A stretch of DNA of 61,870 nucleotides, counting the filler, from Dimargaris cristalligena (lineage: Eukaryota): assembly GCA_003614675.1 (NCBI GenBank). It is 21 parts of 21 records of this genome, joined end to end, with 100 filler letters (N's around TTAATTAATTAA, not from the genome) between each part and the next. Parts side by side here need not be neighbours in the genome. Positions count along the whole stretch, not along the records: positions 1 to 2,900 come from ML004084.1; 20 more parts are not named here. One strand, given 5' to 3'. Of this stretch, positions 1 to 61,870 are shown piece by piece (the first letter of the stretch is position 1; each line of letters opens with the position of its first letter). A program made the position numbers and the translations under genes. Under the pieces are notes generated by a model. That model searched no databases and was not told the DNA's origin. It saw only the letters and a program-made list of their open reading frames with translations.

Positions 1-355
1 GTTGGCTTATTTATCTTACCCTAGTCTTAGTAATATCCTTCCCCCGGGACCTCCCTCTGGAGTTGTCCCTATACATATATAACTAGGCCCCATTGGGACC
101 AGTTAGATTCCTTAGCTTATCCTAACCCCTAGTTTACCCCCAATAAACTTTATATACACTTACTCCCTTTTTACTAACTAGTAAGTGTGCCTACTGCATA
201 TCCCTTACCTATACCTGTACTTATAGCCTTTATTAGTTAGTATGGTGCCTGTACTTAATGCTAGCAGCCTGCTTAGCCAAGCCTAAGCCCCACCTACTAT
301 TAGAAGCCTATCCTTGGGGCTCTTAATAGACTAAGAGTGGTTAACCTGGGTAACA
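1..355 (+). mobile_element. LTR family A, 3' part (truncated by contig start)
   Basis: Aligns by eye with the solo LTR at 34558-35124. Contains TATATAA and AATAAA and ends ...GGTTAACCTGGGTAACA. Confidence 0.85.
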
Positions 356-701
356 AACCCATTTAATATCTTTCAATATTGATACTCTAGTCACTCTATC
401 TTCAGTTTATAATATAGGTGGAATTCAGTGCAGCTGTATAAAGTTTTGAATAATGGATGTATGGGGAAATATGTGGGAGATTCATTTTTAAATAGAGACT
501 TTTACCTCATTTAATAGATTTATCATTATACAGCCTGGTTAAACTTTTTCCATATGTTTTGCTCAAGCCATCCCCAATCAATCTCTCCACAAGAGACAGT
601 AGTATTACCTTTGCCCTCCCAGTCTACATCCCTAAACTAATAGGCATTTAGGCTAACTTCTGTTTCTTGACCATAGTTATCTCAACCTGGTAGGCTATCT
701 C

Positions 702-924
702 TGTTGAAGAATATATTCCTACATATTCTTTATTCTATCCTATTTTTACCCAATTACATTAGTTTATTCTGCTATCATGAGATCATTCATGGTAGCCACT
801 TATATTTCACCCCACAGAAATTACAGTTCAATAAAACTAACCACCTAGAGGTACCTATTGTCCTCTTGCTTCTTTCTTCCCTTACTTCCAGTTTTATTTC
901 CTTTATGACCTTAGTATTTCAACA
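702..924 (+). mobile_element. LTR family C, 223-bp solo LTR-like element
   Basis: TGTTGAA...TTCAACA inverted termini and internal AATAAA. Flanked by ATCTC/ATCTT (5-bp TSD with one C>T). Other copies at 19766-19988 and 60688-60910. Confidence 0.85.
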
Positions 925-959
925 ATCTTTAACCCCTCCCAGATCTCTGGGTCATGTCA

Positions 960-1073
960 TTACACCTGTATCTAATGCTAGTAGCCTACTTAGCTGAGTC
1001 TAAAGCCCCACCTACTTTTAGAAGCCTATCTTCAGGACTCTTGATGGACTAAGGGTAGTTAACTAGGGTGACA
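960..1073 (+). mobile_element. LTR family A, 3' fragment
   Basis: CTAATGCTAGTAGCC...AGAAGCCTATC...GTTAACTAGGGTGACA matches the family A end. The left boundary is approximate. Confidence 0.75.
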
Positions 1074-2900
1074 AATAAAGAAGGCCATATATGTCAGTAT
1101 CCACAGTTTCCATCAAACTAGTTTTAGATAGTAATATATACCAAGGAGAGAAAGAGCAGGGAAGGGGGGTATAACCTTAGCTATTTTCAAATCAAATAGA
1201 ATGAGCATATATTGAAATGTAAAAACACTCTTAGAGCTACAGAATGAGAGAGCCCAGCTAACTAACTAGTCCCCAGTTGCCACCAAACTGACAAATAATC
1301 AATCCACAAATTTACCCATCTTTCCTGTGCCTTCCCAGATTCAATCTTGGCCTTAGTTTTGGCTACTAATACTTCAGTGGGAGTGAGTATCTGACTGGAA
1401 TTGTTGTCTTGGCTCTTGTCATATTACTTAGCAATCAATTTACCACTACTACAACTACTACTATGGTCAGCTTTTTTCAACTTCCTGGATTTTTTACTTT
1501 TTCTATAAGTGGTGGAGTAAGGGGCTATAAAGATGTATAGATGGGACACAATTAGTATATGCAAGAGTTAGGTGAGTTACTTCAATGGGGTATGTCAAGT
1601 CTGAGGGATTAGTGTAGTTCCAGTTTCAATGTAAAATGGGTTTGCCTAATGCAATACTGAGGCAGGAGGTAGAAACCACCCTGGTATTTCATTGGAATAT
1701 ATGTAAACAAATCACCCTGGGATGGAGGTAGAACTTACTTGGTAACTCTCCCACCTTTTCCTTTCAACTTAAGGGAACCCCCAATGAGATTATTGTAGGC
1801 CCTCATGTGGCCCAATGAATTGGACAGTGTGGCATAGCAAAAAAGAAATAGGTTACAAATTCAAGTGATGAGACTGTTGAATTAAGTAAGTAAGATACAC
1901 ATTTTATTAGGGAAATATAGCAAAGGAGATGTAATAAAGAAATATATTAGTGGTAGGAATTCTAGTAAACTGAAGAGCATCTACGGAGCAGCCATAACAC
2001 CTATTATATAGCTAGTCCTAATTCTTATGAAGTATGACTGCCAGTACTCACTAGATATGGGGTCACTCCCATCAATAGTAGAGTTTTTGGGAGAGAGCCA
2101 GTGGACAAGAGGGGGCCGTGATAGCATCCTATCCTATCTGCTTCAGGTGATGAGTGCCTCAGAAGTTGGGTTATTGATATGGTGGACTGGAGGCATTCTT
2201 CATCAATGACCAGGGCTTCTATTTGTCTAACACCCTGGTCATTCTGGTTTTGAGGCATGTCATTGTCAGATAAGGGTGGTATTGCATTGGTATCATTAGG
2301 ACTGTGGTTAGTCATTGGTAAGGATGTAACAAGACAATTGGGTGTAGCTGAAGGGGAGGAGGGAGGGGGAAAACAAATACAGGCTGATTGTGCTTCCATC
2401 TCTTTACTGAGATTTCAAACTAAGGTCAAATAAAGGGATCTAAAAAATGGAGATAGTTGAATAGAAAGAGCTATGCTTAACTAAGTCATGTAAGAAATGT
2501 TACTATCCTAAAGCCCTTTGGTAAGCAGTTGGCATGTTAACCACAATAGGAAAATTGGCAGGTCTTAACACAGTGATTGCAGAAGCACAGGCAAATCACA
2601 GGGTGTGAGGGATACACCTCACTGTAATCACTACTATTTGAACCCAACTTAGTACATAGGCTTGCTACAAGACACCTTCATGCTCTAGCAGGTAATGTCG
2701 CTATTATTGATAAGAAGTTATAGAATGAGTTGATTTATTATTTAATATTAAAACCAAGATGTGATAGTACCAGGTTAGGCACAGTGTATAGTGAACCTTG
2801 GAGAATTCCATACCTGTATGTCATTTTACCAATTTGTTATTCCAAATAGTAAAAAGGGGAGTGAATGGGGAACAATGGTAGGTAGTGTAGGAGATATTGT

Positions 2901-3000
2901 NNNNNNNNNNNNNNNNNNNNNNNNNNNNNNNNNNNNNNNNNNNNTTAATTAATTAANNNNNNNNNNNNNNNNNNNNNNNNNNNNNNNNNNNNNNNNNNNN
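2901..3000. other. Artificial contig-joining linker (first of 20)
   Basis: N44-TTAATTAATTAA-N44 puts stops in all six frames. It recurs at 5784, 8777, 11764, 14744, 17717, 20690, 23658, 26626, 29483, 32441, 35398, 38350, 41301, 44250, 47193, 50136, 53071, 56005 and 58938, and piece lengths decrease almost monotonically. Confidence 0.99.
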
Positions 3001-3177
3001 CAGCCAAACTGTTTGGCGAAGTGGGTGTTGGGCAGATCAAAAGGCTGGAAGTTACTGTAGCCTCATATTACCAATATCCGGGCCAAACAATGGCCACCAC
3101 CATCACCATTGCCATCGTTACAAAACTTGCGATCAATGACGGAGAGTGGCCCTTGCCGAACTGCCAGTTCGATATTA

Positions 3178-3210
3178 GATTTGACTTGATTTGATTTGAT
3201 TTGATTTGAT
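3178..3210. repeat. (GATTT)n microsatellite
   Basis: Directly visible pentamer run with one variant unit. Confidence 0.85.
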
Positions 3211-5233
3211 GCCGGTGAGTCGAGGAACGGGAACAATGCCCATTCCAGCTGACAAACGCTGTTTACCTTTGGTAGTCGAAGAAGAAGGTGGTGGGGGAGT
3301 AGTGGTGTGGTAATAGGAATCTATAATTTAGCCAGACCGTACAATGGCGCTGAAACTGAGGCCTTCTGGGAACCTTCCGAGTTGACCCTCTTATAGAAGG
3401 AGCCAAGGAGGGAGGAGGGGATATTGCCACCAGTCGAGGGCCGGGGGACTCTTGCTCTTAAGGTCAACTATGGAGACAGCCCTGAACCGCTAGATATTAG
3501 CGTCCAACTGTATTTTTTGTTGGTTGGTATCCCAGCCTCGCCCCATTTATAAATCACCGATACTAATATAATATATATATATATATATAATGCGAAGGTG
3601 AAAAGCGTTCATTATTAACGTCAAAAGTAACCACCATTTGCGCAGTGGCCTCCTTTCGTTCACTCGTTCGTTCGTCAGTTCATTCATTCATTCCCGTTTG
3701 CCCTATAGGAACACGATATAGACGGTTGATTGACGCGCGCGGGGAGGAGGGGGGCAGGTCCATCTCCATCGGTTGGCCTCTCCACTCGACTTTCCTTTGA
3801 ACCCGTGTTGGTCCCAAGCCATAGCCCGCGCTGATCCCTTGGATTGTGATCCGTCCTGTCGAGGATTATAGTAGGTGTAATATAGCAGCCCTCCCCCCTT
3901 CTCTCTCTCCCTCCCCCCTGTTTTGCCCGACCCTCCCTCCCTCTTCCTTGTCATTCGTCCATCCCCCACCACCACCCCTTTCTTCTTCCACTTCCCTCTT
4001 TTCAACCTCCCTTTCATTGGATTGCTCCCGTCCCTGATGCTTGGAATAGAGGGTGGTTTATACATACACATATTTAAATATATATATATGTCTATATAAA
4101 CCCGCCCTTTTCCCCTCCTCCATGCACATTTTAACATTACTATCTCCTATTCCTCCATTTACTTGTCATTTCCAGCTAGTAGTTACCCTGACTATTTCCT
4201 CCCAGCAGCCGTTGCCCACCCTTCTACCTACCGACCTGCCTAACTGTGTGTCGCACACATCCCGTGCCCATAGATATATATTGCAACCACTCTCGGTCTC
4301 CTCCTTATCACACCCCTTCCACCAGTAGTGTGGTTTATCAGCGTTACTCTCTCCCTCCATTACTCTTGGTGCCCATTAATCGCCTCACGACCCCTTTAAA
4401 TAGCACTGGGACACCCACCTGATCACACTTGGTTTTACATAAACCCTCTTCTCTCTATTTCCCCAACCCTATACTCCTACCTCTCCACCCCTTTTCCCCT
4501 AACAGCCTGCTTTCATAGCCACTGAAGATAGCTATTAGCCCGGGTGCCCGGATTATAAAGTCTGCCTATCTATCGGTCTATTTATCTATCACAGTGTTCC
4601 TTGACTAAGCTTTGACGGGTGTAAAATCTTGACCGTCTCTTGGTAACAAATCATCAGCCTATTCCTGGTTTTATCCACCCATTTAATACCCTCCCCCGAC
4701 CCCGCTTACTATACATTATCACCGCTGACCTGAAACCTTCCGAACACCGAGGGTTTCGCTGGACTCTATATAGTAGTATAAATCAACCAAGCGCTGTTTT
4801 ATTTTTCGGTCGCCTATTAAAACCACCAGCGGACTTTATCATCACACATTGCATTCTCTCCGCCTTCTTATAGTTTGATTGTTGTCCTTCTCAATCTTCC
4901 GTGTATTGATACCACCAGTCCACGTACTCTGGCCGATATCTTGGCCCTATATTACTCACTTTTACATATATATATCTGGAACTTGTTCGTACATTGTCGT
5001 CATTTTCCTTCCTTGAGTCCCGTTATTGTATTTCTCTTTAAGCCTGTTCACTTTTACACCTCTCTGGCTTTAATATCACACGCCTAGTCACATGTACCAA
5101 AGCGTACCTTTTATATATATATATATATACATACCCACATACACCACTTTCCGGGTCCTTTTCTCCCACTCGCCCTTCTCCTCAGTCATTTTTTGTCCCC
5201 CCCTTCACTTTATATTCCATTGACCTGCCTACC

Positions 5234-5783
5234 ATGGCTGCCGTCTTACGTCCCACCCACCACCACCGTAAACGCAAAGGGATACCCATTCGGAGTCCCC
5301 GTAAGGATGACGACCTACACTACCAACCCGGCGTTATTTTCAAATTCCCCTTAGTCCCTGCGGAATTGTCGGTTTTTGAACTCGACGACTGCCGTCTCTC
5401 CCCCTGGCTCTTGGCGGGTACCTGGCCGGCCCGGTCCACGACCAAGTTTAACCCCCACCACTCTATCCTAGACACTTCAGTAGAGGCCAGCGGCGGTGTC
5501 CCCAACCCCTCCTATACCAACGGGACTTCCGCGGGTCCCGCGCCTTCAACCGGGACCTCTGCTGCTGCTTTGCCAACTGACAAGTCTCACCTTACTAAAC
5601 GGTCCGCTGCGGACGCTCACCTGACCACCAACCACGGCACCTCTAAACTTAAACGTTCCGTACCCGCGCCTTCCTCCTCCTCTAATACTAATAATGGTCG
5701 TAAGGCCCGCTCCGCTAGCGTAGCCAGTCGGGAAAGTCCCCGTATTCGGCCTCGCGGCAGTACGGCGACCCACCACACTAATA
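5234..5783 (+). CDS. Hypothetical protein, 5' part (basic N-terminus, Ser/Thr/Pro-rich); possibly a transcription regulator
   Basis: ACCATGG start context and an open frame to the contig end with gene-like GC/CpG content. NLS-like HRKRK. No recognisable domain within the window. Confidence 0.65.
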
Positions 5784-5883
5784 NNNNNNNNNNNNNNNNN
5801 NNNNNNNNNNNNNNNNNNNNNNNNNNNTTAATTAATTAANNNNNNNNNNNNNNNNNNNNNNNNNNNNNNNNNNNNNNNNNNNN

Positions 5884-5982
5884 ACCTCTTGGAACAGCAA
5901 GTCTATCATCACCTTTCCCTTTTTATCACCTATCTTTTTGAATAAAGTTCAGTTTTTAAGGATTTGAGTTCAGTTCTTTACA
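5884..5982 (+). mobile_element. LTR family B, 3' end
   Basis: ...AATAAAGTTCAG...GTTCAGTTCTTTACA is shared with the starts of the pieces at 20790-20850 and 32541-32653. Similarity stops right after TTTACA. Confidence 0.7.
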
Positions 5983-6605
5983 GGGAGGTTAAGTAGCATA
6001 AAATCCGGTGACTACATTAGATATTATCTTAATAAAATAACAAACTGTAATATTAAATAAACCCTTAATTTTTAGGGGCTGGTGGGCTTTATCATAATAC
6101 CCATGACATTACCAAATCACAGGGATATCTTTATGTAGCTATTTTATTGAGGTAGGGCAACCCCCATCCATATTGGATATAACCATCATCTACTTCTAAG
6201 GTACCAGAGGGTGCACATGGATATTATGGAGGTGGTCTGTGGATGGTGGGGGTATCTATGAAGCATTAACACAGATTAGCAAGTAGATGACTCCATGTTT
6301 GACAGTTTGATAAAATCAAGCACAATCTATATAATTACTATTTCTGTTCCAGCCATTATAATACTCCTAAACCCAAATAAATATCTCAGGCTTTTTAGTT
6401 CAATACCAAAATGACTACTCCTGCTCAATAGTTTGTCATTTCAGTTGACCATAGCTGTTATCACTGCATCATCACATTTAAAAATATTAATAGGACAGAG
6501 TTAGGGTTTTACTTACAAAGGAATATAATTTTTAAACTTACAGAGAGGACCCATATCAATATAAATGTGTCCCTCTTAAAAAAATATATATTTCAAGAGC
6601 TGCAC

Positions 6606-7155
6606 TATCAGCCCTCTTAATCCTACCTAAATACAGGAGTACTGATTGTCCCATCCTATCTTGCCTTATAGTGCTATATTACCCCACTTCCCCTCATATA
6701 ATCCCCTAGGACCAGCCCCAATGCTTCACACACAACACTCTGCCAATTGATACAATGGCCCCCCGGTTCCCATGAGAGTCTTCTGGAAGCAAGGACACCT
6801 GGTCAGGCCCCTCCCTTATTCTTAACTAGTCTTCATTATATTCTCCTTGGGACCTCTTATCATAAACAGTCCCCACATATAAATAGCTGGGCCCCTCTGG
6901 GACCAGTTAGTTCCTTAGCTTATTCCTACCTCTATAGTTTACCTCCAATAAACTTGCTATACACTCACCCATTGTACTGACTAGTAAGTATGCCCACTGC
7001 ATGACCCTTGCATTAGCCTACACTTATCTTTTATTGGTTAGTACTGATCCCACCCTGACACTAGTAGCCTGCTTGGCTGAGTCTAAGCCCTATCTACCAT
7101 TAGAAGCCTACCCCCGGGACTCTTGACAGACTAAGAGTGGTTAATCCAGGTGATA
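6606..7155 (+). mobile_element. LTR family A, decayed solo LTR
   Basis: Termini TATCAGCCCTC...GGTGATA are transition-mutated versions of TGTCGGCCCTC...GGTGACA. Flanks TGCAC/TACAC form a 5-bp TSD with one G>A. Confidence 0.8.
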
Positions 7156-8175
7156 TACACATTATCCAACTAGAAGATAATGCTATTACTATATCTACTA
7201 ATATTATCTAACCAATAATATTTTGTATAATAATATTTTTCTGGTAGTGCCATCAAAGTTGATGTTACTCTTGTGACCATAAGTGCATGTTAGTAGTAAT
7301 TATACTTATTCTACTCACCACCCATGCAGGTTGCTGTATGTTAAACAATCAATATTTTCAGTGGCCAATGTCTTATTGGTATTATAAAGTACAGACTGGT
7401 TGCTGATTATCAAGCAAAAAGGCCAACCAATACAGCTGATGAAGGCCATTGAAATCAGTTGAGTCATATGTATTCTATAGCCATATACAGTATAAATGTG
7501 TGCATTGGTACTATTTCTAGCCCACTATTCCCCATTGGCATGCCTTTGGATTGCTCTAAAGGGGCCAAGACCCACTAATGCATATCCTTGTTATTTTACT
7601 GTTAAACCCAATACCATGACTATAGTGTGATACTATCATTCCATGTGTTATATACTGGTGAAGTGCGGCGCAACAGTGTGGGATTTAAAATGTAATATTT
7701 AGACGATAGCAACAATACCCCAGCTTGATCTGAAAATATCCAACCCTACCAATGCATATTTTATTATTTCAATTGGTTGAATCTCCACACCTGACAGTGG
7801 CTGCAATCCTCATAAAATAGGTGACATTAGTGACCATATAATCCCAATTTTAAAGTATTACGGATGGCCAGGCATTTCTCATTTATTGAGACTTCTAGTT
7901 ATTCGTTAAGTGCACTATAGTCAACTATATATTTATTCATTTTAACTGAGGCCCAGACGAGGGTGCAAAAATTGAAAAATTGTAATATATACTACATAAA
8001 ATTGATATACAAGAACTTTTGGGAGGGCTGGCGGTAAAACCCAAACCAATAATGATTAACCTAGTGCCACCTTGGACTTGCTCATGGCACCACTTCATAC
8101 TCCGCCACATTCAATGGGAGGGAGGGTGGTCATCGATAGATTTATTGAATTCCCATGGCCCTGTGGAGGGTCGAG

Positions 8176-8451
8176 CTAAGCTACAGCCCCACCACTCTTG
8201 GCGGCAATCTTAGCCTCATACATGGTGATCTTGTCCTGAGTTTCTTGAACCTTAGTTAAGAGATCCTGCAATTCCAGCTGCACATTTTTCAACAGAGATT
8301 CATCGGATTGGAAAACATCAAAAATGCCCTGGCGTTGAATATTGGCAAGATGATTAGGGGATTTGGTGTTGGTTTCGGGTTGGGCAGAGGTGAGGGTGGT
8401 GGCCAGAATGGCAACAGTAGCCAGAGTAGTGATGGCAACATTGAAGCACAT
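8176..8451 (-). CDS. Small putative secreted protein (91 aa) with C-terminal coiled coil
   Basis: MCFNVAITTLATVAILATTLTSA-QP looks like a signal peptide. Heptad-like LLKNVQLELQDLLTKVQETQDKI. ACCATG context and a TATA-like TTATATATAA about 90 nt upstream. Confidence 0.6.
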   Translation of the reverse strand: MCFNVAITTLATVAILATTLTSAQPETNTKSPNHLANIQRQGIFDVFQSDESLLKNVQLELQDLLTKVQETQDKITMYEAKIAAKSGGAVA

Positions 8452-9541
8452 GGTAAAGGAGTCAAGGGGAGGTGGTGTGGTAAGGTGGAGTGTCCCCTTG
8501 ATTGCCACAGGTATGAATTATTACTATTTGATTATTATATTTATATATAAGGTATGAAGCGGCTTTTTTGTCTGGTATATCCAGTTTTTTTCCCTTCCCT
8601 TTGTTGTAGTCATGATTAATACCACAAGGTAATATAGCCTGATAACCTTTTCAGGGCCAACTGGAGCAGTCTCGGTCTAGTGGGAAAAACTAACTAACTA
8701 AGGGAAACGCGCACTCGGCGAGGATAATTCTTATCTGATCTTCAGATAGGGACAACTAGGGCAACTGGGGATCACANNNNNNNNNNNNNNNNNNNNNNNN
8801 NNNNNNNNNNNNNNNNNNNNTTAATTAATTAANNNNNNNNNNNNNNNNNNNNNNNNNNNNNNNNNNNNNNNNNNNNCGAATCTCCGAGACTACTGCTAGG
8901 CATATTTGGCATGGTGATATATTCCTGCATTTTCTTTTAACAACCGAACCTACCATCACCATCTAACCGAATGCCCTGACCAACTATTGGTATTCTCTCT
9001 GACATGTTTATGATTAAAGCTAGCCTTGGCCTTGAATTAGGTATGCCCCTCCACTGCCATTTGGTATATTCGTGATTCCGCATATATCTTTGGCTGCTCC
9101 GATTCATCCTGTCTCCAAAATCACCACCTCTCAGATAACAATTAATGTGAATAGTGTGTTATTCGCGTTTCTTCCTTCCAAGAAGCGGTATGTTTCTTTT
9201 AATGCCGAACCTCTGACGAGACCATGATAGTCACTTCATACGTACTGCTAAGGTACCCAAGATTAAACAAAGGATGTTGTTATTTTTTTTAACAAAAACA
9301 AAGAATAGTTATATATAATAGAGCACATTGCTTGGTATAAAGAGCAGGTCAAAAGTTTACATGGGCGTTTTTGTGTAGTCCCATAATGTAAATATATTTA
9401 TTTTGTGGATCAAACTGATCGAGATGCTCCAGCAACTCAACTACCAAAAATAAGAAGAATATAACAACAGTTGCAGCGCCAACCCGATGTCTACTATATA
9501 TCTACTAGAAGGGGAAACCAGTCGGGGCCCCCGGAGAGAGC

Positions 9542-10245
9542 CTAGTCCGATTCCCGCGACCGCATGTACCAGTCAATGGCCGTTGAGAAGGCGCCAATAC
9601 CGACACACCCAACCGCCACCGCTTTCGGGCCCGAGCGCGCCGCGAGTACGCCACCCGTGATACAACCGGCGGTCATACTATTGTATAGATCATTCTTAGC
9701 CCGGTAGGACTCAATGACACATTCGGTACCGGAAAAAATGGCGGCCATCACGGCGAACCCCTTGGCCGAACTCCAGCTCCGGGTCCCCATGTCCCGAAGC
9801 GTGGCCTTCACCTGTTGTTTGGTGGTTTGGGTCGAGTCGACGGGTGCGGCGAAATCCAAACTACTCATGACGAGACCAAAGACACCACCGAGACCGAAAC
9901 CTAAAATGACCCCACCAGACACATGCACACACATTCACATACGAATACCAAGGGAAATGCGGTATATAATTTGAACCGGGAGAGGGGTATAGAAAGATGC
10001 CATGGAGTTAATAGTGGAAAGTCGCGGCCCCGTTTAGGGGAAGGTAGGGGAGGCACCGGTGTACTAGCGGTAGTACGGTGGACAGCACTAGAAAGGTAAT
10101 TAAAATTATGTGCATCAAATCGAGACGAACCTTCTAGGTTGGGTTACTTACCGACAACGCCGCTCATGCCGAATTTGAAGAGGCAGGACTCCATGACTTC
10201 GTTGGCCACGGCCTGTTCATTGGATACGGGGGGTCGACCAGCCAT
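9542..10245 (-). CDS. TIM22: Mitochondrial inner membrane translocase subunit Tim22 (2 exons: 10245-10152, 9900-9542)
   Basis: MESCLFKFGMSGVV|GFGLGGVFGL...SSAKGFAVMAAIFSGTECVIESYRAKNDLYN...GCITGG. The GTAAGT...TTTTAG intron at 10151-9901 joins the exons in frame. Confidence 0.95.
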
Positions 10246-11024
10246 ATTGCACTATTTAATCTATTGACCGTAGGGCTGGGGGGATTCAGTTGGATCGTGA
10301 GCGTGGAGAGTGGTAAAAGGGAAAGAAAAGCCCAATGGTGGCCCTTAGCGTCAATGAAGCAAACTGTAGAAAGACTGCGGAGGCGGTCGGGCGGATCCGG
10401 TTGCAAATGGGGGTGAAGGGTTCGCTTCGGATAGTGAAATGGGGACAACCGAATGGGGCTTTTTATACTAGATAAAAAAGGGGAATGTATATGAATTGGA
10501 GGAGGAATGAAGAGGCCTGCGGCTATGTCAGTTTGACCTAGTGCTGGGGATATGAAGTCGGTGGAGTCTCCTCCTCCAGGTCTACCTACTATACCTACAA
10601 CTACTAGAAGCCATTATTCATGTTGGCAGCAAGGGTCCAAAAACAAAAAAAAGACTGATATTTCCACATGGAGACGTCCGCTACATTGCTGCGTATTGGT
10701 AAGCTTGAAGAGCGGTTGGGGCCAATCATATGGCTCACTAGTAATGCCTTCTTCAATCATTGTCATACGTATATAGCCGCAGTTGGATTAGCCACCTGTG
10801 GTAAACGCAGTTCAATTACCATAACCATACACTTTAAACACGGCTGGGCTTCGTCTGGTGGTTTGCATTTATATTTAATACATATGGCATTTCAAGGACT
10901 AGATAGTAAAACATCAGTAAAAACAATACTGTGTGATATGACAATGTTCCTAATGTTAACACAAATTAAATGGTGCCAAGCACGTCAACAGATCAATAGA
11001 GGGGCACGCGGAGAAGGGGGGCGG

Positions 11025-11763
11025 CTAAGAGGAGGTTTGTTTGAGAGCCCGGCCCTTTTGGCGATTCTTAGGCTGGGCCTTTTTGGCCGTTTTGGCTAGG
11101 GCATTCATCGCCCGTAACTCGGTGATATTTCCCTTGACGAACACATACAACTTGGCCGGGGATTTTTGAATCTCCTCATTGCCACCCACGGACATTCCCT
11201 CCTTATACCCCAGGGTGCGACGGTGTTCGTAACCGGGGAACAATTCGGCCCGGAACGGCATGGTGGTTTGGCACACCAACTTCCGCGTGGAAACCGCCAA
11301 ATCCCGCACGCGCCATTCATCGTAGGGCAGTCCCGTTTTGGTGGCGATATGGATTTTCCCCGGGGCCAGATCCGTCTCGGGGTAAAGTTCGGGGTCGGTG
11401 AGGAACGGTATAGCACTCTTCAGGAAACCCAGAATGAGGGACCGGTTGCCATGGATATTGATGTCGACATCCTTGATACCCGAACCCGTGTGCGGGAAAT
11501 TGAAGATGATGTGGGTGAACCGCTGGTTACGGAGGACTTTGTACTTGGCTAAATCAGTGGCGTCCACGCTGTAGAGCACCGTCCCTGACCGATTGAGGAT
11601 CTCCTTGGTGTGGCCCTCGGCGTCGGGGTACTTTTCTTGGACGACCTCTTCGCTATCATAGGCAGTGGCCGTAATATGGTGGGCGGTATGAAGGACATCG
11701 GTCACGGCCCGGGAGAAACTAAAGTTACCTTCACCGACGGTGAGAATATGGTCGTTCATCGTA
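11025..11763 (-). CDS. BMT5: 25S rRNA (uridine-N3)-methyltransferase BMT5-like (DUF2431), probably 5'-truncated
   Basis: Motifs ILTVGEGNFSFS, ATAYDS, VDAT, IIFNFPH and FPGYEHRRTLG. Confidence 0.9.
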
Positions 11764-12486
11764 NNNNNNNNNNNNNNNNNNNNNNNNNNNNNNNNNNNNN
11801 NNNNNNNTTAATTAATTAANNNNNNNNNNNNNNNNNNNNNNNNNNNNNNNNNNNNNNNNNNNNATCCGAGATTGATAATAAAGCTTAAGTCAAAATTAGA
11901 TAAAAGTAGGAAAGAACCGCAAGGAGATGATTAAGCTCTCCGCGATAGTTTTATTAGGGAAAATCTGACCAATAGGAGGCCAGTAAGCATGTACCGCATC
12001 GGGAAGAATATTCCACACTCGGGATGAAATGGTTTTCTAACAAAAATTTGTTTCTCTTTCTCCTTTTATACCTTCCTACCAGCTGACCCTATCGGTTTAT
12101 TCTATTTTTCCAGTCAAGATTTATCTCTGCTGTGTTCTTTACACGTGTGCACGATGATTTTTCGGATATTATAGACCACGGAGTTGTCCATTGTGCGAAA
12201 TAAAAATCACCAATAAATAACAAAACGTCAACGGCATCTATTAACGATAATGTAGTAGTCGACTGGTTTCATTGACCAGAATACTTGAGGGCAAATTTAT
12301 TGAGGAAAAAGCATTCCTAAGTGGCTGGTCCGGAACGAAGCAATTATTCATGGGCCACTTTGGGCTGCCTCCAAGTCTATTGGGCCCTCACCCCCATTGA
12401 AGCGGGCAAGCCACTTTCACTTCGGGGCTCTTTTGAATTTGCCTCGTTACCCTTTTCCCTCTTTGCTTATCGTCCATTTGTAAACC

Positions 12487-13128
12487 ATGACCGCCGAACT
12501 CGACTGCTCCGCCTGCAGTGGGTGTGGTCCACGAAATCCCAGCAGCGACTTCAGCCAGTCTAGCCAATTGGTGGCTGCCGTCGATGTCTTGCTCGCTGAA
12601 GGAGACAGGGTCTATGTTAATGGGCAACAGGAGTGGCCCTCCTTACCCGTCACAGCGGCGAATCAGACGACGCTCGGCAATGAGCACCACCTAGCCACGC
12701 CGGTCCATGCTTGGGTGGACGAGATTTGCCAGAAACTGGCCGACGCTCATTACAGTAGCTACATGGCCCTCACCCAGCTGGCTCATGCCGTCATGAAGCA
12801 ACCTGGCAGCGCCATCACGGCTAGTGATCCGTCTGAGGTGAATCCATCGGGCTGGCCTGCTTTTCGGCTCCTCATTAAACAGTGCACTCGCCTTCGGCTG
12901 ACGGGTCCCCTTTTGGCGTGGGCCATGGACTACGTGAAGTACGATCCCGACCGGTTCATTGAGTTGGTTACCCAATGCGACCCGACCATGGTGGAGCACG
13001 TCAATGGCCAGGCCGAATTATATGAGCTGGTCAACGGTTTACCACTGGGGCAGTGTGGCCGTATCCGCCCTCGCACCAAGCCTCCCCCGGCTAAAGACCA
13101 AGGGTTGCCGGGGACCAACGCGAAATAG
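12487..13128 (+). CDS. Hypothetical protein, 213 aa, intronless
   Basis: Complete ORF with ACCATG start and GC-rich codon usage between AT-rich flanks. N-terminal CxxCxxC. Confidence 0.8.
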   Translation: MTAELDCSACSGCGPRNPSSDFSQSSQLVAAVDVLLAEGDRVYVNGQQEWPSLPVTAANQTTLGNEHHLATPVHAWVDEICQKLADAHYSSYMALTQLAHAVMKQPGSAITASDPSEVNPSGWPAFRLLIKQCTRLRLTGPLLAWAMDYVKYDPDRFIELVTQCDPTMVEHVNGQAELYELVNGLPLGQCGRIRPRTKPPPAKDQGLPGTNAK

Positions 13129-13708
13129 GCCTTGAACACACCCGCCATCAGCAAATAGCTGTACGTTTAGTAATCACTGCACATCCCTCTGGCGTACCCT
13201 TATTGGGCCCTACTCTAGCCCAATGTTTCAATTCGGAAGGTGCGGTTTATTAAATCCAGTCTTCCCCGTAACATGGGTTCGGTGATAATTTGCAGGTAGG
13301 GAGGTGGAAATCATCGGGATTAAGAAATATAAGAATCTAGGAAACGAAGCATTAAAAAAAAAGGGCGGCCAATACTATTAATAAATGAAAGGCTTAGGGT
13401 ATTCAGACAGAGCGGCTAGCGGGAGTGTTGTATATTAGAGGGATGGGAGTGCTGAGGATGCCGGGCATTTGTCGAAATATTCCAGCCGTCGAAAGACAAA
13501 GGGGAAGGGAGGCATGGGGGGGGCGGTGAATTAGTTTTAGGGACCCAATTGGCACATGGCTAAAGAGGAGCGTATAACGGTCGTTAGGCATAGGTAAGCG
13601 TAATTAATGAGTGGGCGATGGGCCCAATAAAATAAAATGGGTTAGGGGGTGGTGAGGTACAGCTCGGCGGAATGCCCCAAGGGGCTGGGTACTACATATA
13701 AAGGGCCA

Positions 13709-14743
13709 TCAGTTCTCGCACCATAGTTCAAGACGTTCCACTACGTTGGTGTCGGGGCAGCTCATGTCCCCGCCCATGTAGCCCTTGGCCATTTCGAAGT
13801 CTTCTTGGTCCGTCATGAGGACTAATTCGTCGTCTTCGTCACGGTACTTGACTCGGATATTCTGGACCGTAGCCAACGCCATTTGGGCCCCGGGGGACGA
13901 TGGCAGGTTTGCTGACGAGGTCGGGGGGGAGAGGTAGGCCTGATTAGTACCGTAGCCGGGTTGGCCACCCTGGCTGCCGTTCCACCAGCTGGTAATTCCG
14001 GCCGCCACCCCCAACGGGCCGCCACCGGCCTGGCCATCGGACTCGGCCTGACCGAGGGAGGACGGCGAGCCCATCTCAGCCCGCCCTGGTGGTTCGGATT
14101 CGCTGGCCGCGGAAGGTCGCCGGGAGCGATCGGCCGCCTTTTGCAAGTGGGCGGCTATCTTGGCGCGGATTTTAGAAAGTAGGTCATCATAGGAGATGCG
14201 AGCATCCACCAATAATTTGATAATATCGTTGTGGTAATGAATCTTGACGGCGGTTTTGCCCTTGGGTACATTAAGTTTGGGGCGGGGGGCCATGTCGTAC
14301 ATGGACGCATTATCATCACCACCAAAGGCAGGCCCGGGGTGGTGCTGGCCGGCTATGGACCCATTGCGGAGCAGAGGGGCTCCCCCGGCCGACAGCGTAG
14401 GGGATGCGTTGGGCAGCTCGTGGGCCGGATAGGCGCCGGCGTGGTTCCCGCCCGGGTGGGCCTCGCCAGCCATCGTCGGGGAGCCCAGGCTGGGTAGCGA
14501 CCGGTTGGCCAGGCTGGGGGATCGGTGCATGGGTCGGCTTGCCTGGCCCGGGGGATCATGGGAGTGTAGGCGATGCATACGGGGCGGCGGCATACCGGGG
14601 TTGCCGGCGGGATTGAAGCTTGGACGGCGGTTGATTTGGTTTAATTGGGACTCGGCCAGGTTCAAGTCGGTCATACCGTCCACGAGGGCCTGGGGAGCAC
14701 TCTGTGGTGCGTGTGGGTCCCGGGGTAAATCGGTCATGATGCG
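13709..14743 (-). CDS. C-terminal PB1-domain protein, probably Cdc24/Scd1-like Rho GEF (3' part only)
   Basis: A Pro/Ser-rich linker is followed by VKIHYHNDIIKLLVDARISYDDLLSKIRAKI...IRVKYRDEDDELVLMTDQEDFEMA (OPCA acidic motif) and ends LELWC. The DH-PH domains are not in the window. Confidence 0.75.
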   Translation of the reverse strand, partial: RIMTDLPRDPHAPQSAPQALVDGMTDLNLAESQLNQINRRPSFNPAGNPGMPPPRMHRLHSHDPPGQASRPMHRSPSLANRSLPSLGSPTMAGEAHPGGNHAGAYPAHELPNASPTLSAGGAPLLRNGSIAGQHHPGPAFGGDDNASMYDMAPRPKLNVPKGKTAVKIHYHNDIIKLLVDARISYDDLLSKIRAKIAAHLQKAADRSRRPSAASESEPPGRAEMGSPSSLGQAESDGQAGGGPLGVAAGITSWWNGSQGGQPGYGTNQAYLSPPTSSANLPSSPGAQMALATVQNIRVKYRDEDDELVLMTDQEDFEMAKGYMGGDMSCPDTNVVERLELWCEN

Positions 14744-14844
14744 NNNNNNNNNNNNNNNNNNNNNNNNNNNNNNNNNNNNNNNNNNNNTTAATTAATTAAN
14801 NNNNNNNNNNNNNNNNNNNNNNNNNNNNNNNNNNNNNNNNNNNA

Positions 14845-16047
14845 CTCTTTCTCCGTAAACCCCTCCAGCAGTTTGCCGAGTGTCTGCACCGGGAGGCAGG
14901 CCTCCGTGGACTGGTATCGGTTCCGAATCGAACGGACTGTCCGGCTGATCTGCTTCGGTCGGTTTATACCAATCTGCTGAGCCAGGCTCCCGACCACCTG
15001 CTGCGCCAATTCCTCCTCACGGGAAGTGCGTCGCCGGCCCATTGGTATGCGCGGCAGACGCGTTTCACTCAGTCGCTGGCCGCCCTCTCTATGCTGGGGT
15101 ATGTGCTGGGCTGGGGGGATCGCCACCTGGATAATATCATGCTGGCTGACGATACCGCAGCCGTGATGCACATTGACTTTAGCGTTTGCTTCGGCCAGGG
15201 CGCCCGACTCCGGGTCCCCGAAACCGTGCCCTTTCGCCTGACCCCCAATTTTGTGCGGGCCTTGGGGGCGACCGCCCTCAGCCCGGGCAGTCCTACGCCG
15301 CCAGCTATTCTACTTCCCACCTACACTGCCGTGACACTGTTGAACTCTACCCCAGGGTCCCCGGAAACCCGGCCCAAGTGGCAGTTTCAATCCTCGCTCT
15401 CTGGACTTCCCCGATCCGTAGTGGCCGTGGAATCCCCACTAGCGAATATACACCCCCATTTCCGGGTCGTCGCTGCGGAGACACTGTCCCTCCTACAAAA
15501 CCATGCCTCCGAGTGGGAGGCGCTCTTGACGCGGATGGTTTGGCACTCATACCCCGAATGGAATCCCGGGTACGATCAGGTGGGGGATGAAATTAATCAC
15601 CTCAACCACCTCTTTAACTACCCTGAGGAGAAGGGTCCGTTGGACTCTATCATTCCCGAGCCTACCTGCCGCGTCGCCGAAGCCGAAGCCTCCGCTGATC
15701 AATACCCTACCCTAGACTGGAGCGAGGAAAGTGTAGGTAGTCCGATTTTAACGTCCTGGAACGACCATAGCCTGGATCTCGACATTGCGGGGGTATCTTT
15801 GACAGCCAAGGTGCGCGCAGGTGAGGGTAGCCCTCCCGTTGATTCCTGGGGTGAAAACCGGCCACATACCGCTGACCAGCCGGCGCGCCGGCGGGCCCAG
15901 TCCATCATGGGGGCCATACACCACCGACTGTTCCCCGTCGACCCAACGGTGGCGGCTGCAACTGCCATGACCCAGGCCGACCGCGTCACCGCCCAGGCCA
16001 TTGATTTGGATAATCTAGCTCGGATGTTTGAGGGGTGGATCGCTTGG
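14845..16047 (+). CDS. SMG1: PIKK-family kinase SMG1, C-terminal kinase lobe and FATC (partial; final V-stop seen in the duplicate at 16425-16485)
   Basis: SMLGYVLGWGDRHLDN, HIDFSVCFGQGARLRVPETVPFRLT and the FATC QAIDLDNLARMFEGWIAWV* match SMG1-type motifs (DRHLDN, LRVPE-VPFR, EGWxAWV) rather than TOR, ATM or ATR. The frame is open from the contig start. Confidence 0.88.
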
Positions 16048-16147
16048 NNNNNNNNNNNNNNNNNNNNNNNNNNNNNNNNNNNNNNNNNNNNNNNNNNNNN
16101 NNNNNNNNNNNNNNNNNNNNNNNNNNNNNNNNNNNNNNNNNNNNNNN

Positions 16148-16424
16148 AACTGTTGTATTGCTCAGCGATTATCTGAACGAGTTCGGGGGGATACTCGACG
16201 GTTCCGACTGCCTGCCCCAGGGCGTGAATACAGTCAAATACGGCTAGTCGGAATTCGGGATCATCGAACCAACGCATAGTAGAAGCCAGGTCACGGCCCG
16301 CGACTTGCGCCAGTTGCCTGCCCCAGTCCAATTTACCAGGACTTTTGATACTGGAAAGACGAAATTGATTCAAGGCAGCAGTAAAGCGAATTACCAGGCG
16401 ATGCTGCAACGCCACCGGTACCGA
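16148..16424 (-). other. Inverted coding fragment beside a 100-N scaffold gap (probable chimera or misassembly)
   Basis: An open minus-strand helical-looking frame abuts an exact second copy of 15993-16047 at 16425-16479. Confidence 0.65.
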
Positions 16425-17295
16425 CCAGGCCATTGATTTGGATAATCTAGCTCGGATGTTTGAGGGGTGGATCGCTTGGGTCTAGAGGATGCCTGAAGTA
16501 TATCTATTCGGCATACTAGCCTAATCCTCCTAAATATAAATGGCTCCCTGGGGTTAATTAAATCGCTGGCTTGTAATATACTCGACAGCAGGTAACGAAT
16601 TCGTTTGGTTTCGTTAAGGACACCGATGCCGCTTAATGACTAGATGTAGACTGCTCCACCATTGGTATTGGTTCGAATGGGCTAACTAGGGAAATTAATA
16701 GGTGTTTGAGCGAAAATAAACTGACATTAATAGAAGCGATGCAGGACCCCGATAATTCATCAACCGACTCCATAATGCTGCTAACCAGTTTCCGGGGTCC
16801 AAGAGGAGGAGAAGGGCGTCTGGAATCTTATTATTGCTGTAACTTAGTTCAATCACAGCCTAAAGGTTGGCGACAGGGTAAATAGGGAGGTTTTAGCTTA
16901 ATCCCCCAGGGCCTTGCGGGCGTTCTCCTATGCCCGGCCCTCCTTAATTTGTCGTAGTAAAAGGAGAGCGCCATTTGAATGGCAGTGCAAGATCATGGTC
17001 CGATTTCCCCCCCTTTAGCTAGCCGACTGGTTCCAAAAGTGTTTGGGTGGGCTCTAGCGGCGTACTAAACCAATCGCCACCTGGAAATCCCCTTAAAGAT
17101 GCTTATTCCACCTTTGCCTCCTTCCACAGTCCGAACTTGGCATTGGTTTCCTATTTGCCATTTCTTTGGCCCGTCCGTTGGATTTCCGAAGGCCATTGCT
17201 AATTTTTTATTCAATTACGTGGAGAACTAAAAGAGCCCCAGCAATCCCTCCATTGTCTATCTCTTCTTTCCGCCTACCCTGCTCGCCTGGCTATC

Positions 17296-17716
17296 ATGGC
17301 TGACCCAGTGTCCTGGCAATCCCTGTGTACTCCCCGTGCCCCGGCCCAACGCGTTCTATTTCTATTGGATGCCCATCCCGCAGCGCTCACTAGTGTACCC
17401 ACCTCCCAGAGTCCTGTACCGGAACGGCCGGTCTGGTCGCATATTATTAGCGGCTGCCTACAGTATACCCAGCTGGTGCGATCGGTATATGGCCCTACTC
17501 GGCACCTCGTGGCATTGCGGGTCGCCGGACCCCCCGCTCCTCTCAACTGCGTCAGCGATTGGAGAGCGCCCGTGGCGCCGCTGCATCGCCTGTCCGCTAG
17601 TTTGCGTCGCATCTCGCCCCGCTCCGTGGCAACCAGCTCGATGCGCCTAATTCAGGCCCTGGAACTGGCCTTGCATTCCCTACCATCCACCCATTGCCAC
17701 CACTCCCACCTACCAT
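17296..17716 (+). CDS. Integrator subunit 13 / Asunder-like protein, N-terminal vWA-like part (3'-truncated)
   Basis: RVLFLLDAHP, PVWSHIISGCLQYTQLVRSVY, SDW...LHRLSASLRRISP and LIQALELALHSL occur in the same order as the remembered animal INTS13 blocks [31 protein letters not shown], NSW...LQELMAALAAVGP and ILHGLVAAVETL. Confidence 0.6.
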
Positions 17717-17816
17717 NNNNNNNNNNNNNNNNNNNNNNNNNNNNNNNNNNNNNNNNNNNNTTAATTAATTAANNNNNNNNNNNNNNNNNNNNNNNNNNNN
17801 NNNNNNNNNNNNNNNN

Positions 17817-20689
17817 TGTTCCCCATTCACTCCCCTTTTTACTATATGGAATAACAAATTGGTAAAATGACATACAGGTATAGAATTCTCCAAGGTTCAC
17901 TATACACTGTGTCTAGCCTGGTACTATTGCATCTTGGTTTAAATATTAAATAACAAAATCAACCCATTCTATAACTTCTTATCAATAATAGTGACATTAC
18001 CTGCTAGAGAATGAAAGTGTCTTGTAGCAAGCCTATGCACTAAGTTGGGTTCAAATAGTAGTAATTACGGTGAGGTGTATCCCTCACACCCTGCGATTTG
18101 CCTGTGCTTCTGCAATCACTGTGTTAAGACCTGCCAATTTTCTTATTCTGGTTAACACGCCAACTGCATACCAAAGGGCTTTAGGATAGTAACTTTTCTT
18201 GCATGACTTAGTTAAGCATAGCTCTTTCTATTCAACTATCTCCATTTTTAGATCCCTTTATTTGACCTTAGTTTGAAATCTCAGTAAGGAGATGGAAGCA
18301 CAATCAGCCTGTATTTGTATTCCCCCTCCCTCCTCCCCTTCAGCACCACCCAATTGTCTTGTTACATCCTTACCAAGGACTGACCACAGTCCTAATGATA
18401 CCAATGCAATACCACCCTTGTGTAATGATAACATGCCTCAAACCCACAATAACCAGGGTGTTAGATAAATAGAAGCCCCAGTCCTTGGTGAAGAATAACT
18501 CCAGTCCACCATGTCAATAACCCAACTTCTAAGGCACTCATCACCTGAAGCAGATAGGATAGGATGCTATCACGGCCCCCTATTGTCCACTGACTCTCAC
18601 CCCAAAAACTCTACTATTAATGGGAGTGACCCCATATCTAGTGAGTACTGGCAGTCATGCTTCATAAGAATTAGGACTGGCTATATAATAGGTGTTACGG
18701 CTGCTCTGTAGATGCTCTTCAGTTTATCAGCATTCCTACTACTAATATATTCCTTTATTACATCTCCTTTGCTATATTTCCCTAATAAAACGTGTATCTT
18801 ACTCACTTAATTCAACAGTCTCATCACTTGAATTTGTAATTTATTTATTTTTATTATACCACATTGTCTGATTCATTGGGCCTTATGAGCGCCTACAACA
18901 ATCTCATTGGGGGTTCCCTTAAGTTGAAAGGAAAAGGCGGGAGAGTACCAAGTAAGTTCTACCTCCATCCCAGGGTGATTTGTTTACATACATTCCAATG
19001 AAGTACCAGGGCAGTTTCTACCTCCTGCCTCAGTATTGCATTAGGCAAACTCATTTTACATTGAAACTGGAACCACACTAATCCCTCAGACTTGACATAC
19101 CCCATTGAAGTAACTCACCTAACTCTTGCATATACTAATTGTGTCCCATCTATACATCTTTATAGCCCCTTACTCCACCACTTATAGAAAAAGTAAAAAA
19201 TCCAGGAAGTTGAAAAAAGCTGACCATAGTAGTAGTTGTAGTAGTGGTAAATTGATTGCTAAGTAATATGACAAGAGCCAAGACAACAATTCCAGTCAGA
19301 TACTCACTCCCACTGAAGTATTAGTAGCCAAAACTAAGGCCAAGATTGAATCTGGGAAGGCACAGGAAAGATGGGTAAATTTGTGGATTGATTATTTGTC
19401 AGTTTGGTGGCAACTGGGGACTAGTTAGTTAGCTGGGCTCTCTCATTCTGTAGCTCTAAGAGTGTTTTTACATTTCAATATATGCTCATTCTATTTGATT
19501 TGAAAATAGCTAAGGTTATACCCCCCTTCCCTGCTCTTTCTCTCCTTGGTATATATTACTATCTAAAACTAGTTTGATGGAAACTGTGGATACTGACATA
19601 TATGGCCTTCTTTATTTGTCACCCTAGTTAACTACCCTTAGTCCATCAAGAGTCCTGAAGATAGGCTTCTAAAAGTAGGTGGGGCTTTAGACTCAGCTAA
19701 GTAGGCTACTAGCATTAGATACAGGTGTAATGCCATGATCCAGAGATCTGGGAGGGGTTAAAGATTGTTGAAATACTAAGGTCATAAAGGAAATAAAACT
19801 GGAAGTAAGGGAAGAAAGAAGCAAGAGGACAATAGGTACCTCTAGGTGGTTAGTTTTATTGAACTGTAATTTCTGTGGGGTGAAATATAAGTGGCTACCA
19901 TGAATGATCTCATGATAGCAGAATAAACTAATGTAATTGGGTAAAAATAGGATAGAATAAAGAATATGTAGGAATATATTCTTCAACAGAGATAGCCTAC
20001 CAGGTTGAGATAACTATGGTCAAGAAACAGAAGTTAGCCTAAATGCCTATTAGTTTAGGGATGTAGACTGGGAGGGCAAAGGTAATACTACTGTCTCTTG
20101 TGGAGAGATTGATTGGGGATGGCTTGAGCAAAACATATGGAAAAAGTTTAACCAGGCTGTATAATGATAAATCTATTAAATGAGGTAAAAGTCTCTATTT
20201 AAAAATGAATCTCCCACATATTTCCCCATACATCCATTATTCAAAACTTTATACAGCTGCACTGAATTCCACCTATATTATAAACTGAAGATAGAGTGAC
20301 TAGAGTATCAATATTGAAAGATATTAAATGGGTTTGTTACCCAGGTTAACCACTCTTAGTCTATTAAGAGCCCCAAGGATAGGCTTCTAATAGTAGGTGG
20401 GGCTTAGGCTTGGCTAAGCAGGCTGCTAGCATTAAGTACAGGCACCATACTAACTAATAAAGGCTATAAGTACAGGTAAATATCAGGGACATACAGCAGG
20501 CACACTTACAAGTTAATACAGGGGCAGTGAGCATATATAGGGCTTATTAGGGTAAACCAGGGGGTAAGAATAAGCTAAAGAATCTAACTGGTCCCAATGG
20601 GGCCTAGTTATATATGTATAGGGACAACTCCAGAGGGAGGTCCCGGGGGAAGGATATTACTAAGACTAGGGTAAGATAAATAAGCCCCT
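17817..20689 (-). repeat. Near-identical reverse-complement copy of 1-2874 (segmental duplicate or alternative repeat copy)
   Basis: Position here is about 20690 minus the position in piece 1. It has the same LTR A, LTR C and LTR A fragments and the same 97-aa spurious ORF. Confidence 0.95.
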
Positions 20690-20789
20690 NNNNNNNNNNN
20701 NNNNNNNNNNNNNNNNNNNNNNNNNNNNNNNNNTTAATTAATTAANNNNNNNNNNNNNNNNNNNNNNNNNNNNNNNNNNNNNNNNNNNN

Positions 20790-21247
20790 TTTATTATCTA
20801 TCTTTTCAAATAAAGTTCAGTTTTCAAGGATTTGATTTCAGTTCTTTACAACATCTATCCTTTATTAGTTAGTACTATGCCCCCATCCTAATGCTAGTAG
20901 CCCACTTGGCTGAGTCTAAACCCCACCTACTATTAGAAGTCTATCCTTGGGACTCTTGGCAGACTAAGAGTGGTTAACCTGGGTGACACTAAGACTAAAG
21001 TATCACAAAATAGGCCAACCAGATGGCCATTAGGGTCCAGAAGACTCTTCTGGTTACCATCAGAGTCTCCAGATCAGCACTTGAGTAATTAGTATGAAGA
21101 TGCAAAGTCCAGAAGGGGAAAGGTTATATGGCATAGGGTAATCCTATAGTACTGGGGGTGACCATGGGAAGGTTAATATAGTGCTATAAGGTCTAATAGG
21201 GATAGACACTAATATATCTATATTAGGGTAGATTAGATAGTCTGACA
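20790..21247. mobile_element. Nested LTR stack: family B end (20790-20850), family A 3' part (+, 20851-20988), family A 5' part (-, 20989-21247)
   Basis: Each segment ends at a precise terminus (TTTACA; GGGTGACA; GTCTGACA) and abuts the interior of the next LTR. Confidence 0.75.
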
Positions 21248-21345
21248 TCCTGCAAAGGAAACAAAAAAATTATCTACTAATTGAAGTACACACTTTCCAT
21301 TCAAAACTACCATTCATTTCCAATAAACCATTATTATCACTAGTA

Positions 21346-21765
21346 TTATTTTTGAGCCTTCAACAATTCCATTTCCTTGTTTCCTATGCCCCTATCCAAA
21401 CCTTCACCATGAGTTGCAGCACCCCCTAGACCACTTGATCTGTGTTCCTGAACATCCCAAAACCTTTTATATTGGGACCCTCCAATAAGGCATTGGAGCA
21501 GCCTGAGGTAGGTGGTGCATCTACCACACATCCTTCTCAGCCTTGCACACCATATTTAGGGCCTCCCAGCATTACATATATGTGGCAAGAGGGCTAACAT
21601 TATGTGTCTGGCATTATCTCAATGACACACTTTGCCATTTAACAGGCATCTGCATGGCTGACTGTTAAATGGACTCCCAAATGCAACTCTTTGGAACCAG
21701 ACCTCTTTATGCCAACCTATCACTCTTCAGTAGTAATGGTGTAATAGTTTATAGTGACTATCCTC
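21346..21765 (-). pseudogene. Possible decayed C-terminus (Cys/His zinc region) of a non-LTR retrotransposon ORF2
   Basis: HYKLLHHYY*...PCRCLLNGKVCH*DNARHIM...IWCARLRR is reminiscent of L1-type C-termini, with several stops. No RT core seen. Confidence 0.25.
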
Positions 21766-22813
21766 AGTATTGTGGCTGGAACTCAGTTAATGTATAACCA
21801 GAGTAGTAATGTAAACTAGGGTAGTCTAAATGTCTTTACCATTTCGACCTAAACTTTTAATTGGAAATTCCAGTACAGTCTGCAGTGTGCATGTCTAACT
21901 GGATTAGACATGAACCTGTCCTGGTCATTACTGATGTGTCCCAGTTATTTGTCTTCCAAATTGATGCCAGAACCCCAATGGTTCCATTCATTTCATGATT
22001 CTTAGCACTGTGGTAATTTTTCATCAAATCTGCTATATCTAACATCTGGTCTCCATTGCTAAGTTGCTATCATTTGCCATTCACCCTGCACTAACTGATT
22101 CAGTGTAAATAGTGTCAACATTCCCTCTCTATTAATAAATGTGTCCATTTTATATGAGGATCTCCAGCAAAATGAATTCCTGCTTTGAGTATTCTTTCTA
22201 GTGTTTTCAGAGTCACCCCCAAGATTTTACAGAGTTTCCCAAGTTATCAGAGTTCTATCCAAGTTCCTGAATTTCCCCAAGTTTTATTGGTGTTTTACTA
22301 TTATTTTGTGTATATATTTTATCATATTATATATACCTGACTTTATTGGTAGTAGGAATCCCTTCCATCCTCTGTGCCTGTGTCCCTCCTAAGCTCCCAA
22401 CAAAGACCATGTACCCCCACTACCCTACAGGCTTTATATGTATTAGTCATAGTAGTAAATGGAAGTGAAAAAAGCCAATCATGGGAGGTATGGAAGGTAA
22501 ATATAATGACTTATTGCAAAATAAATGGGGCCAGTGAATATTGAGGGATGCTAAGAAAAGAATGGAGGGGGGCAATGATATCAAAATAATAGCAAAGTTT
22601 GAAGGGGGTAGGCAACGGTGGCCTCTCAAGAAGGAGGAATTATTCTGGTTACTTATATAACCTTTTGAGGGCCCTTGGAGGTTGCCAGATTACAAGGTTG
22701 ACACAAAAAAGAACCAATAGGTATAATATAATAAACCAGAAATACTCAGAAATATATCAGACTTGTAGATGTAAGGTAATGAAAGGTGAACTTTTTAATG
22801 TAAACTGGTAGTG

Positions 22814-23201
22814 TGTTGGACTATCTAATCTACCCTAATCTGGACATATTAGCATCTATCACTATTAGGCCTTATAGCACTATATTAACTTTCCCATGGT
22901 CACCCCCAGTACTATGGGATCATTCTCTATCATATAAACTCTCCCCTTCTGGACTCCACCTCTTCACACTAATCACTGTAGTACTGATCTGAAGGCTCTT
23001 CTAGTTACTGTCAGAGTTTTCCAGACCCTAATGGCTGTCCAGTTGACCTATTTTCCCTATACCTTAGTCTTAGTAGTATCCTTCCCCCAGGACCTCCCTC
23101 TAGAGTTGTCCCTGTGTATATATAACTGGGCCCCCATTGGAACTAGTTAGATTCTTTAGCTTATTATTACCCCCTGGTTTACCCTAATAAGCCCTATATA
23201 T
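22814..23201 (+). mobile_element. LTR family A, 5' two-thirds, interrupted
   Basis: Starts TGTTGGACTATCTAATC. Shares CCCATGGTCACCCCCAGTACTATGGGAT and GGACCTCCCTCTAGAGTTGTCCC with other copies. Confidence 0.8.
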
Positions 23202-23912
23202 GGGTGAAGTTTAACCCAGCTATATAGGGTAAAATCCATATAGGTGGGTCATCATATTCAGGTCACATGACCTTTGGGGATGGACATAACCTTCCCCTGC
23301 CTATATTATCCACCCATCCATCACTACTAATATAAGCTAAGGAGATTTAGTCTATATTGTAATGGGGAGGGGGCACACCCAAAAAGGGCAGGGGCAGTGC
23401 TGATACTCAATTGAGTACCAGCATAGTTGGTGGGGTTATATTTATGCTTATAATTGTACTAACCCCATAATACAATTATAAGCACTGTCCTTTAAAGCTC
23501 TGCCCTATTTGTTTTAACTAAAAAGAAAGGGCACTAAAAGGTACCACCAAATGGTAACAAGGGAATGTCAATTGGTGAATGGGAGCCAGAGGCTTCTAAA
23601 TTTGAATGGGAGTAGCCAACTGGTAAATGGGGGATAGAGATTCCCTTTTTTGCATGGNNNNNNNNNNNNNNNNNNNNNNNNNNNNNNNNNNNNNNNNNNN
23701 NTTAATTAATTAANNNNNNNNNNNNNNNNNNNNNNNNNNNNNNNNNNNNNNNNNNNNCCTGAACTATCGAGTCTGACTTGCCCCCTTCACTATATATCTA
23801 TATATATATATAGCCTATTGTCGGATTACTAACCCGTTCCTAATTTCTTATCCACTTTGTATTGGCCCACCTCTTTTATCGGTTTCCATTATCCTCCCTT
23901 CACACCCACCAG

Positions 23913-24338
23913 TACGACCATAAGCGGATCTCCTATCTTTCCAAGCGTCTCATCGACGGCATTACCTCCCAATTAGATCACGTTGTTCGGAATGGTGACG
24001 CAGTACACACCTACCCGGGCTGCGTCAACCTGTCGTTCGCCTATGTGGAGGGGGAATCCCTGCTAATGGCCCTCAAAGATATTGCCCTCTCCTCGGGGAG
24101 TGCCTGTACATCCGCTTCGCTCGAACCCTCCTACGTGCTTCGGGCGCTCGGGGCTGAGGAAGACATGGCCCATAGCTCCATTCGGTTCGGTATCGGGCGG
24201 TTCACCACCGAAAGTGAAATCGATTACGTGGTGGCCAAGGTCGTCACCCACGTTAACCGACTACGGGAAATGAGCCCGCTCTGGGAAATGGTCCAGGAGG
24301 GTATCGACATCAAGAGTATCCAATGGTCCCAGCACTAA
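23913..24338 (+). CDS. NFS1: Mitochondrial cysteine desulfurase, last exon
   Basis: [47 protein letters not shown]...[12 protein letters not shown]...IQWSQH*. CAG acceptor at 23910-23912. Confidence 0.97.
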
Positions 24339-24905
24339 GTGATGTTATATATATATATATATATATATATACACGAATAGCGCGCTCTCCCAATTATGTG
24401 GAAGTTGGTGGTACTGACTACTATTTGACCAAATAACATTGGCTTATTTTGAATCAATAAGAAAGCAAATAACCTAATCGCGCAGAATCCAATTAGAGCA
24501 GATGAAAGACGCCTTATAGGTTTGCTTTATTATTTATCACGCTTTAATTTATCCTGTATTCTATTACTCTCTTGACTTTTTTAAAATGAAATGACCCACT
24601 CAACAATACTAACAATTTTCATTCGAAATGACCAGGGAGAGCAGCGGTTTAACGGTCGCTATTACACTCATTATATATATCCTGGCTGTATAGATCCGCA
24701 TAAGGATATAGAGGTCGAGACTTGGTTTAAAATGCCATGCTATTTTAACCTATTAGTCGAATCTGAATCAGCGCGTAAGTATCATTCGTAGTCTAGAGGG
24801 GGGGTAGCATGCCTTGAACGGATGTAATAAAAACACAGGGTGTCAATTCTTACAATGTTGTACAGAGAAACCATCCAAGGCAACATCCACCTTTAAGGTG
24901 AAGTT

Positions 24906-26020
24906 CTACATGTCTTCGGTGCTGTAAGCGTAGTCCTTTGCGGCAGAAGCTATCCGACTGTTTTGTCGAAGAAAATATTCCTTTTCGAATCCGTTGGAGC
25001 GATCTAATAATACGGGAATGATCAATGAAATACTAATTGGAATATTGTTAGAACATACAGACGAGGCAAATCCGGATGTAATTCTGGCAGTTTGGTGTCA
25101 TCTGGATATGAGCGATAGGTGGACAAGCAAAAGGCCGGTCCCAAGAAGGCGGGCCTATTAAGGCAGAATAGCAAAATAGTGTTTGCGCCGAATAGCTTAC
25201 CCACACCATCCCACCGGAAGCCCGGTTTGATATTAAATCGATTAGACAGACCGGGTGGTCCTTCGTAGACTGGCCGCCGGGTCTTTTGTTTCCCTTTCTT
25301 GGCCATAAACGCCGCCGCCGGATCGTTCCACCGAGACTGGTCGCGGAGTTCCGCATTATAAGCCTGATCATCTTTGTAGCGGGCCAACGGTAACTGGCTT
25401 TCCTCGGTGAACCGCTGGGCCGCCGCCCGCCGTTCCCGATTTTGCACCACCCCCCGGTTCCATTCCTTTTGCTGTTGTTGGCGTGCGGTCTCCCGCGCCT
25501 GTTTGGCCCGGGCCTCACTTGCGAGTTCGGCCGGGTCCTGGACCCGCCCCGTGCGGGACCGGTAAACTGTGGCGGCCTGTTGGCCCGATTGAACCGGGTC
25601 GAGATTCGCTAGGCGGGTGCGGCGGTCCCGCTCACGTTGGAGAGTATCGGCGCGTAATTGTTCAGCCGTTTGCAAACCGTAGGACCTGGGGGTCGACGTC
25701 TGCTTCGGGGTCGCAGAGGTGGGGGGGGAGGAGGAGGGGGCGGAGACGGAGGTTGCATTGGTGGTGGTAGTAAGTTGGGAAGTGGTGTTTCGGGAACTGG
25801 GTGGGGATCGGGAACGTCGCGAGCGAGAGCGGGACCGGGACCGAGAGCGCTTGCGTCTGCCATCTCTACCGGTTTGGGAACGGCGCTTAGAGTCGCTGGT
25901 TTCCCGCTTAATAAACTGGCGGGCCTTTTGCTGTTCGCGGTAGGCCTGCACCAGTTCGGGGTCGCCGACTATAACCGGCGCGTCGTCCTGGGAATCCCAA
26001 CCGTTGTCGGAAGGGGGCAT
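24906..26020 (-). CDS. BUD13: RES complex splicing factor Bud13/Cwc26 (exons about 26020-25201 and 25003-24906; true start may lie upstream)
   Basis: RS-rich region, TVYR, WNRGVVQ, RWNDPAA, NRFNIKPGFRWDGV|DRSNGFE...YSTEDM*. GTAAGC...TAG intron at 25200-25004. Confidence 0.93.
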
Positions 26021-26726
26021 CTTGTATGTCTTTAAAGGGGGGTATCGAGAGAGGATAGAGTATGGTATAATGGTAATGTGGTGACTAGGAATGGGCGACT
26101 ACAGAAAAAAGAAGGAATCAAACGAATGCCATATTGTATAAAATTGAGTTGTCTTGTTGCTCATGCACAGCTTCATGGGGCCCTACTGTCCTCCACGAAC
26201 GCCTCTCGCCTTTCCTCGTCTATGAAAGGTGTGCCGTGTTCATCCTTCGTTGCCCAAACCTATTATTTCATTCTGTGGGCCGAACCAGCGCCCTGTGGGT
26301 GTCGGGTAGCCATCAAATACGAGTCCCATAGCGGGAAGAATATCGCACTATCGCGGTCCCGTCGTACCAATTATCACACCCCGCCCCAGTGTCACCTGAT
26401 CAAATGCCCCTAATTTCCTTCAAGAAAAAAATTTATCGACTTTTACAGCTAGTCTGTTCAAAGATTTCTACGGGGGAGAGAGGGGGGCTACGGTGGCACC
26501 CCTCTATTTATAAAGGGTGGTCTTCAGGGAACCTAGATACTGCATCGCTTTGGTTTATTTCATTCGTATTATAATTTATTCGTTGTCCACTCCCTCTGAT
26601 ACCTCCGTTCTAGCAGTTTGTTTCGNNNNNNNNNNNNNNNNNNNNNNNNNNNNNNNNNNNNNNNNNNNNTTAATTAATTAANNNNNNNNNNNNNNNNNNN
26701 NNNNNNNNNNNNNNNNNNNNNNNNNT

Positions 26727-27569
26727 GACCTGCTCCCGCAGACCAGCAGCCTGCCGTTGAGTCCTAAGATAAAGGAGGTCCCGGCGCGGCGGTCCACTCG
26801 GCACTCGGCCTCATCCCCGACCCCATCGTCCCCCGCTGCAGTAACGTCCCTCGCAGGCTGGCCCTCCGTTGAACCCTTCCGGGACTTGATTTACGACGCC
26901 ATTATGCTCACCGTCGGTCTACTCATCAACTTAGTCGAGGACTGCGCCCCCAATCGGGTCACCCTGGCCTCGCTGGATCTGGTCACCGGGGAAGTGACGC
27001 CAATCCCTACATCCTCCACAACTCCCCCCCGGCCCCTTGATCCCAGCAATGTAGTCGCCTATTTGGCCCGTCTGTTTGTGCTTATTCGACAGGCCCCCGC
27101 TACCCCCAGTGTGGAAGATAAGGTTCTGGCGGTGTATTTGGCCGTGCTGCTAGGCTGTCTTATGAAGGAAAACCCGGCTAACCAGGCTGCTATCCGACTG
27201 TGGCTCCCCAATGGAGGGTCCCTCCATTCTATCATTGAACTGTTGGAGGAGTTCCACTCGGCCGGGGAGGGCGCCATAGCCGAACACCACGGGTCGTTGG
27301 CTGCCGGAGGCGATGGTCGCGCGGCTTCGCTGCAGCCAGCCTCCCCGGAACAGCGGGTTTCGAAGCCACAGTCGTTCGCGAGTGCCCTCGAAGATCCGAA
27401 CATATCCACCGAAGCTCTGCTGAAACTGCATACCCAAGGGTCGGCGGACTCCGAACTCCTCCCGATACCAACCCCGGAGGCTACAGGGAACGACAGCCAG
27501 GGCCTGTCAGTTCTCCAATCGTTCCAAACCATTATTGATTTACTGTATGATTTAGAAAAGGGCATTTGA
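26727..27569 (+). CDS. WAPL: Cohesin release factor WAPL/Wpl1, C-terminal part
   Basis: GLLINLVE...NR and YLAVLLGCLMKENPANQAAIRLWLP...IIELLEEF correspond to WAPL-domain helices. The frame is open from the contig start. Confidence 0.8.
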   Translation, partial: DLLPQTSSLPLSPKIKEVPARRSTRHSASSPTPSSPAAVTSLAGWPSVEPFRDLIYDAIMLTVGLLINLVEDCAPNRVTLASLDLVTGEVTPIPTSSTTPPRPLDPSNVVAYLARLFVLIRQAPATPSVEDKVLAVYLAVLLGCLMKENPANQAAIRLWLPNGGSLHSIIELLEEFHSAGEGAIAEHHGSLAAGGDGRAASLQPASPEQRVSKPQSFASALEDPNISTEALLKLHTQGSADSELLPIPTPEATGNDSQGLSVLQSFQTIIDLLYDLEKGI

Positions 27570-28410
27570 TTGAATATTTGCCTCACCAAACGTAGTAGTA
27601 CGTGAGGCCGCCTTGGTCATCAATATGGGGCTTTTTTGTGTGCACTAGTCGGCAAGATAGTTTACCGGTGGCCTCTCTATCTCTATTCACATACTCAGCA
27701 GTGTTCCATCTGTGACGTAGAAACCATTGACAGCTCCCAGATGATATGAGATCATGGTATTTTACGGTTATTGGCGAAGTAATGGGTGGTGGATAGAGGA
27801 TTACCAAATGACGATTAAAGGCTTCAGTGGTTTTTGCGGCGAAAGTTCATGGGTGGCTGTTGCCTTATCAGTAGAATAATCTGATCTTCAAGACGCTTAC
27901 AAAGCCCTACCCTAATGGTTTTTATGCCTTCATGAATAAAATACGGACATTCAAACACGATAGTTTTTCGTAAGCCGTACTATATTAATGATGTCTTCCT
28001 TTTGGACGGACTTCTCTTGTTATTAACCAGTCGTATGTGCATTACATTAGGATCCAGGACCGCTCCATCATCCACGTCACACCACCCCCTGGCTCTGATT
28101 TTGATGATAGTCGCACGTTGGTGAGGACTAATTTGGTGTCTAAATATATACCGTTCTGCAACAAAGGGACTCGTCCCAACTTGCGAAATTTACTTTTCAG
28201 TTACATGGTTTCATAGTTGGCGATTCTTACCAGTGGTTTCCCTTTTACTCCTCATTTCCATTTGGCTTAACCGCTTATTCAATCTCCGGTCCCCTAGGGT
28301 TCATATCATACCATTCCCTTGTCACAACTCAATTCCATTTCCATTTCACCAGGCGTCACGAAATAACCCAATTGAGCCCAGGCACGTACACCTTCGTATA
28401 GTTTCCTCCC

Positions 28411-29482
28411 ATGAGTACCGCCGAACCCCCTTGCGACAAGCTCAGTCGGTCACCAGTCCTTGAACCAGCCCCTCGACCCATCGTCGTTGCGGCCCCTTCC
28501 AGACATGCGAATGAGGCCCAGGCCCCGGACCCACGGTCCAGTTCGCCAATGGCCAGCCGTCGCCACCGCCGTCAGTCACCGGCTGCGGGTAAACACGATA
28601 TCCAACTCAGTCCCATCCAGCATGCCTTGAGTGGCGGTGTAGCGGGCGTTGTCTCCCGATTTATCATTGCGCCACTGGATGTCATCAAAATCCATTTACA
28701 GCTCCAAACGGGTGCCCAAACCTACCCCATGTTGTCCCGGTTGTTTCACCGCCGGCCACTGCCAACTCCCCGAAGTACCGGGTCGGCTACGGCGGGGTAT
28801 GAGGGTGTCGCGTCCTTTGTGACGCGGACACTCCGGCAGGAGGGCGTGCGGGGCCTATGGCGCGGCAATCTTTCTGCCGAATATCTTTATCTGTCGTACG
28901 GTGCGATTCAATTCTTGGCCTACAGCCAGTATGAGCGGCTGTTGACCAAGGTTACCCGGGACCGAGTCAAGATACCCGCACAAGCTTCCCCATTTATCGC
29001 TGGGTTTTTGACAGGCGTTACAGCCACGGCTGTCACCTACCCGTTTGATTTGTTACGCACCCGGTTCGCGGCGCAGGATGCTAATAAGGTAACCCTTCAT
29101 ATCACTAACTCATTATAACGGGTATATTGTCATCAGCCTATCCGGTCCTCGTACTATTAGGCTGTCAATTTTAATGGTTGGAATACCCTCCTTCGTTCCC
29201 CAGCCAGCATCCACCAATCGCACTATTCCTGTACATTAACCGATGTCTCTTACGTATCGCGCTATTTTTACCACCCGTATCATCCGTTGACCACTACTAC
29301 GGTTTCTAGGTTTACACCGGCCTCACCAGCGCCATTATTCAAATTTACCGTACAGAAGGTATTGTTGGCTTTTACCGCGGGGTGTGGCCTTCGTTAATCC
29401 AAATCATGCCCTACGTTAGCCTTGTCTTTGGGACATATGACCTACTCAGCCGCAGCTTTGAGGCGTTGCAGCACCAGTCCCC
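28411..29482 (+). CDS. TPC1: Mitochondrial thiamine pyrophosphate carrier (exons 28411-29088, 29310->29482; 3'-truncated)
   Basis: SRFIIAPLDVIKI, GLWRGNLSAEYLYLSYGAIQF, YPFDLLRTRFAAQ and GFYRG...QIMPY. The GT-AG intron at 29089-29309 is in frame. The start codon is uncertain. Confidence 0.9.
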
Positions 29483-29960
29483 NNNNNNNNNNNNNNNNNN
29501 NNNNNNNNNNNNNNNNNNNNNNNNNNTTAATTAATTAANNNNNNNNNNNNNNNNNNNNNNNNNNNNNNNNNNNNNNNNNNNNCGTTGAAAATCTCGATTT
29601 AGCCTCCCACTTTCAAATTAACTTAGATATACTAGAATTTAAAGCAGTTCAATCTGTTAAATAATCGATAGGACTACTCACTAAATGTATCACCAAATGG
29701 GTTTATTTTGTACTGTGGGCTGTTCCACTGTCGCAGGTTATATAATAGTGGCAGTTGGGAAAAGGAGGGGGAGGAGAGAAAAAAGGGAGAGTGGGTGTGG
29801 TATGCGATGTCAAGAGTAGACGCGACAACAACGGACAGCGATTCCCACCTTTCCGTCGCCGGGACACTATAAAAGTCAACAACTATGAAGGAGGGGAGGG
29901 AAACGCCACCGAATCCAACGAAGGCATAGTAAGAGGATGGCTGACAACGACGAGGGACAT

Positions 29961-30674
29961 TTACTCGGCGGCCACGGCAGCGGCAGCGGGGGCAGCAGCT
30001 TCGGCGGGGGCAGCGCGCTCCTGGAAGTCCTGGGAGATGGGGTGAAGGATGGGGGCTTCTTCCTTAGGTTCGAGGATAGTGACCATATCGGGGAGGGGGT
30101 TCTTGGGGCCGAGACGGCCGGTGGGGTCCCAGTCGAGCATGATCTTGACCTTGATACCCAGCACACCCTGGCGCATCTCGACGTGACGGACGGCGAAGTC
30201 AATGTAGTCCTTGGCGGGCTGACCGGAGTGGATCATGAAACCGTCGGAGAACTTCATGGACTTGGCACGAGCGGCGCGGAGCTTACCGGAGACGATTACT
30301 TCGCAACCCTTGGCACCGGACTCCATCACGTAACGGAGGACACCGTAGCAGGCGCGGCGGACGGCGATACCGGCCAGCAGCTTGTATTTGAGGGATTCGC
30401 ACTGGGCGATAGCGCACAGACCGCGGGCATTGACCTTTTCGGCGAACAGCTCGACGGTGTTCTCGGCGAAACCGAAACGCTTCTGGACAATGGAGGTCAA
30501 TTCACGGATGCGACGACCCTTCTCACCCAGCACGTCCTGGGGGTGAGTGGCCCGGATGATAATTTCGGTACGGGCGGGGGTGACACGCACTTCAACACCG
30601 GAGTAACCTTCCTCGCCCAGAGAGCGCTGGAGGAACTCGTTCAGTTCGGCGTAGAACACACCGTCGGCTACGAA
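29961..30674 (-). CDS. RPS3: 40S ribosomal protein uS3, main exon (short first exon not found)
   Basis: [14 protein letters not shown]...[11 protein letters not shown]...[24 protein letters not shown] acceptor at 30678-30675. Confidence 0.98.
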
Positions 30675-31829
30675 CTAAGGCGAAAAGGAAGGGAAGGGCA
30701 AAGAATAAGGGTAAACGGGTTTAGTTGAACAATTCGGGTGCCTGGTAGAAGAAGGCTGGAGAGCATTCCAATCTCCCCCATTCGCATTCCGAAAAAGGAT
30801 TCGGGCAGATTCCGAAGATGTCATACGACGCCACATCGCCAATAGGTCAGCCGATGTATCAGTTATCGTCCAATATCCATCCATCCGTCTCGTTTGTATA
30901 ACAATCGGTCAACACACACGGACGGCGTTCAGATAGAGACAGTTCTTCGAGGTATCGCATCGGCACATTATGGCGAATCCCATCGATTGTCGAACATGAC
31001 CATATGGATATCACTGAGGTACAACACGGCATCTGCCTTGCTGGAATCACGGCAGGCGGTTGGCAGATGGGCGATTCAACGCGTGGACGAACAAACGGAC
31101 AGACGGACGGATGGATGGATGGGTACGCGTAGGGTCGATACGGAGGCGGCGGTGCGAGCGGGAGGGCAGGTTGAATAATGAATCGGAGATTCTGGTTATA
31201 AGAGAGGTACGACAGATATTAATTAAACAAGCCAGATCCCCTAGTTGAAGCCCAGGTTTGTCCATTTAGTAGTCCCATTGCGTGACCACAATAGATTGTT
31301 CTTTCGGCTCGGGGTAGACTGAATAAATAAGACGGACTATACTTTAAGTATAACCCCCTCCATCTGGTGGCTTACTTCACATGTCTTGAGCCTGGCATAC
31401 CCATCGCGGTATTCCCTAACCTTCCCACTGGCTGGTTGGATACTCCTATTTCGAACGAGTTTAAGTCATCAGCCCAAGCCCTAGCATATGGTTAGCCAGC
31501 CTGGCCTTGGAGAGTTCAGACCATCTTATCTTCAGTTACCAGCAGCATTCAGTTATACTTCTTCCTTTGGGTGTGTCTTTGACCCACCAAAGTCGCCCTG
31601 TCTCTCACCTTCTCTGAATCGGCTGACCTTCAAGTGGAGGGTGTCCCTCCGTACCGCGGCGGTTCCCCCGACATCACTTCCCATCGTCTCTCACCATTGA
31701 CTTAGTCCTACTTATCATATACTTACCGTTCTTATTCCAACACACACACATATATATCTACACAACCTATCGTGCCTTTTTTGGACTCCGCCCTTGGCAT
31801 AGATATAAACACCTCATTTCATCGTGACT

Positions 31830-32440
31830 ATGTTCGAAAAGACCCTCACCGACCTTATCAGGGGCATCCGGGCCAATAAGCGCAACGAGCATCTCTACAT
31901 CAACACCTGCCTCGACGAAATTCGCACCGAGCTCAAGTCCAATGACCTCTACATCAAATACCTGGCGGTGGCCAAACTGAGCTACCTGCACATGCTCGGT
32001 TACGATTGTTCGTGGGCGGCCTTCCATATCGTCGAAGTCATGGCGGCTCCTAAATTCATGTACAAGCGTTGCGGCTACTTGGCCGCCACCCAGTGTTTCC
32101 AGCAGGATACGGAGGTGCTGATGCTGTGCACCAACCTGTTGCGTAAGGATTTGACGTCCAACACACCGGCGGAGGTGGGGGTGGCCTTGGATGGGTTGGC
32201 CCATATTGCCTCCCCCGATTTGGCCCGGGATCTGAGCCAGGATACCCTGAACTTGCTCCACCACTCCAATCCTTACATCATCAAGCGGGCCACCCTGACC
32301 CTGTACAAGGTCATTCTGAAATACCCCGAGGCGCTCAAGGTGTGTTTCCCGCTGCTCAAAGATCACCTGGAACACCCGGATCCGTCCGTCGTGTCGGCCG
32401 TGGTCAACGTGGTTTGCGAATTGGCGCGGAAGAACCCATA
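31830..32440 (+). CDS. APL5: AP-3 complex delta subunit, N-terminal part
   Basis: MFEKTLTDLIRGIRAN...KLSYLHMLGYD.SWAAFHIVEVM...DPSVVSAVVNVVCELARKNP. Confidence 0.95.
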
Positions 32441-32540
32441 NNNNNNNNNNNNNNNNNNNNNNNNNNNNNNNNNNNNNNNNNNNNTTAATTAATTAANNNN
32501 NNNNNNNNNNNNNNNNNNNNNNNNNNNNNNNNNNNNNNNN

Positions 32541-32653
32541 CTCCCCCTTGCTGCCACCTCTTGGAACAGCAAGTCTATCATCACCTTTCCCTTTTATCAC
32601 CTATCTTTTTGAATAAAGTTCAGTTGTCAAGGATTTGAGTTCAGTTCTTTACA
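32541..32653 (+). mobile_element. LTR family B, 3' end
   Basis: Near-identical to 5884-5982 and ends TTTACA. Confidence 0.7.
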
Positions 32654-34557
32654 ACAGGGTAGTGGCTGGGTGAAATAACCTTGACATACAAAACATAAAT
32701 AGTTTTTTAATACTGGTGAGTTATGCCTGTTGTTAGGCCAGTGGTTTGAGGCCCCTCCCTTCCAAAGCTCAGGCTGGGGTTAGACCCCTTGTCCTCCCCG
32801 GGGTTGGCAGGGTCACTGGATGTCAGGTTTGGAGGGCTCAAAGTGCCTGGGTGAAATATAGTGAACTCGGGAAATGGTCCCTTGGCTACTCAAATTGGCT
32901 CGGAGCTGTTATCAGAGGTTGAACTGGGGTATGGTGCAAAATACTCCATGTGGAATGGTCCTAAACTCCGGTCATTGGAGTTAGGTGCTGGAGGAGCCAT
33001 GGTGGCTATGTGCTGAAAATAAGATAATAAAATTTAAGAAAAATGAAAAATTGACTTGGTTGAAGTCTTCGGCTGATACTGCTGGGTAAAATACTGGGTG
33101 AAGTTAAAGTAGATATTTATTCTGAATAATAAAAACTTATCTTGAAGATAACTTGCCATTTTAAGGGCCAACTGGGGACACTATATATATGTAAATTAAT
33201 ACTATGAACTTAGAGTTATATTAATACTTTAGGACATTGTCCTCAGATGGACTAACAACCATAAAACCATGAAGGGAAAACTGGCTGGGTCTTCAAGTTT
33301 GACCACTGTGTAAAAGAGAAAGAAAACATATATGGGAAAATGGAAGACAAAACTGCCTCAGATCCACCAGGGCATTTCTTGAAGGTAGGATATGGAAGAC
33401 TTCGACATTGCTCACTTATTCCAGTGTGAGCACTGTTTACAGCAAAGGCATAATTATGGATCTGGGGTTCACAGGTGTCATGGGGTGGAGTATAACAACT
33501 AGTTAGTCTCATGGAAAGGGAAAATTGTCCTGACCCTTGGCAGTACACCTGTCATTTATATAGCCCTTTAGAAAGTAGGGGTGCATGGTCATATGCAAGG
33601 ACTTGGGAGAGTGGGGCATGTAGGGTGGGAAAATTCCCTGCCACTAAAGAGTACTAGAAAAATGGGGAATAGCAAAGTTTTTAGTTGCCACTAGGATCTA
33701 GGGAACTGAAATGGGGAAATAATACATGAGTAGGATTATCTATTTATTATTTAGAATGGGAAAGCCAAAAGTACATATATAATGGTAAGAGGAATAAGAG
33801 GTAATATTAAATGTGAAATAGTGAAGACAACACCCAAAGGGTAAACACAAGGGATTTAGTTACAAATTCCCATAATGTAAGAAGTCATCAGAAAAAAGGA
33901 GTAGCCAGGGTTTCTACTTGTGAATACACCGGGCCATAGTAGGAATGTATATAAAGTTGGCATTAACTAGAATAGACCCATGTTTATTCCAGTGATAAGG
34001 TGTGCCACACATTGCAATAGTCATTCCATAAAACTATGGGGTGGACAAGGGAGGGCATATATGGCATCTCAGGGACCTTGGTATAGTAAGCCTTATCAAC
34101 CACCAGGAAGAGTTTTCCTGGCTCAGTGTCAGACACTCGACCAGTCTGTACAGAGTCTAGGTGGTCCAACCATGCTGTAATTCCTGCATGGTATTTGTTC
34201 AGAGCTCCCATTGTTGGGACCAGTGCCAACTGTATTTCTTGGGATGAGTCTGTGGAATCCTCTGGTACCCCAACAGTGATGACAGAGAATGAATTGTCAG
34301 CCTCCAATAACGCTGAATGTGTCATAAGATGAGTATAGCATAGGGAGTTGGCATTGGCTTGCCCAGATAGTTGGTCAGTCCCACCCATTTGTGTAGTGTT
34401 GGTTATTTTAGGCTGCCACTCATAGATTAGGTTGGAGGTGGCCTGGTGCTTATTGCTCTAGAGATGGGGAATGGAGAAGGGAGTTATATAAATATATATT
34501 TGAGTGTAAGTTGGACAGCCTGTCAATGTACTTCTTAAGCCATCTGATACAAGTGGT

Positions 34558-35124
34558 TGTCACCCGGGTTAACCACTCTTAGTCTGTCAAGAGTCTCGGG
34601 GATAGGCTTCTAATGGTAGGCTCGGCCAAGCAGGCTACTAGCATTAGGTATGGGGCACAGTACTAACCAATAAAGGTCTAGACAATCGGATTGATGCAAG
34701 GGATATACAGCAGTGCACACTTACTGGTCAGTACAAGAGAGGTGAGTGTATATAGAGTTTATTAGGTAAACTATGGGGGTAAGAATAATCTGAAGAATTG
34801 AACTGGTCCCGAGAGGGCCTGGTTATATATATGTAGGGGTGGGTCATAAGGAGAGGCCCCAAGGTAAGAAGCTACTAACTAAGGTATTGATAGAATAGGT
34901 GCCCGGGTGGCTTCGTATTGGGAAGACTCCTATGGGAACTGGAAGAGGCTTCAGATTACCATACAGAGTGAGTGGTGCAAAGAGCCAGGGGCTGGGGGTT
35001 GTATGATAAATGAGAATCCCATAGTACCGGAGGTGACCATGGGATAGTGGTTATAGTGCAATAAGGCCTAATACGGGTAGGGTAACCATTGGGTCCTGAT
35101 TAAGTCATATTAGGAGGGCCGACA
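34558..35124 (-). mobile_element. LTR family A, complete 567-bp solo LTR
   Basis: TGTC...GACA inverted termini with a perfect 5-bp TSD GTGGT (34553-34557 and 35125-35129). TATA and AATAAA on the minus strand. Confidence 0.93.
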
Positions 35125-36649
35125 GTGGTAAAAATCAGTTCATAATAACTGTGTCTATATTCTAAATGAGCACAGGCCAGTGTGTATGTAACTAGCATGT
35201 GTATTCCGTAAGTCGAATTTAATAGTGGTGTCAAATAGCATGTTTTGATAACCGCGGGTGCAGATGTCCCAATAATCCAGTATAGAGACTTACCTCAGCA
35301 CACTGGAATAGCTGTGGGCCGGGCACATCACCCACTGGATTACTAGAAGAAGGGGCCTCCTGGGGAAGACTAGATGTAAATTGGGCGAGAGCTAGCCNNN
35401 NNNNNNNNNNNNNNNNNNNNNNNNNNNNNNNNNNNNNNNNNTTAATTAATTAANNNNNNNNNNNNNNNNNNNNNNNNNNNNNNNNNNNNNNNNNNNNATA
35501 ACATGGACAATGTCCCATGTCGTGTCCCAAATAGGAAGGGTGAAGCCTTCCGCCCCTCCGTTATGTATATTATAGCTGTAGGTGGGCCAGGAGTTGCTGA
35601 TAATCGCCCTAGTTATATAATTGCAGTAGATTATGTAAAATAAGTCAACGTTAGTAATTTATTTTTTGGATTTGGGCACCCGTGCTGGTTGGGGAAGGGT
35701 ATGGCAAAATCCAACAGTGCAAGGCCCAGTAGCTGTATCACCCTTTCAGGGGTTGAGTAATGCATTGGCATCCCGGACTAGTCTTCGTGCTATACCATTG
35801 TTGCCTTGATCCTTCTGACTAAAACTCCTGCTGCTGGGCTGTAGGTATATTCTGAAGACTCTGCTTATTTGAATAGGAATACCCTCCCCTTTTTTTGGGG
35901 CATTGCTTTACTTACCTTCTAGACCACGGAGTGCTAATGGGATATATGATTAGGCAGCAGTTAGTTGTATAGGTAATGGGTAAAATTCGGCCCACTGTGT
36001 CGTGCTTAATAATCTATAGGATTAAAGCCGACTAACTATGAAGGACTAGGCACCATCATCGCCTAGTTCTATCAATGAGGCGCGGGAATTTGGTCTTGTT
36101 GAAGGATCAGCGTCCTTCAGCCATTCCTGCCACTTGATTCACATATTCCACATATCACCATTATATACCCGTCTATTATTAGTTATCATTTATATTACTA
36201 TCCAGTAGCATCTTCTATGCTGGTTCGACGCCTTTACCATTAGTCTGCTCGGCTATATAAAGCCAAGCCAATTCCTATAGTTATTCTTTAGTTAATTACC
36301 ATTTACTCCATACCCCCTTTATTAGTTAACTCGATCTATTGGATATCTCCTTTATTATTATCTATAAAGCGCCCTTCGCATCAACTGCCTGTGTGTTATC
36401 TCTTGTAAACTTGTCCGAGGCGTAGCCCTTTAATCATTTCTTATATTATAGGCTACGACACACTGTATAAGGTTTCCAAAGAGAGATATACATGAGATAA
36501 TAAGCGGAAAAATCTAATTTCAATCAGGAATATTTGCACCATCTAACGGATTTTTCGTTATACGGGCTAGTAGAATCTCCCCTATATCAACATTTAAAAG
36601 ATAAGGGTATATTGTGCCAGAATAAACATCATTGGATTGGACGATGGTA

Positions 36650-36758
36650 TGTTGGAAATTCATTTCCCCCGTCCCACTGATTCCATCTCTGTGATTGGCC
36701 CGTCCTATACTCGGGACTATATTCTAGCCATTACTATATCATTCTATACCTTGAACTT
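36650..36758 (+). repeat. 109-bp segment duplicated (inverted) at 38450-38558
   Basis: Direct comparison shows a few substitutions, mostly transitions. Identity unknown. Confidence 0.85.
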
Positions 36759-39178
36759 CGTCCTAATCATTATTACTGCTATTATCCAATTCAATAAAAC
36801 CAACTGCAGGCATCTAGCCTTGCCCCTTGCGGTTCTTTCTCCCTTCTTTAAATTATTTTAGTTCTATCCGAAGGCACGTGTGTTTACCATTGAATCTATA
36901 TTTCCAGCAGCAAATACATTTTTAACCAGTGATTCTTGCCTTATCATACAAAGTTTTTATAATATAGCCCGGTGAAACCCCGACCATTGGGATACTATGG
37001 TGTATCCAAGATATTCCAGAGAGATCTATTAGTGAAGACTCTATAAAAATGAGTATTTTAACACAAATGTAAAGGATATTGTAGGGTAAATTGATAGTTA
37101 AGGGAGAAATTGTAAAATCTCCGACGAAACCAACCTCATCAAGCATGTCTTCCAATATACGGCCGGGTCAAGCCTATTATTATACAATACCCACTACTAT
37201 TTCTGCTATGCGACCCATGAATCGATATGGGCGAAATGGAGCGCAGCTGTATAAGATTCAAACTGAGTTATGGGTGGTAAACTATACAGTTTCTGTTTTC
37301 AATTAATAAAATTAGTACATAAGGCGGATTCTTCGTTATACAATAGAACTAATTTGGGCCCTTATCTCGAAATATAGGAGGTCACCACCAAGTAATTTTG
37401 ATAAACACAATCCTGCTACACAAACCGAAAAAAAAACCGCTTGTTGGAGTGTGGCTATTGTCAGCATAACATTGCTATAAAAAGATCAAATACATGCCTA
37501 TTATACAGTTGTATTAGAAAGTAGGGAGTGGAATTTGTACTGGTTAATACGTAAAATATTAGCTGTTACTGAAGCTCATTTCAATATGACTAATACAAAG
37601 TGAAAATAGTCTATAAATGTCCGGGACTGCCTCCATGACTGAAATATACCATACAGACTAATAGTATGAACGGTAATGTGGCTATTTTAACAGGCCGGTT
37701 CAAAAAATACATTCTAAACCAACAAAGGGCCTCATCCAAAACCCTTTTATTCTTCACGCAGCCACTATGCCATTATCATTTGTATGGAATAGTCCCAACT
37801 AGTTGCCATACTATTGGTCTTTATCCTATGCTACATCCGAAACATACATATATATATATTCATTTCAATACTCCATCAAACAAAATCACCAATATAAATA
37901 GGTAGTATTCTCACATTGAAAATCAACTTTATACACAAATTTATTATATCTACAAAATTTGAGATACACATTTTACCTGCTCATTAGCAGGCACCCCCAT
38001 TGTTCGGATTAAATGGTGGCTGGTACAATTGGTAAACCCCTGTCTGCATCTGACAAGGGCGTGTCTCGCTCAGTAGTTGGATAATCCCTACCCAAGATGA
38101 GCGAGTGGCAGCCAGTATCACCCCCTTGGGGGTGGATAATTGGTTTTGAATCCTGCATTGATACAGGGTGTGATCTGTATAATTTTTGACAGGTTGCTGG
38201 GTTTTGGAAAAAAGCCATTGGAAGGGGGGTGAAGGAGAAATACAAGAAGAGAAGAAGTATTTAATATGGCGAGTGATAGGTGATAATTGTTCTGTTTCTT
38301 CATCGAAATGATTGAAAATGAGTGTATATTTGGCAAGGACTTCAGTCCANNNNNNNNNNNNNNNNNNNNNNNNNNNNNNNNNNNNNNNNNNNNTTAATTA
38401 ATTAANNNNNNNNNNNNNNNNNNNNNNNNNNNNNNNNNNNNNNNNNNNNAAGTTCAAGGTATAGAATAATATAGTAATGGCTAAAATATAGTCCCAAGTA
38501 TAGGACGGGCCAATCACAGAGATGGAATCAATGGGACGGGGGAAATGAATTTCCAACAGTTGCATCCACAGCCAGAGCAGGGGCCGACCCTGGCTGGTGC
38601 ATAAATCCAGCATGCCTGGATACCCCCAACGCTTCTGAGGCCTTTACATCAGAAGTACCAGCGGACAACCAGAATGGGATATATGCATCCCAGTAGGTCC
38701 GGTGACAACATATTCGGATACTACCACGCTATTATCTGAGGATGGTCATCAGCCATATAAACAGTGTATCAGCCGCACTTCCTGGATCCCCAGTTTACTA
38801 GCGTCCATAACACTCCTACTACTTCATATTTTATGCTCCTTTATTATAAAACACGCTCTTTCCACTCGCTATCTCAACAGACACTAACCAGATATGCTCT
38901 GACGAACTACCAGGAATGCAGACCTTGCCTTTATTCAGATGTTAGGTTGAGGAGATATTAATAACTTGTCCGTTAGTGTAAAAAAATAGCCACACATATG
39001 TGAATGATGCAAGTAGCCAAAGGTTAGTGTAAGCAATGGAGTGGGAAGATGAAGTGCTATATTGTGGAGGATGTTCAATCAGGCTGTATATTGGAAAAAT
39101 AAATCAGATATGGCAAATATTGCTGGTTAACAATGATGCACCCGCCTATTTTCCCATACACAAATCATTAAAGGTCTT

Positions 39179-40302
39179 TTACAGCTGGTGCGAAATTATC
39201 TAGCAGCTGCAGTTTGTTTGCTTGAGTTCCATTTGTTGCCGGATATCGCGCAATTAGGCCATGGTGTCCTGCTACTGGCCCTGTAGCTCATTGACTCGGC
39301 TCTGCATATCCTGCAGTTGCTGCCCAAGCCCATATATTTGGTGCTTGCGGCCTTCTTCGCAGTGCTTTATCTCACCTAATCGGTTGCGCTGATCATCGCA
39401 CTGGGCGTCAAATTTCTTAATCTTGGCCATTTTTGTTTCAAACTACTGATTGGATCACTAACTGGCATCCTCCATGGAATTATTGGGCCTCTTGGCCACC
39501 GGGATATTGTGGGCCACTCTTGCCTTCAGCTCCAGGTGGGGTTGGTATTGCCACTGCGGCTGTTTATCATTCTGGTGAATGGTTTTGTGCACCTTTTTGA
39601 TGGTGTTAAAGCAGTCCTTGGATTCAGCATACTGTGCAAAGGGAATCCAGGTTTCGATGATTTTGATTTGCTGGAGGATAGCCTCCCATTCTTGAAAATG
39701 TAGGACATCCCACTCCAAAAGGGCTTTTCATTTAATGAGATTGTTGATACTTTCTTGCTTGTCCTTAGTAGTTGCCTGCAGTGACCTTTCCTGGTTGCAC
39801 AGCTGGGTGAATTGGGAGTATCATTCGGCCAACTGGGCCTCCCCAGAAGCCTTTTGGGCCTCATGCAGTAGCTCTGCAGGATTCATCTGGGTGAATTCAT
39901 AGGACTTTGTCCTTGGGTAAAAAGTGATACAGGTTATCTACTTAGATGCAGAATAACCACATGGTTTCCTGGATCTCCTCAAAGGTGGAAGCATGGCCAT
40001 TGAGTTTCCAGGTGGAGGAGTTACTATCACACTGGATATGCCACTTGATGGGATTGCAATGGCCAGAGTGGCCTTTGAGATCAATTTCAATGGATGCCAG
40101 GCCATAGCCATGTTTGACAAATTCAGAAATGTCCTTGGCATGACCTGCAATGGAACTGTTACTGCCTAGATCCAAGGCAACAATGCTCTTGTCTGTGCCA
40201 TTAGAACCAATAATTGTGTTTAGGTACAGTCTAAAGAGAACTGACAGGCATCATATGTGATAAAGTGCCACAGGGCTACACAAACAATGGAGCCTGGGGG
40301 GA
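39179..40302 (-). pseudogene. SMC5: Decayed, truncated copy of SMC5 (N-terminal ATPase head and start of coiled coil)
   Basis: PGSIVCVALWHFITYD, YLNTIIGSNGTDKS (Walker A GPNGTGKS), GHAKDISEFVKHG, STWKLNG, I*VDNL..FLP, DKV.EFTQMNPAELL. Stops and frameshifts present; boundaries approximate. Confidence 0.85.
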
Positions 40303-40924
40303 CTCCCTTTAGAAGGGTGGTAGTGGATTGGCAGACTATCACTATTATTATTATTAAAAAAGGAATAAGTGACCAGTGGTGAGTTCATATGGAAGGTGCA
40401 TGGAATGACAAAAGAGGGTATTTGTCTATATGGGCATAGGGAGAAGCATGTCAGTTAACCAGTGAATTTGGAGGGGTGTTATGAAAAACAAGGCTAAAAA
40501 CTTACCCTCTCATTTGTGTTGATTTGAGAGGCTGACTTGGCATGGTTGAAATTGGCCCTCACAAGCTGCTGCTTGGGACAGAGTATTGGTTGTTGGGGTA
40601 GGTGTCTGTTTACCAGTGGGTTTTCATGGTGAGGGTGGTGGTGACCATAGTCAAGGGAGACACAGGCAATCAACATAAGCAGCAGGTTTGCCAATAGGGA
40701 AAATGGAAATGTGTGAGGGTTTTGGAGCTAAAGTATCAACTTGGAATTGAGTTTGATTAGGAGGAGTGGAAGGGGTAGTGCCAATGAGAGTGGGAAATGG
40801 CCAAAATCTTAAATACAGTATGGGTGGTAGCTCATCTACATTGGCAGTCCAAACTGGTGATAATGGGTTCAAGGGGGTAATGTGAAAGCAAGATATATAG
40901 AGAGTATAAACTTAATAGTGACAC

Positions 40925-41245
40925 TACTACCTGGGTTAACTACTCTTAGTCTATTAAGAGTCCTAAGGATATGCTTCTAACAGTAGGTAGGGCTTAGGTT
41001 TGGCTAAGTGGGCTACTAGCATTAGGTACAGGGGTACAGTACTAATTAATAAAGGCTATAGTAGGTATATGTAAGGGTCTTATAGTGGGCACAATTACTG
41101 GTTATTATAAAGGGGGAGTGAGTATGTATAGAGTTTATTGGGGTAAATTAAGGGGCAAGAATAAGCTGAAGAATTAAACCAGTCCTAATGGGGCCCAGTT
41201 ATATATATATAGGAACAACTCCAGAGGGAGGTCCCAAGGGGAGGA
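40925..41245 (-). mobile_element. LTR family A, 3' part, interrupted by family D
   Basis: CCTGGGTTAACTACTCTTAGTC...CCAGAGGGAGGTCCC matches other copies. Confidence 0.8.
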
Positions 41246-41300
41246 TGTGGTGAACTTACCACATTTTTTACCTACTTTTATTTTTAATCCATTTTTCGCA
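41246..41300 (+). mobile_element. Family D element terminus
   Basis: TGTGGTGAACTTACCACATTTTTACC is shared with 47060-47192 (+) and 59038-59162 (-), each inserted at a different site. Confidence 0.75.
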
Positions 41301-43578
41301 NNNNNNNNNNNNNNNNNNNNNNNNNNNNNNNNNNNNNNNNNNNNTTAATTAATTAANNNNNNNNNNNNNNNNNNNNNNNNNNNNNNNNNNNNNNNNNNNN
41401 ATACACATTAACCCTACTCAGTTCTCTTACTATTTTGATTATCAATAAACTTATTACTATTAATGTTTACCTATACTTGCTATCGACACTATTGTTCATC
41501 CCATTGACTGGGCTCTCAATAATAGGGTGGTGTCTTTATGGTGAGCCTGTAAGAAAGGCGTTGGCAAATAGACATGTTATTACGATACTTTGTGTTCTTA
41601 TAATATCCAGACCGAGCTAGCTATTAAATCAACTTTCATAAGTTTTATTTGAAATATAAAATCGGACTTTACTTGGCGAATGCCAGTACGTTTAAATAGC
41701 ACTTTCGAACAGAAATGCTATAATACAATATAAGCACCCCATTGGTAAGTATACAGGGAGGGGAAAATGCTGATCCAATGAGAATTCAAAGGTGAGTTGT
41801 AAAAATACTACGATAGTGATGTAAGAGAAGTCAGACAATTGTCTAATACCTACTGATTGTTTATTTATGGAATAATCTATCGAGTACAAGAGCAGACAAG
41901 GACTTAATTTAGCGTGCAATTACAAGCCCAAAGGGCTACAATCGAATGGGATCACTTTATACATGCTTTCAACAACAGATACCGCTTTTTTTTTAGTGGA
42001 TAGTTGGATGAGTGGTCTCACATCCAGTTTCCTGAAAATATTAACACTTTCTAAGTTGTATTTACAGTATTGCCAATTGCGGTGGATTCATGACCATGAC
42101 ATACCGCTATATTTACCTACTGACCCTATTCTTGAATGTTCCAGATTCAATCCCCACCATAGAAATTAACATTGACATTTACCTTTGGATATAGTGCTGT
42201 CTCCACAGCCCTTGGAATGCTAATATTCTTATTAAAATACATAGATACAAGTAATGTAATGATTTTGGCACAGGTATATAAAGTTGTGAATTGATTGAGT
42301 AAATATAGCCAGAAAACTCCCTGATAGGATTGCTGCATAGCTATTTTATTGCATAGGGTAGTACACGTACCTGCATCTAGGCCCCCGACCTTAATTGACA
42401 AATTAAAAGAGCATGAGATATGAGAAAGTTTTATTGAAGGATGAACATATAGTACAGAACCACTTAAAGCAATGTGGGTGCTAGTAAACTGAAGGATACG
42501 AGTGCGTAACTGATACATATTTATATGGAATATAGCAGACATCCAATAAGCCTAAAGAGGGTCAATAACATATTCACCAAACCCTCAGGAATAGTGCTCT
42601 AGATCGCAGGGCTGGTGACGCCCGCGGCAAGATGCTCATTAACTGAGAGTCCCTGGTCGGGATGTAGGTAGCTAGGGTATCCTCTCGATAGCAGATGATG
42701 CGGCCGGAACTACAGATCTGCTTATATCAACGGGCTCCAAGGGAACCAGACTGCCTCGGTGACCAGGGTCGGACCCTGTGGCGACTACAGATGTAAAATG
42801 ATCTTCACCGTATTCCTATGTACGGTAATATCTAGGCAATATATTCAAATGACCGGACAATATAGAATTGGGTATGCCATTGAAATCACATCTGGACTTT
42901 ACACTACTATGTGTGTGCTCTTATTATAGATAGAAGTATAAATCGTAAGAGTCACTATGCCAAATATTCCAGCTATTTACAACGGCACATCCAGGCTATT
43001 GGCGCCAATAGACTAGTCATCTATTCACAGAAGAATGATTTCATACTACTGAGGGTGTAGTCTTTTATTGGTGATCATTAGGCCACCTATTATTACTATA
43101 AACTTATTACACGCCCCCTATATTGTTCGAAGCCTTATTATTTAAGGACACATGTGGGATTATGGCTATTTTGATATTTCGAATGTTTGAAGCACATTTC
43201 AATATAAATTTAAACATCTATAGTGGCATTCTACACTGATACAAAAAGGACCTATAGAATATTCCCATACATCTGAATTAGGGAATATTCTAGTTTTCAT
43301 GACATAAAAATAGTCATTCGGTTTAATGATACATTCTTATAACATGTGGTCACGCCTAATCCAACTGAAGTCGGCTTGGTTGGACCATACCTTGAATAAA
43401 TAGCGACATTAGCATTATATTTGGTCATTAACGAGACACAGGGGGTGGGAAACAAAGGTGTCATATCTAACTAGACCATTCGAGTGTGGAATATGGGGAA
43501 AAAAGAGTCAGTAACCAGGAATGGAAGGCCGTATTAACAATGGACAAATAGGATAATGCTAGTGTATCTTGTTTCTAG

Positions 43579-44144
43579 CTAGTAGGGAAAATCAATGGGA
43601 ATAGCCGAATTGTTCTTGACTACGGCAGGGAAAAGCATTTTTATCCATAGAATGAATGCTTTTCCAAATGGGTGAGAAGTACTGTTATTAGTGAAAGAGT
43701 CACCATCTTCAAGAAAAAGGTCGGAGTCTGCTATTAAGATATGTAAAACCACAATACCAGTGGTGTTTATGATTGAATTGGATTGGATTAGAAGGAAGGA
43801 TACAATACAAGGAAACCCCAACTAGGAAATACTGTAACATTGGAAAATGTTAAAAATTCGCTTCACCAATGGCCTCATTAATTCTCTTTTTCTTGTAAGG
43901 GAAACCCATATTCCCCGTCTAATACGCCTGTTTTTTCTGGGTGAGGTGATGTACCCCCGGAGATATATAAATACACAGGCCCCCCCAGGGTGTTCAAATC
44001 TATAGTTTAAGTCATATCCACTATTCAAGTATGACTTTGACCTCTTTTTTATATTCTAAAGGCAAGGATCGGCCGAGTAGGGATTACCCCACGGCCGATC
44101 CCAAGGCGCCTATCATAAAACCCATATATTGGGTTTTACAAAAA
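43579..44144 (+). pseudogene. Decayed exon of an unidentified gene family (paralog of 44956-45678)
   Basis: LVGKING...YP*NE...RVTIF...EGYNTR...DRPSRDYPTADPKAPIIKPIYWVLQK|GTAAGT, with in-frame stops. Confidence 0.6.
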
Positions 44145-44955
44145 GTAAGTTCACATTTATATATATATACATATTCCGAATATTTTTATTACACTGCAAC
44201 CACCCACCCCTTATATACTACTTCATTGGTACCACTTACACTGCTGTTTNNNNNNNNNNNNNNNNNNNNNNNNNNNNNNNNNNNNNNNNNNNNTTAATTA
44301 ATTAANNNNNNNNNNNNNNNNNNNNNNNNNNNNNNNNNNNNNNNNNNNNAGGAGAGGAAAGGGTAAAAAAATATGACCATAAAGAATAAATAGACAACTG
44401 CTATAAAAACACAGAAATCGTCTGGTGAGTATTTGGTGATGCCATCTGGGTCCGGGAAGGAGTGTGGATTGGGACGATTAATAGGTGGTTTATGGTCTGG
44501 GGGCTTGTTAGCCCAATTGACGTGATATAGTCCAGGTGGGAAGGTGGGGGCCTATAATTGCTGCACTGTAAGGTCGACTATTTTCGAGCCTGTAGTGTGT
44601 TCTTGATCTGTGTTTGGGGAATATGATAATGTAAAAAATAGATATAGCAATATTAGTTAGAAGCTGTTATGCATTTGAAAGAGACCACAGTATTTTAACC
44701 ACTAACACATTGGGAATATGTAATTGGTAGTTGTGGCGTAGGGAACAAGGGTCAGTATTAATACTTAGACACAAAGAGCCACCACCCCAATTTTCATTCC
44801 ATCCGCCCTTTTACTAACTGCAATATTGATATGTAGCATTGCAACTGCCATATGCCAGTGGGATGGTTGCCAATGGAGCAGTATATAAAGGGAGAATGAT
44901 TGCACTGACAATTCAAATATAAATAATAGATTTATAATATAATACTGCAACTTAC

Positions 44956-45678
44956 CTTTTGTAGAACCCAATGAATGGGTCTAACAATGGGAGCCTTGGG
45001 ATCAGCCATAGGGTAATTCCTACTGGGCCAATCCTGGCCATTGATAAAATATTTTGCAATAAAAGTCATAGCAGTAGTAGATATGTATTTAGCTATAAAA
45101 TTGATGTAACCCATAGGGGTGGAAATGGATGGGGTTTTATAGGTACAAACACAGCACCCAAACCAGTGACATAGGTGTATTGGGGGAATAATTGGGGGTT
45201 TCCCTTGCATATTCACATAATAAAATTTGACTGAAAGTTCCCACCATGAAAAAGATAGCAGGGGTTGACAATGGGATTGTAGAAGTCTGGAACCTGCCAT
45301 TGACTTAGGCAGGTCACCTGCAATGTGATACATTCCTGACCTTCCCAGATAGGGATGTTCCTTTACCAGAATAAAGGAAATTGGCGGGGGAATTGTTGAA
45401 TTGCATTTTTAAAAAAGCTAATACAGCAGGATTGTTTAGCAAACTATCTCTTGCATTGTATCCTCCCTTCCAAGTTAGCTTAATTACAAAGGCCGCTTAC
45501 ATGGTAGTTTAACATGTACTGATGGCAGGCCCGCATCTATTCCCTGAAGGTTGTGGCTCTTTCACCAACAATGCTATTCCCCCACTGATTTGTAGAAGCA
45601 TTCATTTCACAGATAGTGGTGGCAATCCCTGCAGTAATTGAATAAGGTGTGGCCACTGTCATTGACTTTCCCGACAAG
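44956..45678 (-). pseudogene. Decayed exon of the same unidentified gene family
   Basis: LVGKVND...YL*NE...RATTF...GGYNAR...DWPSRNYPMADPKAPIVRPIHWVLQK|GTAAGT, with stops and frameshifts. Confidence 0.6.
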
Positions 45679-46731
45679 TTAAAAGCAAGTCATGGTACCA
45701 TTTTCCCCTTTGTCCATGGCTAACAATGCCTTCTGTTCCTAATTGTCAATTCTTTCATTCATGTATCCCACACTTACATTATTTAGTCAGGCATGGTACA
45801 CTTGTTGACCACTACACTTTTATTGTGAATGTCTAAGTGCAGTGGCATTACTGTTGTTCCTGTAAGGTATAGCCTTGCTAAGCCTCATTCAAGAAGATTA
45901 AGGGTTGCCACAAGTATCAAGGATGTACCATATTACCAGCTGTTGCCATTTGTCATGGAAGGAGTGTTATTGTATTCTATATATATGGGTTCTAAACCTA
46001 AAGGGGCCCACCCAAATTAGCCAAGTATGCTACCATGAATTCGAAATTTTCCATTGAGGAATGCTTTAAAGATTCCCTAATATTAAGATTGGAAATGGTT
46101 AAACATGCGTCCTTGTGCACCACTGTTTAGAACAATACAGGGAGTGTATCATAAGAATCTAAAAGCAGTGGATGGACAAATATTCATCAATGTGTAGATT
46201 TTGGTTCAGAGTAAATACAATTACAAGGATGCAAGTAGATTGCCAGTTTACTGATGCCAACAGTTTGGATATGCCACTGTAGCTAGTTGGAGTTCTTGGT
46301 ATAGTGTATTTATCAGCATATACCCATAGCTATAATAAGGACACATACCTATTAGTGAATGGTCAAGGTGTGAATTTGATGACTGGTGCAGTCATTTACT
46401 GTTGGAGCATATGAATGCACTACCAAATTTTCCTGGAGAGAAAAATATTTTACTAAAACTCAACCATTACTATGAGTCTATATTGCCTAGATACTATTAT
46501 ATATATGAGCTAGGCTTAAGTAAGTTCCATCCCTTTCAATGATAGTTGTGGTTGTTTTTCTGGTTAATAGGGGTATAAACCAATACACAGTTGGATGGTA
46601 TTTATTACCTGCACTTTATTTAAATTTTATTTGACTTAAGCTAATGAATTAAACTAGGTGTTCTGCTTAAATATATAGGACCAATTCCTTTACTGTCTGG
46701 ACTAGCTCTTAATTACTACAGGTTCTACTAG

Positions 46732-47059
46732 TGTTGGCCCTTCTAATCTGGCTTAATCTAGACATAACACTGGATCATCCTTATTAGGCCCTATAGTACC
46801 ATATCTACCTTCCCATAGTCACCCCCAGTTCTATGGGATCCTCCTATATTATATAACCCTTCCCTTCTAGACCCCAGAGTCCCATTACTCACTCCCGGGC
46901 TGATCTAACAACTCTTCCAGTTCCCAGCTGAGTCTTCTATGCCCTACACCATACAGCTAGCTAGTTTATCTGTCAGTAGTCTTAGTAGTATCTTCCTCTG
47001 GGGACCTCCCTGTGGAGTAGTCCCCTGCATATATATAACTGGCCCCCCACTGGGACTGG
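46732..47059 (+). mobile_element. LTR family A, 5' part, interrupted by family D
   Basis: Starts TGTTGGCCCTTCTAATC and contains the CCCATAGTCACCCCCAG and GGGACCTCCCTGTGGAG blocks. Confidence 0.8.
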
Positions 47060-47192
47060 TGTAGTAAACTTACCACATTTTTACCTACTTTTATTTTTTA
47101 TCTATTTTTCGCACTTATTGGAAGTACGCCCCTGACGAGTGAATGAGCCCCTACCCCTGCCCCTAATAAGTATAGTCATTTTTCTTCCACAC
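47060..47192 (+). mobile_element. Family D element terminus
   Basis: TGTAGTAAACTTACCACA... is a G>A variant of the 41246 copy and extends through CCCCTGACGAGTGAATGAGCCCC. Confidence 0.75.
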
Positions 47193-50100
47193 NNNNNNNN
47201 NNNNNNNNNNNNNNNNNNNNNNNNNNNNNNNNNNNNTTAATTAATTAANNNNNNNNNNNNNNNNNNNNNNNNNNNNNNNNNNNNNNNNNNNNACCATACA
47301 ATTTCTTAGCATGAATTCCCTTCTTTTTTCAGTTTTATCAATATCTAACATGGAGGAGGACTGGGAAGACTGTGTCTTCCAACCTTCCAATCTCTATATT
47401 TTGCTCTTTTTTAACCTATTCATGACCACAGTTTAGCCAGTAGGTCAATTTTTTCCCTATTTTTAGGTTTTTTTTTATGACCTACAATTATTGCAGCATA
47501 ATTCTCAGCTATAGTTATGTAGTTTGGTCATTTTTTCTTATATATATCTTAGTAGCGTCCCCTCAGTTAAAGGGACAAGTTAGTTTCGAGATAAATGAAT
47601 ACATATCTGTTTTAACTTCACCAGACGATACCGACGATTAAACCCTGTACCCCATTTTTATTGATTAGTTTATTGCCACTATTCCTATTTATTTTACTTT
47701 CATTTACTTAGTTCGAATTTGTGGTATCTCCGAGTACCAAACCGATTATACCGTTTGACTATAACGTTTTCTTATAACGTTTTTTTTTGTTTTGTTTATT
47801 TGATCTTTTCTTTTCAACTGACGATGCGAGACGATGATGTACGACGCGATGGACGACCAGGAACTCGGCGGCGACTTCCCCAAGGCCACCTCGGTCTCAA
47901 CCCCCTCGAACCCAGCAAAGTCCAACACTCCGCACTACATGACGAGATATGGTGACCGTCTAGTGGGAAGGAACAGGAGGTTCCCCCTCCTGCCAACTCT
48001 CCCAAAGGCGAACCAGCGGAGTCCCTCAAATTGTTAGCAACACAGATACATTAAATAAAAATAGAAGGATTTTTAATATTTTTTACACCAAGGCTGGGTA
48101 TCCCACTTTTGCTGGCCATGATTGTAGTTTAAGGTCAAAGTGGATAAACTGCCTTCATATTTGAGGGGTAAGGGTGATAATATAAGAAATCCCCACCTAA
48201 ATAATATTGAATATTGTAGCTAAGTGTAATTATATACTGATAGATTGTAATATTAAAAAGAGACAGTGTAAGATAATGTAGTTTAGTAGAGCATTCCTTA
48301 TACAGTTACTGGTAATTGAGAGGAACTATTACATAATAGTATATGAAAAAAGATAATAAAGGGGGGGTTTACTGTTAAATCACTGTGTGGAATTTTCAGA
48401 GTGGGTAATTGCATTTGTATTGTAGCATAGGCATTCATAGCATGATAGCTAAGCACAAGGTCTAGTTGGGCTACAGTTTAATGCAGTAATAATAATTACT
48501 TGTAGTGAAATAAAGGAATAAGGTGGTCAACTAATTAATGGGCTCATAATATCTTTTAGACCTATTTAGTTACTTAAGTGAAATTCTCGAATCCATTCTT
48601 AGTTTTACCTGATCCTTCCAGCAAGTCAGCAGAAAACCAAGTCATTTTGTAGTGTAGCATTCCTCCCCTTAATTGTACCTTTTAGCTCCTTATAGCCATT
48701 TGTTGCAGACTGTGAGCCATTAATGTTAAAAGTGGCCATATTTATAGTAATATACATCAGTTGACATCGGAAGTATGCATACCTAGTGCTAAACCTGGTC
48801 GTTGGAATTACACCGCCAAGTCACTGACGTAAATATGTAGCTGTGCATAAATTATTTGCAAGGAATCTACCCATGCATAAGTGCACCTCCCAGTTTTCCA
48901 TGGCGTATTCGACCCTGTTGATAAAGTAGAGATATTATAACCCATTTCCCTAAGTTAAACAACCGGTATCGGTCCAATACTCAACCCAAAAGCATTGCTT
49001 TACTGATATTGGGACTATTTAGTGATTTACTTTCCTATATTCACTTGTGGCTTTTTTTTTCGATATGAAGAGAATATAACAATAGGTTGGCCATGCACGG
49101 TAGAGGCTGGGGCGGATATAGTATATTCCGGACAAATATGTTAAACCGACGGGATGCTTTAGCTCGATGGCTCACTGGCTCCAATAAAGGGAGTTTGATG
49201 AAAGAAACTCGCATGTGGAATAGCCAATGAAAGAGAAAAAGTGTCGGAAAACCCCCTGGTACAAAATGATATATCGAGTAAAGAGGGGCTTAGAATCGGA
49301 ACGGAAGAGTTGGGAAGGGCCCCAGGTAAAAGGCAAAGGGCGGGGGAAGCCGGGGCAGGGCTATATATTAGAAAAAAAAACTCAAAGTTACAGACTATGT
49401 TCATATTTATCTTTATCTGTAGCAGTGGGTCTACAGGGGACTCTGAATATTTTGAGGCCGGTTGTCTATGCCCACCGAGTCTCACATCTACTACCCCATC
49501 CCCCTCGACTTTCAAGGCATCAGGTGTGTATCCGAACCGCATGTAGATTTAGAGAGACAGGTCATATTGAACATTAATAATGTAAACTTCACATTTATAA
49601 AATGCCGCCGATTTAAAAAAAAACCAGTTGAGGCTGGGCGCGATGGTCCATTTCCACTTAGGGCCTCTTCCCTAGCAGACTTGGCTTGTCCAAATGGAGA
49701 GGTATGACTGCCGATATTTTTGTACTAGCGCCCATTGGTTATATTTATCCACAGACGCCCATTCTATGTATGTATTCACTAATACACATTGGCTTTATTT
49801 GTTCGTAAATGTTCATTGGTTATAGTTATTCATAAATGTCTATTGGCTATATATATGCGTACCTGCGTTCCCCATATCGCATTGGCCGATTCGGACCCTT
49901 GGCCCTTAAACCGTGAAACCGCGTCCCATTGAAACTATAGGGATTATATTTTAAGGGCCGAGTAGTACCCATGCTATGCGACGACATAGTTACAATAAAA
50001 GGTCGCGATAATCCCCTCTTTCTATCTAAGTAGCTTATTTGCCTACTCTGGTTAACTTTTTCATTCCCCTGCACCTCAGTTGTATTACTAAGTATATTTG

Positions 50101-50855
50101 TCATACTTTTAACCTAATTTACCAATATCATTTTTNNNNNNNNNNNNNNNNNNNNNNNNNNNNNNNNNNNNNNNNNNNNTTAATTAATTAANNNNNNNNN
50201 NNNNNNNNNNNNNNNNNNNNNNNNNNNNNNNNNNNCCCTTGGGAGGCATTCCTATTCATTATGTTCAGCTAGTAACGACCACTTCGCCGCGTGAATTACC
50301 CGTCTATGCCTAAGGTTGCGTTTAACCATACTGCTAGTAATAATGAGCCCAAGGTTTATTGACGATGGCGATTTCAGACAACGGCCAATACCTGTGGTAA
50401 ATCATCGGAATGACTAACTGGCATTGCACATACGACACACCCTTATTATAGATACCATTAGTAACCTTGCTCACAAGAGGATTTTTCAATGTTTCATAGG
50501 TCTATCTATTTTTTACGGGATTTAGATACCCATAGCGACATAAATGAGTAGGCTGGTCCGGTTATTTACAGAGCAAATTAATGACCATTATTTAGAGGAG
50601 TCTAGTTGGTGGCCAGAAAAGTCGAATAGTCCCAAGAACTGGGGGTATGAGGTAGATTCGGTTCATCTCAAAGATACCCACTGCCAATCATTAATTACAC
50701 ACCTCCAGACCATGTAATCTTGACGCCAGTCTATAACCGCAGCCATTTGTCTGTTACGATCAGCGACGACACCGGCGGATGCAAATGCTCGGCATTATAT
50801 ATGACATGTGATTGGTGGTGATCAAAGTGAAGTGTGACGAGTGACTTTTATTCGG

Positions 50856-51239
50856 TTACGTCGACGACGACGGTGTTGGTGCCGGTGACTCGACTGCCGC
50901 TGGCGCTTTGGTTTGAAGGGACAGGGCATGGAGGCCTGCGTCGAGTTCGGGCTGCAAAAGGGAGTACACCGCCCGGTGCCGCTGGAGGGGCTTCAAGTGG
51001 CGGAAATACTCGGCCACAATGGTCACCTTGAAATGGGTTTCGGAATTGGTGACCCCGCGCATGGCCTCGTGGTGAGCGTGCAAATGGGACTGGTTCTCGA
51101 CCTCTAGTTCGGTGGGCTGGAAACGGGCCGTCAATTTCTCGCGGATCTGCAGTTCTACGGGACCTGGGAGACGGGCGCGCGTACGAGAAGTGGAGGTGGA
51201 CATGGCGGCGAGTCGAAGGCCGGGAATGCGGAAGGACAT
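50856..51239 (-). CDS. BOL1: BolA-family protein (BolA1-type), probably mitochondrial
   Basis: GPVE..IREKLT...LEVENQSHLHAHH...ETHFKVTIV...QRHRAVYSLL..EL..GLHALSL. The N-terminus is Arg/Ser-rich and lacks acidic residues. Confidence 0.92.
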   Translation of the reverse strand: MSFRIPGLRLAAMSTSTSRTRARLPGPVELQIREKLTARFQPTELEVENQSHLHAHHEAMRGVTNSETHFKVTIVAEYFRHLKPLQRHRAVYSLLQPELDAGLHALSLQTKAPAAVESPAPTPSSST

Positions 51240-51712
51240 GGGGGGTGAACACGAGTGGGCCGAAAGAGCACAGGTTTAGCTGCTGTACGACGACGACGTG
51301 GACGGGGGGAATCACATAAAGGCAGTCGATAAAACAAGGGGAGAGAGGGGAAGGAGGGCCAAAAGCCGCCCTGACTTCACCAGCGTAACCCTTACCTATA
51401 GGACCAGCAAAATATCCTCTAGTTATTATTGGCCTGTAACTGGCTCCCTAATTGTAGTGTGGACTTTTAGCAATGCTGTGTAACCCTTGTTAGTGCCTCC
51501 AGGCTTCGCTACCTCCCCAACTCACTTGTAAAACACCAGTCTACTCCAGCTCAGTCCAGCCCACCGCGTACTTATAACACCTGTTTGGCCTCACCCCTTG
51601 CGCCATAAGCCCTGTTCTGTTTCGTCCTGTAGTACTCCGTAACCTTCACCCTCCCGATAAACCAGCCCATTCCCGGCACCACTTCCCCACAAGTCGGCCA
51701 TCTACTGCAGCC

Positions 51713-52933
51713 ATGACCAGCCTCAAAGCCACGATTCCCTTCTCCGTCTACCAGAGCATCGCCGACCACCTGCGCGGGGCCGTCCCCGAGCACCTCCTGC
51801 CCTCGGTGGGTATCGTGTGCGGCTCGGGCCTAGGTGGTCTGGCCGACACGCTGGAGCCCGGCTTCGTGTCCTTCAACTACACCGACATTCCCAACTTTCC
51901 CCAGAGTACCGGTAAGTACCGGTTACGACTGGTTCATTCACAGCTCGAAGGAGAGGCAGTGGACCCCCCCTCTCCTCCTCCCTTACAGCACACTTCCCCC
52001 TCTTAGTTGCCCCCTGACCCCGTCAAGAAATTGCTGTGACTGCCACCGATGGCTACAGCCTGTCCCCGTGACCTATATCGCTCGACAATCCCTCTAACTC
52101 CTACAATACGTACCCCCTTAATAACTCAATCATTTCCCCCTACTATTTCCCGAACTCCGACCCAACCAGTCGCGGGTCATGCTGGCAAGCTAGTCTTTGG
52201 TCTGCTCCGCGGCAAGCCTACGGTGTGCATGGTAGGCCGCTTCCACTTCTACGAGGGCTACAGCCTCGAAACCACTGTACTACCCCTGCGCGTCATGCAC
52301 CTCCTGGGCGTTCAGACCCTGATTGTCACCAACGCCGCCGGCAGTTTGAACGATGCCCATAACGTCGGTGATTTGGTGCTCATCAAGGACCACGTCTCGG
52401 TACCCACTCTGACCGGTCTGAACCCCCTGATCGGACCCAACCTCACCGAGTTTGGCCCCCGTTTCCCCGCCGTCTCCGACGTGTACGACTTCGACCTGCG
52501 CGTCCGTCTGGCGGAGACGTTCTACCGCGACCCCAGTCTGCAGGCCCGCGGCATGTCTATTCATGAGGGCGTGTACACGTTTGTTTCGGGTCCCAGCTAC
52601 GAATCCCGGGCCGAAGGCCGGTTCCTGCGCTCCATCGGGGCCGATGTGGTCGGTATGAGCACCATCCCGGAAATCATCACCGCCGCCCACTGTGGCCTCA
52701 AACTCATCTGTCTGTCCCTCATCACCAACAAGGTGGTCATTCGGCCCGAACCCTCCGCTTTGGCCGAGGCCCAGCGTCGCATCGCCCCCCAGGACGACCC
52801 CGCCAACGGCGTCACCAGCGAGTCGCTGGCCAACCGGGATATCAAGGCCACCCACGCTGAAGTATTGGCGATGAGCGCCACCCGGTCCCAGGATGTGCAG
52901 AACCTGGTGTCCGCCTTCGTGGCCTTCCTATAG
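51713..52933 (+). CDS. PNP1: Purine nucleoside phosphorylase (exons 51713-51911, 52170-52933)
   Basis: GIVCGSGLGGL, IPNFPQST|VAGHAGKL, GRFHFYEG, TNAAGSLN, GPSYES, VGMST. The GTAAGT...CCAG intron at 51912-52169 is in frame. Confidence 0.97.
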
Positions 52934-55900
52934 TAGTAGAAGGAGTCTTGGTGGTAATTACGATCCATTGGAAACCTTACCTTGAATACATGTTGTTGTT
53001 GTTGCTGTATATTGACGTTAAATGTATTGGGGTCTACGACGCAGGGTCGGGTAAGACGCCCTTTCATCTANNNNNNNNNNNNNNNNNNNNNNNNNNNNNN
53101 NNNNNNNNNNNNNNTTAATTAATTAANNNNNNNNNNNNNNNNNNNNNNNNNNNNNNNNNNNNNNNNNNNNTTTAACTGATATGTGTATGGGAAAATCGGT
53201 GGGATGTTTATTTTCAACCAGTAGTATTTGCCTCATCAAATGGATTTTTCATTATACAGCCTTACTGAACTACTCCCATTTGGTACTTTTCATAATCGCC
53301 CATACCTGTTGTCTGTCTGAAAGGTGTGGTTCGCTCGAGATATCCACGACCGGCCGGGAATTGGTCGGCCTTATATAAATGTATATTATAAGGAAATTTG
53401 ATAGGTCCACTTAATTACTACATCTCTGAGTTCCCAATGCTTGGAAGACCAAGACGCTCTAGGGTATACTAGGGATTGGTGGACAAGGAGCCAGGGAATA
53501 GTCATGTGGGATAGAAAAGGTGGGCATGGAAACAGGGGGTCACCAGATAGGCAGTTTAAAATAGCAAGTAGGGAGCCCTAGACAAAGCATGTTCAGACGC
53601 GGGGGGATTGGGAGGGAATGGGTGGTATCAATGTATTAATAACGAGTGTACCCCATAGCTCTCGAACTACCACCCCATATCCCAGAGGGCTGGTCAATAG
53701 ACTATAGTTTATTGTAATCCACATTTGCTACTTAATATCTGTACATTCAACATTATAAAATATGTAGCAGGGTTAGTATCAGATCGTCTCTCTAAGGTGA
53801 GGACCATTCCCCCAGGGGAGGAACGACTGGGTATCAACCAACCCGTTCGGTGAAGGAAAGGTCTAGCTAAGAATAGTTATATTTTATTGATGCACATTTG
53901 AAACCCACAACGACTCGGTTAAGGGTTGACCATGTTCCTGACAAAGATCATTCATAATGAAGGTGCTGGGATGTATAAAAGATGGATGAAAGATGGGAAG
54001 CGAGGTGTAGAGAAATTATAAAATTGAACTGTGGTTGGGCTACAGTAGGCTAATGAAAGCACGTGAGTGAAAAACATCCAATTAAAATTTGCGCCAATCG
54101 GAGCAAAGTGACTTTTGACGGCCATTGGTATTGCCAGTGCTGGGCTAGCCGCACACCCAAACAGCATACCTTGGCCAATTTGAACGATTTAAACTAGTGG
54201 TACAGTATATAATGGTGTCTAATATCAGCCAGAAATCGTAACTTGCGTAATTGCTCAATTGTCCCAGTGACTATTTTTTTTTAGTTTCTCAAGTGTGCTT
54301 AGAAGACAGTAACGTACCCTGGTATTACATTGTATATCTTTTGCTTTAAAGATCTGATTTTGCAGAGTGGGGAAGGCCATACCTAAAACCGATTTTTTTA
54401 GCGGTCCCGTTATAAGAGCAACATTGGATATTTAAAAATAGTTTAACGTATCAGGAAGCTGCAGCGCGGATTCCAATATGCCAGAGGCCAGAGAATGGAC
54501 CTAGTTACATATTGGTAACCAGTATACTATGGCCCGTCCGAAAAAGTGCCCAGTTTACATAAATTCATTGAGATAAATAAAACCCGAGACTATAATGACG
54601 TGTTCCCGAACAATTATGCAGTGTATTAAAAAGCCCCCTAACCCATATTGCCGGCAGAATGACATATCTCCGAGCTGTAAAGTAACTCTCGAATTGGGTC
54701 ATACCGTCAACCGCGATATACAATCGGGAGTGTAATTCTAGTGGAATGGGTTTGGGAAACCCCTCTGGATACGTGTGAACTGGCCTTCCTACAACTCGTA
54801 AGCCTCATGGAACAACCAACTTAGAGGATGGCTGGTTTAGTCTAACCAATGACTCAGCAATATTAGAATACCTTGGACAACAGCAGCTTTGGCAGCTGAG
54901 CCTACCTGGGCCAGGCAGTGTTACCACCTCGGATTTTTCTGTATTCCCCACTGACACCCGACCGGAGGCTAGCGAATGCCGCAGTTTTAATGATGGATAC
55001 AACCGCCAATATATCGCAAAAACCCCGGACTTCACTGGTCTTGGCAATTGGATACTTAGTTTAAAGCAGGGAGGATCACAAAACGAGCGAACCTCGGAGC
55101 GTTATATAATCCGCGTATTTAAAATTTGCACCAATGCCCATCAACACCGAAATATCGACGAAGTTCCATTAGAAAGGGAGATGATCATGTGAATCAACTG
55201 GTGCCTAAGATTGATTATTTACCATACCATCAGTCTTTCCCAGGGGCAGCTGGGCCAATATATACCACTAGGCAATTAAAATGGCGTATGAGGCAGTCTA
55301 ATGTATCCTGGCGGTGTTTTTGCGAGTCGGCGATGATAGTGTGATAAGGTTGGCTACCCAATCCCCGCAAGATTCTTGCAGTAGGAATAGCGAATGTATA
55401 GCCCATATTTGGTCTGCTAGTGAGACAGCTGGATACGGATGAGCCCCGTATGAAGGGGTTCGCTGGGAGGATGATAAAAGTAGAATAAACGAGAAAGTCG
55501 GCTATTTAGTGTTTAGAGGGAATGAAAGAGAGTACATCCAATTAGATATATCTAGCGGAAATCCGTCGGCTGCAGTTGGGCTAAAAATTATGTCTTGAGT
55601 GGGTGGTTAGTCGATAAACTGCACAGTTTCGTTTAGCCCTCCTCCATCCTCAAATATGTCCGTTGGTTGACTTCTAAAATGCTTCCCAATCTAACATTGG
55701 AGAAAGCTAAGGCCGCTGGAACACTACTCACACAGTCGCGACTTCATTTATGACTGGCGGCGTGGGTAGGGGAGAAATCGCCGTTCTTCCATACTGTTTG
55801 GCGAAGGCGAATCCTTATCTAACTGTAGGGGCTAATGGCTTGGATTGGGTGTGGAGTTCCCAAACAACAGAGATTGTCACACTATATTGGTCGAAAATTT

Positions 55901-56194
55901 GCACCAATAGGAGAAGCCCTACAAAAATGGTGCTCACCAAAAATGATCGAACCCTTGGGTTTTGAAAAATTATATAAGTAGGGGGCATCCACGGTTCGCC
56001 ATTCNNNNNNNNNNNNNNNNNNNNNNNNNNNNNNNNNNNNNNNNNNNNTTAATTAATTAANNNNNNNNNNNNNNNNNNNNNNNNNNNNNNNNNNNNNNNN
56101 NNNNAGGGGGAAATGCTTCTGATTGCTGGCCATTATTGTACTACGTAGATGATGGCTCCTGCTAAACCCTACCAGTCCCACCTTCCATCCGTAG

Positions 56195-58525
56195 GGCATC
56201 TTCCCCCATGGGATTGCAATAATGACCAAAGCCGACTACTTTTCCTTAAGTAACATTCAGAACGCGTTTCTTAAAGTCTCGGTGGAAGTCGCCGAGTATC
56301 CCGAGTACGCCGGGGCTCTCTTGGCCCATCTATATTCCACTACCATGGTTCACTGGGATGCCCGGATGCGCGATCTGGCGGGAGAGGCGGTGGCGCTGCT
56401 GGTCCCCTTTGCCGTGGAAGCTGTGGTTAATGCACACTTACCCCAAGCATTGAAGGCTTGCCAATCCACCGGTCTTATTGAACGCCATGGTGGCCTAGTG
56501 GTTGCAGGTGCAACTTACCGGGTTTTGGCTGCTTTGGCCTCTGCTAGGACTGAATCTATTCCCGATTTATCCTCCGAATTGGTCGAGGTAGGTTTTCTGT
56601 ACTTGTATCACTATACTTCTGTGTTCTATCAGGCAATAATAGATACAGGATTTGTTGACCATATAAGGCCTATCAAAATACCTGGAATGATTACTTACGT
56701 TATCCTCTTCACTATTTTTTTGTATACTGCCCGCTAATTCGCATTGTGACTCTTGCCCATGAAACCGTCCCAGTTGCTCACGCACATCCCCACTGGAATT
56801 TCCCCTACCTATTTGGCCGATTTCGGTTCCGATATAACCTGGGCGGCCCTCTGTGACTATATAGGCCAAATTCTTCAAGCCAACTGGCATTCCGTGCCAG
56901 CTTCACTTGCCACGCCCTGGGTTGAACTCCTGGAATCCGTGTTAGCCCGACCTGAAGGCACTCTCCACACTAAGGCCTGCGAAGCACTTTACTGGTATTA
57001 TCGCCAGTTCAGCCAAGTCTCGGCTAGCCGCCTAGTTACCTATTGTCAACACTTGGAACCCGGCCAGCCTCCATCGACTCGGCGTGGTTTTTGCCTGGCG
57101 CTAGGATCCTTTCAGCTTGCGGAGTCGAAGGAGCAGGGTGGCCAAGTCATTCGGGCCCTGGAATCGTTATTCGTTGACCCAACCAAGGCCCCCAAATCCA
57201 CCGTCGAGCTGAAAGAGAATGCCTTGATCGTTTTGCGCCAACTATTTATCCAACTAGCCGAGTCCACCCAAACCGCTGCCGAATATTTAACCGCTGACCA
57301 ATGGGAATCCATTTTCCGTATTTTAATCCCGGCCCTCAACGACTATACAACGGACAACCGGGGTGACGTGGGTTCCCATGTTCGTAAAGCAGCTACTGAG
57401 CTCGTCCGGTTCGTGCTGCCCCAAGTGCCGGAGTTGCTTTTAACCCAGCAGCCCGTTCTGGTCGAATGTCACCGGCAGATTATCAGTACGCTGATTCGGC
57501 TAGTGTTCGAAAAAATGGACCGGTTGCGGATTGCGGCCGGGGATACTTTAGCCTATCTTCTGTATGGCTACTATAATGTTCCCCAACCGGACTTGCCTTT
57601 GAAAGACAGGAGCTCAGACGGGGAGAAGGAGGATACAACACCTATTATTTCAGCGGAGCCTCAGGTGGCTTACCCCGCCTACCTATTGTCCGATCGTCGC
57701 TCCCCTTGTTTGGTGGAAGCGGGCGAAATGCCCAATCTCGTAGGCCCCCAGCGGTCCTCACTGTTGGAAGCGATTCCCCAAGCTGGTACGGCCGCCTTTT
57801 ACTGGGACGCACCCGCTCAAGTGCTGGCGCGGATGAGCCAACTGGTTCATACCCCGTCCTTCCGACGGGATGTTATATTAGGCCTTCTGATCAGTACCGG
57901 TTCCCCCCTGGATCACCTACGTGGGGTGGCCAGTGCTAGTTTCATCCAAATCTTGGTGGATGCTGCCCAGTCCGCCTCGGCTCCTCCGGCTGAAACTGAG
58001 GCAGTGGCCGCCACCACCGATCCTGACACGGTCCTTCAGCAAGTGACCGAACTGCTTACCGAATACAACCGCGACGATCGGATTGTTCACCCCATCTACA
58101 GTGCACTGAATGTTTTAACCGAGGCGGGGGCCTTAAATACCGTATCGGTGGCGTCATTGGCGAAACTTCTCGTGCAGATCCGCAAGGAAAACTACCAAAC
58201 GCGGGATACCAAACGACTCACCTCCACCGTAGCCATTTACAGTCACTTATTAAGCCACTCGTCCGAATTGCGGGCTAAAATCCTGCCCCATTTGCTCGGG
58301 TTTTTGGCCCATCCGTTCCCTGTGATCCGACAGGCGGCAGCGGATCATCTTTACATGAGCCTTTGCTTCACGGTACTGTACCCCAGACCGGAGGATTTGG
58401 AGTTTGAGAGCTATATCACCGATACGGCCTGGAAGCAACCGACTGCCCAAACACGGGCGGTCCGGATGAACCTCTATGATTATCTCCAAGTTCCTAAACC
58501 GGTTGTTGCTCCCAAGAAGGCCTAA
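56195..58525 (+). CDS. TBCD: Tubulin-folding cofactor D, C-terminal part (exons 56195-56587, 56774-58525)
   Basis: GIFPHGI...ADYF, HWD..MR.LA, DYTTDNRGDVGSHVR, EKMDRLR, LAHPFPVIR. Intron GTAGGT...GCTAAT...CAG. Confidence 0.92.
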
Positions 58526-59037
58526 TCGGCGGTAAATTAGGCGGAGCTGAGTGATATTAATTAGCCGCACATCGTTTATTCATAGTAGCCTCCTTCTATC
58601 AATTAACACCACAGCCTTCTTTTTTGTTGTTGCTGGGGGGGGAGTACTGATGCATCCCATTATGCATTACCTTACAAATCTACAAATTATTATTCATTTA
58701 GCTTCTCGTGGATATGTAAGGTGATTTTCGGCTTTCTAGGCCAACATATTTCAATACTATAGCCTTGTTTGGCCATATATTATACGCAATAAACTACATA
58801 TGTATTCCAAATGGATTATATGAGCCAATATATAAATATGGGAGTGGTCCAATGAGGCTGTATTACGAATTATCTGGGAGATGTTCTACCAGGCTATATA
58901 ACCAAATATACGTTGGATGAGGCAAACATCAGTGGTTNNNNNNNNNNNNNNNNNNNNNNNNNNNNNNNNNNNNNNNNNNNNTTAATTAATTAANNNNNNN
59001 NNNNNNNNNNNNNNNNNNNNNNNNNNNNNNNNNNNNN

Positions 59038-59162
59038 AAAAATGACCATACTCGTCAGGGGCAGGGGCAGGGGCTCATTCACTCGTCAGGGGCATACTTC
59101 CGATAAGTGCAAAAAATGGATTAAAAATAAAAGTAAGTAAAAAATGTGGTATGTTCACCACA
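59038..59162 (-). mobile_element. Family D element terminus inserted in the integrase 3' region
   Basis: The reverse complement reads TGTGGTGAACATACCACA... and matches the 47060 copy. Confidence 0.75.
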
Positions 59163-60380
59163 CTGGTCACCAGACACTTGTTCTTGTTGGAGGCATTTAT
59201 CATGGACCACAGGGGTGATGGTATACTTGTTGCCACTATGGATGCCTTCAATGGAGATGAGACCCTCAAAGGGGGCCTGTAGAGATAGGGGTCCATGGGG
59301 GACTTGGACTGGGATGTAGTCTCCAATATGGTACTGTGTGGGGTCCATGGGCTTGGGGCCCAGCTTATGGCAGACCCTTTGGTAAGCTTCACTGAGTTGG
59401 TTGCTGAGCTCATTAACATAGGCAGAGCTGGTTGAGGTGTGGAGGGCATTGGGTTCAGCATTTTGAGCAATGTTGACCAGCATGTGGGGGTCCCTACCAT
59501 ACATCAAGTAGAAGGGCTTGTTGATAATAACACAGATATGAGCCATGCGGTAGGCAAATAAGTGGAGGGCTAGGTGTTGGTCCCACTGTGGGTTGTCCCC
59601 AGAGGAGTGCTTTGTGATCATGTATTTAAGTGTGCCATTGAGCCATTCTACAGCTCTGTTGCTTTGGGGGTGGTATGGGATGGCCATTTAATAGTCTACC
59701 CCCAAGAGGTGCAGGGTCTGCCGAAGTATACTCACAGTGAATTGCTTACTGCAGTTAGAGATGAGGATTCAGGGACAGCCATGGATGCTGATCACATCTT
59801 CAATGAGGAATTGGATGATGGCTTGGGCTGTAATATTTGGGACTGTGCATGTGAAAGGCCATTGATTAAAATAGTTAATGGTAATGATGACAAACTTGTT
59901 GCTTTTCTGGGTGGTGTTGAAAGGGCCAATTATGTTAATACCCAGTCAATCTAACAGGCTGGTGAGAGGGGTAACTAACTGTGCAAGTAGTTGGGGGCCT
60001 GTTGATGGTACTGGAAAGTCTCACAACCTCACACATGTTCTTTGATAGCTTTATCCATGGAGGGCCAGTATATAGTCTGATAGAGCTAATGTAGGACCAT
60101 TTTAGTGCCTAGGTAGCCAGTACTAGGCCCATTATGGGCAGCATTGATAGCTGCCACTCAGTGTAATTTGGGCAGGATGAGGTAGTTTTGGCTGCCAGGG
60201 CCTTGTTGGTACCGCAGTTGGTCTGTCAGTATAAAGGTCTGGTTTTTTCTACAGAATTTCCGGAACATCTGGTCCTCCATGTGATTACACAGGTACTTTA
60301 CGTTGGGGTCTGCTAGCTGGTCCTGGAGCATCTGGGTTGGGGGGATGGTGGCGGCTAGGATGGTGGGCTGCACATTAGTA
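59163..60380 (-). pseudogene. Decayed Ty3/Gypsy retrotransposon integrase (zinc-binding region and catalytic core)
   Basis: AH.....GYLG....L....YWPSMDKAIKEHV*GCET, PYHPQSNRAVEWLNGTLK, WDQHL...LFAYR, PFYLMYGRDP. Stops and R>W, G>R changes. Confidence 0.9.
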
Positions 60381-60687
60381 GACCTAAAGCTAGAGGAGCC
60401 ATATTCTGTTTTGCTCAGAATGGTGGTTTCCAGCAGGAGGGGAGATTCATATTGTTGGAAGATGAGTTAGTGATGCAGTCCCCAGGCCAGAAGTGGAGCA
60501 TTTTGGTTATGAGGTTGTGCATCAGGACTTGGATCTCACCTCAGAAATCGGTGTTAATGACCCCACCTTAGATAGTAATGCAGTATAGACCCAGGGAACT
60601 GCATTCTCAGACAAGGGTCACCATGGGTGGCTCTATTTGGAGGGCCCAACCCGTGGCTACTTTGGTGCAGTAGTGGGGTGCTAGATC

Positions 60688-60910
60688 TGTTGAAGAATAT
60701 ATTCCTATGTGTTCTTTATTCTATCCTATTTTTACCTAATTACATTAGTTTATTCTGCTATCATGAGATCATTCATGTTAGCCACTTATATTTCACCCCA
60801 CAGAAATTACAGTTCAATAAAACTAACCACCTAGAGGTACCTATTATCCTCTAGCTACTTTCTTCCCTTAATTCCAGTTTTTTTTCCTTTATGACCTTAG
60901 TATTCCAACA
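60688..60910 (+). mobile_element. LTR family C copy
   Basis: TGTTGAAG...TTCCAACA, same length as 702-924. No TSD. Confidence 0.85.
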
Positions 60911-61034
60911 TAATAGGCATTTATAATTGAATTTACTGGAATATAAAGTGGCTAAGTAATTAAGTCTTTTGGTAAGAAATATGATTATAGAATAAATATA
61001 TCAAGGTTAGGGGTTACTTAACCCTTGACCCCAA

Positions 61035-61619
61035 TGTCACCCAGATTAACCACTCTTAGTCCATCAAGAGTCCCAGGGATAGGCTTCTAACAGTAGATGG
61101 GGCTTAGACTAGGCCAAGTAGGTCCCGGCATTAGGTAGGGGGCATGATACTAACTAATAAAGGCTATGTGCAGGTATATACAAGGGATGTGCAGTGGGCA
61201 CACTTACTAGTTAGTCTAAGGGGAGTGAGTGTATATAGAGTTTATTAGGATAAACTATGGGGGATAAGAATAAGCTAAGGAATCAATCCAGTCCCAATAG
61301 GGCCTGGTTATATATACATGGGGGATAACTCCAGAGGGAGGTCCCCAAGGGAAAATACTACTAAGACTAAGGTATACTAAAATAAGCTGACTGGATGGCT
61401 GTGAGGATCTGGAAGACTCGGGTGGTAACCAGAAGAGTCATTAGATCAGTACTGGAGTGAGTAGTGTAAAGAGTCAGAGTCCAGAAGGGGAATGGTTGTA
61501 TGACATAGGATGATCCCAGAGTACTGGGGGTGACTATGGGAATGTTACTATGACATGATAAGGCCTAATAGAGGTAGGCACTAAGGTGTCCAGATTAAGG
61601 AGGAATAGATGGCCTAATA
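61035..61619 (-). mobile_element. LTR family A, full-length decayed copy
   Basis: TGTCACCCAGATTAACC... to ...GGCCTAATA, collinear with 34558-35124. No TSD. Confidence 0.85.
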
Positions 61620-61703
61620 GTGTGCTGGTCATTTTAGAACAGCTATATCTTGCTCTTGAGAAAAATTACAGACCTGTCATTTTTCACATACAAACTAGAA
61701 AGG

Positions 61704-61870
61704 TGTCGCCCCTCCTAATCCGTCCTAATCCAACCGATATGACCGCCGTCATATCAGGCCGTATAGCGCCATAGTATACCCCCCCGGCCCTAACCAGGCC
61801 GAACATCATTGATAGCCCTTAACCGGCCAGGCCTCCCGGAGTTCGCACTAATCACTCGTAGGTGATCTTA
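61704..61870 (+). mobile_element. 5' end of an LTR related to family A, CpG-rich
   Basis: TGTCGCCCCTCCTAAT compared with family A TGTCGGCCCTCCTAAT, and AGGCCGTATAGCGCCATA compared with AGGCCTTATAGCACTATA. Confidence 0.65.

Follow-up and report, generated by a model that had tools for sequence, protein, structure and literature searches.

RIP in Neurospora crassa is a premeiotic process that depends on RID. In fungi with methyltransferases of the Dnmt1/Masc2 class, such as Microbotryum and the rusts, repeats carry a CpG-only signature, and a CpA signature occurs only together with RID, according to the accessible sections of that comparative study (PMC4352252). The same sections describe a dominant CpG component with CpA as a second component in transposon copies of Tuber melanosporum, an ascomycete with a RID/Masc1-like gene (PMC4352252). 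In dim2-positive Zymoseptoria tritici, more than 98% of the new C>T mutations arising at mitosis fell at CA and CG was spared, with both Dim2 and Rid present, according to the part of the report available (PMC8016269). Phycomyces has 5mC almost only in repeats, in CG and CHH contexts, and the sections of that paper open to us also cite repeat-confined 5mC in Linderina pennispora, a member of the Zoopagomycota from the same subphylum as Dimargaris (PMC11258239). A survey that filtered out scaffolds shorter than 50 kb found RIP-like enrichment confined to ascomycetes; Dimargaris and CpG go unmentioned in its main text, so far as that text was available (PMC12543289). A literature search, with most subscription papers outside its scope, returned no paper on the mutation spectrum or methylome of Dimargaris.

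The repeats of Dimargaris cristalligena resemble those of Microbotryum and the rusts in their restricted CpG loss, in the presence of a DNMT1 with RFD and BAH domains and in the sparing of genes, but they differ from what the accessible text reports for those fungi in the near-complete loss of CpG and in a clear second component at CpA (PMC4352252). The CpG loss in Dimargaris can be likened to the repeat-confined 5mC of Phycomyces and Linderina as it appears in the sections available (PMC11258239). The combination of dominant CpG and secondary CpA change is shared with Tuber melanosporum, as portrayed in the part of the source at hand, although no RID/Masc1-like gene was found in Dimargaris (PMC4352252). 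Zymoseptoria tritici is alike in its CA>TA changes in repeats, which are apparently burst-free in both, whereas CG is the main target in Dimargaris and only DNMT1 was found there, a comparison limited to the sections of the Z. tritici study that were available (PMC8016269). The repeat decay works like the methylation-driven type, which is of a known kind, joined by a reproducible CpA component that is absent from the known DNMT1-only cases.

The window, that is, the whole stretch of 61,870 nucleotides analyzed here, is made up of 21 short contigs, each about 2.85 kb long, joined by linkers. CpG o/e was 0.82-1.05 in nine of the 21 pieces, which are the gene-bearing pieces 2, 4, 5, 6, 9, 10, 11, 18, and 20; it was 0.02-0.23 in the eight repeat pieces and 0.59-0.72 in four intermediate pieces. 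The first piece (1-2900) is a nested-repeat contig with a GC content of 0.39 and a longest ORF of 129 aa. It contains four CpGs (positions 45, 1984, 2117, and 2699; o/e 0.037) where base composition predicts about 108, and a count of four or fewer has a Poisson probability of about 1e-40 by hand estimate. A second repeat nest (piece 8; 20790-23657), with fragments of both repeat families described below, contains two (positions 21845 and 22616; o/e 0.018). The preliminary description had arrived by eye at the same tallies for both pieces, and the contrast that it drew with gene pieces also holds. The control gene piece at 29583-32440, for example, has a CpG o/e of 0.97 and includes an ORF (29961-30674) that we take to encode ribosomal protein S3. 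Repeat CpG o/e (0.02-0.04) is not equal to that of unique DNA (0.73-1.05), since the unique and mostly non-coding stretch 3001-5000 has a CpG o/e of 0.73-0.74. As had been supposed, only repeats show the C>T/G>A decay at CpG. CA o/e in 3001-5000 was 0.93-0.95 and TG o/e was 1.00-1.11; in gene pieces, TpA o/e ranged from 0.85 to 1.13. The four intermediate pieces (35498-38349, 41401-44249, 47293-50135, and 53171-56004) are AT-rich and may be young repeats or mixtures of unique and repeat DNA. Five degenerate tandem units of 27 bases each were observed at 49706-49856.

Family 1 is an element of about 550-580 bp with TG...CA ends and 5-bp TSDs, which we read as a putative LTR from these sequence features. 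Repeat matches place the 3′ part of one copy, with the terminal CA at its end, at 1-355 on the plus strand of piece 1, and a second, shorter 3′ fragment at 925-1073 (+). The interval 1-356 has many genome matches at 83-85%, among 40 scored of the 1417 first-look candidates for piece 1. Another repeat (694-924) is 94% identical to 60680-60910. A full-length family 1 copy at 61035-61619 on the minus strand was used as the query, and the 35-base end motif of the family gave 591 matches in the 30.65-Mb genome, compared with none for the reversed control. The family comprises subfamilies, as one marker site accompanies all six rows that retain CG at one site. Family 2, a young repeat whose end has an ACA terminus, was detected at 5915-5982 (+) and also at 20783-20850 and 32586-32653, with 294 matches in the genome. 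Pfam searches with the two longest ORFs of piece 1 and with five repeat ORFs of the window gave no match. A decayed frame at 59121-59687 (-), also without a Pfam match, is presumably integrase-like.

The preliminary description had reported changes outside CpG in decayed termini and TSDs as part of its account of 1-2900. The changes themselves are real, but they are located outside that piece. TATCAG at 6606, GTGATA at 7150 and the TSD pair TGCAC (6601) and TACAC (7156) all belong to one family 1 solo LTR (6606-7155, with its TSDs 6601-7160; +), and the TGTCGG start with which TATCAG was compared is retained in a minus-strand solo LTR (34558-35124) flanked by an identical ACCAC TSD (34553-35129).

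The mutation spectrum was obtained with motif patterns that permitted any transition; matches were ordered from the largest contig down, and the first 100 were counted by eye. Copies with a transversion or an indel inside the motif are excluded from these counts. Among the first 100 of 591 matches to the family 1 3′ motif, the three CpG sites read CG in only 23 of 300 cases, TG in 145, CA in 76, and TA in 56. The three CpA/TpG sites of the same copies were changed in 18/100, 33/96 (with four rows left out that had CA at the second site), and 28/100 cases, or 79/296 CpA>TpA changes in total. Changes were far fewer elsewhere, with 5/400 over four CpT sites, 14/400 over four CpC sites, and 27/1500 over fifteen A/T sites. 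The CpC figure leaves out two further sites (16 and 22 changes), as one of them is diagnostic for a younger subfamily; when they are included, CpC stands at 52/600. One pair of rows, possibly an assembly duplicate, was kept in the counts. At the 5′ terminus of family 1, TG had become TA in 40 of the first 100 of 335 matches. Per-cytosine rates in family 1 for CpG, CpA, CpC, and CpT were about 100 : 24 : 3 : 1, with CpG underestimated by saturation.

Family 2 is a much younger repeat than family 1 and its motif is without CpG. Among the first 100 of its 294 matches, the five CpA/TpG sites had 2, 6, 7, 11, and 10 changes (36/499, one ambiguous row excluded), compared with 4/400 at four CpT sites, 2/100 at one GpG site, and 5/2400 at 24 A/T sites. 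Nine CpA sites, spread over the two families, underlie the per-site counts; in neither family was any CpA site changed less often than any CpT site. The excess is not confined to CpG, as CpA was changed in 27% of cases in family 1 and 7% in family 2 against 1% for CpT, and the CpA component for which the preliminary description had argued is real and genome-wide in two repeat families by these eye counts. The order of contexts in repeats is CpG >> CpA >> CpC/CpT. Symmetric CHG methylation was considered and rejected, as the CAG cytosines of family 2 had 2 and 11 changes per 100 copies, against 2 and 1 at the paired CTG sites.

Among 100 copies counted at each of three termini, the terminal CA or TG had been altered in 28, 40, and 10. 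Integrase requires the terminal TG/CA for integration, and the mutations therefore post-date insertion. C>T and G>A changes were mixed within the same copy, so both strands are affected. Family 2 rows with at least two CpA hits numbered 5-6 of 100, compared with about 4.5 expected if hits were independent; there is no sign of mutation bursts, in a 35-base window of low power. Seven of 48 family 1 copies had identical TSD pairs and eight had pairs that differed by one step, the others being without a clear pair. The eight differences comprised three of CpA type, one of CpG type, two other transitions, and two transversions, and two further CpA-type pairs were detected, at 6601/7156 of the window and in the genomic locus L112. 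The latter has a CpG-free zone (4154-5517) that reaches about 400 bases past either LTR end, into flanks that are possibly repeats themselves. Across 30 reverse-transcriptase (RT) loci, CpG o/e varied from 0.05 to 0.86. CpGs that survive in long open retroelement frames lie mostly in CGN arginine codons (25/29 in L085, 9/9 in L086, and 32/36 in L089), which suggests long-term purging of CpG within active lineages. Two AT-rich RT frames on contig C55 (L092 and L094; GC 0.28-0.32, CpG o/e 0.68-0.77, one with an in-frame TGA) are probably mitochondrial intron RTs that are spared by CpG decay.

A genome search with PF00145 detected two loci, so that a cytosine methyltransferase is present, as had been supposed. 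The first, at the end of contig C729 (L033:5480-8770), has RFD, BAH, and methylase domains, and its best matches are Dimargaritales proteins; Dispira, Tieghemiomyces, Coemansia, and Linderina are all groups in which DNMT1 relatives were found. It matches a full-length protein of 1922 aa from Dimargaris cristalligena (P0121), with intact catalytic motifs, at 99% identity (1087/1091). The closest structures to P0121 are those of MET1/DNMT1 (E 1e-97 to 1e-85), and entries 9baq/9bap, which we take to be DIM-2, are far more distant (E 1e-25). The frame on C729 is open up to the contig end, and the C-terminal part of DNMT1 (the last ~490 residues) was not found in the assembly; other methyltransferase genes could therefore be absent from it too. 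The second locus, on C715, encodes a short form with DNMT2-like motifs and is presumably the tRNA methyltransferase DNMT2. Neither RID nor DIM-2 was found with PF00145, TIGR00675, or three DNMT1/DIM-2-like protein queries in this gapped assembly, and the DIM-2-like ascomycete query was answered only by the DNMT1 locus. Domain matches also included three Pre-SET and five Piwi. The identity of the DNMT1 agrees with the earlier view that the organism is non-Dikarya; its placement as Dimargaris cristalligena (Zoopagomycota) rests on this protein.

The reading that we hold to be probable, with real room for doubt, is that repeats are methylated by DNMT1, at CG far more than at CA, and decay gradually. 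A DNMT1/MET1-class enzyme would methylate transposon-rich chromatin, CG densely and CA partly, and the methylated C would deaminate to T, with the changes fixed gradually on both strands after each insertion. CpG would be lost first, and later both the CpA/TpG sites present from the start and the TG/CA left behind by CpG decay would drift to TA, at about one quarter of the per-cytosine CpG rate or below. The affected zone would extend a few hundred bases into the flanks. We infer the methylation itself and the 'defence' role assigned to repeat decay in the preliminary description; on this reading 5mC would be present, DNMT1 would write it at CA, the decay would be passive, and heterochromatin or RNAi would supply the targeting. 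For maintenance methylation acting off target, a CpA rate about one quarter of that at CpG is high, and this counts against the reading, as does the CpG-only signature tied to DNMT1-class enzymes (PMC4352252). A rival account, which we consider unlikely but worth serious attention, has CpG decaying passively and the CpA changes coming from an active, enzyme-coupled mutator of repeats in vegetative growth that works through the DNMT1-class enzyme or an unknown partner. CpA exceeded CpT 7- to 20-fold in both families, and the clock-like accumulation on both strands is what a mitotic process would give. The CA-directed mutation reported at mitosis in dim2-positive Z. tritici (PMC8016269) also speaks for it. 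Against such a mutator stand the sparing of CG in Z. tritici, when CG is the main target here, and the outcome of the DIM-2-like ascomycete query, which found no DIM-2-class locus; the one enzyme of this kind that was detected lies much nearer to MET1/DNMT1.

True RIP, a premeiotic mutation process that senses homology through a RID-like enzyme missed in the fragmented assembly and that acts atop CpG decay, seems improbable. The decay shares with RIP in Neurospora crassa the C>T/G>A changes on both strands of repeats and the preference for CpA over CpT and CpC, and a gapped assembly could hide a gene; even so, two methylase profiles and three protein queries gave only the DNMT1 and the DNMT2-like loci. 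Dimargaris differs from N. crassa in that CpG is dominant, hit at least about four times faster per cytosine than CpA in family 1, and in a RIP composite index that is near 0 in piece 1 (0.07) and negative in 30/30 RT loci. Bursts and overdispersion were absent from the counts, and TSD copies and flanks were mutated as well. Host duplicates are intact: two near-identical histone H3 genes some 20 kb from each other differ at 2/411 coding bases and have abundant CpG and CpA, and tandem Argonaute genes (L120, contig C749), about 4.6 kb apart, are 70-83% alike over about 3.5 kb, non-coding DNA included, with CpG retained, although both pairs are under selection. RIP has size and identity limits, and the two pairs lie near one or the other. 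Long open retroelement frames also persist, with 44 of 80 RT matches lacking a stop and 13 in open frames of more than 1000 aa, a count of intact-looking frames that a collapsed assembly can inflate. RIP-like index values were reported, with caveats stated, for another Zoopagomycota group in the sections available of PMC11105155. Classical RIP, to which the preliminary description had likened the pattern, is nonetheless unsupported, and the repeat decay should not be filed as RIP.

A genome-wide CpA>TpA bias that becomes visible only where selection is absent, beside a repeat-specific CpG decay, is more improbable still. A second sample differed from 10 kb of unique gene DNA by only six SNPs (two CpA/TpA-type, one CpG-type, one CpT-type, and two transversions), and a share of two CpA-type changes among four transitions falls short of significance. 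The two CpA/TpA-type SNPs and the TpA o/e of 0.85-1.13 even in gene pieces would accord with such a bias, and six SNPs do not suffice to establish that the CpA excess is limited to repeats. Base composition favors such a limit, because a 7- to 35-fold excess operating across the genome should have depleted CpA/TpG in old unique non-coding DNA, and CA and TG are undepleted in the unique non-coding stretch 3001-5000. One difference between the second sample and the reference (L113:2718-2723), a CpA>TpA change in unique DNA, makes codon 2 of a small gene a stop in the reference; the second sample reads glutamine there, and the start of the gene resembles a signal peptide. An artefact (subfamily differences or damage during amplification), or deaminase editing of retroelement cDNA in the manner of APOBEC, is the least credible account and is already largely refuted. 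Family 1 does have subfamilies, and pieces 1 and 7 resemble mosaic assembly paths, but changes at the terminal TG/CA could not have been inherited from an active master. Editing of cDNA is strand-specific, yet C>T and G>A share one copy here, and it is the 3′ base that sets the context. Three runs of the source sample also agree with the 10-kb unique stretch except for one shared base.

The CpG part of the DNMT1-driven decay that we favor is ordinary and expected, since repeat-confined 5mC is on record for Linderina, which belongs to the same subphylum (cited in the accessible part of PMC11258239). Its CpA counterpart departs from the association of CpA signatures with RID described in print (PMC4352252) and from the ascomycete-only view of RIP-like signatures (PMC12543289), as both are set out in the sections of those papers at hand. 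If the CpA excess is repeat-specific and RID and DIM-2 are truly absent, a lone DNMT1 would either methylate CA substantially or act as a mutator, and a lone DNMT1 acting at CA would bear on the origin of RIP. That the organism is a lone-DNMT1 Zoopagomycota fungus, with neither RID nor DIM-2, in which an active mutator, working through the DNMT1-class enzyme or an unknown partner, directs CpA>TpA changes to repeats is a doubtful proposition; if true, this mutator would amount to a RIP-like process in a fungus outside the Dikarya that either predates RID or arose independently of it. Where CpG and CpA decay are mixed in this way, RIP indices overlook or misread the pattern.

Piece 1 has an inverted copy in piece 7 (17817-20689; -), 96% identical, with 80 transitions and 34 transversions between them. 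The transitions fell at CpA (30), CpT (13), CpC (9), and CpG (8), with 20 ambiguous, and the differences are patchy, with only two in 212-1615 and dense tracts at 111-211 and beyond 1616. Contigs C2011 and C2163 are near-exact repeats of piece 1, with 2/2416 and 1/2095 differences between them and it. All four sequences have a common start point and are 96-100% alike, again with patchy differences, and they may be alleles, a recent duplicate, or alternative or redundant assembly paths. The pair formed by pieces 1 and 7 was kept out of the main evidence because its differences are unpolarized and patchy and the near-exact contigs suggest alleles or assembly paths. A non-haploid state has been suggested for Dimargaris cristalligena in the accessible part of PMC9866270. 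At 15748-16481, inside a kinase-like gene, a 60-base stretch occurs on either side of a 100-N scaffold gap, a duplication that looks like an assembly overlap.
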